Source: Heptranchias perlo (Eukaryota). Taken from it: a stretch of DNA of 64,000 nt. Location: assembly GCF_035084215.1 (NCBI RefSeq), contig NW_027139268.1:124001-188000 (forward strand), given 5' to 3'. The position numbers and the translations under genes are program-made. The notes beneath the pieces were generated by a model, which saw only the letters and a list, made by a program, of their open reading frames with translations, was not told the DNA's origin and did not search any database. This document shows positions 1 through 64,000 of the stretch, one piece after another; position 1 is the first letter of the stretch; each line of letters begins with the position of its first letter.

Positions 1-3000
1 TCCCCTCTCTCTGACTCTCCTCTCTCAGTGCCCTGTACTCCCAGTACTGGAGACTCTCCCACACTCACTCTGTCCCCCTCAGTTCTCCATTCCCCTCTCT
101 CTGACTCTCCTCTCTCAGTGCCCTGGACTCCCAGTACTGGAGACTCTCCCACACTCACTCTGTCCCCCTCAGTTCTCCATTCCCCTCTCTCTGACTCTCC
201 TCTCTCAGTGCCCTGTACTCCCAGTACTGGAGACTCTCCCACACTCACTCTGTCCCCTCAGTTCTCCATTCCCCTCTCTCTGACTCTCCTCTCTAAGTGC
301 CCTGTACTCCCAGTACTGGAGACTCTCCCACACTCACTCTGTCCCCCTCAGTTCTCCATTCCCCTCTCTCTGACTCTCCTCTCTCAGTGCCCTGTGCTCC
401 CAGTACTGGAGACTCTCCCACACTCACTCTGTCCCCTCAGTTCTCCATTCCCCTCTCTCTGACTCTCCTCTCTCAGTGCCCTGTACTCCCAGTACTGGAG
501 ACTCTCCCACACTCACTCTGTCCCCTCAGTTCTACATTCCCCTCTCTCTGACTCTCCTCTCTCAGTGCCCTGTACTCCCAGTACTGGAGACTCTCCCACA
601 CTCACTCTGTCCCCCTCAGTTCTCCATTCCCCTCTCTCTGACTCTCGTCTCTCAGTGCCCTGTACTCCCAGTACTGGAGACTCTCCCACACTCACTCTGT
701 CCCCCTCAGTTCTCCATTCCCCTCTCTCTGACTCTCCTCTCTCAGTGCCCTGTGCTCCCAGTACCGGAGACTCTCCCACACTCACTCTGTCCCCTCAGTT
801 CTCCATTCCCCTCTCTCTGACTCTCCTCTCTCAGTGCCCTGTACTCCCAGTACTGGAGACTCTCCCACACTCACTCTGTCCCCTCAGTTCTCCATTCCCC
901 TCTCTCTGACTCTCCTCTCTCAGTGCCCTGTACTCCCAGTACTGGAGACTCTCCCACACTCACTCTGTCCCCCTCAGTTCTCCATTCCCCTCTCTCTGAC
1001 TCTCCTCTCTCAGTGCCCTGTACTCCCAGTACTGGAGACTCTCCCACACTCACTCTGTCCCCCTCAGTTCTCCATTCCCCTCTCTCTGACTCTCCTCTCT
1101 CAGTGCCCTGTACTCCCAGTACTGGAGACTCTCCCACACTCACTCTGTCCCCTCAGTTCTCCATTCCCCTCTCTCTGACTCTCCTCTCTAAGTGCCCTGT
1201 ACTCCCAGTACTGGAGACTCTCCCACACTCACTCTGTCCCCCTCAGTTCTCCATTCCCCTCTCTCTGACTCTCCTCTCTCAGTGCCCTGTACTCCCAGTA
1301 CTGGAGACTCTCCCACACTCACTCTGTCCCCTCAGTTCTCCATTCCCCTCTCTCTGACTCTCCTCTCTCAGTGCCCTGTACTCCCAGTACTGGAGACTCT
1401 CCCACACTCACTCTGTCCCCTCAGTTCTCCATTCCCCTCTCTCTGACTCTCCTCTCTCAGTGCCCTGCACTCCCAGTACTGGAGACTCTCCCACACTCAC
1501 TCTGTCCCCCTCAGTTCTCCATTCCCCTCTCTCTGACTCTCCTCTCTCAGTGCCCTGTACTCCCAGTACTGGAGACTCTCCCACACTCACTCTGTCCCCT
1601 CAGTTCTCCATTCCCCTCTCTCTGACTCTCCTCTCTCAGTGCCCTGTACTCCCAGTACTGGAGACTCTCCCACACTCACTCTGTCCCCCTCAGTTCTCCA
1701 TTCCCCTCTCTCTGACTCTCCTCTCTCAGTGCCCTGTACTCCCAGTACTGGAGACTCTCCCACACTCACTCTGTCCCCTCAGTTCTCCATTCCCCTCTCT
1801 CTGACTCTCCTCTCTCAGTGCCCTGTACTCCCAGTACTGGAGACTCTCCCACACTCACTCTGTCCCCCTCAGTTCTCCATTCCCCTCTCTCTGACTCTCC
1901 TCTCTCAGTGCCCTGTACTCCCAGTACTGGAGACTCTCCCACACTCACTCTGTCCCCCTCAGTTCTCCATTCCCCTCTCTCTGACTCTCCTCTCTCAGTG
2001 CCCTGTACTCCCAGTACTGGAGACTCTCCCACACTCACTCTGTCCCCCTCAGTTCTCCATTCCCCTCTCTCTGACTCTCCTCTCTCAGTGCCCTGTGCTC
2101 CCAGTACTGGAGACTCTCCCACACTCACTCTGTCCCCTCAGTTCTCCATTCCCCTCTCTCTGACTCTCCTCTCTCAGTGCCCTGTACTCCCAGTACTGGA
2201 GACTCTCCCACACTCACTCTGTCCCCTCAGTTCTCCATTCCCCTCTCTCTGACTCTCCTCTCTCAGTGCCCTGTACTCCCAGTACTGGAGACTCTCCCAC
2301 ACTCACTCTGTCCCCCTCAGTTCTCCATTCCCCTCTCTCTGACTCTCCTCTCTCAGTGCCCTGGACTCCCAGTACTGGAGACTCTCCCACACTCACTCTG
2401 TCCCCCTCAGTTCTCCATTCCCCTCTCTCTGACTCTCCTCTCTCAGTGCCCTGTACTCCCAGTACTGGAGACTCTCCCACACTCACTCTGTCCCCTCAGT
2501 TCTCCATTCCCCTCTCTCTGACTCTCCTCTCTAAGTGCCCTGTACTCCCAGTACTGGAGACTCTCCCACACTCACTCTGTCCCCCTCAGTTCTCCATTCC
2601 CCTCTCTCTGACTCTCCTCTCTCAGTGCCCTGTACTCCCAGTACTGGAGACTCTCCCACACTCACTCTGTCCCCTCAGTTCTCCATTCCCCTCTCTCTGA
2701 CTCTCCTCTCTCAGTGCCCTGTACTCCCAGTACTGGAGACTCTCCCACACTCACTCTGTCCCCTCAGTTCTCCATTCCCCTCTCTCTGACTCTCCTCTCT
2801 CAGTGCCCTGCACTCCCAGTACTGGAGACTCTCCCACACTCACTCTGTCCCCCTCAGTTCTCCATTCCCCTCTCTCTGACTCTCCTCTCTCAGTGCCCTG
2901 TACTCCCAGTACTGGAGACTCTCCCACACTCACTCTGTCCCCTCAGTTCTCCATTCCCCTCTCTCTGACTCTCCTCTCTCAGTGCCCTGTACTCCCAGTA

Positions 3001-5658
3001 CTGGAGACTCTCCCACACTCACTCTGTCCCCCTCAGTTCTCCATTCCCCTCTCTCTGACTCTCCTCTCTCAGTGCCCTGTACTCCCAGTACTGGAGACTC
3101 TCCCACACTCACTCTGTCCCCTCAGTTCTCCATTCCCCTCTCTCTGACTCTCCTCTCTCAGTGCCCTGTACTCCCAGTACTGGAGACTCTCCCACACTCA
3201 CTCTGTCCCCCTCAGTTCTCCATTCCCCTCTCTCTGACTCTCCTCTCTCAGTGCCCTGTACTCCCAGTACTGGAGACTCTCCCACACTCACTCTGTCCCC
3301 CTCAGTTCTCCATTCCCCTCTCTCTGACTCTCCTCTCTCAGTGCCCTGTACTCCCAGTACTGGAGACTCTCCCACACTCACTCTGTCCCCCTCAGTTCTC
3401 CATTCCCCTCTCTCTGACTCTCCTCTCTCAGTGCCCTGTGCTCCCAGTACTGGAGACTCTCCCACACTCACTCTGTCCCCTCAGTTCTCCATTCCCCTCT
3501 CTCTGACTCTCCTCTCTCAGTGCCCTGTACTCCCAGTACTGGAGACTCTCCCACACTCACTCTGTCCCCTCAGTTCTACATTCCCCTCTCTCTGACTCTC
3601 CTCTCTCAGTGCCCTGTACTCCCAGTACTGGAGACTCTCCCACACTCACTCTGTCCCCCTCAGTTCTCCATTCCCCTCTCTCTGACTCTCCTCTCTCAGT
3701 GCCCTGTACTCCCAGTACTGGAGACTCTCCCACACTCACTCTGTCCCCCTCAGTTCTCCATTCCCCTCTCTCTGACTCTCCTCTCTCAGTGCCCTGTACT
3801 CCCAGTACTGGAGACTCTCCCACACTCACTCTGTCCCCTCAGTTCTCCATTCCCCTCTCTCTGACTCTCCTCTCTAAGTGCCCTGTACTCCCAGTACTGG
3901 AGACTCTCCCACACTCACTCTGTCCCCCTCAGTTCTCCATTCCCCTCTCTCTGACTCTCCTCTCTCAGTGCCCTGTACTCCCAGTACTGGAGACTCTCCC
4001 ACACTCACTCTGTCCCCTCAGTTCTCCATTCCCCTCTCTCTGACTCTCCTCTCTCAGTGCCCTGTACTCCCAGTACTGGAGACTCTCCCACACTCACTCT
4101 GTCCCCTCAGTTCTCCATTCCCCTCTCTCTGACTCTCCTCTCTCAGTGCCCTGCACTCCCAGTACTGGAGACTCTCCCACACTCACTCTGTCCCCCTCAG
4201 TTCTCCATTCCCCTCTCTCTGACTCTCCTCTCTCAGTGCCCTGTACTCCCAGTACTGGAGACTCTCCCACACTCACTCTGTCCCCTCAGTTCTCCATTCC
4301 CCTCTCTCTGACTCTCCTCTCTCAGTGCCCTGTACTCCCAGTACTGGAGACTCTCCCACACTCACTCTGTCCCCCTCAGTTCTCCATTCCCCTCTCTCTG
4401 ACTCTCCTCTCTCAGTGCCCTGTGCTCCCAGTACTGGAGACTCTCCCACACTCTATCTGTCCCCCTCAGTTCTCCATTCCCCTCTCTCTGACTCTCCTCT
4501 CTCAGTGCCCTGTACTCCCAGTACTGGAGACTCTCCCACACTCACTCTGTCCCCTCAGTTCTCCATTCCCCTCTCTCTGACTCTCCTCTCTCAGTGCCCT
4601 GTACTCCCAGTACTGGAGACTCTCCCACACTCACTCTGTCCCCTCAGTTCTCCATTCCCCTCTCTCTGACTCTCCTCTCTCAGTGCCCTGTACTCCCAGT
4701 ACTGGAGACTCTCCCACACTCACTCTGTCCCCCTCAGTTCTCCATTCCCCTCTCTCTGACTCTCCTCTCTCAGTGCCCTGTACTCCCAGTACTGGAGACT
4801 CTCCCACACTCACTCTGTCCCCCTCAGTTCTCCATTCCCCTCTCTCTGACTCTCCTCTCTCAGTGCCCTGTACTCCCAGTACTGGAGACTCTCCCACACT
4901 CACTCTGTCCCCCTCAGTTCTCCATTCCCCTCTCTCTGACTCTCCTCTCTCAGTGCCCTGTACTCCCAGTACTGGAGACTCTCCCACACTCACTCTGTCC
5001 CCCTCAGTTCTCCATTCCCCTCTCTCTGACTCTCCTCTCTCAGTGCCCTGTACTCCCAGTACTGGAGACTCTCCCACACTCACTCTGTCCCCCTCAGTTC
5101 TCCATTCCCCTCTCTCTGACTCTCCTCTCTCAGTGCCCTGTACTCCCAGTACTGGAGACTCTCCCACACTCACTCTGTCCCCCTCAGTTCTCCATTCCCC
5201 TCTCTCTGACTCTCCTCTCTCAGTGCCCTGTACTCCCAGTACTGGAGACTCTCCCACACTCACTCTGTCCCCCTCAGTTCTCCATTCCCCTCTCTCTGAC
5301 TCTCCCCTCTCAGTGCCCTGTACTCCCAGTACTGGAGACTCTCCCACACTCACTCTGTCCCCCTCAGTTCTCCATTCCCCTCTCTCTGACTCTCCCCTCT
5401 CAGTGCCCTGTACTCCCAGTACTGGAGACTCTCCCACACTCACTCTGTCCCCCTCAGTTCTCCATTCCCCTCTCTCTGACTCTCCCCTCTCAGTGCCCTG
5501 TACTCCCAGTACTGGAGACTCTCCCACACTCACTCTGTCCCCCTCAGTTCTCCATTCCCCTCTCTCTGACTCTCCTCTCTCAGTGCCCTGTACTCCCAGT
5601 ACTGGAGACTCTCCCACACTCACTCTGTCCCCTCAGTTCTCCATTCCCCTCTCTCTGA
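1..5658. repeat. 89/90-bp minisatellite array (about 63 copies in window) in the intron after the MHC TM exon
   Basis: Unit CAGTGCCCTGTACTCCCAGTACTGGAGACTCTCCCACACTCACTCTGTCCCC(C)TCAGTTCTCCATTCCCCTCTCTCTGACTCTCCTCTCT, nearly invariant; runs off the left edge. Confidence 0.99.
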
Positions 5659-5665
5659 TTCTTAC

Positions 5666-5779
5666 CTCTCCGTTGTCTTTTCCAGATGACTATTCCGATT
5701 ATCACCACTATAACAGCCAGCGCCGCAATCACTGATCCGATAATAATTCCCAGATTGGATTCCCTGTTTTCCGGTCTTT
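5666..5779 (-). CDS. MHC class I-like heavy chain, exon 5 (connecting peptide, transmembrane, basic stop-transfer)
   Basis: Acceptor tgtttcag|AA and donor AG|GTAAG; 114 nt. Encodes ERPENRESNLGIIIGSVIAALAVIVVIIGIVIWKRQRR. Confidence 0.93.
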
Positions 5780-5851
5780 CTGAAACACATTTCAATAATA
5801 TCAGGATTGTTTCTCTCTGTTCCAGGAACCATTCCCAGTTCTGTGTTGATT

Positions 5852-6336
5852 GGGGGAAATTTTAACCTAACCCACCCGTGGGGAAACTGACGAGATCGGG
5901 TGTAACGCTGGTTTTACTCCCCGCCCCGATTTTACTGCCCATTGAAGTCAGTGGTCAGTATTATTGGTCAGAATCCAGCCCATCCCATGGGTCTCCCGCC
6001 CGGTGAGTCAGGTTAACATTCCCCCCGATGTCTGTGTGTCTTTTCCTTGTCCCATCCCCAGGGTTACATTGTACAGTCCAGGAGTCAGCCTCACTGATGG
6101 TTCTCACAGATCGGTTTCTATTCTCTCTATTTATATCTTATTTCTTGACGGCAAATCATGTTTCACCAACCACAACCCGGCTTTATTTCCGGGTTTAACA
6201 TCGGTGTGTAAAAAGTCCAGGCTTCCCACTGGGAATGCAAAGTCTGAAAAATTTGCGTTCGCAACCCAAATAAACAATTATTTTCAACTCCCACCCGCCC
6301 CCAACCCACCCGTTGTTGGGGGTTAAAATCACCCCC
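5852..6336. mobile_element. Putative non-autonomous DNA transposon (Harbinger-like MITE)
   Basis: Terminal inverted repeats GGGGGAAATTTTAACC and GGTTAAAATCACCCCC (14/16 match), similar to the terminus at 18231. No TSD recognised. Confidence 0.55.
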
Positions 6337-6399
6337 AGAGAGTGGGGATAAAGGGAATGTGCTCTGATTGGTGGGATGTGAGAAGTGGTGTTCCCCAGG

Positions 6400-7130
6400 G
6401 ATCTGGACTGGGGCCTCAGCTTTTCACCATATTTATCAATGATTGGATGACGGAACAGAGTGAGTTGTATATCCAAGTTTGGAGATGACACTCAGTTAGG
6501 GGACACAGTAAAGGGACACAGACAGATTAAATGAGTGGGCAAAACTATGGCAGGTGGAGTTCAATGTGAGTCTTCGTCAGACTCCAACTGGAGAATTGTG
6601 TTCAGTTCTGGGAATCGCACCTTATGAAAGATATATTGTCCTTGGAGGGGATACAGTGCAGATTCACCAGACTGATACCGGGGCTTAGAGGGTTAAATTC
6701 TGAGGACAGGTTACAGAAACTTGGCTTGTGTTCCCTGGAATATAGAAGGGTGAGGGGTGATCTGAATGAGGTGTTTAAAATGATAAAGGGATTCGATAGG
6801 GTGGAGTCAGAGAAACTATTTTCTCTGGTGGGGAATCCAGAACGAGGGGTCACAATCTTAAAATTAGAGCCAGGCCATTTAGGAGTGAAATCAGAAAGCA
6901 CTTTTTCCACACAAAGGGGAGTGGAAATCAGGAAATCTCTCCCCAAAAGGCTGTGGGTGCTGGGAACAACTGAAAATTTCAAGACTGAGATCGATAGATG
7001 TTTGTGGGGTAAGGGAATCAAGGGATATGGATCAAAGGAGGGGAAATGGAGGAGAGGTGCAGATCAGTCATGGTCTCATTGAATGGCAGAACAGACTCAA
7101 GGGGCTGAATGGCCTACTCCTGTTCCTCTG
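6400..7130 (+). mobile_element. CR1 LINE 3' fragment (RT C-terminus and 3' UTR)
   Basis: CVQFW...KDILSLEGIQCRFTRLIPGL...RGDLNEVFKMIKG, with 3' end GGCTGAATGGCCTACTCCTGTTCCT. Confidence 0.9.
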
Positions 7131-7197
7131 TTTCATAAACACACAATGCCAGCCTTTCATATCTGTCATAATCAATATCTCACATGGACATTATCTG

Positions 7198-7285
7198 ACT
7201 CCCTCTTACACACACACCCTCTTACACACACACACACACACCCTCTTACACACACACACACACCCACACACTCCCTCTTACACAC
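7198..7285. repeat. Compound (CA)n microsatellite next to the alpha3 donor
   Basis: CCCTCTTACACACAC repeats. Confidence 0.85.
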
Positions 7286-7304
7286 TTCCAGTGCAGTTCC
7301 TTAC

Positions 7305-7583
7305 CCCACTGATAGACCTTTGCCTCTGCCAGGCTGCTGTGTTCAATTTGACAGGAGTATTGATCCTCATCCCCAGCATTTACTTCAATCTCTTTCTTGA
7401 TCTGATGGGTCCCATCGTGGTTCGGTCGAACCCCCGAGGATTGGCTCTCAGACACTCGCTCACCATTCCTTAGCCAGGTCACCTCGATGTTTACAGGGTA
7501 AAATCCAGTAACCAGGCAGGAGAGAGTGGGCGGGTTGTACTGATTATTGGGGTCACTTCTGGAGATGAATACTTCAGGCTGAA
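7305..7583 (-). CDS. MHC class I-like heavy chain, exon 4 (alpha3, C1-set Ig domain, 93 aa)
   Basis: Acceptor cctttcag|TT and donor G|GTAAG. Motifs LSCLVTGFYP, VTWLRNG, RPNHDGTHQ and YSCQIEHSSL. The intron to alpha2 is 116 bp. Confidence 0.97.
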
Positions 7584-7699
7584 CTGAAAGGGGAAAAGGA
7601 GGAAACACAAACAATAGAGAGACAGAGAATGGAATGGGATAACGGTTTCATAGATCAGAAAGTTCAATCAGAAAATGGGATAAAAACTGAAATCAATAC

Positions 7700-7975
7700 C
7701 TTTCTTTTCAAAATATTCCTTTCCAAAGTGTAAACGGGATTTTAAACGCTCAACAAGTTCTTCTTCCAAGTGCCATTTCCAATGCTTGTTCCAGGAATCA
7801 TCAGCATCCCATTTCTCCTTGGTCTTCACTGCAAGGTGATTGGTTGCGACCCATCTCATTCTGTCTGGCTCTAAACTAATATAATCCTTTCCGTCATATG
7901 CAACACTCATCGATCTCTTAATGGAGCCGTCTTCAGTGATCTCAACATTCCTTATCAATTGCAAAATGTGAATTC
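7700..7975 (-). CDS. MHC class I-like heavy chain, exon 3 (alpha2 domain, 92 aa, cysteine-free)
   Basis: Acceptor gacag|GA and donor G|GTATT; 276 nt. GIHILQ...AYDGKDYISL...W...TKEKWD...LEEELVERLKSRLHFG aligns to class I alpha2 (H93, Q96, YDGxDY, T143/K146/W147). Confidence 0.95.
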
Positions 7976-8035
7976 CTGTCAGTGACCAACCAGAAATCAA
8001 TAATCAATCATGAATGGAAAATGTCCCTTTATTGA

Positions 8036-9227
8036 GCACAGAGCTTGGTGAGAGTTGGTGAATCTGTTAAACAGAGTGACGATGGGAATTTGGTGAGAGT
8101 GGGAATTCGATGCAGATGGGGGAAGGAAGTGCGAAGTAATTTAAACCAAGTGGTAACAGTAAATAAGTAAAAACATTAAATCTCGGGAGAAAAAAATAAA
8201 ATTAATTATGTAGAGGATACCAACATTAAAGGGATCTAAATTGCATTGAATAAAAATCTGGTATACATAATTAATAAACAGGAGTAAGGGGATACTAAAC
8301 TAAAAAAATATATGTATATAAAACATAAGATATATATATCTATCTTATATTGTAAATAGACTTTTAAGTAAAATGATGGAACAGCTGAGACCCGTTGCCT
8401 ATAATACTGTGCCATGAAGCTCCTGAATTCCTCAAGTTTCCTGGACAATCACGTGTGCAGGAAGTGCCTCCAGTTGCTCAAACTCGAGCTCAGGGTTACG
8501 GGAGGCTGAGAATTTCCTGGAGCGTACGTTCCAGGAGGCGGTCATCCCGCAGCTGCAGAGAGTTCAGGAGGAGAGTAAGCGGGTGGCCATCTGGCAGGTT
8601 AGGAAGAGGCAGGCAGTGCAGGAATCCTCCGGGAGTGTGGCCACTCTCAAACCTGTTTTCAGTGGTGAATACTGGTGAGGGTGATGACACCTCGGGGGAA
8701 TACAGTCTTGAGCAAATCCACGACACCGTGGGGCAGAGGACTGCACGGTGCACAGGGGCAGAGCGGAGTGTTGAAATGCAGTGGTCATAGGGGATTCGAT
8801 AGTCAGGGGAATAGACAGGCATTTCTGCAACCGCCAACATGCGTTCCCACAGGGTGATTTAATAGAGGTGTTCAAAATCATGAAGGGTTTTGACAGATTA
8901 GAAGGAGAAACTGTTTCCAGTGGGGTCGGTAACCAGAGGACACAGATTTAAGGTGATTGGCAAAAGAACCGGAGGCAACATGAGGAAAAAATTTTTTACG
9001 CAGCGAGTTGTTCTGATCTGGAATTCACTGCCTGAAAGGGCAGTGGAAGCAAATTCAATAATAACTTTCAAAAGGGAATTGGATAAATATTTGAAGAGGA
9101 AAGATTTACAGGGCTACGGGGAAAGAGCAGGGGAGTGGAACTAATTGGAGAGCTCTTTCAAAGAGCCGGCTCAGACATGATGGGCTGAATGGCCTCCTTC
9201 TGTACTGTATCATTCTCTGATTCTATG
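8036..9227 (+). mobile_element. Internally deleted CR1 LINE (5' region and ORF1 fused to 3' end)
   Basis: CRKCLQLLKLELRV (about 8455) and the esterase-type motif VVIGDSIVRGIDRHFC (about 8780-8830) join at about 8851 to GDLIEVFKIMKG...TRGHRFKV and the CR1 tail ATTCTATG. Confidence 0.8.
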
Positions 9228-9496
9228 AAATTGCACCTGAAAATGGGCTCACATGAAGCAGGGATCGCATTGCATGTGCGTGTATACACAGACCCAGGGG
9301 CCACGTGAAATTGGTGCTGGCGCCTCATTAGAATCAGACATGGTGTGCAGAGATTTTCATTGGCTGTGTGCCTGTATGGGCGGGAGGGGGGCGGGAAATT
9401 GGGCTTCACCAATGCCACTTAAAGGCAGCCAGCACCTGTTAAAGGGGAGGTGCACTCTGCCTGCAGACAACAGAAAAACTGCCGAAATTGTAAAAG

Positions 9497-11170
9497 GTGG
9501 CTGCAAGAGATCTAGGCAGAGCACGGAGGGTCTCCAAATTTGCACTGGAGGTCCTGGTCCTGATGGTGTCGAGGAGGAAGGATGTTCTGTTCCCCTCAGG
9601 GTGCAGAAAGCCCTCCAGGCAACACCTCCGCTGCCAGTGGGAAGGAGTCGCTGAGGAGGTCACTGGCAAAAGAAGTTCAATGACCTCACCAGAGATGTCA
9701 AGGTAAGAACACAGCTCGCTTACTCTCTGCTCAGACCTCCAGTCTCACTGCTCACAATACTTCCCCTCCCCCACTTACCTTCACTCTCTTACAATCACTG
9801 CACCACACTTCACTCCATCTCCTTCTCCTCATTCTCACCCTTACGCCCCCACACCTCACATCTCACACACTGCATACACACTATTCCACCATGACAGGCA
9901 CATTCTCTAAACACCTCACAAGGATGTCACTAACACCCTCCCTTCATTCTAGCAGGAGAGGGTCACCACAACTTGGGGCAGGATGCCACCTACACCCCCT
10001 CTTCCCCGTGGAACAAAGTGTGCTGGTCACCATGGGCTGGGGAACAGTCATGGCTGTGGTGAGTGGCGACACTGGAGGAGACATTGCTAATCCTCTTTAT
10101 CTCTTCTTACTTCTCTCACCCCACACACTCTGCTGACAAGCTGCATGTGTTTTCACCACCCACTCCTCTCTCTGCTCTCCCTTCAGACCAAAAGCTAACC
10201 CTTGTCTCATTTCAGGTGCTAACAATGTGGACAACCCCTCTGCCACTTCAGGAAAAGGAGGCCAGCCTCCCTTGAAGATGCATCGTCACTCGATCTGACC
10301 CTAGGAAGCTCAGAGTCGGGTACCACCCGTACTTTAGAGGCTAGGCTAGAGGAGGGGTCTTCGCCTGGTGACTCACCGGACACTAGTGCGCAGGATCCAG
10401 GGGAGGGGGTGAGGACGCCAGCTCACCAGAGGGCGCGATCACATACCAGCTCTGCTGCATGGGGCTCAGAGGCTAACTTTGAGGGCCCAGGCTACTGAAA
10501 GCTGATGGGCGTTTGCCAGGAAATGCTAGGTGCACTGGGGAGCAAGCCAGCAGGCTTGGGCACAATGAATAAGAGCTTGGAGAAGACCAGATCCAACTCG
10601 TGTTGGAGCTTCACGGAGAGCATGGAGACCATTCTGTCCAACATGGACCAAGCGGTCAGATCTATGAACACAACAGTGGCGCACATCATGATGGAGCCTC
10701 TACTGGCGGCTCAGACCGCTGTCATGGAAACTCAGACCGCTGTCATGGAAACTCAGACCGCTGTCATGGAAACTCATACTGCTACCATCTTGGCTCTGGG
10801 GGCCAGTGTTGAAAGGGGGTTCCAGAGTGCCCCATCACTCCAGCACTCTGTTCTCGAGTATCTGTAGGAGTGCTGAGCCCCAGTCCCAGAGTGGCCTTGG
10901 CTCCATGTGAGAGGCACTTGCTCTCCTCTCTCAGGATGACAATGTGCCTGCTCCCCCACCACCCACTCCGCCAGTGCCCTTGTTAGTGCCACTCAGCCCA
11001 GGCCCAGACTGCCCCGGCCCGCACCGAGAGGCTGCAGTCTACAACCGGGCCCTGAAGGCCCAGAGCAGCTCGACATCGCCCACCACCACCATCTGTAGTG
11101 TCCTCAATGGAAGCTCAGCAGCCTCCAACTCCCAAACTCCAGCACACTGGGGAAACACCTCGTAGCAGCA
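9497..11170 (+). pseudogene. Harbinger Myb/SANT-like DNA-binding gene remnant
   Basis: LEVLV..VSRRKDVLFP...WEGVAEEV, then frameshifted KKFNDLTR..K|gtaag (about 9702). Downstream exons are coiled-coil-like. Confidence 0.75.
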
Positions 11171-11389
11171 TTAGGATTGGGAAAGGAGCTCACAAGACCA
11201 GCAATAAGGGCTGGCACAAGGGAGATACGTATTATTCCTATTAAATATTAGACACAGGTGGAACAGAGTTAGATCATTCGTTTCTTGTTCTGGATTTGGT
11301 TTGGTGTTAATATTTGCAGTGAAGTGAGGGCAAGATCTACAAGGATGAACTGAAGAAACGCAATCAGATGGCGGTGACATTTAAAAATT

Positions 11390-11968
11390 AATTCTGGGGA
11401 TGTGGGCGTCGCTGGCGAGGCCGGCATTTATTGCCCATCCCTAATTGCCCTTCAGGAGGTGGTGATGAGCCGCCTTCTTGAACCGCTGCAGTCCGTGTGG
11501 TGAAGGTTCTCCCACTGTGCTGTTAGGAAGGGAGATTCAGGATTTTGACCCAGCGACAATGAAGGAACGGCGATATATTTCCAAGTCGGGATGGTGTGTG
11601 ACTTGGAGGGGAACGTGCAGGTGGTGTTGTTCCCATGTGCCTGCTGCCCTTGCCCGTGTGGTAGAGGTCGCGGGTTTGGGAGGTGCTGTCGAAGAAGCCT
11701 TGGCGAGTTGCTGCAGTGCATCCTGTGGATGGTACACACTGCAGCCACGGTGCACCGGTGGTGAAGGGAGTGAATGTTTAGGGTGGTGGATGGGGTGCCA
11801 GTCAAGCGGGCTGCTTTGTCCTGGATGGTGTCGAGCTTCTCAAGTATTGCTGCAGCTGCTCCATCCAGGCAAGTGGAGAGTATTCCATCACACTCCTGAC
11901 TTGTGCCTTGTAGATGGTGGAAAGGCTTTGGGGAGTCAGGAGGTGAGTCACTCACCGCAGAATACCTG
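11390..11968 (-). mobile_element. CR1/L2-group LINE 3' end
   Basis: LDTIQDKAARL...HSLHHR; same family as 13505-14035, 47880-48046 and 48899-49626. Confidence 0.85.
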
Positions 11969-13504
11969 GAATGCAACGATAACCCCAAGTTTCCCTTCTC
12001 CACTACAAACCATCTTCTTAAACCCCTCTCCCCTTCCTCCTCCACCCTCAACTCCAACAACAAGTGCGAGGAGCTCACGGACTTCTTTCTCACTAAGATT
12101 GAGACCATTCGTTCAGGTGCCTCTGCCGTTTCCTTCCCTTCCCCCAGCCCACCGAGCCAAACTTCCCCTTCAGTTCCCCCCAGCCCCAGCCCTGAACTCA
12201 CATCTTTCTCTCGTTTCTATCTCCCCTTATGCCCTCTCCGAGCTCATCTTGACCATGAGACCCACCTCCTGCTCCCTCGACCCGATTCCCACCAAACTGC
12301 AGACCACCCAACTTCCCTTCCTGGCCCCCATGTTAGCTGATATTGTTAACGGTTCCATCTCCTCAGGTACTGACCCCCTCCCCTTCAAATCTGTCATCAT
12401 CACTCACTCCTCAAAAAACCCACCCTTGACCCCTCTGTCCTTACAAACTCCCGCCCCATCTCCACCCTCCCTTTCCTCTCCAAAGTCCTTGAATATGTGG
12501 TTGCCTCCCAAATCCGTGCCCATGTATGCTGATGACACCCAGTGCAGTGCATCCTGTGGATGGTACACACGACCTCATCGTCAACTCTTTCGACCCCTCC
12601 ACTGTCTCGGAATTGTCACACTGCTTGTCCGACAACTGTTACTGGGTGAGCAAAAATTTCCTCCAAATAAATACTGGGAAGACCGAAGCCATTGTCTTCA
12701 GTCCCCACCACAAACTCCGTTCCCTAGTTACCGACTCCATCCCACTCCCTGGCCACTGTCTGAGGCTGAACCAGACCGTTTGCAACCTTGACGTCCTATT
12801 TGACCCTGAGATGAGCTTCCGACCACATATCCGCTCCATCACCAAGACCGCCGACTTCCCCCTCCGTAACATCGCCCGTCTCCACCCCTCCCTCAGCTCA
12901 TCTGCTGCTGAAATCCTCATCCGTGCCTTTGTTACCTCCAGATTTGACTGCTCCAATGCTCTACTGGCCGGTCTCCCATCTTCCACCCTCCATAAACTTG
13001 AGCTCATCCAAAACTCTGCTGCCCGTATCCTAACTCGCACCAAGTCCCGTTCACCCATCACCCCCTGTTCTCGCTGACCTACACTGGCTCCCAGTCCGGG
13101 AACACCTTGATTTTAAAATTCTCATTTTGTTTTCATATCCCTCCATGGCCCTCGCCCCTCCCTATCTCTGTAACCTCCTCCTGCCCCTACAGCTCTCCGA
13201 GATCTCTGCGCCCCTCCAATTCTGGCCTCTTGCGCATCCCCGATTTTAATCGCTCCACCATTGGCGGCCGTGCCTTCAGCTGCCTCGGCCCTAAGCTCTG
13301 GAATTCCCTCCCTAAACCTCTCCACCTCTCTCTCCTCCTTTAAGACGCTCCTTAAAACCTACCTCTTTGACCAAGCTTTTGGTCACCAGCCCTAATATCT
13401 CCTTATGTGGCTCACTGTCAAATTTTGTTTGATAACATTCCTGTGAAGCACCTTGGGACGTTTTACTACATTAAAGGTGCTATATAAATGAAAGTTGTTG
13501 TTGT
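11969..13504 (+). mobile_element. L2-type LINE RT fragment with internal deletion
   Basis: LDPIPT, MYADDTQ, NTGKTEAIVF, SRFDCSNALLAGLP and LELIQNSAARILT, with 3' tail TATATAAATGAAAGTTGTTGTTGT. Confidence 0.9.
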
Positions 13505-14035
13505 AGATGGTGTTGAGCTTTTTGAGTGTTGTTGGAGTTGCACTCATCCAGGCAAATGGAGAGTATTCCATCACACTCCTGACTTGTGCCTTGTAGATGG
13601 TGAAGAGGCTTTGGGGAGTCAGGAGGTGAGTCACTCGCCGCAGAATACCCAGCCTCTGACCTGCTCTTGTAGCCATGATATTTACGTGGCTGGTCTGGTT
13701 CAGTTTCTGGTCAATGGTGACCCCCAGGATGTTGATGGTGGGGGATTCGGCGATGGTAATGCCATTGAATGTCAAGGGGAGGTGGTTAGACTCTCTCTTG
13801 TTGGAGATGGTCATTGCCTGGCACCTGTCTGGTGCAAATGTTACTTGCCACTTATCAGCCCAAGCCTGGATGTTGTCCAGGTCTTGCTGCATGCGGGCTC
13901 GGACTGCTTCATTATCTGAGGGGTTGCGAATGGAACTGAACACCGTGCAATCATCAGCGAACATCCCCATTTCTGACCTTATGATGGAGGGAAGGTCATT
14001 GATGAAGCAGCTGAAGATGGCTGGGCCTAGGACAC
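13505..14035 (-). mobile_element. CR1/L2-group LINE RT fragment
   Basis: GMFADDCTVF...WADKWQVTF...YKAQVRSVMEY. Confidence 0.9.
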
Positions 14036-14230
14036 TAAGGACATTCGTGAAACCAGTGGGATTTTACAATCCAACAGCTTCCTGGTCACTTTTACAGACA
14101 CCAGATTTTTATTCCCGATTTATTTGATTTTTTAAAACTTAATTCAAATTCACAAACTACCCCAGTGGGATTTGAACTCACCTTCTCTGGATCACTAGTC
14201 CAGTAGCATAACCACCACACTACTGTACCC
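14036..14230 (-). mobile_element. tRNA-derived SINE (5' part)
   Basis: On the minus strand GGGTACAGTAGTGTGGTGG (A box) and GAGTTCAAATCCC (B box) are followed by a non-tRNA body. Confidence 0.7.
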
Positions 14231-14234
14231 CGTT

Positions 14235-15440
14235 GTGTTACGATTGAGGGACTGTTGGTGTATTGGGGATCGGACGGATGGTTCACATGAAGCACTTTTG
14301 GACGAGCAACTCTCTAAGTGCCCTGGCAGCTCAGGGCACTGGTGGTCAACACTGCTTCTGGTTTTCATGGTCCTCCTCCTCCCTCCTCCTCCCCCCTCCT
14401 CTTCCTCCTCCCCCTCCTCCTCCTCCTCACGGTGCCCACATGGTGATAAGGGCTGGTCCCTCATGATGGCGAAGATGTGGAAAATGCAGCAGACGACCAC
14501 AAATCTGGATACCCGCTCAGGGGTTTACTGTAAAGCTCCCCTGGAACGGACCAGGCAGTGGAAACGTAGCCTGGCCACACTCACTCTCTGCTCAATGGTG
14601 TTTCTCGGGACAGCATGGGCCTCGCTGTAGGCCTGCTCTGCGCGGGTTCCTGACTGGAGCCATGAGCCATGTCCGGAGGGGATAGCCCTTGCCACCCAAT
14701 GGCCAGCCTGTGACCTGACGACCTGGTTGGAATAAAGGTGGCACAGAATAAAGGTGGCGCAGGAATGGAACTGCTGCCAGGATAGCGGGCACAGACCTGC
14801 AAGAGGCAATGCCTGTGATCGCAAAGCAGCTGTACGTTGAGGGAGTGGAATCCTTTTCTACTGAGGAATATTCCAGGGTTCTGATGGGGAGCATGCAAGG
14901 CCATGTGGGTGCAGTCAATGGCACCTTGCACCATGAGGAAGCCTGCTTTGTGGGCGAAACATTGTGCTCTCTCTCCCCCTGCTTCTGTGTGTCCATAGGG
15001 AAGGAGATTTAAGTGTTTCTCCTGGTGTAGAGCCTCGGTCACCTCCCTGATATAACGGTTGACTGCAAACCGGGAGATGTCTCTGATGTTGCCTGTTGCA
15101 GACTGAAAGAAGCCCGTGGAACGAAGGTTAAAGGCCATGGTGACCTTGACAGCCACGGGCGGTGCTGTCCATGCCCTGGTTTGAGGCTGGAGTTGGGTCT
15201 GCAGCAGGTGACGTAGCTCAGTGACAGCCTCCTTGGCCACCTCATGCATTGCTCCTCAGTGAAGTTGAGGTAGGAGAAGAGCTTCCTGATACCTGCTGTG
15301 GATATGGCCTCCTGCATAGTCCTCCCTCTTCTCCCAGCCACTCCTGCTCTCTGCTGTCTTCTTGGTTGCCCCCTCTCCTCCTCAGCCCAAAAGGCAGTCC
15401 TAAGGAGACCACCCGTGACAGCAGAGAACGGATTTGAAGG
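14235..15440 (-). pseudogene. Harbinger (HARBI1-like DDE) transposase pseudogene
   Basis: Motifs across frames: GAIDCTH, RKGFHSLNVQLLCD, ARYPGS, LGGKGYPL..WLMAPVRNP, RNTIEQ..RLRFHCL, VVCCIFH, followed by an acidic tail. Frameshifts and stops present. Confidence 0.92.
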
Positions 15441-15846
15441 CGGCTAAAGCTTGTTTTCAGAAGTCAGAATGAAAATGCCCAGAAGTTAACCAGCAGCCTG
15501 ATATGAGAGACCAGCTACTAACCTATTAAGTACTACATGGTCCCTTTAAATAGCACTGGTGAAGGCTCCTATTAGCGCCATGAGTTAAATGGTGAGTCAA
15601 GCATTGAGGCAGCCCAATTCAATATGGCGGTTGGTGCACTTCCGGTGCGGAATTAGCGTGTGTTCCCCGCCCGCCGTATTGGACACTAAGGCACCCGTTT
15701 CGCGCCTGTATAACGAGTGCGGCCAGGCTGGCCCACATACTGTACACCCCAGAGTCACAGGGTGCAGTATAACTATGGCTGGGTACCTGTCTGGCACCCA
15801 TTAAACAGATCAGTCAGTGGGAGAGTCCTGATATCGCTGATCTTAC

Positions 15847-16107
15847 CGGCTGTCTGGTTGGTCCCCTTCATTATTGTGTTCAGATTCTCCTTTGCCATGG
15901 CGCAGTGCTTATTCCCTTGATGTGTGAGATATTCCCAGTATTCTGCATCAAACGATTCTGTCATCCACTGTTGCCGGGAGACTGTCCGGCGGGTGTCACT
16001 GTCGTAATAGGTCACTGGAACACCATTGATCATCACCACACCGAAATATTCAGGGAGATCAGCCATGCCAGAGATGGTCACATACACTGCAGTAAAGGAA
16101 CTACTGC
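15847..16107 (-). CDS. MHC class I-like heavy chain, exon 2 (alpha1 domain, 87 aa)
   Basis: Acceptor tttaatcacag|GC and donor G|GTAAGA; 261 nt. Translation SSSFTAVYVTISGMADLPEYFGVVMINGVPVTYYDSDTRRTVSRQQWM...DAEYWE...NQTA has the YYDS, W51-like, Y59/W60 and N86 glycosylation (NQT) hallmarks of class I alpha1. Confidence 0.95.
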
Positions 16108-17084
16108 CTGTGATTAAAGGGACAGGTTAATAAATATTTACAAACGGTACCACCTGATCAAACTGAAGCCCATCCAGATAGTGACAATCTCCAATAATCC
16201 CCCACGTTATATCAATGACAGGGAATTGTGAAATAAAGGCAGTTAGTGTAATCACACCAGGGAACATCGAGCATATCTCAAAAAGCAACTGCAATCAGTA
16301 CTGAAGAAGATGAATCTTCATCCAAGACAACAGCCGGGCAGGCAGCAGAAAGTTCCTTTATGGAAAAGAAAATCTTTCTGGAAGCTGCTTATTCATGATA
16401 TATAATTTCTTGAGGGTCAAACATTAAACAAACGCCTGCAACTGGGACTCTCAGAAACCAACAGCTCATTTTAAGTTTTGTGGGCAATGAACAACGGGAA
16501 AAATTATTGTCTGAGTGTCTCCAATCCCCAGCAAAAAAGCAGATTTCTTCGTAAAACGCTGACAATCGAACAAATGGAATGAAACGCTGACTGTCAGTTA
16601 AAGAGCTAATGGTTAGCAGGTCGGGGTAGGTAGTCGGAACAGGGGAATAAATGTCGGACAATGGCCTATTGAGCCTCCACTGAGATTTCTTGTTGCCATG
16701 TTAGCTGTAACTCTAATCCCAATTCTCTCTCCTTTCTCCATATTCCGTAATGCCATTATTTCCCATGTAAACATCCCTCTCCTTGTTACACACCCAGTGG
16801 ATGTTGTTAGGACAGCAAGTCCCACATTGTCACACTGTTTGTGAGCAGCAAATGTTCTTATGTTCACTTTTACTCTGCTCAGCTCAAATGATGTCCTCTG
16901 TTNNNNNNNNNNNNNNNNNNNNNNNNNNNNNNNNNNNNNNNNNNNNNNNNNNNNNNNNNNNNNNNNNNNNNNNNNNNNNNNNNNNNNNNNNNNNNNNNNN
17001 NNNNNNNNNNNNNNNNNNNNNNNNNNNNNNNNNNNNNNNNNNNNNNNNNNNNNNNNNNNNNNNNNNNNNNNNNNNNNNNNNTAG

Positions 17085-17222
17085 AATGAGACAGAGAGAG
17101 AGAGAGAGACAGAGGGAGAGAGAGAGATTGAGGTAGAGAGAGAGAGATAAAAAGAGACAGAGACAGAGAGACAGACAGAGAGGGAGAGACAGACAGGAGT
17201 AGAGAAAGAGACACAGAGAGAG
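17085..17222. repeat. (GA)n/(GACA) microsatellite bordering an assembly gap
   Basis: Direct reading; N run at 16903-17081. Confidence 0.9.
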
Positions 17223-17292
17223 TGTGAGCTCTCCCCTGTGAGTGCAATATACCGACACACATTCCCCACAGTCACAGACAGTCCCACTCCCA

Positions 17293-17345
17293 GGAAAATC
17301 CCAGGGAATTTGCTGCCCAGACCCTGAGCTGGAGAAGTGAAAGTG
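17293..17345. promoter_or_regulatory. Intron-1 kB site (GGGATTTTCC, 17293-17302) and IRF/PRDM1-like AAGTGAAAGTG (17335-17345)
   Basis: Motif matches within 100 bp of the leader donor; motif-only evidence. Confidence 0.35.
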
Positions 17346-17389
17346 GCAGAGAAAGAGAGTGAGATTGGAAGGATGAATTCTGTACTTAC

Positions 17390-17441
17390 TGGGAGAGACC
17401 CGGGAAAAACACAGGGATATGGAGAAAAGGATCAGCAGCAT
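17390..17441 (-). CDS. MHC class I-like heavy chain, exon 1 (signal peptide MLLILFSISLCFSRVSP)
   Basis: ATG at 17441, 17 hydrophobic codons plus 1 nt, then donor A|GTAAGT at 17389. Phase 1 matches the alpha1 acceptor. An N-gap (16903-17081) lies in the intervening intron. Confidence 0.8.
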
Positions 17442-17464
17442 TCTGGGAATCCACGGCCTCTATT

Positions 17465-17472
17465 CCAATCAG
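17465..17472 (-). promoter_or_regulatory. Y-box / inverted CCAAT (CTGATTGG)
   Basis: Exact MHC Y-box core about 24 bp upstream of the leader ATG. This is closer than usual, so function is uncertain. Confidence 0.4.
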
Positions 17473-17712
17473 TGACTGGGAATAAAATACTCAGAGAGGG
17501 ACAGATCTACCAGAGACTCATTTACAGTAACGAATGGCCCACTTTCATATTGAGCTGGAATTTTCTTATCAATAAACTTTTACCCGGATATAGAATCAAA
17601 GAACAAATGTGACTGGTTAAATTCAGAAAAAAATATCCAATAAACTATACGAGGGTTCAGAATCACTGGTTGCCAGGGAGACTGAACTGGGACAGTTTGC
17701 GAATCAGGATAT

Positions 17713-17723
17713 GAAAGTGAAAC
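17713..17723 (-). promoter_or_regulatory. ISRE / IRF element (GTTTCACTTTC)
   Basis: GAAAGTGAAAC on + matches the GAAANNGAAA consensus, about 270 bp upstream of the ATG, as expected for class I promoters. Confidence 0.6.
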
Positions 17724-17974
17724 GAACCAGTAGCTGAAGCGATTAAATGTTTGTTAATTGCCCGCCTCGAAAACTCAAACAGCTGGGAAATAGCTCGAAA
17801 CAAAGCTGACAATTCGAATGATAATCAAAAACAGGCCTGAATCTAGGCCTCTGACCAAAGCCATTCCTTTCCAGTGAGTGAATAAGTTACATTATCCCAT
17901 GGCCTCCATAGACAGACAACTCGTGCCTTCTGAAAACACGTATTTACTGGGTCACTATCTACACTGCTGCTTTG

Positions 17975-18035
17975 GAGATTGGAAGGATGAATTCTGTACT
18001 TACCAGGAGAGACCCGGGAAAAACACAGGGATATG
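17975..18035 (-). repeat. Partial duplicate of leader exon 3' half plus splice donor
   Basis: 59/61 nt identical to 17361-17421. Donor G|GTAAGT at 18003. No in-frame ATG before the upstream TGA at 18115-18113. Confidence 0.9.
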
Positions 18036-18639
18036 TGTTGGAGAAGGAAGAAAACGTCAAGACCAGAAAGGCTGCAGGGGGATACCAATTGGTGAAGGTT
18101 TACCCTGGTGGGTCATTCCGAGGGGAATGCTCCTCCAGAAAACTTCAAAATACTGCATTGTGGTTCATTTAAACGACTTTGATTCATAGATTTTTAAATC
18201 TAAAATAAACGAGAAAACCAATCGACATTTGGGCCTTGATTTTAACCCTCCCAATGGGCAGGATAGGGTCGGGCGAGGGGGTCAAATGTTGAAAACCCGC
18301 CATGTTCTAGGCCGCTGCGATATTAATGGCGGTGATTATCGGGGCCGATGAGTCTCCCACTGTGGGGAGGTGGGAAGCTCATCAACATGTTTAAATCGGG
18401 GACCTCCGAGGAAATCAGGACCCCGACTTGACTCTAACTCCCACGGCACGGGCTTCCCGCGGGTCAGCAAGGTCGCCAGGGGAACGGTGGTGGGATTGGG
18501 CACAGGTTTATCAATGTGCTTAACGTTAAGGAGGCCCTGAATAAAGTTGGTGCACTCACAGGAGTTTCCTCTGTCCATTGCGGGCTATGGATTGGTGAGA
18601 GTAGATTGTTTGTGACTGTGACCTTGAGACTCTACACTT

Positions 18640-20400
18640 GGAAAAGGAGAAGGAGATGATGGAGCTGCTCTAACTGTACTCCATTGGACTGAAGAGGAGG
18701 AGGAGGAAGAGGAGCAGCAGCAGCAAGGGAGTGCTGAGGAGGGAGCTGTAGGTGGACAGCAGAGGCGACAGCAACAGAGGGGCCCGGGCTCGCAGGACCA
18801 GGGTGTACAGACAGAGGGGCCTGGGCTCCCAGGACCAGGGTATACAGACAGAGGGGCCTGGGCTCGCAGGACCAGGGTGTACAGACAGAGGGGCCTGGGC
18901 TCACAGGACCAGGGTGTACAGACAGAGGAGCCTGGGCTCCCAGGACCAGGGTGTACAGACAGAGGGGCCTGGGCTCCCAGGACCAGGGTGTACAGGCAGA
19001 GGGGCCTGGGCTCGCAGGACCAGGGTGTACAGACAGAGGAGCCTGGGTTCCCAGGACCAGGGTGTACAGACAGAGGGGCCTGGGCTCCCAGGACCAGGGT
19101 GTACAGGCAGAGGGGCCTGGGCTCGCAGGACCAGGGTGTACAGACAGAGGAGCCTGGGCTCCCAGGACCAGGGTGTACAGACAGAGGGGCCTGGGCTCCC
19201 AGGACCAGGGTGTACAGGCAGAGGAACCTGGGCTCCCAGGACCAGGGTGTACAGGCAGAGGAGCCTGGGCTCCCAGGACCAGGGTGTACAGGCAGAGGGG
19301 CCTGGGCTCGCAGGACCAGGGTGTACAGGCAGAGGGGCCTGGACTAGCAGAAGACCCTGTCCACCTGACAGGATGTACAGGCAGAGGGACCTGTACTCGG
19401 AAGGTGCCCTACCCCCCTAACAGGATGTACAGGCAGAGGCTCAGCTTCCTTGATCTCCCGGAGGACCAATACCACAGCAGGTGGTCGCTGACCTCTGCTG
19501 CCCGCTCGAGGATGACCTGCTATCTGCTGGACCTGATGCTTCGGTCACCTGCATCGATACATTACTTACCCGGGCAAGTAGAAACATCAACTCCGCAGGT
19601 GATGACAACGGTCAGACTGAGCGAGCATTGGGGTTCACATCTCTGGCAGGCTTCCCACGGGTTCAGACTGCACACACCTGACTATCAGAGCACCTCCTGA
19701 CCAGCCAGGAGCATTTGTCAACTGCAAGGGTTTCCACTCTGTCATTGTTCAGCTCGTCTGCCATCATAAGGAAAGGTTCCTGCAGGTCTGTGAACGATTC
19801 CCAGGGAGCAGTCATGATGCATTCATCTTATGGCAGTCGAATATCTGCACCACATTTCGCCCTGGGACTAATCTCAAAGGATGCTGCTTGGGGAAAGGGA
19901 TACCCCCTCCTGCCCTGGTTCAGGACGCCTCTCAGGAACCCCACCACACAGGAGAGGTATAAACAGCGGGCCCTTGACCACGGGGTGCGTCATCGAACAG
20001 GCCATTGGAATAATCAAGTTGAGGTTCAGATTTGACAGGTTTGGAAACTCTCCGCAGTATTCGCCAGTCAGGGTCTCAGGGATCATTGTCACATGCTGCG
20101 TCCTGCACAACATCACCCAGCAAAGAGGACTGGAGCTGCAGGAGGAAGAAGGCACTGAGGAATTGAACTGACATAACAAAGCTAAAACTAAAGCAACCTA
20201 GATTAATAATGGTGTCAATTAACCTGGCACAGGCACGAAGGGCTGAATGGCCTCCTTCAGTGGTGTTTCACTCTATGACTCCTCATCTGATGAAGAAGAC
20301 GGTGAGGATAAGACGAGGAGTACAACGCATGGCCAGCAGATTATCGTGATGCTCGTGATGTAAGGGAGGTTCTGACAGCTCGTCGATTCAGATAAACCGA
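18640..20400 (+). pseudogene. Harbinger transposase pseudogene
   Basis: PYPPNRMYRQRLSFLDL, AGFPRVQ, NCKGFHS, FPGSSHDAFIL, KGYPLLPWFRTPLRNP, VIEQAIGIIKLRFR and IIVTCCVLHN. Confidence 0.9.
18779..19342. repeat. 37-bp minisatellite (about 15 copies) within the transposase 5' region
   Basis: Unit GGGGCCTGGGCTCSCAGGACCAGGGTGTACAGRCAGA. Confidence 0.97.
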
Positions 20401-20674
20401 GGCCAATGGGACTATTCTCACACAACCATAACCCCCTCGCACAAACAGTCCTGGAACCCGTAATCCATGGGTTCCACATCCCCCAGCCTGTGACCGTCAA
20501 GACAGATCTCCACCTTCCTCACCTCTGAAATGAAGACCATCATTCAATCCCACGGGAATGGTTTGAGATTTAATGGGCTCCAAAAATGAAATCATAACAT
20601 TCACAATAATGAGCTGCCCATGTGTTTACCCTCAGTGATCTATCTGGTCTTTCCCTTTCTATCACTGCCACTTC

Positions 20675-21580
20675 TCAGAAATGCGGTAAATAGTGATGAG
20701 GACAGTAACAGACTTCAGGAGGACAGAGACAGACTGGTGAAATGGGCAGACACAGGGCAGATAAAATTTAACACAGAGAAGTGTGAAGTGATACATTTTC
20801 GTAGGAAGAATGAGGAGAGGCGATAGAAACTAAATGGTACAATATTAAAGGGGGTACAGGAACAGAGAGACCTGGGGGTATATGTGCACAAATCATTGAA
20901 GGTGACAGAACAAGTCGATCAGGCTGTTAAAAAGGCATACGAGATCCTTGGCTTTATTAATAGAGGCATAAAGTACAAAAGCAAGGAAGTTATGCTAAAC
21001 CTTTATAAAACACTGGTTAGGCCTCAGCTGGAGTATTGTGTCCAATTCTGGGCACCGCACTTTAGGAAGGATGTCAAGGCCTCAGAGAGGGTGCAGAGGA
21101 GATTTACTAGAATGGTTCCAGGGATGAGGGACGTCAGTTATGTGGAGAGACTGGAGAAGCTGGGATTGATCTCCTTAGAACAGGGAAGGTTAAGGAGAGA
21201 TTTGATCGAGGTGTTCAAAATCATGAAGGGTTTTGACAGAGTAAATAAGGAGAAACTGTTTCCAGTGGCAGAAGGGTCGGTAACCAGAGGACACAGATTT
21301 AAGGTGATCGGCAAAAGGGCCAGAGAAGAAATGAGGAATTTTTTTTTACACAGCGAGTTGTGATGATCTGGAATTCACTGCCTGAAAGGGCGGTGGAAGC
21401 AGATTCAATAATAACTTTCAAAAGGGAATTAGGTAAATACTTGAAAAGGAAAAAATTTACAGGGCTGTGTGGAAAGAGGAGAGTGTGACTAATCAGATTG
21501 CTCTTTCAAAGAGCTGGCACAGGCACGAAGGGCCGAATGGCCTCCATCTGTCCTGTACCATTCGATGATTCTACGATTCT
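20675..21580 (+). mobile_element. CR1 LINE 3' fragment
   Basis: LQEDRDRLVKWAD...LYKTLVRPQLEYCVQFWAPH...TRGHRFKV, with tail GATTCTACGATTCTA. Confidence 0.95.
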
Positions 21581-22423
21581 ACGTGATGCTATCCCAGTGT
21601 CTTCAGCTGAGATGGTGACAGGCCGCTGTGTACTTTCCTCGGTCTCCTGAGGTGTTCCCGGCTGACGACCTCTGGGTACTGGAGTCCGTGAGGGTCCTGC
21701 CACTGACTGCTCCTCCTGCACCTGTAAAGGGGCAGCCTGGGCCTGCTGGAGTGGGGGAACCATGTCGGGTGCTGGCTGAGGGGGTGGTAATGGGGTGAGA
21801 TGTGCAGGTGTTCTGAGAAAGGTCTGCACTTGCCTCGCCCGTTCCTCCATCCCCCCCCCCCCCGCCTGGGGCAATGGGCCATCAGTCCTACCTGTCTGTG
21901 GGAGAGCAGACTGGAGGAGATCTGTGATGCCTTGGGAGCCCCGATCTAGTCTGGCCACCAACTTGTCGAATCCAGAGCAGACGTTCACGCCCAGAGTCTG
22001 CACAGTCGCCATGTAGGCGACTTCTTACAATTTCCGTGGAGGTGGCCTTACGGTCCGTGATTCACCATAGAGTGGGGATACCCTGCGTCATCACCCCCAC
22101 ATATGGTGGGATTAAACTCCTCCATCCTCTCTGCCATTGTGGACAGTGTGCCTGGCAGGATTGCTAATACCTCAGTGCCTCCAGCATTCTCCTTTTCATT
22201 GCTGGCCCCCCGGGGGTTCTGTATCTCTGTCCTGTTGAGCAGAGCTTGGAGAGGACGGTGCCCTCCGGAGTGGACTCTCCTCGGCTGTCCCTGCCACCAC
22301 TCTCTGCCCCTGCTCACTTGTGCCGTGAGTCACCGGGTGCCAGCCCATCTCCCTGACTAAGAGGCCCAACTGATGTGCTGGTATCTGCAACCAGTCACCG
22401 CATCACAGGAAAGACATGATCGC

Positions 22424-22899
22424 ACTAGAGAGGGTACAGAGGAGATTTACAAGGATGTTGCCAGGACTGGAGAATTTTACTATGAGAAAGGATTGGATAG
22501 GCTGGGGTTGTTCTCTTTGGAATAGAGCAGGCTGAGGGGTGATTTAATTGAGGTGTATAAAATTATGAGGGGCCTAGATAGAATGGATAGGAAGGACCTA
22601 TTTCCCTTAGCAGAGGGGTCAGTGACCAGGGCCATAGATTTAAAGTGATTGGTAGAAGGATTAGAGGGGAGCTGAGGAGAAATGTTTTCACCCAGAGGGT
22701 GGTGGGGGTCTGGAACTCACTGCCTGAAAGGGTGGGAGAGGCAGAAACCCTCAACTCATTTTAAAAGTACCTGGATAGGCACAAGGCCACGGACCAAGTG
22801 CTGGAAAGTGGAATTGGGCTGGGTGGCTCTTTCTCGGCCGGCACGGACATGATGGGCCGAATGGCCTCCTTCTGTGCCGTAACTTTCTATGATTCTATG
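22424..22899 (+). mobile_element. CR1 LINE 3' fragment nested in the Myb-like gene
   Basis: LERVQRRFTRMLPGL...GDLIEVYKIM, with tail TTCTATGATTCTATG. Confidence 0.9.
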
Positions 22900-23584
22900 T
22901 ATCCTGTGACGGTGCATCCTTCGAAGGTTATCAGTTCCCCTGAGGAGTCTTCATCCACTCCGAGCAGGGCCTCGTGCTCTTTGTGTGATGGGCCCGGGGA
23001 ATGAGGACAGGGATAAGATTTAGTGACCGTGCTTTGAAAATATTGACCTGCACCTGAATCACTTGAGCTGAGGTGTTGATGTTCTGAAGTCCACCATTGC
23101 TCGGTGCCTCACCCTGTGGAAACCTTCTGACTCACTCACTACTCCATCCTGAGTGGGTGTCTCTCTGGGCTGGTGATGGAGGACGTGAAACGCCATGACT
23201 GTTGCTTTGTGAGAGATGTGGGCCTGAGAGATTAGTACTCCCACCCTGTTCCGCTGGGCTGTCAGCCTCGTCATCTCTGATATTCAAGGTGCTGGAGATT
23301 CCCCTTATCCCCAGTAACTCCTCCTCCACCAGGGTCACTTCAACCATCTCCTGTGGCCCTCCACCGGTCCTCGTCCTCGCCCTGCCATCCTGGGCTCTCT
23401 TCTCCTGTAAGGGGAGTGGCGGGGGAATGCTCTCAGGAATGTGTGCATCCTACGGGTGCAGTGGGTATGGTGAAGGTGAGAATCAGGCAGAGGCATAAGG
23501 AGTGGGAATGGCGCCTGTGAGGAGAGTGGTCACGGTGACATTTCAGGATGTGTGATGAGAGTGGGTGGAGGTGACTGAGGCCAG

Positions 23585-24465
23585 ATGAGAGGAGGTGAGG
23601 ATCAGGGTTACTGGTGGTAGTGGAGGGAGGGAGCGGAGAGCAGGTGAGGAGAGTGAGGATGAGTGAGGATGAGAGGAGGTGAGGATCGGGGTTACTGGTG
23701 GTAGTGGAAGGAGGGAGCGGAGAGCAGGTGAAGAGAGTGAGGATGAGAGGAGGTGAGGGTCAGGGTTACTGGTGGTAGTGGAGGGAGTGGGTGGAGAGCA
23801 GGTGAAGAGAGTGAGGATGAGTGAGGATGAGTGAGGATGAGTGAGGATTGGGGTTACTGATGGTAGCGGAGGGAGAGAGCGGAGAGCAGGTGAAGAGAGT
23901 GAGGATGAGTGAGGATGAGTGAGGATTGGGGTTACTGATGGTAGCGGAGGGAGGGAGCGGAGAGCAGGTGAAGAGAGTGAGGATGAGTGAGGATGAGTGA
24001 GGATTGGGGTTACTGATGGTAGCGGAGGGAGGGAGCGGAGAGCAGGCGAAGAGAGTGAGGATGAGTGAGGATGAGAGAGGATGAGTGAGGATGAGTGAGG
24101 ATGAGTGAGGATTGGGGTTACTGATGGTAGCGGAGGGAGAGAGCGGAGAGCAGGTGAAGAGAGTGAGGATGAGTGAGGATGAGTGAGGATTGGGGTTACT
24201 GATGGTAGCGGAGGGAGGGAGCGGAGAGCAGGCGAAGAGAGTGAGGATGAGTGAGGATGAGTGAGGATTGGGGTTACTGATGGTAGCGGAGGGAGGGAGC
24301 GGAGAGCAGGCGAAGAGAGTGAGGATGAGTGAGGATGAGAGAGGATGAGTGAGGATGAGTGAGGATGAGTGAGGATTGGGGTTACTGATGGTAGCGGAGG
24401 GAGGGAGCGTGCAGAGAGCAGGCGAAGAGAGTGAGGATGAGGGAGGATGAGTGAGGATGAGTGAG
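23585..24465. repeat. Compound tandem repeat (about 70-100 bp units containing (GAGTGAGGAT)n)
   Basis: Recurrent GGGGTTACTGATGGTAGCGGAGGGAG separated by variable numbers of 10-bp subrepeats; lies in the Myb-gene intron. Confidence 0.92.
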
Positions 24466-24681
24466 GTGCATTGAACAGGACCACTTGTTGCTGATAGAAG
24501 TGATGTGGGGGAGAGCAGAGCTGTGAATGGAGTAGGATTGAAACGAGAGATTGGGAGGGGGGGCATTGCAGGATTTGGGTGAATATTAACCATCTGCTGA
24601 CTCGTCCTGACCTGGTCAGGTCATTGAAACGTTTATAGCCCTCTATCCATGACCTCATCATCACACTCCTGTGACTGCCTC

Positions 24682-27600
24682 ATTCTCCCGCCTCTACCCT
24701 CGCCTCCTTCTCCCACCTCCACCCTCGCCTCCTTCTCCCACCTCTACCCTCGCCTCCTTCTCCCACCTCCACCCTCGCCTCCTTCTCCCACCTCTACCCT
24801 CGCCTCCTTCTCCCACCTCTACCCTCGCCTCCTTCTCCCTCCTCCACCCTCGCCTCCTTCTCCCACCTCTACCCTCGCCTCCTTCTCCCGCCTCTACCCT
24901 CGCCTCCTTCTCCCACCTCTCCCCTCGCCTCCTTCTCCCACCTCTCCCCTCGCCTCCTTCTCCCACCTCTACCCTCGCCTCCTTCTCCCACCTCTCCCCT
25001 CGCCTCCTTCTCCCACCTCTACCCTCGCCTCCTTCTCCCACCTCTACCCTCGCCTCCTTCTCCCACCTCTACCCTCGCCTCCTTCTCCCACCTCTACCCT
25101 CCCCTCCTTCTCCCACCTCTACCCTCGCCTCCTTCTCCCACCTCCACCCTCGCCTCCTTCTCACACCTCTACCCTCGTCTCCTTCTCCCACCTCCACCCT
25201 CGCCTCCTTCTCCCACCTCCACCCTCGCCTCCTTCTCCCACCTCTACGCTCGCCTCCTTCTCCCACCTCTACCCTCGCCTCCCTCTCACACCTCTACCCT
25301 CGCCTCCTTCTCCCACCTCTACCCTCGCCTCCTTCTCCCACCTCCACCCTCGCCTCCTTCTCCCACCTCCACCCTCGCCTCCTTCTCCCACCTCAACGCT
25401 CGCCTCCTTCTCCCACCTCTACCCTCGCCTCCTTCTCCCACCTCTACCCTCGCCTCCTTCTCCCTCGTCTACCCTCGCCTCCTTCTCCCACCTCTACCCT
25501 CGCCTCCTTCTCCCACCTCTACCCTCGACTCCTTCTCCCACCTCTACCCTCGACTCCTTCTCCCACCTCTACGCTCGCCTCCTTCTCACACCTCTACCCT
25601 CGCCTCCTTCTCCCACCTCTACCCTCGCCTCCTTCTCCCTCGTCTACCCTCGCCTCCTTCTCCCACCTCTACCCTCGCCTCCTTCTCCCACCTCTACCCT
25701 CGCCTCCTTCTCCCACCTCTCCCCTCGCCTCCTTCTCCCACCTCTCCCCTCGCCTCCTTCTCCCAACTCTACCCTCGCCTCCTTCTCCCACCTCTACCCT
25801 CGCCTCCTTCTCCCACCTCGACGCTCGCCTCCTTCTCCCACCTCTACCCTCGCCTCCTTCTCCCACCTCTCCCCTCGCCTCCTTCTCCCACCTCTACCCT
25901 CGCCTCCTTCTCCCACCTCTACCCTCGCCTCCTTCTCCCACCTCTACCCTCGCCTCCTTCTCCCACCTCTACCATCGCCTCCTTCTCCCACCTCTCCGCT
26001 CGCCTCCTTCTCCCACCTCTGCCCTCGCCTCCTTCTCCCACCTCTACACTCGCCTCCTGCTCCCACCTCTACCCTCGCCTCCTTCTCCCGCCTCCACCCT
26101 CGCCTCCTTCTCCCGCCTCTACCCTCGCCTCGTTCTCCCACCTCCACCCTCACCTCCTTCTCCCACCTCTACCCTCGCCTCCTTCTCCCACCTCCACCCT
26201 CGCCTCTTCTCCCACCACCACCCTCGCCTCCTTCTCCCACCTCCACCCTCGCCTCCTTCTCCCAACTCGACCCTCGCCTCCTTCTCCCACCTCTACCCTC
26301 GCCTCCTTCTCCCACCTCTACCCTCGCCTCCTTCTCCCGCCTCCACCCTCGCCTCCTTCTCCGGCCTCTACCCTCGCCTCCTTCTCCCACCTCCACCCTC
26401 GCCTCCTTCTCCCACCTCCACCCTCGCCTCCTTCTCCCGCCTCCACCCTCGCCTCCTTCTGCCGCCTCGACCCCCNNNNNNNNNNNNNNNNNNNNNNNNN
26501 NNNNNNNNNNNNNNNNNNNNNNNNNNNNNNNNNNNNNNNNNNNNNNNNNNNNNNNNNNNNNNNNNNNNNNNNNNNNNNNNNNNNNNNNNNNNNNNNNNNN
26601 NNNNNNNNNNTTCTGCCGCCTCGACCCTCGCCTCGTTCTCCAACCTCCCCCCTCGCCTCCTTCTCCCACCTCTACCCTCGCCTCCTTCTCCCGCCTTTAC
26701 CCTCGCCTCCTTCTCCCGACTCCACCCTCGCCTCATTCTCCCGCCTCCACCCTCGCCTCCTTCTCCCGCCTCTACCCTCGCCTCGTTCTCCCACCTCCAC
26801 CCTCACCTCCTTCTCCCACCTCTACCCTCGCCTCCTTCTCCCACCTCCACCCTCGCCTCTTCTCCCACCTCCACCCTCGCCTCCTTCTCCCACCTCCACC
26901 CTCGCCTCCTTCTCCCACCTCTACCCTCGCCTCCTTCTCCCGCCTCCACCCTCGCCTCCTTCTCCCGCCTCCACCCTCGCCTCCTTCTCCCACCTCTACC
27001 CTCGCCTCCTTCTCCCACCTCCACCCTCGCCTCCTTCTCCCACCTCCACCCTCGCCTCCTTCTCCCGCCTCCACCCTCGCCTCCTTCTGCCGCCTCTACC
27101 CTCGCCTCGTTCTCCCACCTCCCCCCTCGCCTCCTTCTCCCACCTCTCCCCTCGCCTCCTTCTCCCACCTCTACGCTAGCCTCCTTCTCCCACCTCTACC
27201 CTCGCCTCCTTCTCCCACCTCCACCCTCGCCTCCTTCTCCCACCTCCACCCTCGCATCCTTCTCCCGCCTCCACCCTCGCCTCCTTCTGCCGCCTCTACC
27301 CTCGCCTCGTTCTCCCACCTCCCCCCTCGCCTCCTTCTCCCACCTCTCCCCTCGCCTCCTTCTCCCACCTCCACCCTCGCCTCCTTCTCCCACCTCCACC
27401 CTCGCCTCCTTCTCCCGCCTCCACCCTCGCCTCCTTCTCCCACCTCTCCCCTCGCCTCCTTCTCCCACCTCTACCCTCGCCTCCTTCTCCCACCTCTACC
27501 CTCTCCTCCTTCTCCCACCTCTCCCCTCGCCTCCTTCTCCCACCTCTACGCTCGCCTCCTTCTCAATCCTCTACCGTCGCCTCCTTCTCCGACCTCTACC

Positions 27601-30600
27601 CTCGCCTCCTTCTCCCACCTCTCCCCTCGCCTCCTTCTCCCTCCTCTCCCCTCGCCTCCTTCTCCCTCCTCCACCCTCGCCTCCTTCTCCCAACTCTACC
27701 CTCGCCTCCTTCTCCCACCTCTCCCCTCGCCTCCTTCTCCCTCCTCCACCCTCGCCTCCTTCTCCCAACTCTACCCTCGCCTCCTTCTCCCACCTCTCCG
27801 CTCGCCTCCTTCTCCCACCTCTACCCTCGCCTCCCTCTCCCACCTCTACCCTCGCCTCCTTCTCCCACCTCTACCCTCGCCTCCCTCTCCCACCTCTACC
27901 CTCGCCTCCTTCTCCCGCCTCTACCCTCGCCTCCTTCTCCCACCTCTCCGCTCGCCTCCTTCTCCCACCTCTACCCTCGCCTCCTTCTCCCACCTCTACC
28001 CTCGCCTCCTTCTCCCACCTCTCCGCTCGCCTCCTTCTCCCACCTCTACCCTCGCCTCCTTCTCCCACCTCTACCCTCGCCTCCTTCTCCCACCTCTACC
28101 CTCGCCTCCTTCTCCCTCCTCCACCCTCGCCTCCTTCTCCCAACTCTACCCTCGCCTCCTTCTCCCACCTCTACCCTCGCCTCCTTCTCCCACCTCTACC
28201 CTCGCCTCCTTCTCCCACCTCTACCCTCGCCTCCTTCTCCCACCTCTACCCTCACCTCCTTCTCCCTCCTCCACCCTCGCCTCCTTCTCCCACCTCTACG
28301 CTCGCCTCCTTCTCCCACCTCTACCCTCGCCTCCTTCTCCCACCTCTACCCTCGCCTCCTTCTCCAACCTCCACCCTCGCCTCCTTCTCCCACCTCTACC
28401 CTCGCCTCCTTCTCCCACCTCCACCCTCGCCTCCTTCTCCCACGTCTCCGCTCGCCTCCTTCTCCCGCCTCTACCCTCGCCTCCTTCTCCGACCTCCACC
28501 CTCGCCTCCTTCTCCCACCTCTCCCCTCGCCTCCTTCTCCCACCTCCACCCTCGCCTCCTTCTCCCACCTCCACCCTCGCCTCCTTCTCCCAACTCCACC
28601 CTCGCCTCAATCTCCCAGCTCCACCCTCGCCTCCTTCTCCCTCCTCTCCCCTCGCCTCCTTCTCCCACCTCCACCCTCGCCTCCTTCTCCCACCTCTCCC
28701 CTCGCCTCCTTCTCCCACCTCCACCCTCGCCTCCTTCTCCCACCTCTACGCTCGCCTACTTCTCCCACCTCTACCCTCGCCTCCTTCTCCCACCTTTACC
28801 CTCGCCTCCTTCTCCCACCTCCACCCTCGCCTCCTTCTCCCACCTCCACCCTCGCCTCCTTCTCCCACCTCGACCCTCGCCTCCTTCTCCCACCTCCACC
28901 CTCGCCTCCTTCTCCCACCTCCACCCTCGCCTCCTTCTCCCACCTCTACCCTCGCCTCCTTCTCCCACCTCTACCCTCGCCTCCTTCTCCCACCTCAACC
29001 CTCGCCTCCCTCTCCAACCTCTACCCTCGCCTCCTTCTCCCACCTCTACCCTCGCCTCCTTCTCCCACCTCTACCCTCCCCTCCTTCTCCCACCTCTACC
29101 CTCACCTCCTTCTCCCACCTCTACCCTCGCTTCCTTCTCCCACCTCTACCCTCGCCTCCCTCTGCCACCTCTTTCCTCACCTCCTTCTCCCACCTCTACC
29201 CTCGCCTCCTTCTCCCACCTCTACCCTCGCCTCCTTCTCCCACCTCGATCCTCGCCTCCTTCTCCCACCTCTACCCTCGCCTCCTTCTCCCACCTCCACC
29301 CTCGCCTCCTTCTCCGAACTCTACCCTCGCCTCCTTCTCCCACCTCCACCCTCGCCTCCTTCTCCCACCTCCACCCTCGCCTCCTTCTCCCACCTCTACC
29401 CTCGCCTCCTTCTCCCACCTCCACCCTCGCCTCCTTCTCCGACCTCTACCCTCGCCGCCTTCTCCCACCTCTACCCTCGCCTCCTTCTCCAACCTCTACC
29501 CTCGCCTCCTTCTCCCACCTCTACCCTCGCCTCCTTCTCCCACCTCCACCCTCGCCTCCTTCTCCGACCTCCACCCTCGCCTCCTTCTCCCACCTCTCCC
29601 CTCGCCTCCTTCTCCCACCTCCACCCTCGCCTCCTTCTCCCACCTCCACCCTCGCCTCCTTCTCCCAACTCCACCCTCGCCTCAATCTCCCAGCTCCACC
29701 CTCGCCTCCTTCTCCCTCCTCTCCCCTCGCCTCCTTCTCCCACCTCCACCCTCGCCTCCTTCTCCCACCTCCACCCTCGCCTCCTTCTCCCTCCTCTCCC
29801 CTCGCCTCCTTCTCCCACCTCCACCCTCGCCTCCTTCTCCCACCTCTACGCTCGCCTCCTTCTCCCACCTCTACCCTCGCCTCCTTCTCCCACCTCCACC
29901 CTCGCCTCCTTCTCCCACCTCCACCCTCGCCTCCTTCTCCCACCTCTACCCTCGCCTCCTTCTCCCACCTCTACCCTCGCCTCCTTCTCCCAACTCTACC
30001 CTCGCCTCCTTCTCCCACCTCTACCCTCGCCTCCTTCTCCCACCTCTACCCTCGCCTCCTTCTCCCACCTCCACCCTCGCCTCCTTCTCCCACCTCTACC
30101 CTCGCCTCCCTCTCCCACCTCTACCCTCGCCTCCCTCTGCCACCTCTTTCCTCACCTCCTTCTCCCACCTCTACCCTCCCCTCCTTCTCCCACCTCTACC
30201 CTCGCCTCCCTCTGCCACCTCTTTCCTCACCTCCTTCTCCCACCTCCACCCTCGCCTCCTTCTCCCACCTCCACCCTCGCCTCCTTCTCCCACCTCTACC
30301 CTCGCCTCCTTCTCCCACCTCTACCCTCGCCTCCTTCTCCCTCCTCCACCCTCGCCTCCTTCTCCGAACTCTACCCTCGCCTCCTTCTCCCACCTCTACG
30401 CTCGCCTCCTTCTCCCACCTCCACCCTCGCCTCCTTCTCCGAACTCTACCCTCGCCTCCTTCTCCCACCTCTACCCTCGCCTCCTTCTCCCACCTCCACC
30501 CTCGCCTCCTTCTCCCACCTCTACCCTCGCCTCCTTCTCCCACCTCCACCCTCGCCTCCTTCTCCCTCCTCTCCCCTCGCCTCCTTCTCCGACCTCCACC

Positions 30601-33600
30601 CTCGCCTCCTTCTCCCACCTCTCCCCTCGCCTCCTTCTCCCACCTCCACCCTCGCCTCCTTCTCCCACCTCCACCCTCGCCTCCTTCTCCCAACTCCACC
30701 CTCGCCTCAATCTCCCAGCTCCACCCTCGCCTCCTTCTCCCTCCTCTCCCCTCGCCTCCTTCTCCCACCTCCACCCTCGCCTCCTTCTCCCACCTCCACC
30801 CTCGCCTCCTTCTCCCACCTCTACGCTCGCCTCCTTCTCCCACCTCCACCCTCGCCTCCTTCTCCGAACTCTACCCTCGCCTCCTTCTCCCACCTCTACC
30901 CTCGCCTCCTTCTCCCACCTCTACGCTCGCCTCCTTCTCCCACCTCCACCCTCGCCTCCTTCTCCCACCTCTACCCTCGCCTCCTTCTCCCACCTCTACC
31001 CTCGCCTCCTTCTCCCACCTCTACACTCGCCTCCTTCTCCCACCTCCACCCTCGCCTCCTTCTCCCACCTCCACCCTCGCCTCCTTCTCCCACCTCTACC
31101 CTCGCCTCCTTCTCCCACCTCTACCCTCGCCTCCTTCTCCCAACTCTACCCTCGCCTCCTTCTCCCACCTCCACCCTCGCCTCCTTCTCCCACCTCCACC
31201 CTCGCCTCCTTCTCCCACCTCCACCCTCGCCTCCCTCTCCCACCTCTCCCCCCTCCTCCTTCTCCCACCTCCACCCTCGCCTCCTTCTCCCACCTCTACC
31301 CTCGCCTCCTTCTCCGACCTCCACCCTCGCCTCCTCCTCCCACCTCTCCCCTCGCCTCCTTCTCCCACCTCCACCCTCGCCTCCTTCTCCCACCTCCACC
31401 CTCGCCTCCTTCTCCCACCTCCACCCTCGCCTCCATCTCCCAGCTCCACCCTCGCCTCCTTCTCCCTCCTCTCCCCTCGCCTACTTCTCCCGCCTCCGCC
31501 CTCGCCTCCTTTTCCCAACTCTACCCTCGCCTCCTTCTCCCACCTCTACCCTCGCCTCCTTCTCCCACCTCTACGCTCGCCTCCTTCTCCAAACTCTACC
31601 CTCGCCTCCTTCTCCCACCTCTCCCCTCGCCTCCCTCTCCCACCTCTACCCTCGACTCCTTCTCCCACCTCTACCCTCGCCTCCTTCTCCCACCTCTACC
31701 CTCGCCTCCTTCTCCCACCTCTCCCCTCGCCTCCTTCTCCCACCTCTACCCTCGCCTCCTTCTCCCACCTCTACGCTCGCCTCCTTCTCCAAACTCTACC
31801 CTCGCCTCCTTCTCCCACCTCTACCCTCGCCTCCTTCTCCCACCTCTACCCTCGCCTCCCTCTCCCACCTCTACCCTCGACTCCTTCTCCCACCTCCACC
31901 CTCGACTCCTTCTCCCACCTCTACCCTCGCCTCCTTCTCCGACCTCCACCCTCGCCTCCTTCTCCCACCTCTCCCCTCGCCTCCTTCTCCCACCTCCACC
32001 CTCGCCTCCTTCTCCGACCTCCACCCTCGCCTCCTTCTCCCACCTCTCCCCTCGCCTCCTTCTCCCACCTCCACCCTCGCCTCCTTCTCCCACCTCCACC
32101 CTCGCCTCCTTCTCCCACCTCTACCCTCGCCTCCTTCTCCCACCTCTACCCTCGCCTCCTTCTCCCACCTCAACCCTCGCCTCCTTCTCCCACCTCTACC
32201 CTCGCCTCCTTCTCCCACCTCTACCCTCGCCTCCTTCTCCCACCTCCACCCTCGCCTCCTTCTCCCACCTCCACCCTCGCCTCCTTCTCCCACCTCGACC
32301 CTCGCCTCCTTCTCCCACCTCCACCCTCGCCTCCTTCTCCCACCTCCACCCTCGCCTCCTTCTCCCACCTCTACCCTCGCCTCCTTCTCCCACCTCTACC
32401 CTCGCCTCCTTCTCCCACCTCAACCCTCGCCTCCCTCTCCAACCTCTACCCTCACCTCCTTCTCCCACCTCTACCCTCGCCTCCTTCTCCCACCTCTACC
32501 CTCGCCTCCTTCTCCCACCTCAACCCTCGCCTCCCTCTCCAACCTCTACCCTCACCTCCTTCTCCCACCTCTACCCTCGCCTCCCTCTGCCACCTCTTTC
32601 CTCACCTCCTTCTCCCACCTCTACCCTCCCCTCCTTCTCCCACCTCTACCCTCGCCTCCCTCTGCCACCTCTTTCCTCACCTCCTTCTCCCACCTCCACC
32701 CTCGCCTCCTTCTCCCACCTCTACCCTCGCCTCCTTCTCCCACCTCTACCCTGACCTCCTTCTCCCATCTCTACCCTCGCCTCCTTCTCCCTCCTCCACC
32801 CTCGCCTCCTTCTCCGAACTCTACCCTCGCCTCCTTCTCCCACCTCTACGCTCGCCTCCTTCTCCCACCTCCACCCTCGCCTCCTTCACCGAACTCTACC
32901 CTCGCCTCCTTCTCCCACCTCTACCCTCGCCTCCTTCTCACACCTCTACACTCGCCTCCTTCTCCCACCTCCACCCTCGCCTCCTTCTCCCAACTCTACC
33001 CTCGCCTCCTTCTCCCACCTCCACCCTCGCCTCCTTCTCCCACCTCCACCCTCGCCTCCTTCTCCCACCTCCACCCTCGCCTCCCTCTCCCACCTCTCCC
33101 CCCTCCTCCTTCTCCCACCTCCACCCTCGCCTCCTTCTCCCACCTCCACCCTCGCCTCCTTCTCCCACCTCTACCCTCGCCTCCTTCTCCCACCTCTACC
33201 CTCGCCTCCTTCTCCCACCTCTACCCTCGCCTCCTTCTCCCACCTCTACACTCGCCTCCTTCTCCCACCTCCACCCTCGCCTCCTTCTCCCACCTCCACC
33301 CTCGCCTCCTTCTCCCACCTCTACCCTCGCCTCCTTCTCCCACCTCTACCCTCGCCTCCTTCTCCCACCTCTACCCTCGCCTCCTTCTCCCACCTCTACG
33401 CTCGCCTCCTTCTCACACCTCTACACTCGCCTCCTTCTCCCACCTCCACCCTCGCCTCCTTCTCCCAACTCTACCCTCGCCTCCTTCTCCCACCTCCACC
33501 CTCGCCTCCTTCTCCCACCTCCACCCTCGCCTCCTTCTCCCACCTCCACCCTCGCCTCCTTCTCCCACCTCTACCCTCGCCTCCTTCTCCCACCTCTACC

Positions 33601-36600
33601 CTCGCCTCCTTCTCCCACCTCTACCCTCGCCTCCTTCTCCCACCTCTACGCTCGCCTCCTTCTCACACCTCTACACTCGCCTCCTTCTCCCACCTCCACC
33701 CTCGCCTCCTTCTCCCAACTCTACCCTCGCCTCCTTCTCCCACCTCCACCCTCGCCTCCTTCTCCCACCTCTACCCTCGCCTCCTTCTCCCACCTCTACG
33801 CTCGCCTCCTTCTCACACCTCTACACTCGCCTCCTTCTCCCACCTCCCACCTCGCCTCCTTCTCCCACCTCAACCCTCGCCTCCATCTCCGACCTCAACC
33901 CTCGCCTCCTTCTCCCACCTCCACACTCGCCTCCTTCTCCAACCTCTACGCTCGCCTCCTTCTCACACCTCTACACTCGCCTCCTTCTCCCACCTCCCAC
34001 CTCGCCTCCTTCTCCCACCTCAACCCTCGCCTCCATCTCCGACCTCAACCCTCGCCTCCTTCTCACACCTCTACACTCGCCTCCTTCTCCCACCTCCACC
34101 CTCGCCTCCTTCTCCCACCTCCACCCTCGACTCCTTCTCCCACCTCTACCCTCGCCTCCTTCTCCGACCTCCACCCTCGCCTCCTCCTCCCACCTCTCCC
34201 CTCGCCTCCTTCTCCCACCTCCACCCTCGCCTCCTTCTCCCACCTCCACCCTCGCCTCCTTCTCCCACCTCCACCCTCGCCTCCATCTCCCAGCTCCACC
34301 CTCGCCTCCTTCTCCCTCCTCTCCCCTCGCCTACTTCTCCCGCCTCCGCCCTCGCCTCCTTTTCCCAACTCTACCCTCGCCTCCTTCTCCCACCTCTACC
34401 CTCGCCTCCTTCTCCCAACTCTACCCTCGCCTCCTTCTCCCACCTCTACCCTCGCCTCCTTCTCCCACCTCTACCCTCGACTCCTTCTCCCACCTCCACC
34501 CTCGACTCCTTCTCCCACCTCTACCCTCGCCTCCTTCTCCGACCTCCACCCTCGCCTCCTTCTCCCACCTCTCCCCTCGCCTCCTTCTCCCACCTCCACC
34601 CTCGCCTCCTTCTCCCACCTCCACCCTCGCCTCCTTCTCCCACCTCCACCCTCGCCTCCTTCTCCCACCTCCACCCTCGCCTCCTTCTCCCACCTCTACC
34701 CTCGCCTACTTCTCCCACCTCTACCCTCGCCTCCTTCTCCGACCTCCACCCTCGCCTCCTTCTCCCACCTCTCCCCTCGCCTCCTTCTCCCACCTCCACC
34801 CTCGCCTCCTTCTCCCACCTCCACACTCGCCTCCTTCTCCCACCTCCACCCTCGCCTCCATCTCCCAGCTCCACCCTCGCCTCCTTCTCCCTCCTCTCCC
34901 CTCGCCTACTTCTCCCGCCTCCGCCCTCGCCTCCTTTTCCCAACTCTACCCTCGCCTACTTCTCCCACCTCTACCCTCGCCTCCTTCTCCGACCTCCACC
35001 CTCGCCTCCTTCTCCCACCTCTCCCCTCGCCTCCTTCTCCCACCTCCACCCTCGCCTCCTTCTCCCACCTCCACACTCGCCTCCTTCTCCCACCTCCACC
35101 CTCGCCTCCATCTCCCAGCTCCACCCTCGCCTCCTTCTCCCTCCTCTCCCCTCGCCTACTTCTCCCGCCTCCGCCCTCGCCTCCTTTTCCCAACTCTACG
35201 CTCGACTCCTTCTCCCACCTCCACCCTCGCCTCCTTCTCCCACCTCCACCCTCGCCTCCTTCTCTCACCTCTACCCTCGCCTCCTTCTCCCACCTCTACG
35301 CTCGCCTCCTTCTCCCACCTACACCCTCGCCTCCTTCTCCCACCTCTACCCTCGCCTCCTTCTCCCACCTCTACCCTCGCCTCCTGCTCCAACCTCTACC
35401 CTCGCCTCCTTCTCCCACCTACACCCTCGCCTCCTTCTCCCACCTCTACCCTCGCCTCCTTCTCCCACCTCTACCCTCGCCTCCTGCTCCAACCTCTACC
35501 CTCGCCTCCTTCTCCCACCTCTACCCTCGCCTCCTTCTCCCACCTCTACCCTCGCCTCCTTCTCCCACCTCTACCCTCGCCTCCCTCTCCCAACTCTACC
35601 CTCGCCTCCTTCTCCCACCTCTACCCTCGCCTCCTTCTCCCACCTCTACCCTCGCCTCCTTCTCCCACCTCAACGCTCGCCTCCTTCTCCCACCTCGACC
35701 CTCGCCTCCTTCTCCCACCTCTACCCTCGCCTCCTTCTCCCACCTCTACCCTCGCCTCCTTCTCCCACCTCTACCCTCGCCTCCTTCTCCCACCTCTACC
35801 CTCGCCTCCTTCTCCCGCCTCTACCCTCGCCTCCTTCTCCCACCTCTACCCTCGCCTCCTTCTCCCGCCTCTACCCTCGCCTCTTCTCCCAACTCTACCC
35901 TCGCGTCCTTCTCCCACCTCTACACTCGCCTCCCTCTCCCACCTCTACCCTCGCCTCCTTCTCCCACCTCTACCCTCGCCTCCTTCTCCCGCCTCTACCC
36001 TCGCCTCCTTCTCCCACCTCTACCCTCGCCTCCTTCTCCCGCCTCTACCCTCGCCTCTTCTCCCAACTCTACCCTCGCGTCCTTCTCCCACCTCTACCCT
36101 CGCCTCCTTCTCCCGCCTCTACCCTCGCCTCTTCTCCCAACTCTACCCTCGCGTCCTTCTCCCACCTCTACCCTCGCCTCCTTCTCCCACCTCTACCCTC
36201 GCGTCCTTCTCCCACCTCTACACTCGCCTCCCTCTCCCACCTCTACCCTCGCCTCCTTCTCACACCTCTACCCTCGCCTCCTTCTCCCACCTCTACCCTC
36301 GCCTCTTCTCCCAACTCTACCCTCGCCTCCTTCTCCCACCTCTACCCTCGCCTCCTTCTCCCACCTCTACCCTCGCCTCCTTCTCCCAACTCTACCCTCG
36401 CCTCCTTCTCCCACCTCTCCGCTCGCCTCCTTCTCCCACCTCTACCCTCGCCTCCTTCTACCTCCTCCACCCTCGACCCCCTCTCCCAACTCTACCCTCG
36501 CCTCCTTCTCCCACCTCTACCCTCGCCTCCTTCTCCCACCTCTCCCCTCGCCTCCTTCTCCCACCTCTACCCTCGCCTCCTTCTCCCACCTCTCCCCTCG

Positions 36601-39600
36601 CCTCCTTCTCCCACCTCTACCCTCGCCTCCTTCTCCCTCCTCTACGCTCGCCTCCTTCTCCCAACTCTACCCTCGCCTCCTTCTCCCACCTCTACCCTCG
36701 CCTCCTTCTCCCACCTCTACCCTCGCCTCCTTCTCCCAACTCTACGCTCGCCTCCTTCTCCCTCCTCTACGCTCGCCTCCTTCTCCCACCTCTCCCCTCG
36801 CCTCCTTCTCCCACCTCTACCCTCGCCTCCTTCTCCCACCTCTACCCTCGCCTCCTTCTCCCACCTCTACCCTCGCCTCCTTCTCCCACCTCTACGCTCG
36901 GCTTCTTCTCCCACCTCTACCCTCGCCTCCTTCTCCCACCTCCACCGTCGCCTCCTTCTCCCACCTCGACCCTCGCCTCCTTCTCCCACCTCTACCCTCG
37001 CCTCCTTCTCCCACCTCTACCCTCGCTTCCTTCTCCGACCTCTACCCTCGCCTCCTTCTCCCACCTCTGCCCTCGCCTCCTTCTCCCACCTCTGCCCTCG
37101 CCTCCTTCTCCCACCTCTACCCTCGCCTCCTTCTCCCACCTCTACGCTCGCCTCCTTCTCCCACCTCTACCCTCGCCTCCTTCTCCCACCTCTACCCTCG
37201 CCCCCTTCTCCCACCTCTACCCTCGCCTCCTTCTCCCAACTCTACCCTCGCCCCCTTCTCCCACCTCCACCCTCGCCTCCTTCTCCCACCTCTACCCTCG
37301 CCTCCTTCTCCCACCTCTACCCTCGCCTCCTTCTCCCAACTCTACCCTCGCCTCCTTCTCCCACCTCTACCCTCGCCTCCTTCTCCCACCTCTACCCTCG
37401 CCTCCTTCTCCCAACTCTACCCTCGCCTCCTTCTCCCACCTCTACCCTCGCCTCCTTCTCCCACCTCTACCCTCGCCTCCTTCTCCCATCTCTACCCTCG
37501 CCTCCTTCTCCCACCTCTTCCCTCGCCTCCTTCTCCGATCTCTACCCTTGACTCCCTCTCCCACCTCTACCCTCGCCTCCTTCTCCCACCTCTACCCTCG
37601 CCTCCTTCTCCCACCTCTACCCTCGCGTCCTTCTCCCACCTCTACCCTCGCCTCCTTCTCCCACCTCTACCCTCGCGTCCTTCTCCCACCTCTACACTCG
37701 CCTCCCTCTCCCACCTCTACCCTCGCCTCCTTCTCCCACCTCGACCCTCGCCTCCTTCTCCCACCTCTACCCTCGCCTCCTTCTCCCACCTCTACCCTCG
37801 CCTCCTTCTCCCACCTCCACCCTCGCCTCCTTCTCCCACCTCCACCCTCGCCTCCTTCTCCCAACTCTACCCTCGCCTCCTTCTCCCACCTCTACACTCG
37901 CCTCCCTCTCCCACCTCTACCCTCGCCTCCTTCTCCCACCTCTACCATCGCCTCCTTCTCCCACCTCTACCCTCGCCTCTTCTCCCAACTCTACCCTCGC
38001 CTCCTTCTCCCACCTCTACCCTCGCCTCCTTCTCCCACCTCTACCCTCGCCTCCTTCTCCCAACTCTACCCTCGCCTCCTTCTCCCACCTCTACCCTCGC
38101 CTCCTTCTCCCAACTCTACCCTCGCCTCCTTCTCTCACCTCTCCGCTCGCCTCCTTCTCCCACCTCTACCCTCGCCTCCTTCTACCTCCTCCACGCTCGA
38201 CCCCCTCTCCCAACTCTACCCTCGCCTCCTTCTCCCACCTCTACCCTCGCCTCCTTCTCCCACCTCTCCCCTCGCCTCCTTCTCCCACCTCTACCCTCGC
38301 CTCCTTCTCCCACCTCTACGCTCGCCTCCTTCTCCCACCTCTACCCTCGCCTCCTTCTCCCACCTCTACCCTCGCCTCCTTCTCCCACCTCTCCCCTCGC
38401 CTCCTTCTCCCACCTCTACCCTCGCCTCCTTCTCCCACCTCTACGCTCGCCTCCTTCTCCCACCTCTCCCCTCGCCTCCTTCTCCCACCTCTACCCTCGC
38501 CTCCTTCTCCCACCTCTACCCTCGCCTCCTTCTCCCTCCTCTACGCTCGCCTCCTTCTCCCAACTCTACCCTCGCCTCCTTCTCCCACCTCTACCCTCGC
38601 CTCCTTCTCCCACCTCTACCCTCGCCTCCTTCTCCCACCTCTACCCTCGCCTCCTTCTCCCACCTCTACCCTCGCCTCCTTCTCCCACCTCTACCCTCGC
38701 CTCCTTCTCCCACCTCTACCCTCGCCTCCTTCTCCCACCTCTCCCCTCGCCTCCCTCTCCCACCTCTACGCTCGCCTCCTTCTCCCTCCTCTACGCTCGC
38801 CTCCTTCTCCCACCTCTCCCCTCGCCTCCTTCTCCCACCTCTACCCTCGCCTCCTTCTCCCACCTCTACCCTCGCCTCCTTCTCCCACCTCCACCATCAC
38901 CTCCTTCTCCCACCTCTACCCTCGCCTCCTTCTCCCACCTCTACGCTCGCCTCCTTCTCCCACCTCTACCCTCGCCTCCTTCTCCCACCTCCACCCTCGC
39001 CTCCCTCTCCCACCTCTCCCCTCGCCTCCTTCTCCCACCTCTACCCTCGCCTCCTTCTCCCACCTCTACCCTCGCCTCCCTCTCCCACCTCTACGCTCGC
39101 CTCCTTCTCCCTCCTCTACGCTCGCCTCCTTCTCCCACCTCTCCCCTCGCCTCCTTCTCCCACCTCTACCCTCGCCTCCTTCTCCCACCTCTACCCTCGC
39201 CTCCTTCTCCCACCTCCACCCTCGCCTCCTTCTCCCACCTCTACCCTCGCCTCCTTCTCCCACCTCTACCCTCGCCTCCTTCTCCCACCTCTCCCCTCGC
39301 CTCCCTCTCCCACCTCTACGCTCGCCTCCTTCTCCCTCCTCTACCCTCGCCTCCTTCTCCCACCTCCACCCTCGCCTCCTTCTCCCACCTCTACCCTCGC
39401 CTCCTTCTCCCACCTCTACCCTCGCCTCCTTCTCCCACCTCTCCCCTCGCCTCCCTCTCCCACCTCTACGCTCGCCTCCTTCTCCCACCTCTACCCTCGC
39501 CTCCTTCTCCCACCTCCACCCTCGCCTCCCTCTCCCACCTCTCCCCTCGCCTCCTTCTCCCACCTCTACCCTCGCCTCCTTCTCCCACCTCTACCCTCGC

Positions 39601-42600
39601 CTCCCTCTCCCACCTCTACGCTCGCCTCCTTCTCCCTCCTCTACGCTCGCCTCCTTCTCCCACCTCTCCCCTCGCCTCCTTCTCCCACCTCTACCCTCGC
39701 CTCCTTCTCCCACCTCTACCCTCGCCTCCTTCTCCCACCTCCACCCTCGCCTCCTTCTCCCACCTCTACCCTCGCCTCCTTCTCCCACCTCTACGCTCGC
39801 CTCCTTCTCCCACCTCTCCCCTCGCCTCCTTCTCCCACCTCCACCCTCGCCTCCTTCTCCCACCTCTACCCTCGCCTCCTTCTCCCACCTCTACCCTCGC
39901 CTCCTTCTCCCACCTCTACGCTCGCCTCCTTCTCCCACCTCTACCCTCGCCTCCTTCTCCCACCTCTACCCTCGCCTCCTTCTCCCACCTCTACCCTCGC
40001 CTCCTTCTCCCACCTCCACCCTCGCCTCCTTCTCCCACCTCTACCCTCGCCTCCTTCTCCCACCTCTACCCTCGCCTCCTTCTCCCACCTCCACCCTCGC
40101 CTCCTTCTCCCACCTCTACCCTCGCTTCCTTCTCCGACCTCTACCCTCGCCTCCTTCTCCCACCTCTACCCTCGCCTCCTTCTCCCACCTCTACCCTCGC
40201 CTCCTTCTCCCACCTCTACACTCGCCTCCTTCTCCCACCTCTACCCTCGCCTCCTTCTCCCACCTCCACCCTCGCCTCCTTCTCCCACCTCTACCCTCGC
40301 CTCCTTCTCCCACCTCTACCCTCGCCTCCTTCTCCCACCTCCACCCTCGCCTCCTTCTCCCACCTCTGCCCTCGCCTCCTTCTCCCACTTCTACCCTCGC
40401 CTCCTTCTCCCACCTCTACCCTCGCTTCCTTCTCCGACCTCTACCCTCGCCTCCTTCTCCCACCTCTACCCTCGCCTCCTTCTCCCACCTCTACCCTCGC
40501 CTCCTTCTCCCACCTCTACCCTCGCCTCCTTCTCCCACCTCTACGCTCGCCTCCTTCTCCCACCTCTACCCTCGCCTCCTTTTCCCAACTCTACCCTCGC
40601 CTCCTTCTCCCACCTCTACCCTCGCCTCCTTCTCCCACCTCTCCCCTCGCCTCCTTCTCCCACCTCCACCCTCGCCTCCTTCTCCCACCTCTACCCTCGC
40701 CCCCTTCTCCCACCTCTACCCTCGCCTCCTTCTCCCAACTCTACCCTCGCCCCCTTCTCCCACCTCCACCCTCGCCTCCTTCTCCCACCTCTACCCTCGC
40801 CTCCTTCTCCCACCTCTACCCTCGCCTCCTTCTCCCAACTCTACCCTCGCCTCCTTCTCCCACCTCTACCCTCGCCTCCTTCTCCCACCTCTACCCTCGC
40901 CTCCTTCTCCCAACTCTACCCTCGCCTCCTTCTGCCACTTATACTCTCGCCTCCTTCTCCCATCTCTACCCTCGCCTCCCTCTCCCACCTCTACCCTGAC
41001 CTCCTTCTCCCACCTCTACCCTCGCCTCCTTCTCCCTCCTCCACCCTCGCCTCCTTCTCCCAACTCTACCCTCGCCTCCTTCTCCCACCTCTACCCTCGC
41101 CTCCTTCTCCCTCCTCCACCCTCGCCTCCTTCTCCCAACTCTACCCTCGCCTCCTTCTCCCACCTCTACCCTCGCCTCCTTCTCCCTCCTCTACCCTCGC
41201 CTCCTTCTCCCTCCTCCACCCTCGCCTCCTTCTCCCAACTCTACCCTCGCCTCCTTCTCCCACCTCTACCCTCGCCTCCTTCTCCCAACTCTACCCTCGC
41301 CTCCTTCTCCCACCTCTACCCTCGCCTCCTTCTCCCAACTCTACCCTCGCCTCCTTCTCCCACCTCTACCCTCGCCTCTTTCTCCCACCTCTACCCTCGC
41401 CTCTTTCTCCCACCTCTACCCTCGCCTCCTTCTCCCACCTCTACGCTCGCCTCCTTCTTCCACCTCTACCCTCGCCTCCTTCTTCCACCTCTACCCTCGC
41501 CTCCTTCTCCCACCTCCACACTCGCCTCCTTCTCCCACCTCCACCCTCGCCTCCATCTCCCAGCTCCACCCTCGCCTCCTTCTCCCTCCTCTCCCCTCGC
41601 CTACTTCTCCCGCCTCCGCCCTCGCCTCCTTCTCCCACCTCCACCCTCGCCTCCTTCTCCCACCTCTACCCTCGCCTCCTTCTCCCTCCTCTCCCCTCGC
41701 CTCCTTCTCCCACCTCCACCCTCGCCTCCTTCTCCCACCTCTACCCTCGCCTCCTTCTCCCACCTCTACCCTCGCCTCCTGCTCCAACCTCTACCCTCGC
41801 CTCCTTCTCCCACGTCGATCCTCGCCTCCTTCTCCCACCTCTACCCTCGCCTCCTTCTCCCACCTCTACCCTCGCCTCCTTCTCCCACCTCTACGCTCGC
41901 CTCCTTCTCCCACCTCTACCCTCGCCTCCTTCTCCCACCTCTACCCTCGCCTCCTTCTCCCACCTCTACCCTCGCCTCCTTCTCCCACCTCTACGCTCGC
42001 CTCCTTCTCCCACCTCTACCCTCGCCTCCTTCTCCCACCTCTACCCTCGCCTCCTTCTCCCACCTCTACCCTCGCCTCCTTCTCCCACCTCTACCCTCGC
42101 CTCCTTCTCCCACCTCTACCCTCGCCTCCTTCTCCGACCTCGACCCTCGCCTCCTTCTCCCACCTCTACCCTCACCTCCTTCTCCCTCCTCTACGCTCGC
42201 CTCCTTCTCCCAACTCTACCCTCGCCTCCTTCTCCAACCTCTACCCTCGCCTCCTTCTCCGAACTCTACCCTCGCCTCCTTCTCCCACCTCTACGCTCGC
42301 CTCCTTCTCCCACCTCTACCCTCGCCTCCTTCTCCCACCTCTACCCTCGCCTCCTTCTCCCTCCTCTACGCTCGCCTCCTTCTCCCAACTCTACCCTCGC
42401 CTCCTTCTCCAACCTCTACCCTCGCCTCCTTCTCCGAACTCTAACCTCGCCTCCTTCTCCCAACTCTACCCTCGCCTCCTTCTCCCAACTCTACCCTCGC
42501 CTCCTTCTCCCTCCTCCACCCTCGCCTCCTTCTCCCACCTCTACCCTCGCCTCCTTCTCCCACCTCTACCCTCGCCTCCTTCTCCCTCCTCCACCCTCGC

Positions 42601-45260
42601 CTCCTTCTCCCACCTCTACCCTCGCCTCCTTCTCCCTCCTCCACCCTCGCCTCCTTCTCCCACCTCTACCCTCGCCTCCTTCTCCCACCTCTACGCTCGC
42701 CTCCTTCTCCCACCTCTACACTCGCCTCCTTCTCCCACCTCCACCCTCGCCTCCTTCTCCCACCTCCACCCTCGCCTCCTTCTCCCACCTCGACCCTCGC
42801 CTCCTTCTCCCACCTCTACCCTCGCCTCCCTCTCCAACCTCTACCCTCACCTCCTTCTCCCACCTCTACCCTCGCTTCCTTCTCCCACCTCTACCCTCGC
42901 CTCCTTCTCCCACCTCGATCCTCGCCTCCTTCTCCCACCTCTACCCTGACCTCCTTCTCCCATCTCTACCCTCGCCTCCTTCTCCGAACTCTACCCTCGC
43001 TTCCTTCTCCCACCTCTCCCCTCGCCTCCTTCTCCCACCTCTACCCTCGCCTCCTTCTCCCACCTCTACCCTCGCCTCCTTCTCCCACCTCTACCCTCGC
43101 CTCCTTCTCCCACCTCTACCCTGACCTCCTTCTCCCATCTCTACCCTCGCCTCCTTCTCCGAACTCTACCCTCGCTTCCTTCTCCCACCTCTCCCCTCGC
43201 CTCCTTCTCCCACCTCTACCCTCGCTTCCTTCTCCCACCTCTACCCTCGCCTCCTTCTCCCACCTCTCCCCTCGCCTCCTTCTCCCACCTCTACCCTCGC
43301 CTCCTTCTCCCACCTCTACCCTCGCCTCCTTCTCCCACCTCTACCCTCGCCTCCTTCTCCCACCTCTACCCTCGCCTCCTTCTCCCACCTCCACCCTCGC
43401 CTCCTTCTCCCACCTCTACCCTCGCCTCCTTCTCCCACCTCTACCCTCGCCTCCTTCTCCCACCTCCACCCTCGCCTCCTTCTCCCACCTCTACCCTCGC
43501 CTCCTTCTCCCACCTCCACCCTCGCCTCCTTCTCCCACCTCTACCCTCGCCTCCTTCTCCCACCTCTGCCCTCGCCTCCTTCTCCCACCTCTCCCCTCGC
43601 CTCCTTCTCCCACCTCTACCCTCGCCTCCTTCTCCCACCTCTACCCTCGCCTCCTTCTCCCACCTCTACCCTCGCCTCCTTCTCCCACCTCTACCCTCGC
43701 CTCCTTCTCCCACCTCTACACTCGCCTCCTTCTCCCACCTCTACCCTCGCCTCCTTCTCCCACCTCTACCCTCGCCTCCTTCTCCCACCTCTCCCCTCGC
43801 TTCCTTCTCCCACCTCTACCCTCGCCTCCCTCTGCCACCTCTTTCCTCACCTCCTTCTCCCACCTCTACCCTCCCCTCCTTCTCCCACCTCTACCCTCGC
43901 CTCCTTCTCCCACCTCTACCCTCGCCTCCTTCTCCCACCTCTCCCCTCGCCTCCTTCTCCCACCTCTACCCTCGCCTCCTTCTCCCACCTCCACCCTCGC
44001 CTCCTTCTCCCACCTGCACCCTCGCCTCCATCTCCCACCTCTACCCTCGCCTCCTTCTCCCACCTCTACCCTCGCCTCCTTCTCCCACCTCTACCCTCGC
44101 CTCCTTCTCCCACCTCTCCCCTCGCCTCCTTCTCCCACCTCTACCCTCGCCTCCTTCTCCCACCTCTACCCTCGCCTCCTTCTCCCACCTCTACCCTCGC
44201 CTCCTTCTCCCACCTCCACCCTCGCCTCCTTCTCCCACCTCTACCCTCGCCTCCCTCTCCCACCTCCACCCTCGCCTCCTTCTCCCACCTCTACCCTCGC
44301 CTCCTTCTCCCACCTCTACCCTCGCCTCCTTCTCCCACCTCTACCCTCGCCTCCTTCTCCCACCTCTACCCTCGCCTCCTTCTCCCACCTCCACCCTCGC
44401 CTCCTTCTCCCACCTCTACCCTCGCCTCCTTCTCCCACCTCTACCCTCGCCTCCTTCTCCCACCTCTACCCTCGCCTCCTTCTCCCACCTCTACCCTCGC
44501 CTCCTTCTCCCACCTCCACCCTCGCCTCCTTCTCCCACCTCTACCCTCGCCTCCTTCTCCCACCTCTACCCTCGCCTCCTTCTCCCACCTCTACCCTCGC
44601 CTCGTTCTCCCACCTCCACCCTCGCCTCCTTCTCCCACCTCTACCCTCGCCTCCTTCTCCCACCTCTACCCTCGCCTCCTTCTCCCACCTCTACCCTCGC
44701 CTCCTTCTCCCACCTCCACCCTCGCCTCCTTCTCCCACCTCTACCCTCGCCTCCCTCTCCCACCTCCACCCTCACCTCCTTCTCCCACCTCTCCCCTCGC
44801 CTCCTTCTCCCACCTCTACCCTCGCCTCCTTCTCCCACCTCTACCCTCGCCTCCTTCTCCCACCTCTACCCTCGCCTCCCTCTCCCACCTCCACCCTCGC
44901 CTCCTTCTCCCACCTCCACCCTCGCCTCCTTCTCCCACCTCTACCCTCGCCTCCCTCTCCCACCTCCACCCTCACCTCCTTCTCCCACCTCTCCCCTCGC
45001 CTCCTTCTCCCACCTCTACCCTCGCCTCCTTCTCCCACCTCTACCCTCGCCTCCTTCTCCCACCTCTACCCTCGCCTCCCTCTCCCACCTCCACCCTCGC
45101 CTCCTTCTCCCACCTCTACGCTCGCCTCCCTCTCCCACCTCCACCCTCACCTCCTTCTCCCACCTCTACCCTCGCCTCCCTCTCCCACCTCCACCCTCAC
45201 CTCCTTCTCCCACCTCTACCCTCGCCTCCTTCTCCCACCTCTCCCCTCGCCTCCTTCTGC
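24682..45260. repeat. 25-bp satellite, about 20.5 kb (about 800 copies), containing an N-gap at 26476-26610
   Basis: Unit CTCGCCTCCTTCTCCCACCTCTACC with point variants and occasional 22-bp units. Confidence 0.99.
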
Positions 45261-47879
45261 CACCCATTAATGGATGTGGTTTCATTCACGGGCTGTCTTA
45301 TGTTTATCATTCACCAATTCTAAGCTAATTATCTGATGTATATTTTCCCAGGGTGCCCTCATCAAGTAACAAGTTCAAAAGTGCCGAAAGTATTTCAACA
45401 ATTAACGAGATTTGATGTGGCCTCGAGTGACACTATTTGCATCGACACAATAGGAAGTCAGTTGCTGGGCGAGGACATGTCTCGACTTCACTTTAGTTGG
45501 GTGGCTGTTCAACCCTGTCAGTCTTCACCGTTTCTCATTCCCTCATTCATGTCTCAACATACCTCACTTTTTAAAATTTTATTCTTCTCTGAAAGACTTC
45601 ATACAACATAAGGCATCAAACAGAATAATTAAAACAATTAATACCATTATTTAAAACTTCAAGAAAACATGTGGATTTGGATGGGCAAAACCCACAACTG
45701 CTTCGAAGTGGGGCATTGTGGGGCCCAACAGCCACCTATAATCTCTCCCTAATTTTGGTGTTCACCGGTCGCCCTGAGGTAAAATGCCATGTTGACTGAC
45801 AGACCAGATATACGGTGTGATGCAATCTCTTCCTCTCTTTGAAGACGCCATGTCAGTTCTCCGAGTTCCATCGATCGGCCTGTGGAGAGCAGTTCGGGGA
45901 TTCTTCATCCAGGGTGAAGCCACCTGCTGGCGATGAGCTCTCCAGCACATCACAGCCAAATAGCCACTCCTGGAACAGCCAAAGGGATCTGGGGCTTCCC
46001 AGATGACATTCCCACTAACCAATGTCCTTGTTTTGTTCACAAACTTGTAACATTGTGTATCCTCTTCCAATAAGTCAATCGAGTTCATTTTGAATATTTT
46101 CATCAGTCTTTCACCAACAGATAGTGATACATTGCCACTGTTACAGGCACCATCCTTCAAATAATCTCATTCCGCTGTCTCTTCCCGGCATAACACACCA
46201 ATCGGAGTCTTTGCACCGTACACTAAACCATATTCCCATTTAATTTCCAGATTTATTCCAATAAAATTTGGGATCCAATTGTTTACTGATTTAACCCCTT
46301 TTTTGAATTGGATTTAAATTATCAGAAAACCTTCATACCCAATTCCCTTTGAGAGCAGTTGCCCCTTTCTAAAAACTGTTCACCCATTCCGGACAGCATC
46401 CATTGGCAAAACAAAATCATTGGGTAAATGTAAAGACCAAGAATATAATCCACCATTACAGTCAGAGTCCCAGTCCATTGTCACTCTCTATTCCTGGGCC
46501 GGTCGTCTCTATATCCCGGTCAGTCACATCCTGTCCAGTCTCATCTTTTTCCTCAATCGGATTTCGGAGATCTTGCACCAATGCTGCACTTTTGCTGTTG
46601 TCCGACTGCCTATTCCTTCCTCGTTACTGCCCACGTTGCGTGGCCAAGATGAGGGTGACAACCGCCTCCATAGAAAGACCAAATGTTCTATCCATCCCGA
46701 AGCAGCAGCCCTGCCCTTTTTGTCGGACTTGCACTGGTCCCCGTGATACCAGCTCTCCTGTAATTTCCTTCCCCGTTTTTGCATGGCCAAGCTCATTTTC
46801 AGTTTCTCCCAATTTATCCATAATCTCATATGGACCTTCCCAATTGGCTTCCCAGCCACCCCCCTGTTAAAGAATTTTCAGTGTGAACTGATCCCCTGCG
46901 GAGTAGCAGGCCCTTCACTCCAACTTCAAGAAATGTTCTACTTGTTTCTTGAGAATTTCATGGTCTTCTTGCAACGCCTGAATTTTTTGCTCATTGTTTT
47001 CGAATTTAAGCAACTCCTTTTCGAACTGGTCTTCAACTCTCTTGATCTTTCTATCGTTCTCAACAAGAATTTCCTGTAGTTCTGCCACTTGAATAAGTCC
47101 CTCACAGCTGTTCAACATTTTTGACCCCGTTCTTGAAGACATTTTCTGCATCTGTTCCAACAAACCTGCTCAGGGGTCTGAACCTGCGGCTTTTGCGCTT
47201 CAGTTGTTAAGTCTTTTTCTCTCTTTGCAGACTTTGTACATCCTCTTCGATGCTTGTTACATGAAAATGTTTGTCTTCTGAAGATTCTCCCATCAACTTT
47301 CCTTGGTTCTCTTTCTCTGAGATCGTTTTCTGCAGCTCGACCATCACACACGCTGCAGATGCCCATGACGTCATTTCACCATGAAGAGTTTGTATCTGAG
47401 CTCTCGTGGTTTCCTTCTGTTCCTAAAGATCCTGCACTCGCACCATCTGTGCTAGCTCGCTTTTGTTCTGCAGTTACCAGCTGCACAATCTTTTGTTCCA
47501 GGTGCTCTTTGTGCACCATGGTATCGGTGAGTTTGCTGTGCAAACTCTGCACCTCTTTTCATTGCCAATTTTACTTTGTAAATCTTGTCTTTGCAGCCCA
47601 AACTTCTGTTAGGCTTTTCTCATGCTCTGTAGTTATTTTCCTGAGATATTTCTGCAAATCCCCTCTCAACTTCCTCCCGCAGCTGAGTCTTGAGTTGTTG
47701 AAGGGTCTGTTCAGAGGAAACCTCCAGGTTCTTTTGCCGTGCCTCCTTCTGATGAAAGCAGCTTGTTTCCTCTGTAAATTCATTCATTAATCTGGCATAG
47801 ACCTGTCGTAGTTTGTTCAGTTCGACTGAGTGTTTGCTCTCCATTCGGATGAGGCCCTTGCTCACAGCACCTCTCAGGA

Positions 47880-48046
47880 TCAAAATCCTGGAACTCCCTT
47901 CCTAACAGCACTGTGGGAGAACCTTCACCACACGGACTGCAGCGGGTCAAGAAGGCGGCTCACCACCACCTTCTCAAGGGCAATTAGTGATGGGCAATAA
48001 ATGCCGGCCTCGCCAGGACGCCCACATCCCATGAACGAATAAAAAA
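47880..48046 (+). mobile_element. 5'-truncated LINE 3' end inserted in the coiled-coil ORF
   Basis: Matches 49456-49625; A-tail; flanked by GATC on both sides. Confidence 0.9.
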
Positions 48047-48898
48047 GATCCTATTTTCTTGTTTCAATGCTTCTATTTGATCTTGAAGCTGGTGAAACTG
48101 CATCTGGGTTTCATTGATATGATCCTGGTAGCTGACCTGTGGCTTGTTCTGCAGAGCTCCTGGTTCTTTTTCAAGGACACTGCGCTGTTGCCTTAGTTTG
48201 GTATCAACCAAGGTGGTTTTCTGCTTTTCAGTCACCAACTCCTGGTTCAACTGTTGTCATTTGAGAGAGTGAGACCTCATCTTGAAAAGCTCGAAGCAAC
48301 TTTTCTTCCTCTTGTAACTGCTGCTGGAATGCAGGAACTGGATCACATTTTACTCCAGGTTTCTGCCAAATACCTTGGACCATCACCATCACCAACAAAA
48401 TCTTTCACAATCTTGTTGAGGGAATTTTCCTCACCTTCCTTTGTCAGAGCCATCGTTCCCCCAGATGACTTCCCCCATCTTCTGGTAGAACTCGCTGTCC
48501 TCCACAGGTGGGGCTGAGGAGGTGGTAAACTTTCATCGTTTGGGTTCCTGCCTGTGGGCCCCACCTCCCTTAGCCCAGCACTCTCCCTCTTACATGTCCT
48601 GAATTGCCACAGTTACCACAGACCTTTTGCTGGCCGCATTCCTTTGAAAAATGCCCTTGTCTGCCACAATTATTACAGATGTTTCCCCCCCACCGTGTGC
48701 TCTCATCGGTCACAATGGCTACTGTTCTTTTCTGGGCCGTATGAGGTTGTAGGTCCTGATTGGACTCGTACCATGCCAAGAGGGAGGCCTTAATGTCCTC
48801 TCCTATCCTTGGTCTGGGCTGTGTTGTTGTCAATTCCATGGCATATTGGTGGAGCATGTCCTCGCAAACTGGGTTAACAATGTTTTGAGACTTATTGG

Positions 48899-49626
48899 TC
48901 ACCTTCCCTTGACATTCAACGCATTACCATCGCCGAATCCCCCACCATCAACATCCTGGGGATCACCATTGACCAGAAACTTAACTGGACCAGCCACATA
49001 AATACTGTGGCTACGAGAGCAGGTCAGAGGCTGGGTATTCTGTGGCGAGTGACTCACCTCCTGACTCCCCAAAGCCTTCCACCATCTATAAGGCACAAAT
49101 CAGGAGTGTGATGGATTTCTCTTCACTTGCCTGGATGAGTGCAGCTCCAACAACACGCAAGAAGCTCGACACTATCCAGGACAAAGTAGCCCGCTTGATT
49201 GGGACCCATCCACCACCCTAAACATTCACTCCCTTCACCACCGGCGCACTGTGGCTGCAGTGTGTACCATCCACAGGATGCACTGCAGCAACTCGCCAAG
49301 GCTTCTTCGACAGCACCTCCCAAACCTGCGACCTCTACCACCAAGAAGGACAAGAGCAGCAGGCACATGGGAACAACACCACCTGCACGTTCCCCTCCAA
49401 GTCACACACCATCCCGACTTGGAAATATATCGCCGTTCCTTCATCATCGCTGGGTCAAAATCCTGGAACTCCCTACCTGACAGCACTGTAGGAGAACCTT
49501 CACCACACGGACTGCAGCGGTTCAAGAAGGCAGCTCACCACCACCTTCTCAAGGGCAATTAGGGATGGGCAATAAATGCCAACCTCACCAGCGACGCCCA
49601 CATCCCATGAATGAATAAAAAAAAAA
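48899..49626 (+). mobile_element. CR1/L2-group LINE 3' fragment inserted in gag
   Basis: ILGITIDQKLNW...RAGQRLGIL, ending AATGAATAAAAAAAAAA. Confidence 0.92.
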
Positions 49627-50354
49627 CCCAAAAGGTGGGATTGTTCCTACAGTGCTCTGCACATTGGACGTGTCCCCAATTCTGATTGTACACCTTGAAA
49701 AAAGTCCGCAGGTACTGAGTCGGGCGCTCGTCCGCTGGTCCGTGGTCGAACATCTTTCCCATATCTGATACCCAACCACTTCACACACCAGCACTGTCCG
49801 GGCGTCATGTGCCTGGAGGTCTGGTCCGGTGGAGATGGCTCCCGCCAACACCACACTTGGGGGTAATGCAGCTTGGATCAATCCACCAGCATCTTTGACC
49901 CTCGGGGCATGGGTGCACTGCAGTGCCCGGACCTTATTTAACATTTGGGTGGGATCTCCCATACCCTCGAACTTGAGTACTTGCTCCCCAGTGCACATAG
50001 CTCAGTAAGGGTCAGGTCCCCATCGACCTGCTGATCCTCATAATTAGTGTGTCGTTCGTCCTGTGGACACATCTGTGTCCCCTCTAACCCCGACTCGTTT
50101 AGTTACAATAGGAGCCATCCCCACACCCCCCAGGTGAGACCAGGTACGGCCAGACACGTAATTTACATTACTTTCACCGGTACTACTAGCGCTAATACTG
50201 GACAGAGGGCTTGACCCTTGACTGTTACCATTCTCCTCCTCCTGTTTGTGTCCCTTTGATCCCCTTCCTCCCATCACTGGGTGGCGTCCTCCCCACTGTA
50301 CACTGAACCGGACTCCACTCCGTCCCTGTGTTCAAGGGACGGGGTCCTCCTCAG

Positions 50355-53097
50355 TGGGTACAGTGTCTGTGTGTGAAAGGGTGGGGAGTTGGATGGGGTA
50401 CAGTGTCTGTGTGAAAGGGTGGGGAGTTGGGTGGGGTACAGTGTCTGTGTGAAAGGGTGGGGAGTTGGATGGGGTACAGTGTCTGTGTGAGGGTGGGGAG
50501 TTGGGTGGGGTACAGTGTCTGTGTGAGGGTGGGGAGTTGGGTGGGGTACAGTGTCTGTGTGAAAGGGTGGGGAGTTGGATGGGGTACATTGTCTGTGTGA
50601 GAGGGTGGGGAGTTGGATGGGGTACAGTGTCTGTGTGCGAGGGTGTGGAGTTGGATGGGGTGCAGTGTCTGTGTGAGAGGGTGGGGAGTTGGATGGGGTG
50701 CAGTGTCTGTGTGAGAGGGTGGGGAGTTGGATGGGGTGCAGTGTCTGTGTGAGAGGGTGGGGAGTTGGATGGGGTACAGTGTCTGTGTGTGAGGGTGTGG
50801 AGTTGGATGGGGTGCAGTGTCTGTGTGAGAGGGTGGGGAGTTGGATGGGGTACAGTGTCTGTGTGAGAGGGTGGGGAGTTGGATGGGGTACAGTGTCTGT
50901 GTGAGAGGGTGGGGAGTTGGATGGGGTGCAGTGTCTGTGTGAGAGGGTGGGGAGTTGGATGGGGTACAGTGTCTGTGTGAGAGGGTGGGGAGTTGGAGGG
51001 GGTACAGTGTGTGTGTGAGGGTGGGGAGTTGGATGGGGTACAGTGTCTGTGTGAGAGGGGAGGGAGTTGGATGGGGTACAGTGTCTGTGTGAGAGGGTGG
51101 GGAGTTGGAGGGGGGTACAGTGTGTGTGTGAGGGTGGGGAGTTGGATGGGGTACAGTGTCTCTGTGAGGGTGGGGAGTTGGATGGGGTACAGTGTCTGTG
51201 TGAGAGGGTGGGGAGATGGATGGGGTACAGTGTGTGTGTGAGGGTGGGGAGTTGGATGGGGTACAGTGTCTCTGTGAGGGTGGGGAGTTGGATGGGGTAC
51301 AGTGTCTGTGTGAGAGAGGTGGGGAGTTGGATGGGGTACAGTGTCTGTGTGAAAGGGTGGGGAGTTGGATGGGGTACAGTGTCTCTGTGAGGGTGGGGAG
51401 TTGGATGGGGTACAGTGTCTCTGTGAGAGGGTGGGGAGTTGGATGGGGTACAGTGTCTGTGTGAGAGGGTGGGGGGTTGGATGGGGTACAGTGTCTGTGT
51501 GAGAGGGTGGGGAGTTGGATGGGGTACAGTGTCTGTGTGAGGGTGTGGAGTTGGATGGGATACAGTGTCTGTGTGTGAAAGGGTGGGGAGTTGGATGGGG
51601 TACAGTGTCTGTGTGAGAGGGTGGGGAGTTGGATGGGGTACAGTGTCTGTGTGAGAGGGTGGGGGAGTTGGAGGGGGTACAGTGTGTGTGTGAGGGTGGG
51701 GAGTTGGATGGGGTACAGTGTCTCTGTGAGGGTGGGGAGTTGGATGGGGTACAGTGTCTGTGTGAGAGGGTGGGGAGATGGATGGGGTACAGTGTGTGTG
51801 TGAGGGTGGGGAGTTGGATGGGGTACAGTGTCTGTGTGAAAGGGTGGGGAGTTGGATGGGGTACAGTGTCTGTGTGAAAGGGTGGGGAGTTGGATGGGGT
51901 ACAGTGTGTGTGTGAGGGTGGGGAGTTGGATGGGGTACAGTGTCTCTGTGAGGGTGGGGAGTTGGATGGGGTACAGTGTCTGTGTGAGAGGGTGGGGAGT
52001 TGGATGGGGTACAGTGTCTGTGTGAAAGGGTGGGGAGTTGGATGGGGGTACAGTGTCTCTGTGAGGGTGGGGAGTTGGATGGGGTACAGTGTCTCTGTGA
52101 GAGGGTGGGGAGTTGGATGGGGTACAGTGTCTGTGTGAGAGGGTGGGGGGTTGGATGGGGTACAGTGTCTGTGTGTGAAAGGGTGGGGAGTTGGATGGGG
52201 TACAGTGTCTGTGTGAGAGGGTGGGGAGTTGGATGGGGTACAGTGTCTGTGTGATGGGGTGGGGGAGTTGGATGGGGTACAGTGTCTGTGTGAGAGGGTG
52301 GGGAGTTGGATGGGGTACAGTGTCTGTGTGAGGGTGGGGAGTTGGATGGGGTACAGTGTCTGTGTGAGAGGGTGGGGAGTTGGATGGGGTCCAGTGTCTG
52401 TGTGAGAGGGTGGGGAGTTGGATGGGGTCCAGTGTCTGTGTGAGAGGGTGGGGAGTTGGATGGGGTCCAGTGTCTGTGTGAGAGGGTGGGGAGTTGGATG
52501 GGGTACAGTGTCTGTGTGAGAGGGTGGGGAGTTGGATGTGGTACAGTGTCTGTGTTAGAGGGTGGGGAGTTGGATGGGGTACAGTGTCTGTGTGAGAGGG
52601 TGGGGAGTTGGAGGGGGTACAGTGTCTGTGTGAGAGGGTGGGGAGTTGGATGGGGTACAGTGTCTGTGTGAGAGGGTGGGGAGTTGGATGGGGTACAGTG
52701 TCTGTGTGAGAGGGTGGGGAGTTGGATGGGGTACAGTGTCTGTGTGAGAGGGTGGGGAGTTGGATGGGGTACAGTGTCTGTGTGTGAGGGTGGGGGAGTT
52801 GGATGGGGTACAGTGTCTGTGTGTGAGGGTGGGGAGTTGGATGGGGTACAGTGTCTGTGTGTGAGGGTGGGAGTTGGATGGGGTACAGTGTCTGTGAAAG
52901 GGTGGGGAGTTGGATGGGGTACAGTGTCTGTGTGAGAGGGTGGGGAGTTGGGTGGGGTACAGTATCTGTGTGAGGGTGGGGAGTTGGATGGGGTACAGTG
53001 TCTGTGTGAGAGGGTGGGGAGTTGGTTGGGGTACAGTGTCTGTGTGTGAGGGTGGGGAGTTGGATGGGGTACAGTGTCTGTGTGAGGGTGGGGAGTT
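50355..53097. repeat. 36-40-bp G-rich minisatellite (about 70 copies)
   Basis: Unit GGGTGGGGAGTTGGATGGGGTACAGTGTCTGTGTGA(GA). Confidence 0.99.
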
Positions 53098-53220
53098 CGG
53101 TCTGATGGAAGACCATTCCACCAGTGCAAAATCACCAAAGCCCATCTCCGAGGACGGGCTGCAGGTGGCCGGAGTCCAAAGACATCCCTTGTGTCCGTTT
53201 CAGGGAAAGCTCATCAATAT

Positions 53221-53345
53221 TCAGGGCTATGGGGAAAGAGCGGGGGAGTGGGACTAATTGGAGAGCTCTTTCAAAGAGCCGGCACAGGCACGATGGGCTG
53301 AATGGCCTCCTCCTGTACTGTCCATACTATGATACGATGATATGA
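53221..53345 (+). mobile_element. CR1 LINE 3' tail
   Basis: Nearly identical to 9109-9225; ends ACTATGATACGATGATATGA. Confidence 0.85.
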
Positions 53346-53727
53346 TCCCTGCAGTGTGTGCTGGGATGTGTGGCAGCTCCAACACCCCCTAAATCCAGAG
53401 ACCCTCCAACAGTACAAACCTGTCCAGAGTGATGTCTCGGTGGCCTGACCTGGGGGGAAACCAATTCGGGAGGTTGCAGAGCTCCAGCAGACAAGCTCTT
53501 GGACCCCAAATCCAGGTCAGAGTTGCCAAGGGCTCAGTGTAATCATTCGGTCTGCCTTCCCATCGACCCCTGGTCAGAACACAAGCCCAGTATCAGAGGC
53601 TTGGCAGGAGGTCCACCAGGTGATGCAGCAGATCAGAGCAGAGGTGAGACCTCCACCACACCCCCAACTCAGGAAGGAGGAACGAGGAGCCCAGCCTGTC
53701 ATCGATTACAGAGAGGCAACCAACAGC

Positions 53728-56700
53728 AGGGAGAGGAGGAGGGAGGGAGGGAGGGAGGGGGAATAGGAGGAGGGAGGGCATGAGGGGGAATAGGAGGAGG
53801 GAGGGAGGGGGAACAGGAGGAGGGAGGGAGTTAGGTGGAATAGGAGGAGGGAAGGGAGGAGGAACAGGAGGAGGGAGGGGGAATAAAAGGAGGGAGGGGA
53901 AATAAAAGGAGAGAGGGGAGGGGGAATATAAGGAGGGAGGGGGAATAAAAGGAGAGAGGGGAGGGGGAACAGGAGGAGGGAGGGAGTGAGGGGGAATAAG
54001 AGGAGGGAGGGGAGGGGGAATAAAAGGAGGGAGGGGGAATAAAAGGAGAGAGGGGAGGGGGAACAGGAGGAGGGAGGGAGTGAGGGGGAATAAGAGGAGG
54101 GAGGGGAGGGGGAATAAGAGGAGGGAGGGGAGGGGGAATAAAAGGAGGGAGGGGAGGGGGAACAGGAGGAGGGAGGGAGTGAGGGGGAATAAGTGGAGGG
54201 AGGGGAGGGGGAATAAAAGGAGGGAGGGGAGGGGGAATAAAAGGAGGGAGGGGAGGGGGAATAAAAGGAGGGAGGGGGAATAAAAGGAGAGAGGGGAGGG
54301 GGAACAGGAGGAGGGAGGGAGTGAGGGGGAATAAGAGGAGGGAGGGGAGGGGGAATAAAAGAAGGGAGGGGAGGGGAACAGGAGGAGGGAGGGAGGGACT
54401 GGAAGAGGGAGGGAAGGACAGGAGGAGGGAGGGAGGGAGGAGGAATAGGAGGAGGGAGGGGAGGCAGAACAGGAGGAGGGAGGGAGGGAGGGACAGGAGG
54501 AGGGAGTGAGTTAGGGGGAATAGGAGGAGGGAGGAGAGGTGGAACAAGAGGAGGGAGGGAGGGACAGGAGGATGGAGGGAGTGAGGAGGAATAGGAGGAA
54601 GGAAGGGATGGGTACAGGAGGTAGGAGTGGGAACAGGTGGAGGGAGGGAGGGACTGGAAGAGGGAGGGAAGGACAGGAGGAAGGAGGAAGTGAGGGGGAA
54701 CAGGAGGAGGGGGAGAGACAGGAGGAGGGAGGAAGTGAGGAGGAATAGGAGGAAGGAAGGGATGGGTACAGGAGGTGGGAGTGAGAGACAGGAGGTGGGA
54801 GGGAGGGAGGGGGAACAGGGGGAGGGAGGCAGGAACAGGAGGAAGGAGGGATTGAAAGGAGGAGGAAGGGAGGGAGAGAGAGTATGAAGAGGGAGGGGAG
54901 GGGGAACAGGAGGAGGGAGGGATGGACAGGAGGAGGGATTGAGGGGCAGGTGGAGGGAGGGAGTGAAGGGGGAATTGGAAGAGGGAGAGGAGGGGGAACA
55001 GGAGGGAGAGGGAGGGAGAGACAGGAGGAGGGAGGGAGTGAGGGGGAGTAAGAGGAAGGAGGGGAGTGGAACAGAAGGAGGGAGGGGAGGCAGGAGGAGG
55101 GAGGGAGGGAGAATAAGGGGTGGGAGTGGAGGGGGAACAGGCGGAGGGAGGGAGGGACAGGTGGTGGGAGGGAGTGAGGGGGAGTGTGAAGAGGGAGGGA
55201 AGGTGAAACAGGAGGAGGGAGGGAGGGACAGGAAGAGGGAGTCAGGGCAAATTGGAGGAGGGAGGGGATGGGAAAGAGGATGACAGAGGGAGGGGCAGGA
55301 GGAGAGAATGAGTGATGGGGAATTGTAGGAGGGAGAGGAGAGGAACAGGAAGAGGGAGGGAGTGAGGGGGAATAGGAGGAGGGAGGGAGGGAGGGGGAAT
55401 TAGAGGTGGGAGTGGAGGGGGAACAGGAGGAGGGAGGCTGGGACGGGAGGTGGGAGGGAAGGACAGGAGGAGGGGGGAGTGAGGGGGAGTGTGAAGAGGG
55501 AGGAGAGGGGGAACAGGAGGAGGGGGAGGGACAGGAAGAGGGAGTGAGGGGGAATCAGAGGAGAGAGGGAATGGGGAACAGGAGAACAGAGGGAGGGGCA
55601 GGAGGAGGGAGGGAGTGAGGGGGAAATGGAGGAGGGAGGGAGAGACAGGTTGATGGAGGGAGGGACAGGAGGAGGGAGGGAGAGACAGGAGAAGGGAGGG
55701 ATTGAGGGGGAATAGGATGAGGGAGAGGAGGGAGAACAGGATGAGGGAGTGAGAGACAGGAGTAGGGAGGAAAAGGAGGACCAAGGAAGTGAGGGGGAAT
55801 AGGAGGAGGGAGGGGTGGGGGTACAGGAGAAGGGAGGGAGGGACAGGAGGAGGGAGTGAGGGACAGGAGGAGGGTGGGGGTGAGGGGGAATCGGAGGAGG
55901 GAGGGAGAGATTGGAGGAGGAGGAATGAGGGGGAATAGGAGGGATGGGGGAACAGAAAGAGGGAGGGAGGGACAGGAGGAGGGAGGGAGTGAGGGGGAAT
56001 GGGAGGTGGGAAGGAGGGACAGGAGGCGGCAGAGAGGGGCATGAGGAGGGAGGGAGTGAGGGGGAATAGGAGGAGGACGGGGGGAACAGGAGGAGGGAGG
56101 GGGAGACAGGAGGGAGGAGGGAGTGAGGGAAATAGGGGGAAGGAGGGGTGGGAAACAGGAGGAGGGAGTGAGGGACAGGAAAAGGGAGGGAAGGACAGGA
56201 GGAGTGAGGAAGTGAGGGGGAGTATGAAGATGGAGGGGAGGGGGAACAGGAGGTGGGAGGGAGGGACAGGAGGAGGGAGTGAGTGACAGGAGGAAGGAGG
56301 GGTTGAGGGGGAATCGGAGGAGGGAGGGAGAAACTGAAGGAGGGAGGGAGTGAGGGGGAATAGGAGGAGGGGAGAGGGAACAGGAGGAGGGGGAGAGACA
56401 GGAGGAGGGAGGGAGTGAGGGGGAATAAGAGGGGGGAGGAGAGTTAGAATAGGAGGAGGGAGGGAGGGATAGGAGGAAGGAGCGAGTGAGGAGGAATAGG
56501 AGGAGGGAAGGGAGGAGGAATAGGAAGAGGGAGGGAGAGACAGGAGGAGGGAGGAAGTGAGGAGGAATAGGAGAAAGGAGGGGATGGGTACAGGAGGAGG
56601 TAGGGAGGGACAGGTGGAGGGAGGGAGTGAGTACGAATAGGAGGAGAGAGGGGAGTGGGAACAGGAGGAGGGGGAGGGACAGGAAGAGGGAGTGAGGGGG

Positions 56701-57015
56701 AATCGGAGGAGAGAGGGAATGGGGAACAGGAGAACAGAGGGAGGGGCAGGAGGAGGGAGGGAGGAAGGGAGGGACAGGAGGAGGGAGGGATTGAGGGGGA
56801 ATAGGATGAGGGAGAGGAGGGAGAACAGGATGAGGGAGTGAGAGAGAGGAGGAGGGAGGGAAAGGAGGACCCGAGGAAGTGAGGGGGAATAGGAGGAGGG
56901 AGGGGATAGGGAACAGGAGGAGGGAGGGAGTGAGGGGGAATAGGAGGAGGGAGGGGTGGGGGTACAGGAGGAGGGAGGGAGGGACAGGAGGAGGGAGTGA
57001 GGGACAGGAGCAGGG
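53728..57015. repeat. Polypurine low-complexity tract (GGA/GGGA-rich, about 3.3 kb)
   Basis: Degenerate unit GAGGGAGTGAGGGGGAATAGGAGGAGGGA with internal duplications. Confidence 0.95.
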
Positions 57016-57034
57016 TGGGGGTGTTACTGTCCAT

Positions 57035-60000
57035 CCGACAGCGCAGCGGTCCCTCAGTACTGCCCCACCGACAGTGCAGCACTCCCTCAGGACTGCCCCA
57101 CCGACAGTGCAGCGCTCCCTCAGTACTGCCCCTCCGACAGTGCAGCACTCCCTCAGGACTGCCCCACCGACAGTGCAGCGCTCCCTCAGTACTGCCCCTC
57201 CAACAGTGCAGCACTCCCTCAGTACTGCCCCTCCGACAGTGCAGCACTCCCTCAGTACTGCCCCTCCGACAGTGTAGCACTCCCTCAGTACTGCCCCTCC
57301 GACAGTGCAGCACTCCCTCAGTACTGCCCCTCTCACAGTGCAGCACTCCCTCAGTACTGCCCCTCTGACAGTGCAGCACTCCCTCAGTACTGCCCCTCTG
57401 ACAGTGCAGCGCTCCCTCAGTACTGCCCCTCTCACAGTGCAGCACTCCCTCAGTACTGCCCCTCCGACAGTGCAGCACTCCCTCAGTACTGCCCCTCTCA
57501 CAGTGCAGCACTCCCTCAGTACTGCCCCTCCGACAGTGCAGCACTCCCTCAGTACTGCCCCTCACTACTGCCCCTCTGACAGTGTAGCACTCCCTCAGTA
57601 CTGCCCCTCCGACAGTGCAGCACTCCCTCAGTACTGCCCCTCTGACAGTGCAGCACTCCCTCAGTACTGACCCTCTGACAGTGCAGCACTCCCCCAGTAC
57701 TGCCCCTCCGACAGTGCAGCACTCCCTCAGTACTGCCCCTCCGACAGTGCAGCACTCCCTCAGTACTGCCCCTCTGACAGTGCAGCACTCCCTCAGTACT
57801 GCCTCTCTGACAGTGCAGCACTCCCTCAATACTGCCCCTCTGACAGTGCAGCACTCCCTCAGTACTGCCCCTCCGACAGTGAAGCACTCCCTCGGTACTG
57901 CCCCTCCGACAGTGCAGCACTCCCTCAGTACTGGCCCTTCAACAGTACAGCACTCCCTCAGTACTGCCCCTCTGACAGTGCAGCACTCCCTCAGTACTGA
58001 CCCTCCGACAGTGCAGCACTCCCTCAGTACTGCCCCTCTGACAGTGTAGCACTCCCTCAGTACTGCCCCTCTGACAGTGCAGCACTCCCTCAGTACTGAC
58101 CCTCCGACAGTGCAGCACTCCCTCAATACTGCCCCTCTGACAGTGCAGCACTCCCTCAGTACTGCCCCTCCGACAGTGCAGCACTCCCTCAGTACTGCCC
58201 CTCTGACAGTGCAGCGCTCCCTCAGTACTGCCCCTCCGACAGTGCAGCACTCCCTCAGTACTGCCCCTCAGTACTGCCCCTCCGACAGTGTAGCACTCCC
58301 TCAGTACTGCCCCTCAGTACTGCCCCTCCGACAGTGTAGCACTCCCTCAGTACTGCCCCTCCGACAGTGCAGCACTCCCTCAGTACTGACCCTCTGACAG
58401 TGCAGCACTCCCTCAGTACTGCCCCTCCGACAGTGCAGCGCTCCCTCAGTACTGCCCCTCCGACAGTGCAGCACTCCCTCAGTACTGCCCCTCCGACAGT
58501 GCAGCACTCCCTCAGTACTGCCCCTCTCACAGTGCAGCACTCCCTCAGTACTGCCCCTCCGACAGTGCAGCACTCCCTCAGTACTGCCCCTCTGACAGTG
58601 CAGCACTCCCTCAGTACTGCCCCTCTGACAGTGCAGCACTCCCTCAATACTGCCCCTCTGACAGTGCAGCACTCCCTCAGTACTGCCCCTCCGACAGTGC
58701 AGCACTCCCTCAGTACTGCCCCTCTGACAGTGCAGCACTCCCTCAGTACTGACCCTCCGACAGTGCAGCACTCCCTCAGTACTGACCCTCCGACAGTGCA
58801 GCACTCCCTCAGTACTGCCCCTCTGACAGTGCAGCACTCCCTCAGTACTGCCCCTCTGACAGTGCAGCACTCCCTCAGTACTGACCCTCCGACAGTGCAG
58901 CACTCCCTCAATACTGCCCCTCTGACAGTGCAGCACTCCCTCAGTACTGCCCCTCCGACAGTGCAGCACTCCCTCAGTACTGCCCCTCTGACAGTGCAGC
59001 GCTCCCTCAGTACTGCCCCTCCGACAGTGCAGCACTCCCTCAGTACTGCCCCTCCGACAGTGCAGCGCTCCCTCAGTACTGCCCCTCTGACAGTGCAGCA
59101 CTCCCTCAGTACTGCCCATCCGACAGTGCAGCACTCCCTCAGTACTGCCTCTCCGACAGTGCAGCACTCCCTCAATACTGCCCCTCCGACAGTGCAGCAC
59201 TCCCTCATTACTGCCCCTCTCACAGTGCAGCACTCCCTCAGTACTGCCCCTCTGACAGTGCAGCACTCCCTCAGTACTGCCCCTCTGACAGTGCAGCACT
59301 CCCTCAGTACTGCCGCTCCCACATGCAGCACTCCCTCAGTACTGACCCTCCGACAGTGCAGCACTCCCTCAGTACTGCCCCTCTGACAGTGCAGCACTCC
59401 CTCTGTACTGCCCCTCTGACAGTGCAGCACTCCCTCAGTACTGACCCTCTGACAGTGCAGCACTCCCTCAGTACTGACCCTCCGACAGTGCAGCACTCCC
59501 TCAGTACTGCCCCTCTGACAGTGCAGCACTCCCTCAGTACTGCCCCTCCGACAGTGCAGCACTCCCTCAGTACTGGCCCTTCAACAGTGCAGCGCTCCCT
59601 CAGTACTGCCCCTCCGACAGTGCAGCACTCCCTCAGTACTGACCCTCCGACAGTGCAGCACTCCCTCAGTACTGCCCCTCCGACAGTGCAGCACTCCCTC
59701 AGTACTGCCCCTCTGACAGTGCAGCACTCCCTCAGTGCTGCCTCTCTGACAGTGCAGCACTCTCTCAGTACTGCCCCTCCGACAGTGCAGCACTCCCTCA
59801 GTACTGCCCCTCTCACAGTGCAGCACTCCCTCAGTACTGACCCTCCGACAGTGCAGCGCTCCCTCAGTACTGCCCCTCTGACAGTGCAGCACTCCCTCAG
59901 TACTGACCCTCCGACAGTGCAGCACTCCCTCAGTACTGCCCCTCCGACAGTGCAGCACTCCCTCAGTACTGCCCCTCTCACAGTGCAGCACTCCCTCAGT

Positions 60001-63000
60001 ACTGCCCCTCTGACAGTGCAGCACTCCCTCAGTACTGCCCCTCAGTACTGCCCATCCGACAGTGCAGCACTCTCTCAGTACTGCCCCTCCGACAGTGCAG
60101 CACTCCCTCAGTACTGCCCCTCTCACAGTGCAGCACTCCCTCAGTACTGACCCTCCGACAGTGCAACGCTCCCTCAGGACTGCCCCTCTGACAGTGCAGC
60201 ACTCCCTCAATACTGCCCCTCTGACAGTGCAGCACTCCCTCAGTACTGCCCCTCCGACAGTGCAGCACTCCCTCAGTACTGCCCCTCTGACAGTGCAGCA
60301 CTCCCTCAGTACTGACCCTCCGACAGTGCAGCACTCCCTCAGTACTGACCCTCCGACAGTGCAGCACTCCCTCAGTACTGCCCCTCTGACAGTGCAGCAC
60401 TCCCTCAGTACTGCCCCTCTGACAGTGCAGCACTCCCTCAGTACTGACCCTCCGACAGTGCAGCACTCCCTCAATACTGCCCCTCTGACAGTGCAGCACT
60501 CCCTCAGTACTGCCCCTCCGACAGTGCAGCACTCCCTCAGTACTGCCCCTCTGACAGTGCAGCGCTCCCTCAGTACTGCCCCTCCGACAGTGCAGCACTC
60601 CCTCAGTACTGCCCCTCCGACAGTGCAGCGCTCCCTCAGTACTGCCCCTCTGACAGTGCAGCACTCCCTCAGTGCTGCCTATCTGACAGTGCAGCACTCT
60701 CTCAGTACTGCCCCTCCGACAGTGCAGCACTCCCTCAGTACTGCCCCTCTCACAGTGCAGCACTCCCTCAGTACTGACCCTCCGACAGTGCAGCGCTCCC
60801 TCAGTACTGCCCCTCTGACAGTGCAGCACTCCCTCAGTACTGCCCCTCCGACAGTGCAGCACTCCCTCAGTACTGCCCCTCCGACAGTGCAGCACTCCCT
60901 CAGTACTGCCCCTCTCACAGTGCAGCACTCCCTCAGTACTGCCCCTCTGACAGTGCAGCACTCCCTCAGTACTGCCCCTCAGTACTGCCCATCCGACAGT
61001 GCAGCACTCCCTCAGTACTGCCCCTCTCACAGTGCAGCACTCCCTCAGTACTGACCCTCCGACAGTGCAGCGCTCCCTCAGTACTGCCCCTCTGACAGTG
61101 CAGCACTCCCTCAATACTGCCCCTCTGACAGTGCAGCACTCCCTCAGTACTGCCCCTCCGACAGTGCAGCACTCCCTCAGTACTGCCCCTCTGACAGTGC
61201 AGCACTCCCTCAGTACTGACCCTCCGACAGTGCAGCACTCCCTCAGTACTGACCCTCCGACAGTGCAGCACTCCCTCAGTACTGCCCCTCTGACAGTGCA
61301 GCACTCCCTCAGTACTGCCCCTCTGACAGTGCAGCACTCCCTCAGTACTGACCCTCCGACAGTGCAGCACTCCCTCAATACTGCCCCTCTGACAGTGCAG
61401 CACTCCCTCAGTACTGCCCCTCCGACAGTGCAGCACTCCCTCAGTACTGCCCCTCTGACAGTGCAGCGCTCCCTCAGTACTGCCCCTCCGACAGTGCAGC
61501 ACTCCCTCAGTACTGCCCCTCCGACAGTGCAGCGCTCCCTCATTACTGGCCCTTCAACAGTGCAGCACTCCCTCAGTACTGCCCCTCTGGCAGTGCAGCA
61601 CTCCCTCAGTACTGCCCCTCTGACAGTGCAGCACTCCCTCAGTACTGCCCATCCGACAGTGCAGCACTCCCTCAGTACTGCCCCTCCGACAGTGCAGCAC
61701 TCCCTCAATACTGCCCCTCCGACAGTGCAGCACTCCCTCATTACTGCCCCTCTCACAGTGCAGCACTCCCTCAGTACTGCCCCTCTGACAGTGCAGCACT
61801 CCCTCAGTACTGCCCCTCAGTACTGCCCATCCGACAGTGTAGCACTCCCTCAGTACTGCCCCTCTGACAGTGCAGCACTCCCTCAGTACTGACCCTCCGA
61901 CAGTGCAGCACTCCCTCAGTACTGCCCCTCTGACAGTGCAGCACTCCCTCTGTACTGCCCCTCTGACAGTGCAGCACTCCCTCAGTACTGACCCTCTGAC
62001 AGTGCAGCACTCCCTCAGTACTGACCCTCCGACAGTGCAGCACTCCCTCAGTACTGCCCCTCTGACAGTGCAGCACTCCCTCAGTACTGCCCCTCCGACA
62101 GTGCAGCACTCCCTCAGTACTGGCCCTTCAACAGTGCAGCGCTCCCTCAGTACTGCCCCTCCGACAGTGCAGCACTCCCTCAGTACTGACCCTCCGACAG
62201 TGCAGCACTCCCTCAGTACTGCCCCTCCGACAGTGCAGCACTCCCTCAGTACTGCCCCTCTGACAGTGCAGCACTCCCTCAGTGCTGCCTCTCTGACAGT
62301 GCAGCACTCTCTCAGTACTGCCCCTCCGACAGTGCAGCATTCCCTCAGTACTGCCCCTCTCACAGTGCAGCACTCCCTCAGTACTGACCCTCCGACAGTG
62401 CAGCGCTCCCTCAGTACTGCCCCTCTGACAGTGCAGCACTCCCTCAGTACTGCCCCTCCGACAGTGCAGCACTCCCTCAGTACTGCCCCTCCGACAGTGC
62501 AGCACTCCCTCAGTACTGACCCTCCGACAGTGCAGCGCTCCCTCAGTACTGCCCCTCTGACAGTGCAGCACTCCCTCAGTACTGCCCCTCAGTACTGCCC
62601 CTCCGACAGTGCAGCACTCCCTCAGTACTGCCCCTCCGACAGTGCAGCACTCCCTCAGTACTGACCCTCTGACAGTGCAGCGCTCCCTCAGTACTGCCCC
62701 TCCGACAGTGCAGCACTCCCTCAGTACTGCCCCTCCGACAGTGCAGCACTCCCTCAGTACTGCCCCTCCGACAGTGCAGCACTCCCTCAGTACTGCCCCT
62801 CTCACAGTGCAGCACTCCCTCAGTACTGCCCCTCCGACAGTGCAGCACTCCCTCAGTGCTGCCCCTCTGACAGTGCAGCACTCCCTCAGTACTGCCCCTC
62901 TGACAGTGCAGCACTCCCTCAGTACTGCCCCTCCGACAGTGCAGCACTCCCTCAGTACTGCCCCTCTGACAGTGCAGCACTCCCTCAGTACTGGCCCTTC

Positions 63001-64000
63001 AACAGTGCAGCGCTCCCTCAGTACTGCCCCTCCGACAGTGCAGCACTCCCTCAGTACTGCCCCTCCGACAGTGCAGCACTCCCTCAGTACTGGCCCTTCA
63101 ACAGTGCAGCACTCCCTCAGTACTGCCCCTCTGGCAGTGCAGCACTCCCTCAGTACTGCCCCTCTGACAGTGCAGCACTCCCTCAGTACTGCCCATCCGA
63201 CAGTGCAGCACTCCCTCAGTACTGCCCCTCCGACAGTGCAGCACTCCCTCAATACTGCCCCTCCGACAGTGCAGCACTCCCTCATTACTGCCCCTCTCAC
63301 AGTGCAGCACTCCCTCAGTACTGCCCCTCCGACAGTGCAGCACTCCCTCAGTACTGCCCCTCCGACAGTGCAGCACTCCCTCAGTACTGGCCCTTCAACA
63401 GTGCAGCGCTCCCTCAGTACTGCCCCTCCGACAGTGCAGCACTCCCTCAGTACTGCCCCTCCGACAGTGCAGCACTCCCTCAGTACTGGCCCTTCAACAG
63501 TGCAGCACTCCCTCAGTACTGCCCCTCTGACAGTGCAGCACTCCCTCAGTACTGCCCCTCTGACAGTGCAGCACTCCCTCAGTACTGCCCCTCCCACAGT
63601 GCTCTTTCCCTCAGTACTGCCCCTCCCACAGTGCTCTTTCCCTCAGTACTGCCCCTCCCACAGTGCTCTCTCCCTCAGTACTGCCCCTCCGACAGTGCAG
63701 CACTCCCTCAGTACTGGCCCTTCAACAGTGCAGCGCTCCCTCAGTACTGCCCCTCCGACAGTGCAGCACTCCCTCAGTACTGGCCCTTCAACAGTGCAGC
63801 ACTCCCTCAGTACTGCCCCTCTGGCAGTGCAGCACTCCCTCAATACTGCCCCTCCGACAGTGCAGCACTCCCTCATTACTGCCCCTCTCACAGTGCAGCA
63901 CTCCCTCAGTACTGCCCCTCCGACAGTGCAGCACTCCCTCAGTACTGCCCCTCCGACAGTGCAGCACTCCCTCAGTACTGGCCCTTCAACAGTGCAGCGC
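57035..64000. repeat. 33-bp minisatellite (about 210 copies in window)
   Basis: Unit ACAGTGCAGCACTCCCTCAGTACTGCCCCTCYG; runs off the right edge. Confidence 0.99.

What the first reader, a model, noticed from the sequence alone, without database searches (positions are those of the whole stretch)
7700..7975. Apparently intact MHC class I heavy chain lacking the alpha2 disulfide (C101->V, C164->L)
Seen: the alpha2 exon contains no cysteine. By manual alignment (HLA numbering) H93-ILQLIRN-V101 and H159-LEEE-L164 show both Cys replaced by aliphatic residues. Known: the C101-C164 bond is near-invariant in class I. Inference: a paired hydrophobic replacement, in a gene with five open exons and canonical splice sites, suggests a stable lineage trait rather than decay. 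Beta2m-contact residues (W60, Q96, D119/G120, D122) are retained. This is a candidate divergent non-classical lineage or sublineage; I cannot tell from sequence alone whether it belongs to a described shark lineage (UBA/UCA/UDA/UEA/UFA).
Basis: partly seen in the sequence, partly recalled or inferred. Interest (0 to 1): 0.8.

Follow-up and report, generated by a model that had tools for sequence, protein, structure and literature searches.

The report
Shark class I gene without alpha2 disulfide
This is an intact, transcribed non-classical MHC class I gene of a sevengill shark that belongs to a large shark-only gene family in which the usual alpha2 disulfide bond was lost long ago, so the missing cysteines are a family trait and not decay.

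Summary
Window 7700-7975 (minus strand) is the alpha2 exon of a class I heavy-chain gene. It has no cysteine: V sits at the C101 position and L at the C164 position.

The five exons in the window are open and have GT..AG borders. They are 100% identical to a RefSeq model of Heptranchias perlo, P0164, [quoted passage not shown].

The trait is family-wide. In 87 alpha2 domains from 13 shark species, 0 keep C101 and 9 keep C164. Of 151 other class I alpha2 domains, 145 keep both cysteines and none lacks both. The family is one clade (SH-aLRT 98) and contains no ray or chimaera.

The window gene lies in a 12-species sublineage with L164 fixed and a strongly conserved alpha1. RNA-derived contigs carry the alpha2-alpha3 and alpha3-TM splices.

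The family is most likely the published multigene shark lineage UEA. I could not confirm this by sequence because the papers are not held.

The scan noted the same trait in paralogs 25 kb before and 45 kb beyond this window (s1-883214, s1-883033).

Verdict: real and functional-looking, but an annotated member of a known kind. Interest is modest.

The parts
17390..17441 (-). Leader exon, coding part (MLLILFSISLCFSRVSP plus 1 base; donor GTAAGT, phase 1)
   Evidence: 100% match to P0164 residues 1-18
15847..16107 (-). Alpha1 exon (86 full codons). Has N-Q-T at the N86 site and one unpaired Cys in the alpha1 helix.
   Evidence: Pfam MHC_I E 1.8e-7; 100% match to P0164; sequence
7700..7975 (-). 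Alpha2 exon (the finding): 91 full codons, no cysteine
   Evidence: Pfam MHC_I E 3.7e-16; PDB alignments; the 91 full codons are identical to P0164 residues 106-196
7944..7946 (-). Codon GTT = V at the C101 position
   Evidence: family has V 80/87 and Cys 0/87
7755..7757 (-). Codon CTT = L at the C164 position
   Evidence: family has L 30, F 21, C 9 of 87; L in 17/17 rows of the sublineage
7305..7583 (-). Alpha3 exon, Ig C1-set domain with both cysteines
   Evidence: Pfam C1-set E 9e-19; spliced to alpha2 and to TM in RNA-derived contigs of 4/4 runs
5666..5779 (-). Connecting-peptide and transmembrane exon (donor gtaaga). The next, cytoplasmic exon lies outside the window.
   Evidence: The loose end at 5666 in 4/4 runs reads on into the cytoplasmic-tail sequence of P0164.
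1..5662 (.). 90-bp satellite (63 copies, 98% matches) that fills the intron after the TM exon up to the window's start
18005..18055 (-). Decayed second copy of the leader exon. It keeps the GTAAGT donor; I saw no ATG in the stretch aligned to the leader.
   Evidence: 65% identity to P0164 residues 1-17

Best explanation
The exon is part of an intact, transcribed non-classical MHC class I heavy-chain gene of the sharpnose sevengill shark. The gene is already annotated in RefSeq. It belongs to a shark-restricted multigene class Ib family, most likely the lineage published as UEA. The common ancestor of that family lost C101, a single-base step from TGT to GTT, so the alpha2 disulfide has been absent ever since. 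Position 164 then became free to vary. The window's gene sits in a low-copy sublineage shared by 12 shark species, in which V/I101, L164 and R171 are fixed and alpha1 is strongly conserved. Inferred mechanism: the aliphatic V/L pair packs between the sheet floor and the alpha2 helix where the disulfide used to be. The chain still folds as class I, pairs with beta2m and is membrane-anchored. With only 4 of 8 peptide-terminus anchors left, it does not hold peptides in the classical way. It probably presents a conserved non-classical ligand, or acts itself as a ligand for innate-like T or NK-type receptors.
For: Shown by calls:
- Gene structure and open exons.
- 100% identity of the five exons to RefSeq model P0164.
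- Cysteine counts: C101 in 0/87 and C164 in 9/87 family alpha2 domains, against both cysteines in 145/151 other class I domains. In the named subset the others have 17/17.
- The family plus the window is separated from 17 other shark, chimaera and lungfish class I sequences with SH-aLRT 98 in alpha2 and 99 in alpha1.
- Family hits come from 13 shark species and from no ray or chimaera.
- Sublineage of 20 rows with SH-aLRT 99. L164 in 17/17 rows that have an alpha2.
- Alpha1 identity is 80-97% among six galeomorph members. The window's alpha1 is 59-76% identical to 12 sublineage members but only 56-57% to its own genome's paralogs.
- Spliced joints 7583>7700 and 5779>7305 in 4/4 runs, with zero depth in the intron bin 7616-7699. 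In run X1, all depth (152) at 7900-7907 carries the window's own letters.
- AlphaFold model: 26 of the 27 ten-residue blocks over residues 21-290 have pLDDT 82-97, and one has 78.
- Best structural matches are chicken BF2 and shark class I, TM-score 0.85-0.87 on the target.
- Beta2m contacts, the N86 site and the alpha3 cysteines are conserved.
Inferred: the packing role of V/L, beta2m pairing, the kind of ligand, and the codon path.
Against: - No published UEA sequence could be compared, so the lineage name rests on fit and not on identity.
- No nurse-shark protein named for this lineage appeared among the 124 hits.
- The abundant alpha2 contigs over 7786-7956 carry 2-6 differences. These translate to the R-F-G motif that paralog P0171 has where the window has S-V-A. 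Most of the RNA signal therefore comes from paralogs.
- Gene-specific expression rests on one unlisted X1 contig and on two 341-base contigs of depth 7-10.
- All four runs are one sample, and their RNA status is a guess by the tool. It is supported here only by the spliced joints.
- No dN/dS could be computed because no paralog DNA could be fetched.
- The model was made without beta2m and no coordinates were available, so the V101-L164 contact was not measured.
- Nothing here tests ligand binding.
Confidence: 0.8

Rival explanations
1. It is a member of a shark class I lineage that nobody has described (not UEA, UCA, UDA, UBA, UFA or UGA). The missing disulfide would then be a new defining character.
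For: No text in the searchable library mentions a shark class I lineage without the alpha2 disulfide (searches; passages read). The only nurse-shark protein named 'nonclassical' among the hits (P0255) falls outside the family, together with a chimaera sequence.
Against: PMC10751288 names UEA as the multicopy class Ib family of elasmobranchs, next to single-copy UDA and a separate UBA cluster. This family has 2 to 18 90%-identity clusters per species in 13 species. The UAA-like group with both cysteines, which includes a Heterodontus francisci cluster of 39 member sequences, fits UBA better. A family this large in RefSeq genomes is unlikely to have been missed by authors who surveyed these genomes. 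The two UEA/UDA papers are not held, so absence from the library is weak evidence.
Confidence: 0.12
2. It is a decaying or non-functional copy (pseudogene) in which the cysteines were lost by drift.
For: Four of the eight peptide-terminus anchors are changed. A 7.9-kb transposon-filled intron separates alpha1 from alpha2. Most RNA signal on alpha2 comes from paralogs.
Against: All five exons are open with canonical splice sites. The same V/L state is kept in orthologues of 12 species. The window's alpha2 is 67-80% identical to sublineage members of other shark orders. Family-specific invariant residues exist: alpha2 exon positions W41, W55, N62 and W65 are each 87/87. There is a RefSeq model with isoforms. 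Contigs with the window's own letters exist. The predicted fold is confident.
Confidence: 0.05
3. It belongs to the CD1-like shark lineages UFA or UGA, whose crystal structures may be PDB 9ch4 and 8gm8.
For: The alpha1 exon's best PDB match is 9ch4_A (E 1.9e-11). 9ch4_A is also the best class I chain for alpha3 that carries no fused beta2m (70.4 bits). The review PMC12562908 says UFA and UGA are single- or low-copy shark genes with solved structures.
Against: 9ch4_A is not among the best 60 matches for the alpha2 exon. With full-length P0001 it ranks 31st (E 6e-44, against 7e-51 for the best). That is ordinary class I distance. The link between 9ch4/8gm8 and UFA/UGA is my guess; no call shows it (one search found nothing). 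The family is multicopy, not single-copy.
Confidence: 0.03

Closest known systems
Shark non-classical class I lineage UEA (Almeida et al., J Immunol 2021, recalled; named 'multicopy' in PMC10751288, and 'expanded' and older than UBA in PMC12562908)
   Same: Multigene, with 2-18 clusters per species. Found only in sharks among the hits. Far from UAA, at 39% identity or less. Classical peptide anchors are partly replaced, often by hydrophobic residues: Y7 to V/G/A and Y59 to F in 44/94. Falls into sublineages.
   Different: Nothing was shown to differ. Identity with published UEA sequences could not be tested. I could not establish whether the UEA paper reports the missing alpha2 disulfide, because the paper and its supplement were not available.
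Classical shark class I UAA (solved structure 6lup; Triakis scyllium sequences P0256, P0258, P0070)
   Same: Same exon plan, same fold (TM-score 0.87 to 6lup), same beta2m contacts, same N86 site and same alpha3 cysteines.
   Different: UAA keeps C101-C164 and all the terminus anchors. The window gene has V101 and L164, and Y7>A, R84>G, Y159>H, Y171>R. Identity to P0001 is 33-35% overall; alpha2 identity to the window is 37-40%.
Conserved monomorphic class Ib molecules such as MR1 and CD1d (comparison by behaviour only)
   Same: A low-copy sublineage whose ligand-binding alpha1 domain is as conserved as alpha3 or more so in most pairs across orders (alpha1 80-97%, alpha3 82-95%).
   Different: No sequence relationship beyond general class I. 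MR1 chains score like other class I chains. MR1 and CD1 keep the alpha2 disulfide (recalled). No ligand is known here.
Xenopus XNC (mhc1-uba) multigene class Ib family
   Same: A large class Ib family with old sublineages and altered anchor residues (PMC12562908, passages).
   Different: An independent amphibian expansion. Nothing I read says that XNC lacks the alpha2 disulfide.

Membership tests
MHC class I heavy chain | Alpha1 and alpha2 domains matching the MHC_I profile | tested here: met
   PF00129: E 1.8e-7 for alpha1 and 3.7e-16 for alpha2, both above the curated cut-off
MHC class I heavy chain | Alpha3 Ig C1-set domain with its cysteine pair, followed by a transmembrane segment | tested here: met
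   PF07654 E 9e-19. Cysteines at alpha3 exon positions 22 and 77. Hydrophobic TM exon.
MHC class I heavy chain | Alpha2 intradomain disulfide C101-C164 | tested here: not met
   V and L at the two positions. This is the point of the finding. It holds for the whole family: C101 in 0/87.
MHC class I heavy chain | Beta2m-contact residues (W60, Q96, D119, G120, D122) and the N86 glycosylation site | tested here: met
   All are present in the window and conserved in 85-94 of 87-94 family rows. Actual pairing with beta2m is not testable here.
Classical (peptide-presenting) class I | Eight conserved residues that hold the peptide termini (Y7, Y59, Y/R84, T143, K146, W147, Y159, Y171) | tested here: not met
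   The window has A, Y, G, T, K, W, H, R, so 4 of 8 are kept. The other shark class I rows keep them in 10-17 of 14-17 rows per position.
Shark UEA lineage | Multicopy family | tested here: met
   2 to 18 clusters at 90% identity per species in 13 species. At least 3 in Heptranchias perlo. The scan noted paralogs 25 kb and 45 kb away (not checked by me). 'UEA (multicopy)' is from PMC10751288.
Shark UEA lineage | Present in sharks, absent from rays and chimaeras (feature recalled from the 2021 abstract) | tested here: met
   Every hit named for a species at 50% identity or more is from a shark. The only chimaera and lungfish hits are at 30% or less, and there is no batoid. The search covers only proteins of 220-698 aa.
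Shark UEA lineage | Sequence clusters with the published UEA sequences | not testable with these tools
   The papers PMC8454915 and PMC7002201 are not held. Supplements are closed. No hit carries the name UEA.
Shark UEA lineage | Linked to the MHC, in the class Ib cluster near UDA, brd2 and beta2m | not testable with these tools
   The window holds no other gene. The scan's notes give no beta2m or brd2 on this piece.
Shark UBA lineage (derived from UAA) | Close to UAA | tested here: not met
   The family is a separate clade (SH-aLRT 98/99) at 39% identity or less to the UAA-like group, which keeps both cysteines.
Shark UDA lineage (single copy, also in chimaeras) | Clusters with the single-copy group that includes a chimaera sequence | tested here: not met
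   That group (P0249, P0250, P0251, P0252, P0255, P0257 and Callorhinchus P0263) is a separate clade with both cysteines. Calling it UDA is my inference.

The most novel reading that the evidence does not exclude
The window gene would be the sevengill-shark orthologue of a deeply conserved, low-copy class Ib gene found in all major shark orders. Its ligand-binding alpha1 domain (80-97% identical among galeomorph orders) has been held by selection for a fixed, non-peptide ligand or receptor. A disulfide-free, more flexible alpha2 helix and a conserved free cysteine in the alpha1 helix would be part of how it works. That would make it a shark counterpart in behaviour to MR1 or CD1d that has not been singled out within UEA.
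Probability: 0.2. Interest if true: 0.65.

Novelty: new member of a known kind. Interest (0 to 1): 0.35.

Why it matters
The C101-C164 bond ties the alpha2 helix to the floor of the groove in nearly all class I and class I-like molecules. A family of roughly 100 sequence clusters that has done without it since before the modern shark orders split shows that the fold does not need it. (The timing is my inference from the presence of the family in Hexanchiformes, Pristiophoriformes and four galeomorph orders.) The family is a natural test case for how groove flexibility and chaperone-dependent quality control work without the bond. The practical gain from this check is smaller.

Tried and rejected
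- Compensating disulfide: rejected. The two extra alpha1 cysteines seen in the family (exon position 41 in 34/94 rows, position 68 in 12/94 rows, the window among them) never occur together in 77 proteins. They also do not track C164.
- Membership of the 9ch4 lineage: considered because of the alpha1 and alpha3 matches. Rejected because the alpha2 exon and full-length P0001 do not rank 9ch4_A near the top. A paper search for '9CH4' found only unrelated papers.
- Literature on UEA: the two J Immunol papers could not be opened by PMC id, DOI or PubMed id. Passages in PMC10751288, PMC12562908, PMC8010645, PMC9586880, PMC11958417, PMC8713811, PMC4364491 and PMC6769792 say nothing about alpha2 cysteines of shark lineages. 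Supplements are closed. Those of PMC10751288 and of the UEA paper may hold the gene lists and sequences that would settle the name.
- dN/dS among paralogues: not possible.
- Synteny: the scan's notes gave no beta2m or brd2 on this piece.
- A second homologous-protein search for nurse-shark members: judged not worth its cost. The first search already listed 120 of 124 hits.
Each exon was searched on its own. For full-length work I used the natural RefSeq protein P0164, which a tool returned.

Full report
**What is at the coordinates**

Window 7700-7975 read on the minus strand is an exon. It is bounded by an AG acceptor (...ctgacag|GA) and a GT donor (AAAG|gtattg). Its 91 full codons hold no cysteine. 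They match the second half of the Pfam MHC_I profile (positions 93-177, E 3.7e-16).

In phmmer alignments to solved class I chains, the query's V lies under the Cys of 'ygCel' (C101). The query's L lies under the Cys of 'eetCv' (C164). The codons are GTT at 7946-7944 and CTT at 7757-7755.

**The gene**

Four more open exons lie on the same strand, all in phase 1 with GT..AG borders:
- a leader, coding part 17390-17441 (MLLILFSISLCFSRVSP, donor GTAAGT);
- alpha1, 15847-16107 (MHC_I E 1.8e-7);
- alpha3, 7305-7583 (C1-set E 9e-19);
- a connecting-peptide and transmembrane exon, 5666-5779.

Intron 1 contains an assembly gap (16903-17081), which I left alone. Intron 2 is 7.9 kb and full of repeat-derived open frames. 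The intron after the TM exon is a 90-bp satellite that runs to the window's start. The cytoplasmic exons are outside the window.

Each was searched on its own.

**It is already annotated**

A HMMER search of 1.84 billion representatives with the alpha2 exon found 437 proteins at E 0.001 or better. A small group lay far above the rest. The best single-gene hits are RefSeq models from horn shark, basking shark and bamboo shark.

A follow-up search with the horn-shark protein P0001 listed 120 of 124 hits. One of them, P0164, is 'class I histocompatibility antigen, F10 alpha chain-like isoform X3 [Heptranchias perlo]'. Its leader and alpha1 segments match the window at 100% by tblastn. The alpha2 and alpha3 full codons are identical to it. 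The lower tblastn figures on the alpha2, alpha3 and TM pieces come from alignment run-over into the introns. The window is therefore from that species or from an identical sequence.

**The missing disulfide is a family trait**

I cut every alpha2 domain out of the 263 proteins fetched. This gave 296 domains in 257 proteins. I dropped the 58 domains that did not span query positions 8-80, which left 238.

The identities to the window fall into two blocks with nothing between: 87 domains at 57-100% and 151 domains at 24-43%.

- In the first block, none of 87 has Cys at position 101. Position 164 is Cys in 9, so 78 lack both.
- In the second block, 145 of 151 have both cysteines, 6 lack one and none lacks both.

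On the species-named subset, position 101 is V 80, A 3, I 2 (the two remaining rows read L). Position 164 is L 30, F 21, C 9, and the rest are Y, G, S, D, H, W, T or V. All 17 other shark, chimaera and lungfish class I rows have C and C. G100 is also lost in the family: S 33, T 32, I 12 against G in 17/17.

An inference from the genetic code: GTT is one step from TGT. F, Y, S, G and W are one step from a Cys codon, and CTT is two steps away through TTT. This fits an early loss of C101, followed by free drift at position 164.

**One clade, sharks only**

On an alpha2 tree of 105 rows, the 87 family rows plus the window are separated from the 17 others with SH-aLRT 98. On alpha1 (109 rows) the split has support 99. 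On alpha3 (112 rows) it has support 82. These are quick trees on about 90 columns, and most inner forks are unresolved.

The family hits come from 13 shark species: Heptranchias, Pristiophorus, Heterodontus, two Scyliorhinus, Mustelus, Carcharodon, Cetorhinus, two Chiloscyllium, Hemiscyllium, Stegostoma and Rhincodon. Each has 2 to 18 clusters at 90% identity. No ray, skate or chimaera appears at 50% identity or more. The only chimaera and lungfish hits are at 30% or less. That search sees only proteins of 220-698 residues.

**A conserved sublineage**

On the alpha1 tree the window sits in a set of 20 rows with support 99. Several of the rows are isoforms. The set draws on 12 species. Of the 17 rows that have an alpha2, all 17 have L164 and R171. 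Sixteen have V101 and one has I101.

Among six galeomorph members, alpha1 identity is 80-97%, alpha2 75-89% and alpha3 82-95%. In most pairs the ligand-binding domain is thus as well kept as the Ig domain.

The window's alpha1 is 59-76% identical to 12 members of this set, but only 56-57% to the two other Heptranchias genes. Its alpha3 is 99-100% identical to those paralogues and 77-85% to the orthologues. Species labels change 50 times on the alpha1 tree and 22 times on the alpha3 tree. This is the familiar class I picture: old trans-species lineages in the groove domains, and homogenisation of alpha3 within a genome.

**Other sequence features**

- Of the eight residues that hold peptide termini, the window keeps Y59, T143, K146 and W147. 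It has A, G, H and R at positions 7, 84, 159 and 171.
- The alpha2 helix carries tryptophans specific to the family: exon position 61 in 85/87 rows and position 65 in 87/87.
- The window has one unpaired Cys in the alpha1 helix. It is shared by 12 of 94 family rows. It is never combined with the other common extra Cys (34 of 94), so no substitute disulfide exists.

**Expression**

Four runs of one sample of a coded organism A hold part of the stretch. I laid them on 5600-8100. All four show contigs that skip 7583>7700 and 5779>7305, with CT..AC ends, which is GT..AG on the gene's strand. Depth is zero in the intron bin 7616-7699. All four also show a loose end at 5666 whose reverse complement reads into the cytoplasmic tail of P0164.

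The tool only guesses that these runs are RNA. The spliced joints are what show it.

Against gene-specific expression: the abundant contigs over 7786-7956 carry 2-6 differences. I translated these by hand to the R-F-G motif that paralog P0171 has where the window has S-V-A. Alpha3 and TM are shared with paralogues.

For gene-specific expression: in run X1 all depth (152) at 7900-7907 shows the window's own letters. Two 341-base contigs (depth 7 and 10) match 7927-7976 without a difference and run on upstream beyond the laid stretch.

The family is therefore clearly expressed and correctly spliced. Expression of this copy is likely but thinly shown.

**Structure**

AlphaFold2 was run on P0164 with a 76-row alignment. 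It gave mean pLDDT 79. Of the 27 ten-residue blocks over residues 21-290, 26 score 82-97 and one scores 78. The secondary-structure order is that of class I. The cytoplasmic tail from about residue 330 is disordered.

Foldseek puts chicken BF2 and the shark class I structure 6lup on top, with TM-scores of 0.85-0.87 on the target. No coordinates were given to me, so the V101-L164 contact is inferred, not measured. No structure of this family exists in the PDB copy searched: the best sequence match to P0001 shows about 33% identity in the Foldseek table.

**Which published lineage**

PMC10751288 (sections read) says elasmobranch class Ib genes comprise single-copy UDA and multicopy UEA in one cluster, with multicopy UBA in another. 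PMC12562908 (passages) adds that UBA derives from UAA, that UEA is more ancient, and that UDA, UFA and UGA are single-copy.

In my trees the single-copy group that includes a chimaera sequence fits UDA. The UAA-like group with both cysteines fits UBA. This large, distant, shark-only family fits UEA.

I recall the abstract of Almeida et al. (J Immunol 2021) describing UEA as a very large shark-only family with a hydrophobic groove, lost anchor residues and three sublineages. I saw that paper only as a citation. I do not know whether it reports the missing alpha2 cysteines. Seven of my eight literature searches dealt with shark or fish class I; none of them, and no passage I read, turned up a statement on this.

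**Verdict**

The 'paired' replacement holds only within the sublineage.

The gene is not new: it is a RefSeq model and a member of a large family that is almost certainly the described UEA lineage. The scan's first readers noted the same trait in neighbours 25 kb before and 45 kb beyond the window (s1-883214, s1-883033). I did not check those loci, but two other Heptranchias models (P0171, P0169) do lack C101.

What may be worth a specialist's time is the 12-species sublineage with its conserved alpha1.

Noticed in passing
window 18005-18055 (minus strand): A second, decayed copy of the leader exon about 600 bp upstream of the real one. It keeps the GTAAGT donor; I saw no ATG in the aligned stretch. 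It is 65% identical to P0164 residues 1-17. A first-reader note on another piece of this genome describes arrays of such promoter-plus-leader cassettes (s1-883217).
   Followed up: partly
window 1-5662: A 90-bp satellite (63 copies, 98% matches) begins 4 bases after the TM exon and fills the following intron to the window's edge. If the TM donor were skipped, the reading frame would run about 29 codons into it before a stop. RNA-derived contigs cover 5600-5683 at depth 151-809.
   Followed up: partly
window 7028-7195: In the alpha3-TM intron, RNA-derived contig depth is 37,000-96,000, against about 100-2,400 on the exons. This presumably marks a very highly expressed dispersed repeat family.
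   Followed up: no
window 24677-45264; also 50356-53097 and 57025-63998: A 20.6-kb array of a 25-bp C-rich unit (824 copies, 92% matches) with GC skew down to -0.87. There are further arrays of 38-bp and 33-bp units. Well over half of the window is satellite.
   Followed up: no
window 13395-14063 and 14584-15255 (minus strand): Long open frames in the 7.9-kb alpha1-alpha2 intron that look transposon-derived. They were not searched against any family library.
   Followed up: no
proteins P0171 and P0169 (Heptranchias perlo paralogues) against window exons: The paralogues share alpha3 (99-100%) and, for P0171, the TM exon (97%) with the window gene. Their alpha1 is only 56-57% identical, which suggests homogenisation of the 3' exons within the genome. 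P0169 keeps C164 as a lone cysteine. It ends by reading through the alpha3 donor, which suggests a soluble isoform.
   Followed up: partly
PDB chain 9ch4_A ('Ig-like domain-containing protein', 268 aa): It is the best PDB match of the alpha1 exon (E 1.9e-11 over residues 7-63). It is also the best match of alpha3 among class I chains without a fused beta2m. It is not among the best 60 for alpha2. It may be one of the shark CD1-like molecules mentioned in PMC12562908; no paper naming it was found.
   Followed up: partly
family alignment, alpha1 exon positions 41 and 68: Two mutually exclusive unpaired cysteines recur in the family: 34/94 rows at position 41, in the loop before the alpha1 helix, and 12/94 rows at position 68, on the helix (the window has the latter). 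They recall the free cysteines of HLA-G and HLA-B27 that make disulfide-linked dimers (recalled). The teleost paper PMC4364491 discusses C36/C67.
   Followed up: partly
window 16903-17081 and 26476-26610: Two runs of N. The first lies in intron 1 of the gene. Both were left as they are.
   Followed up: no
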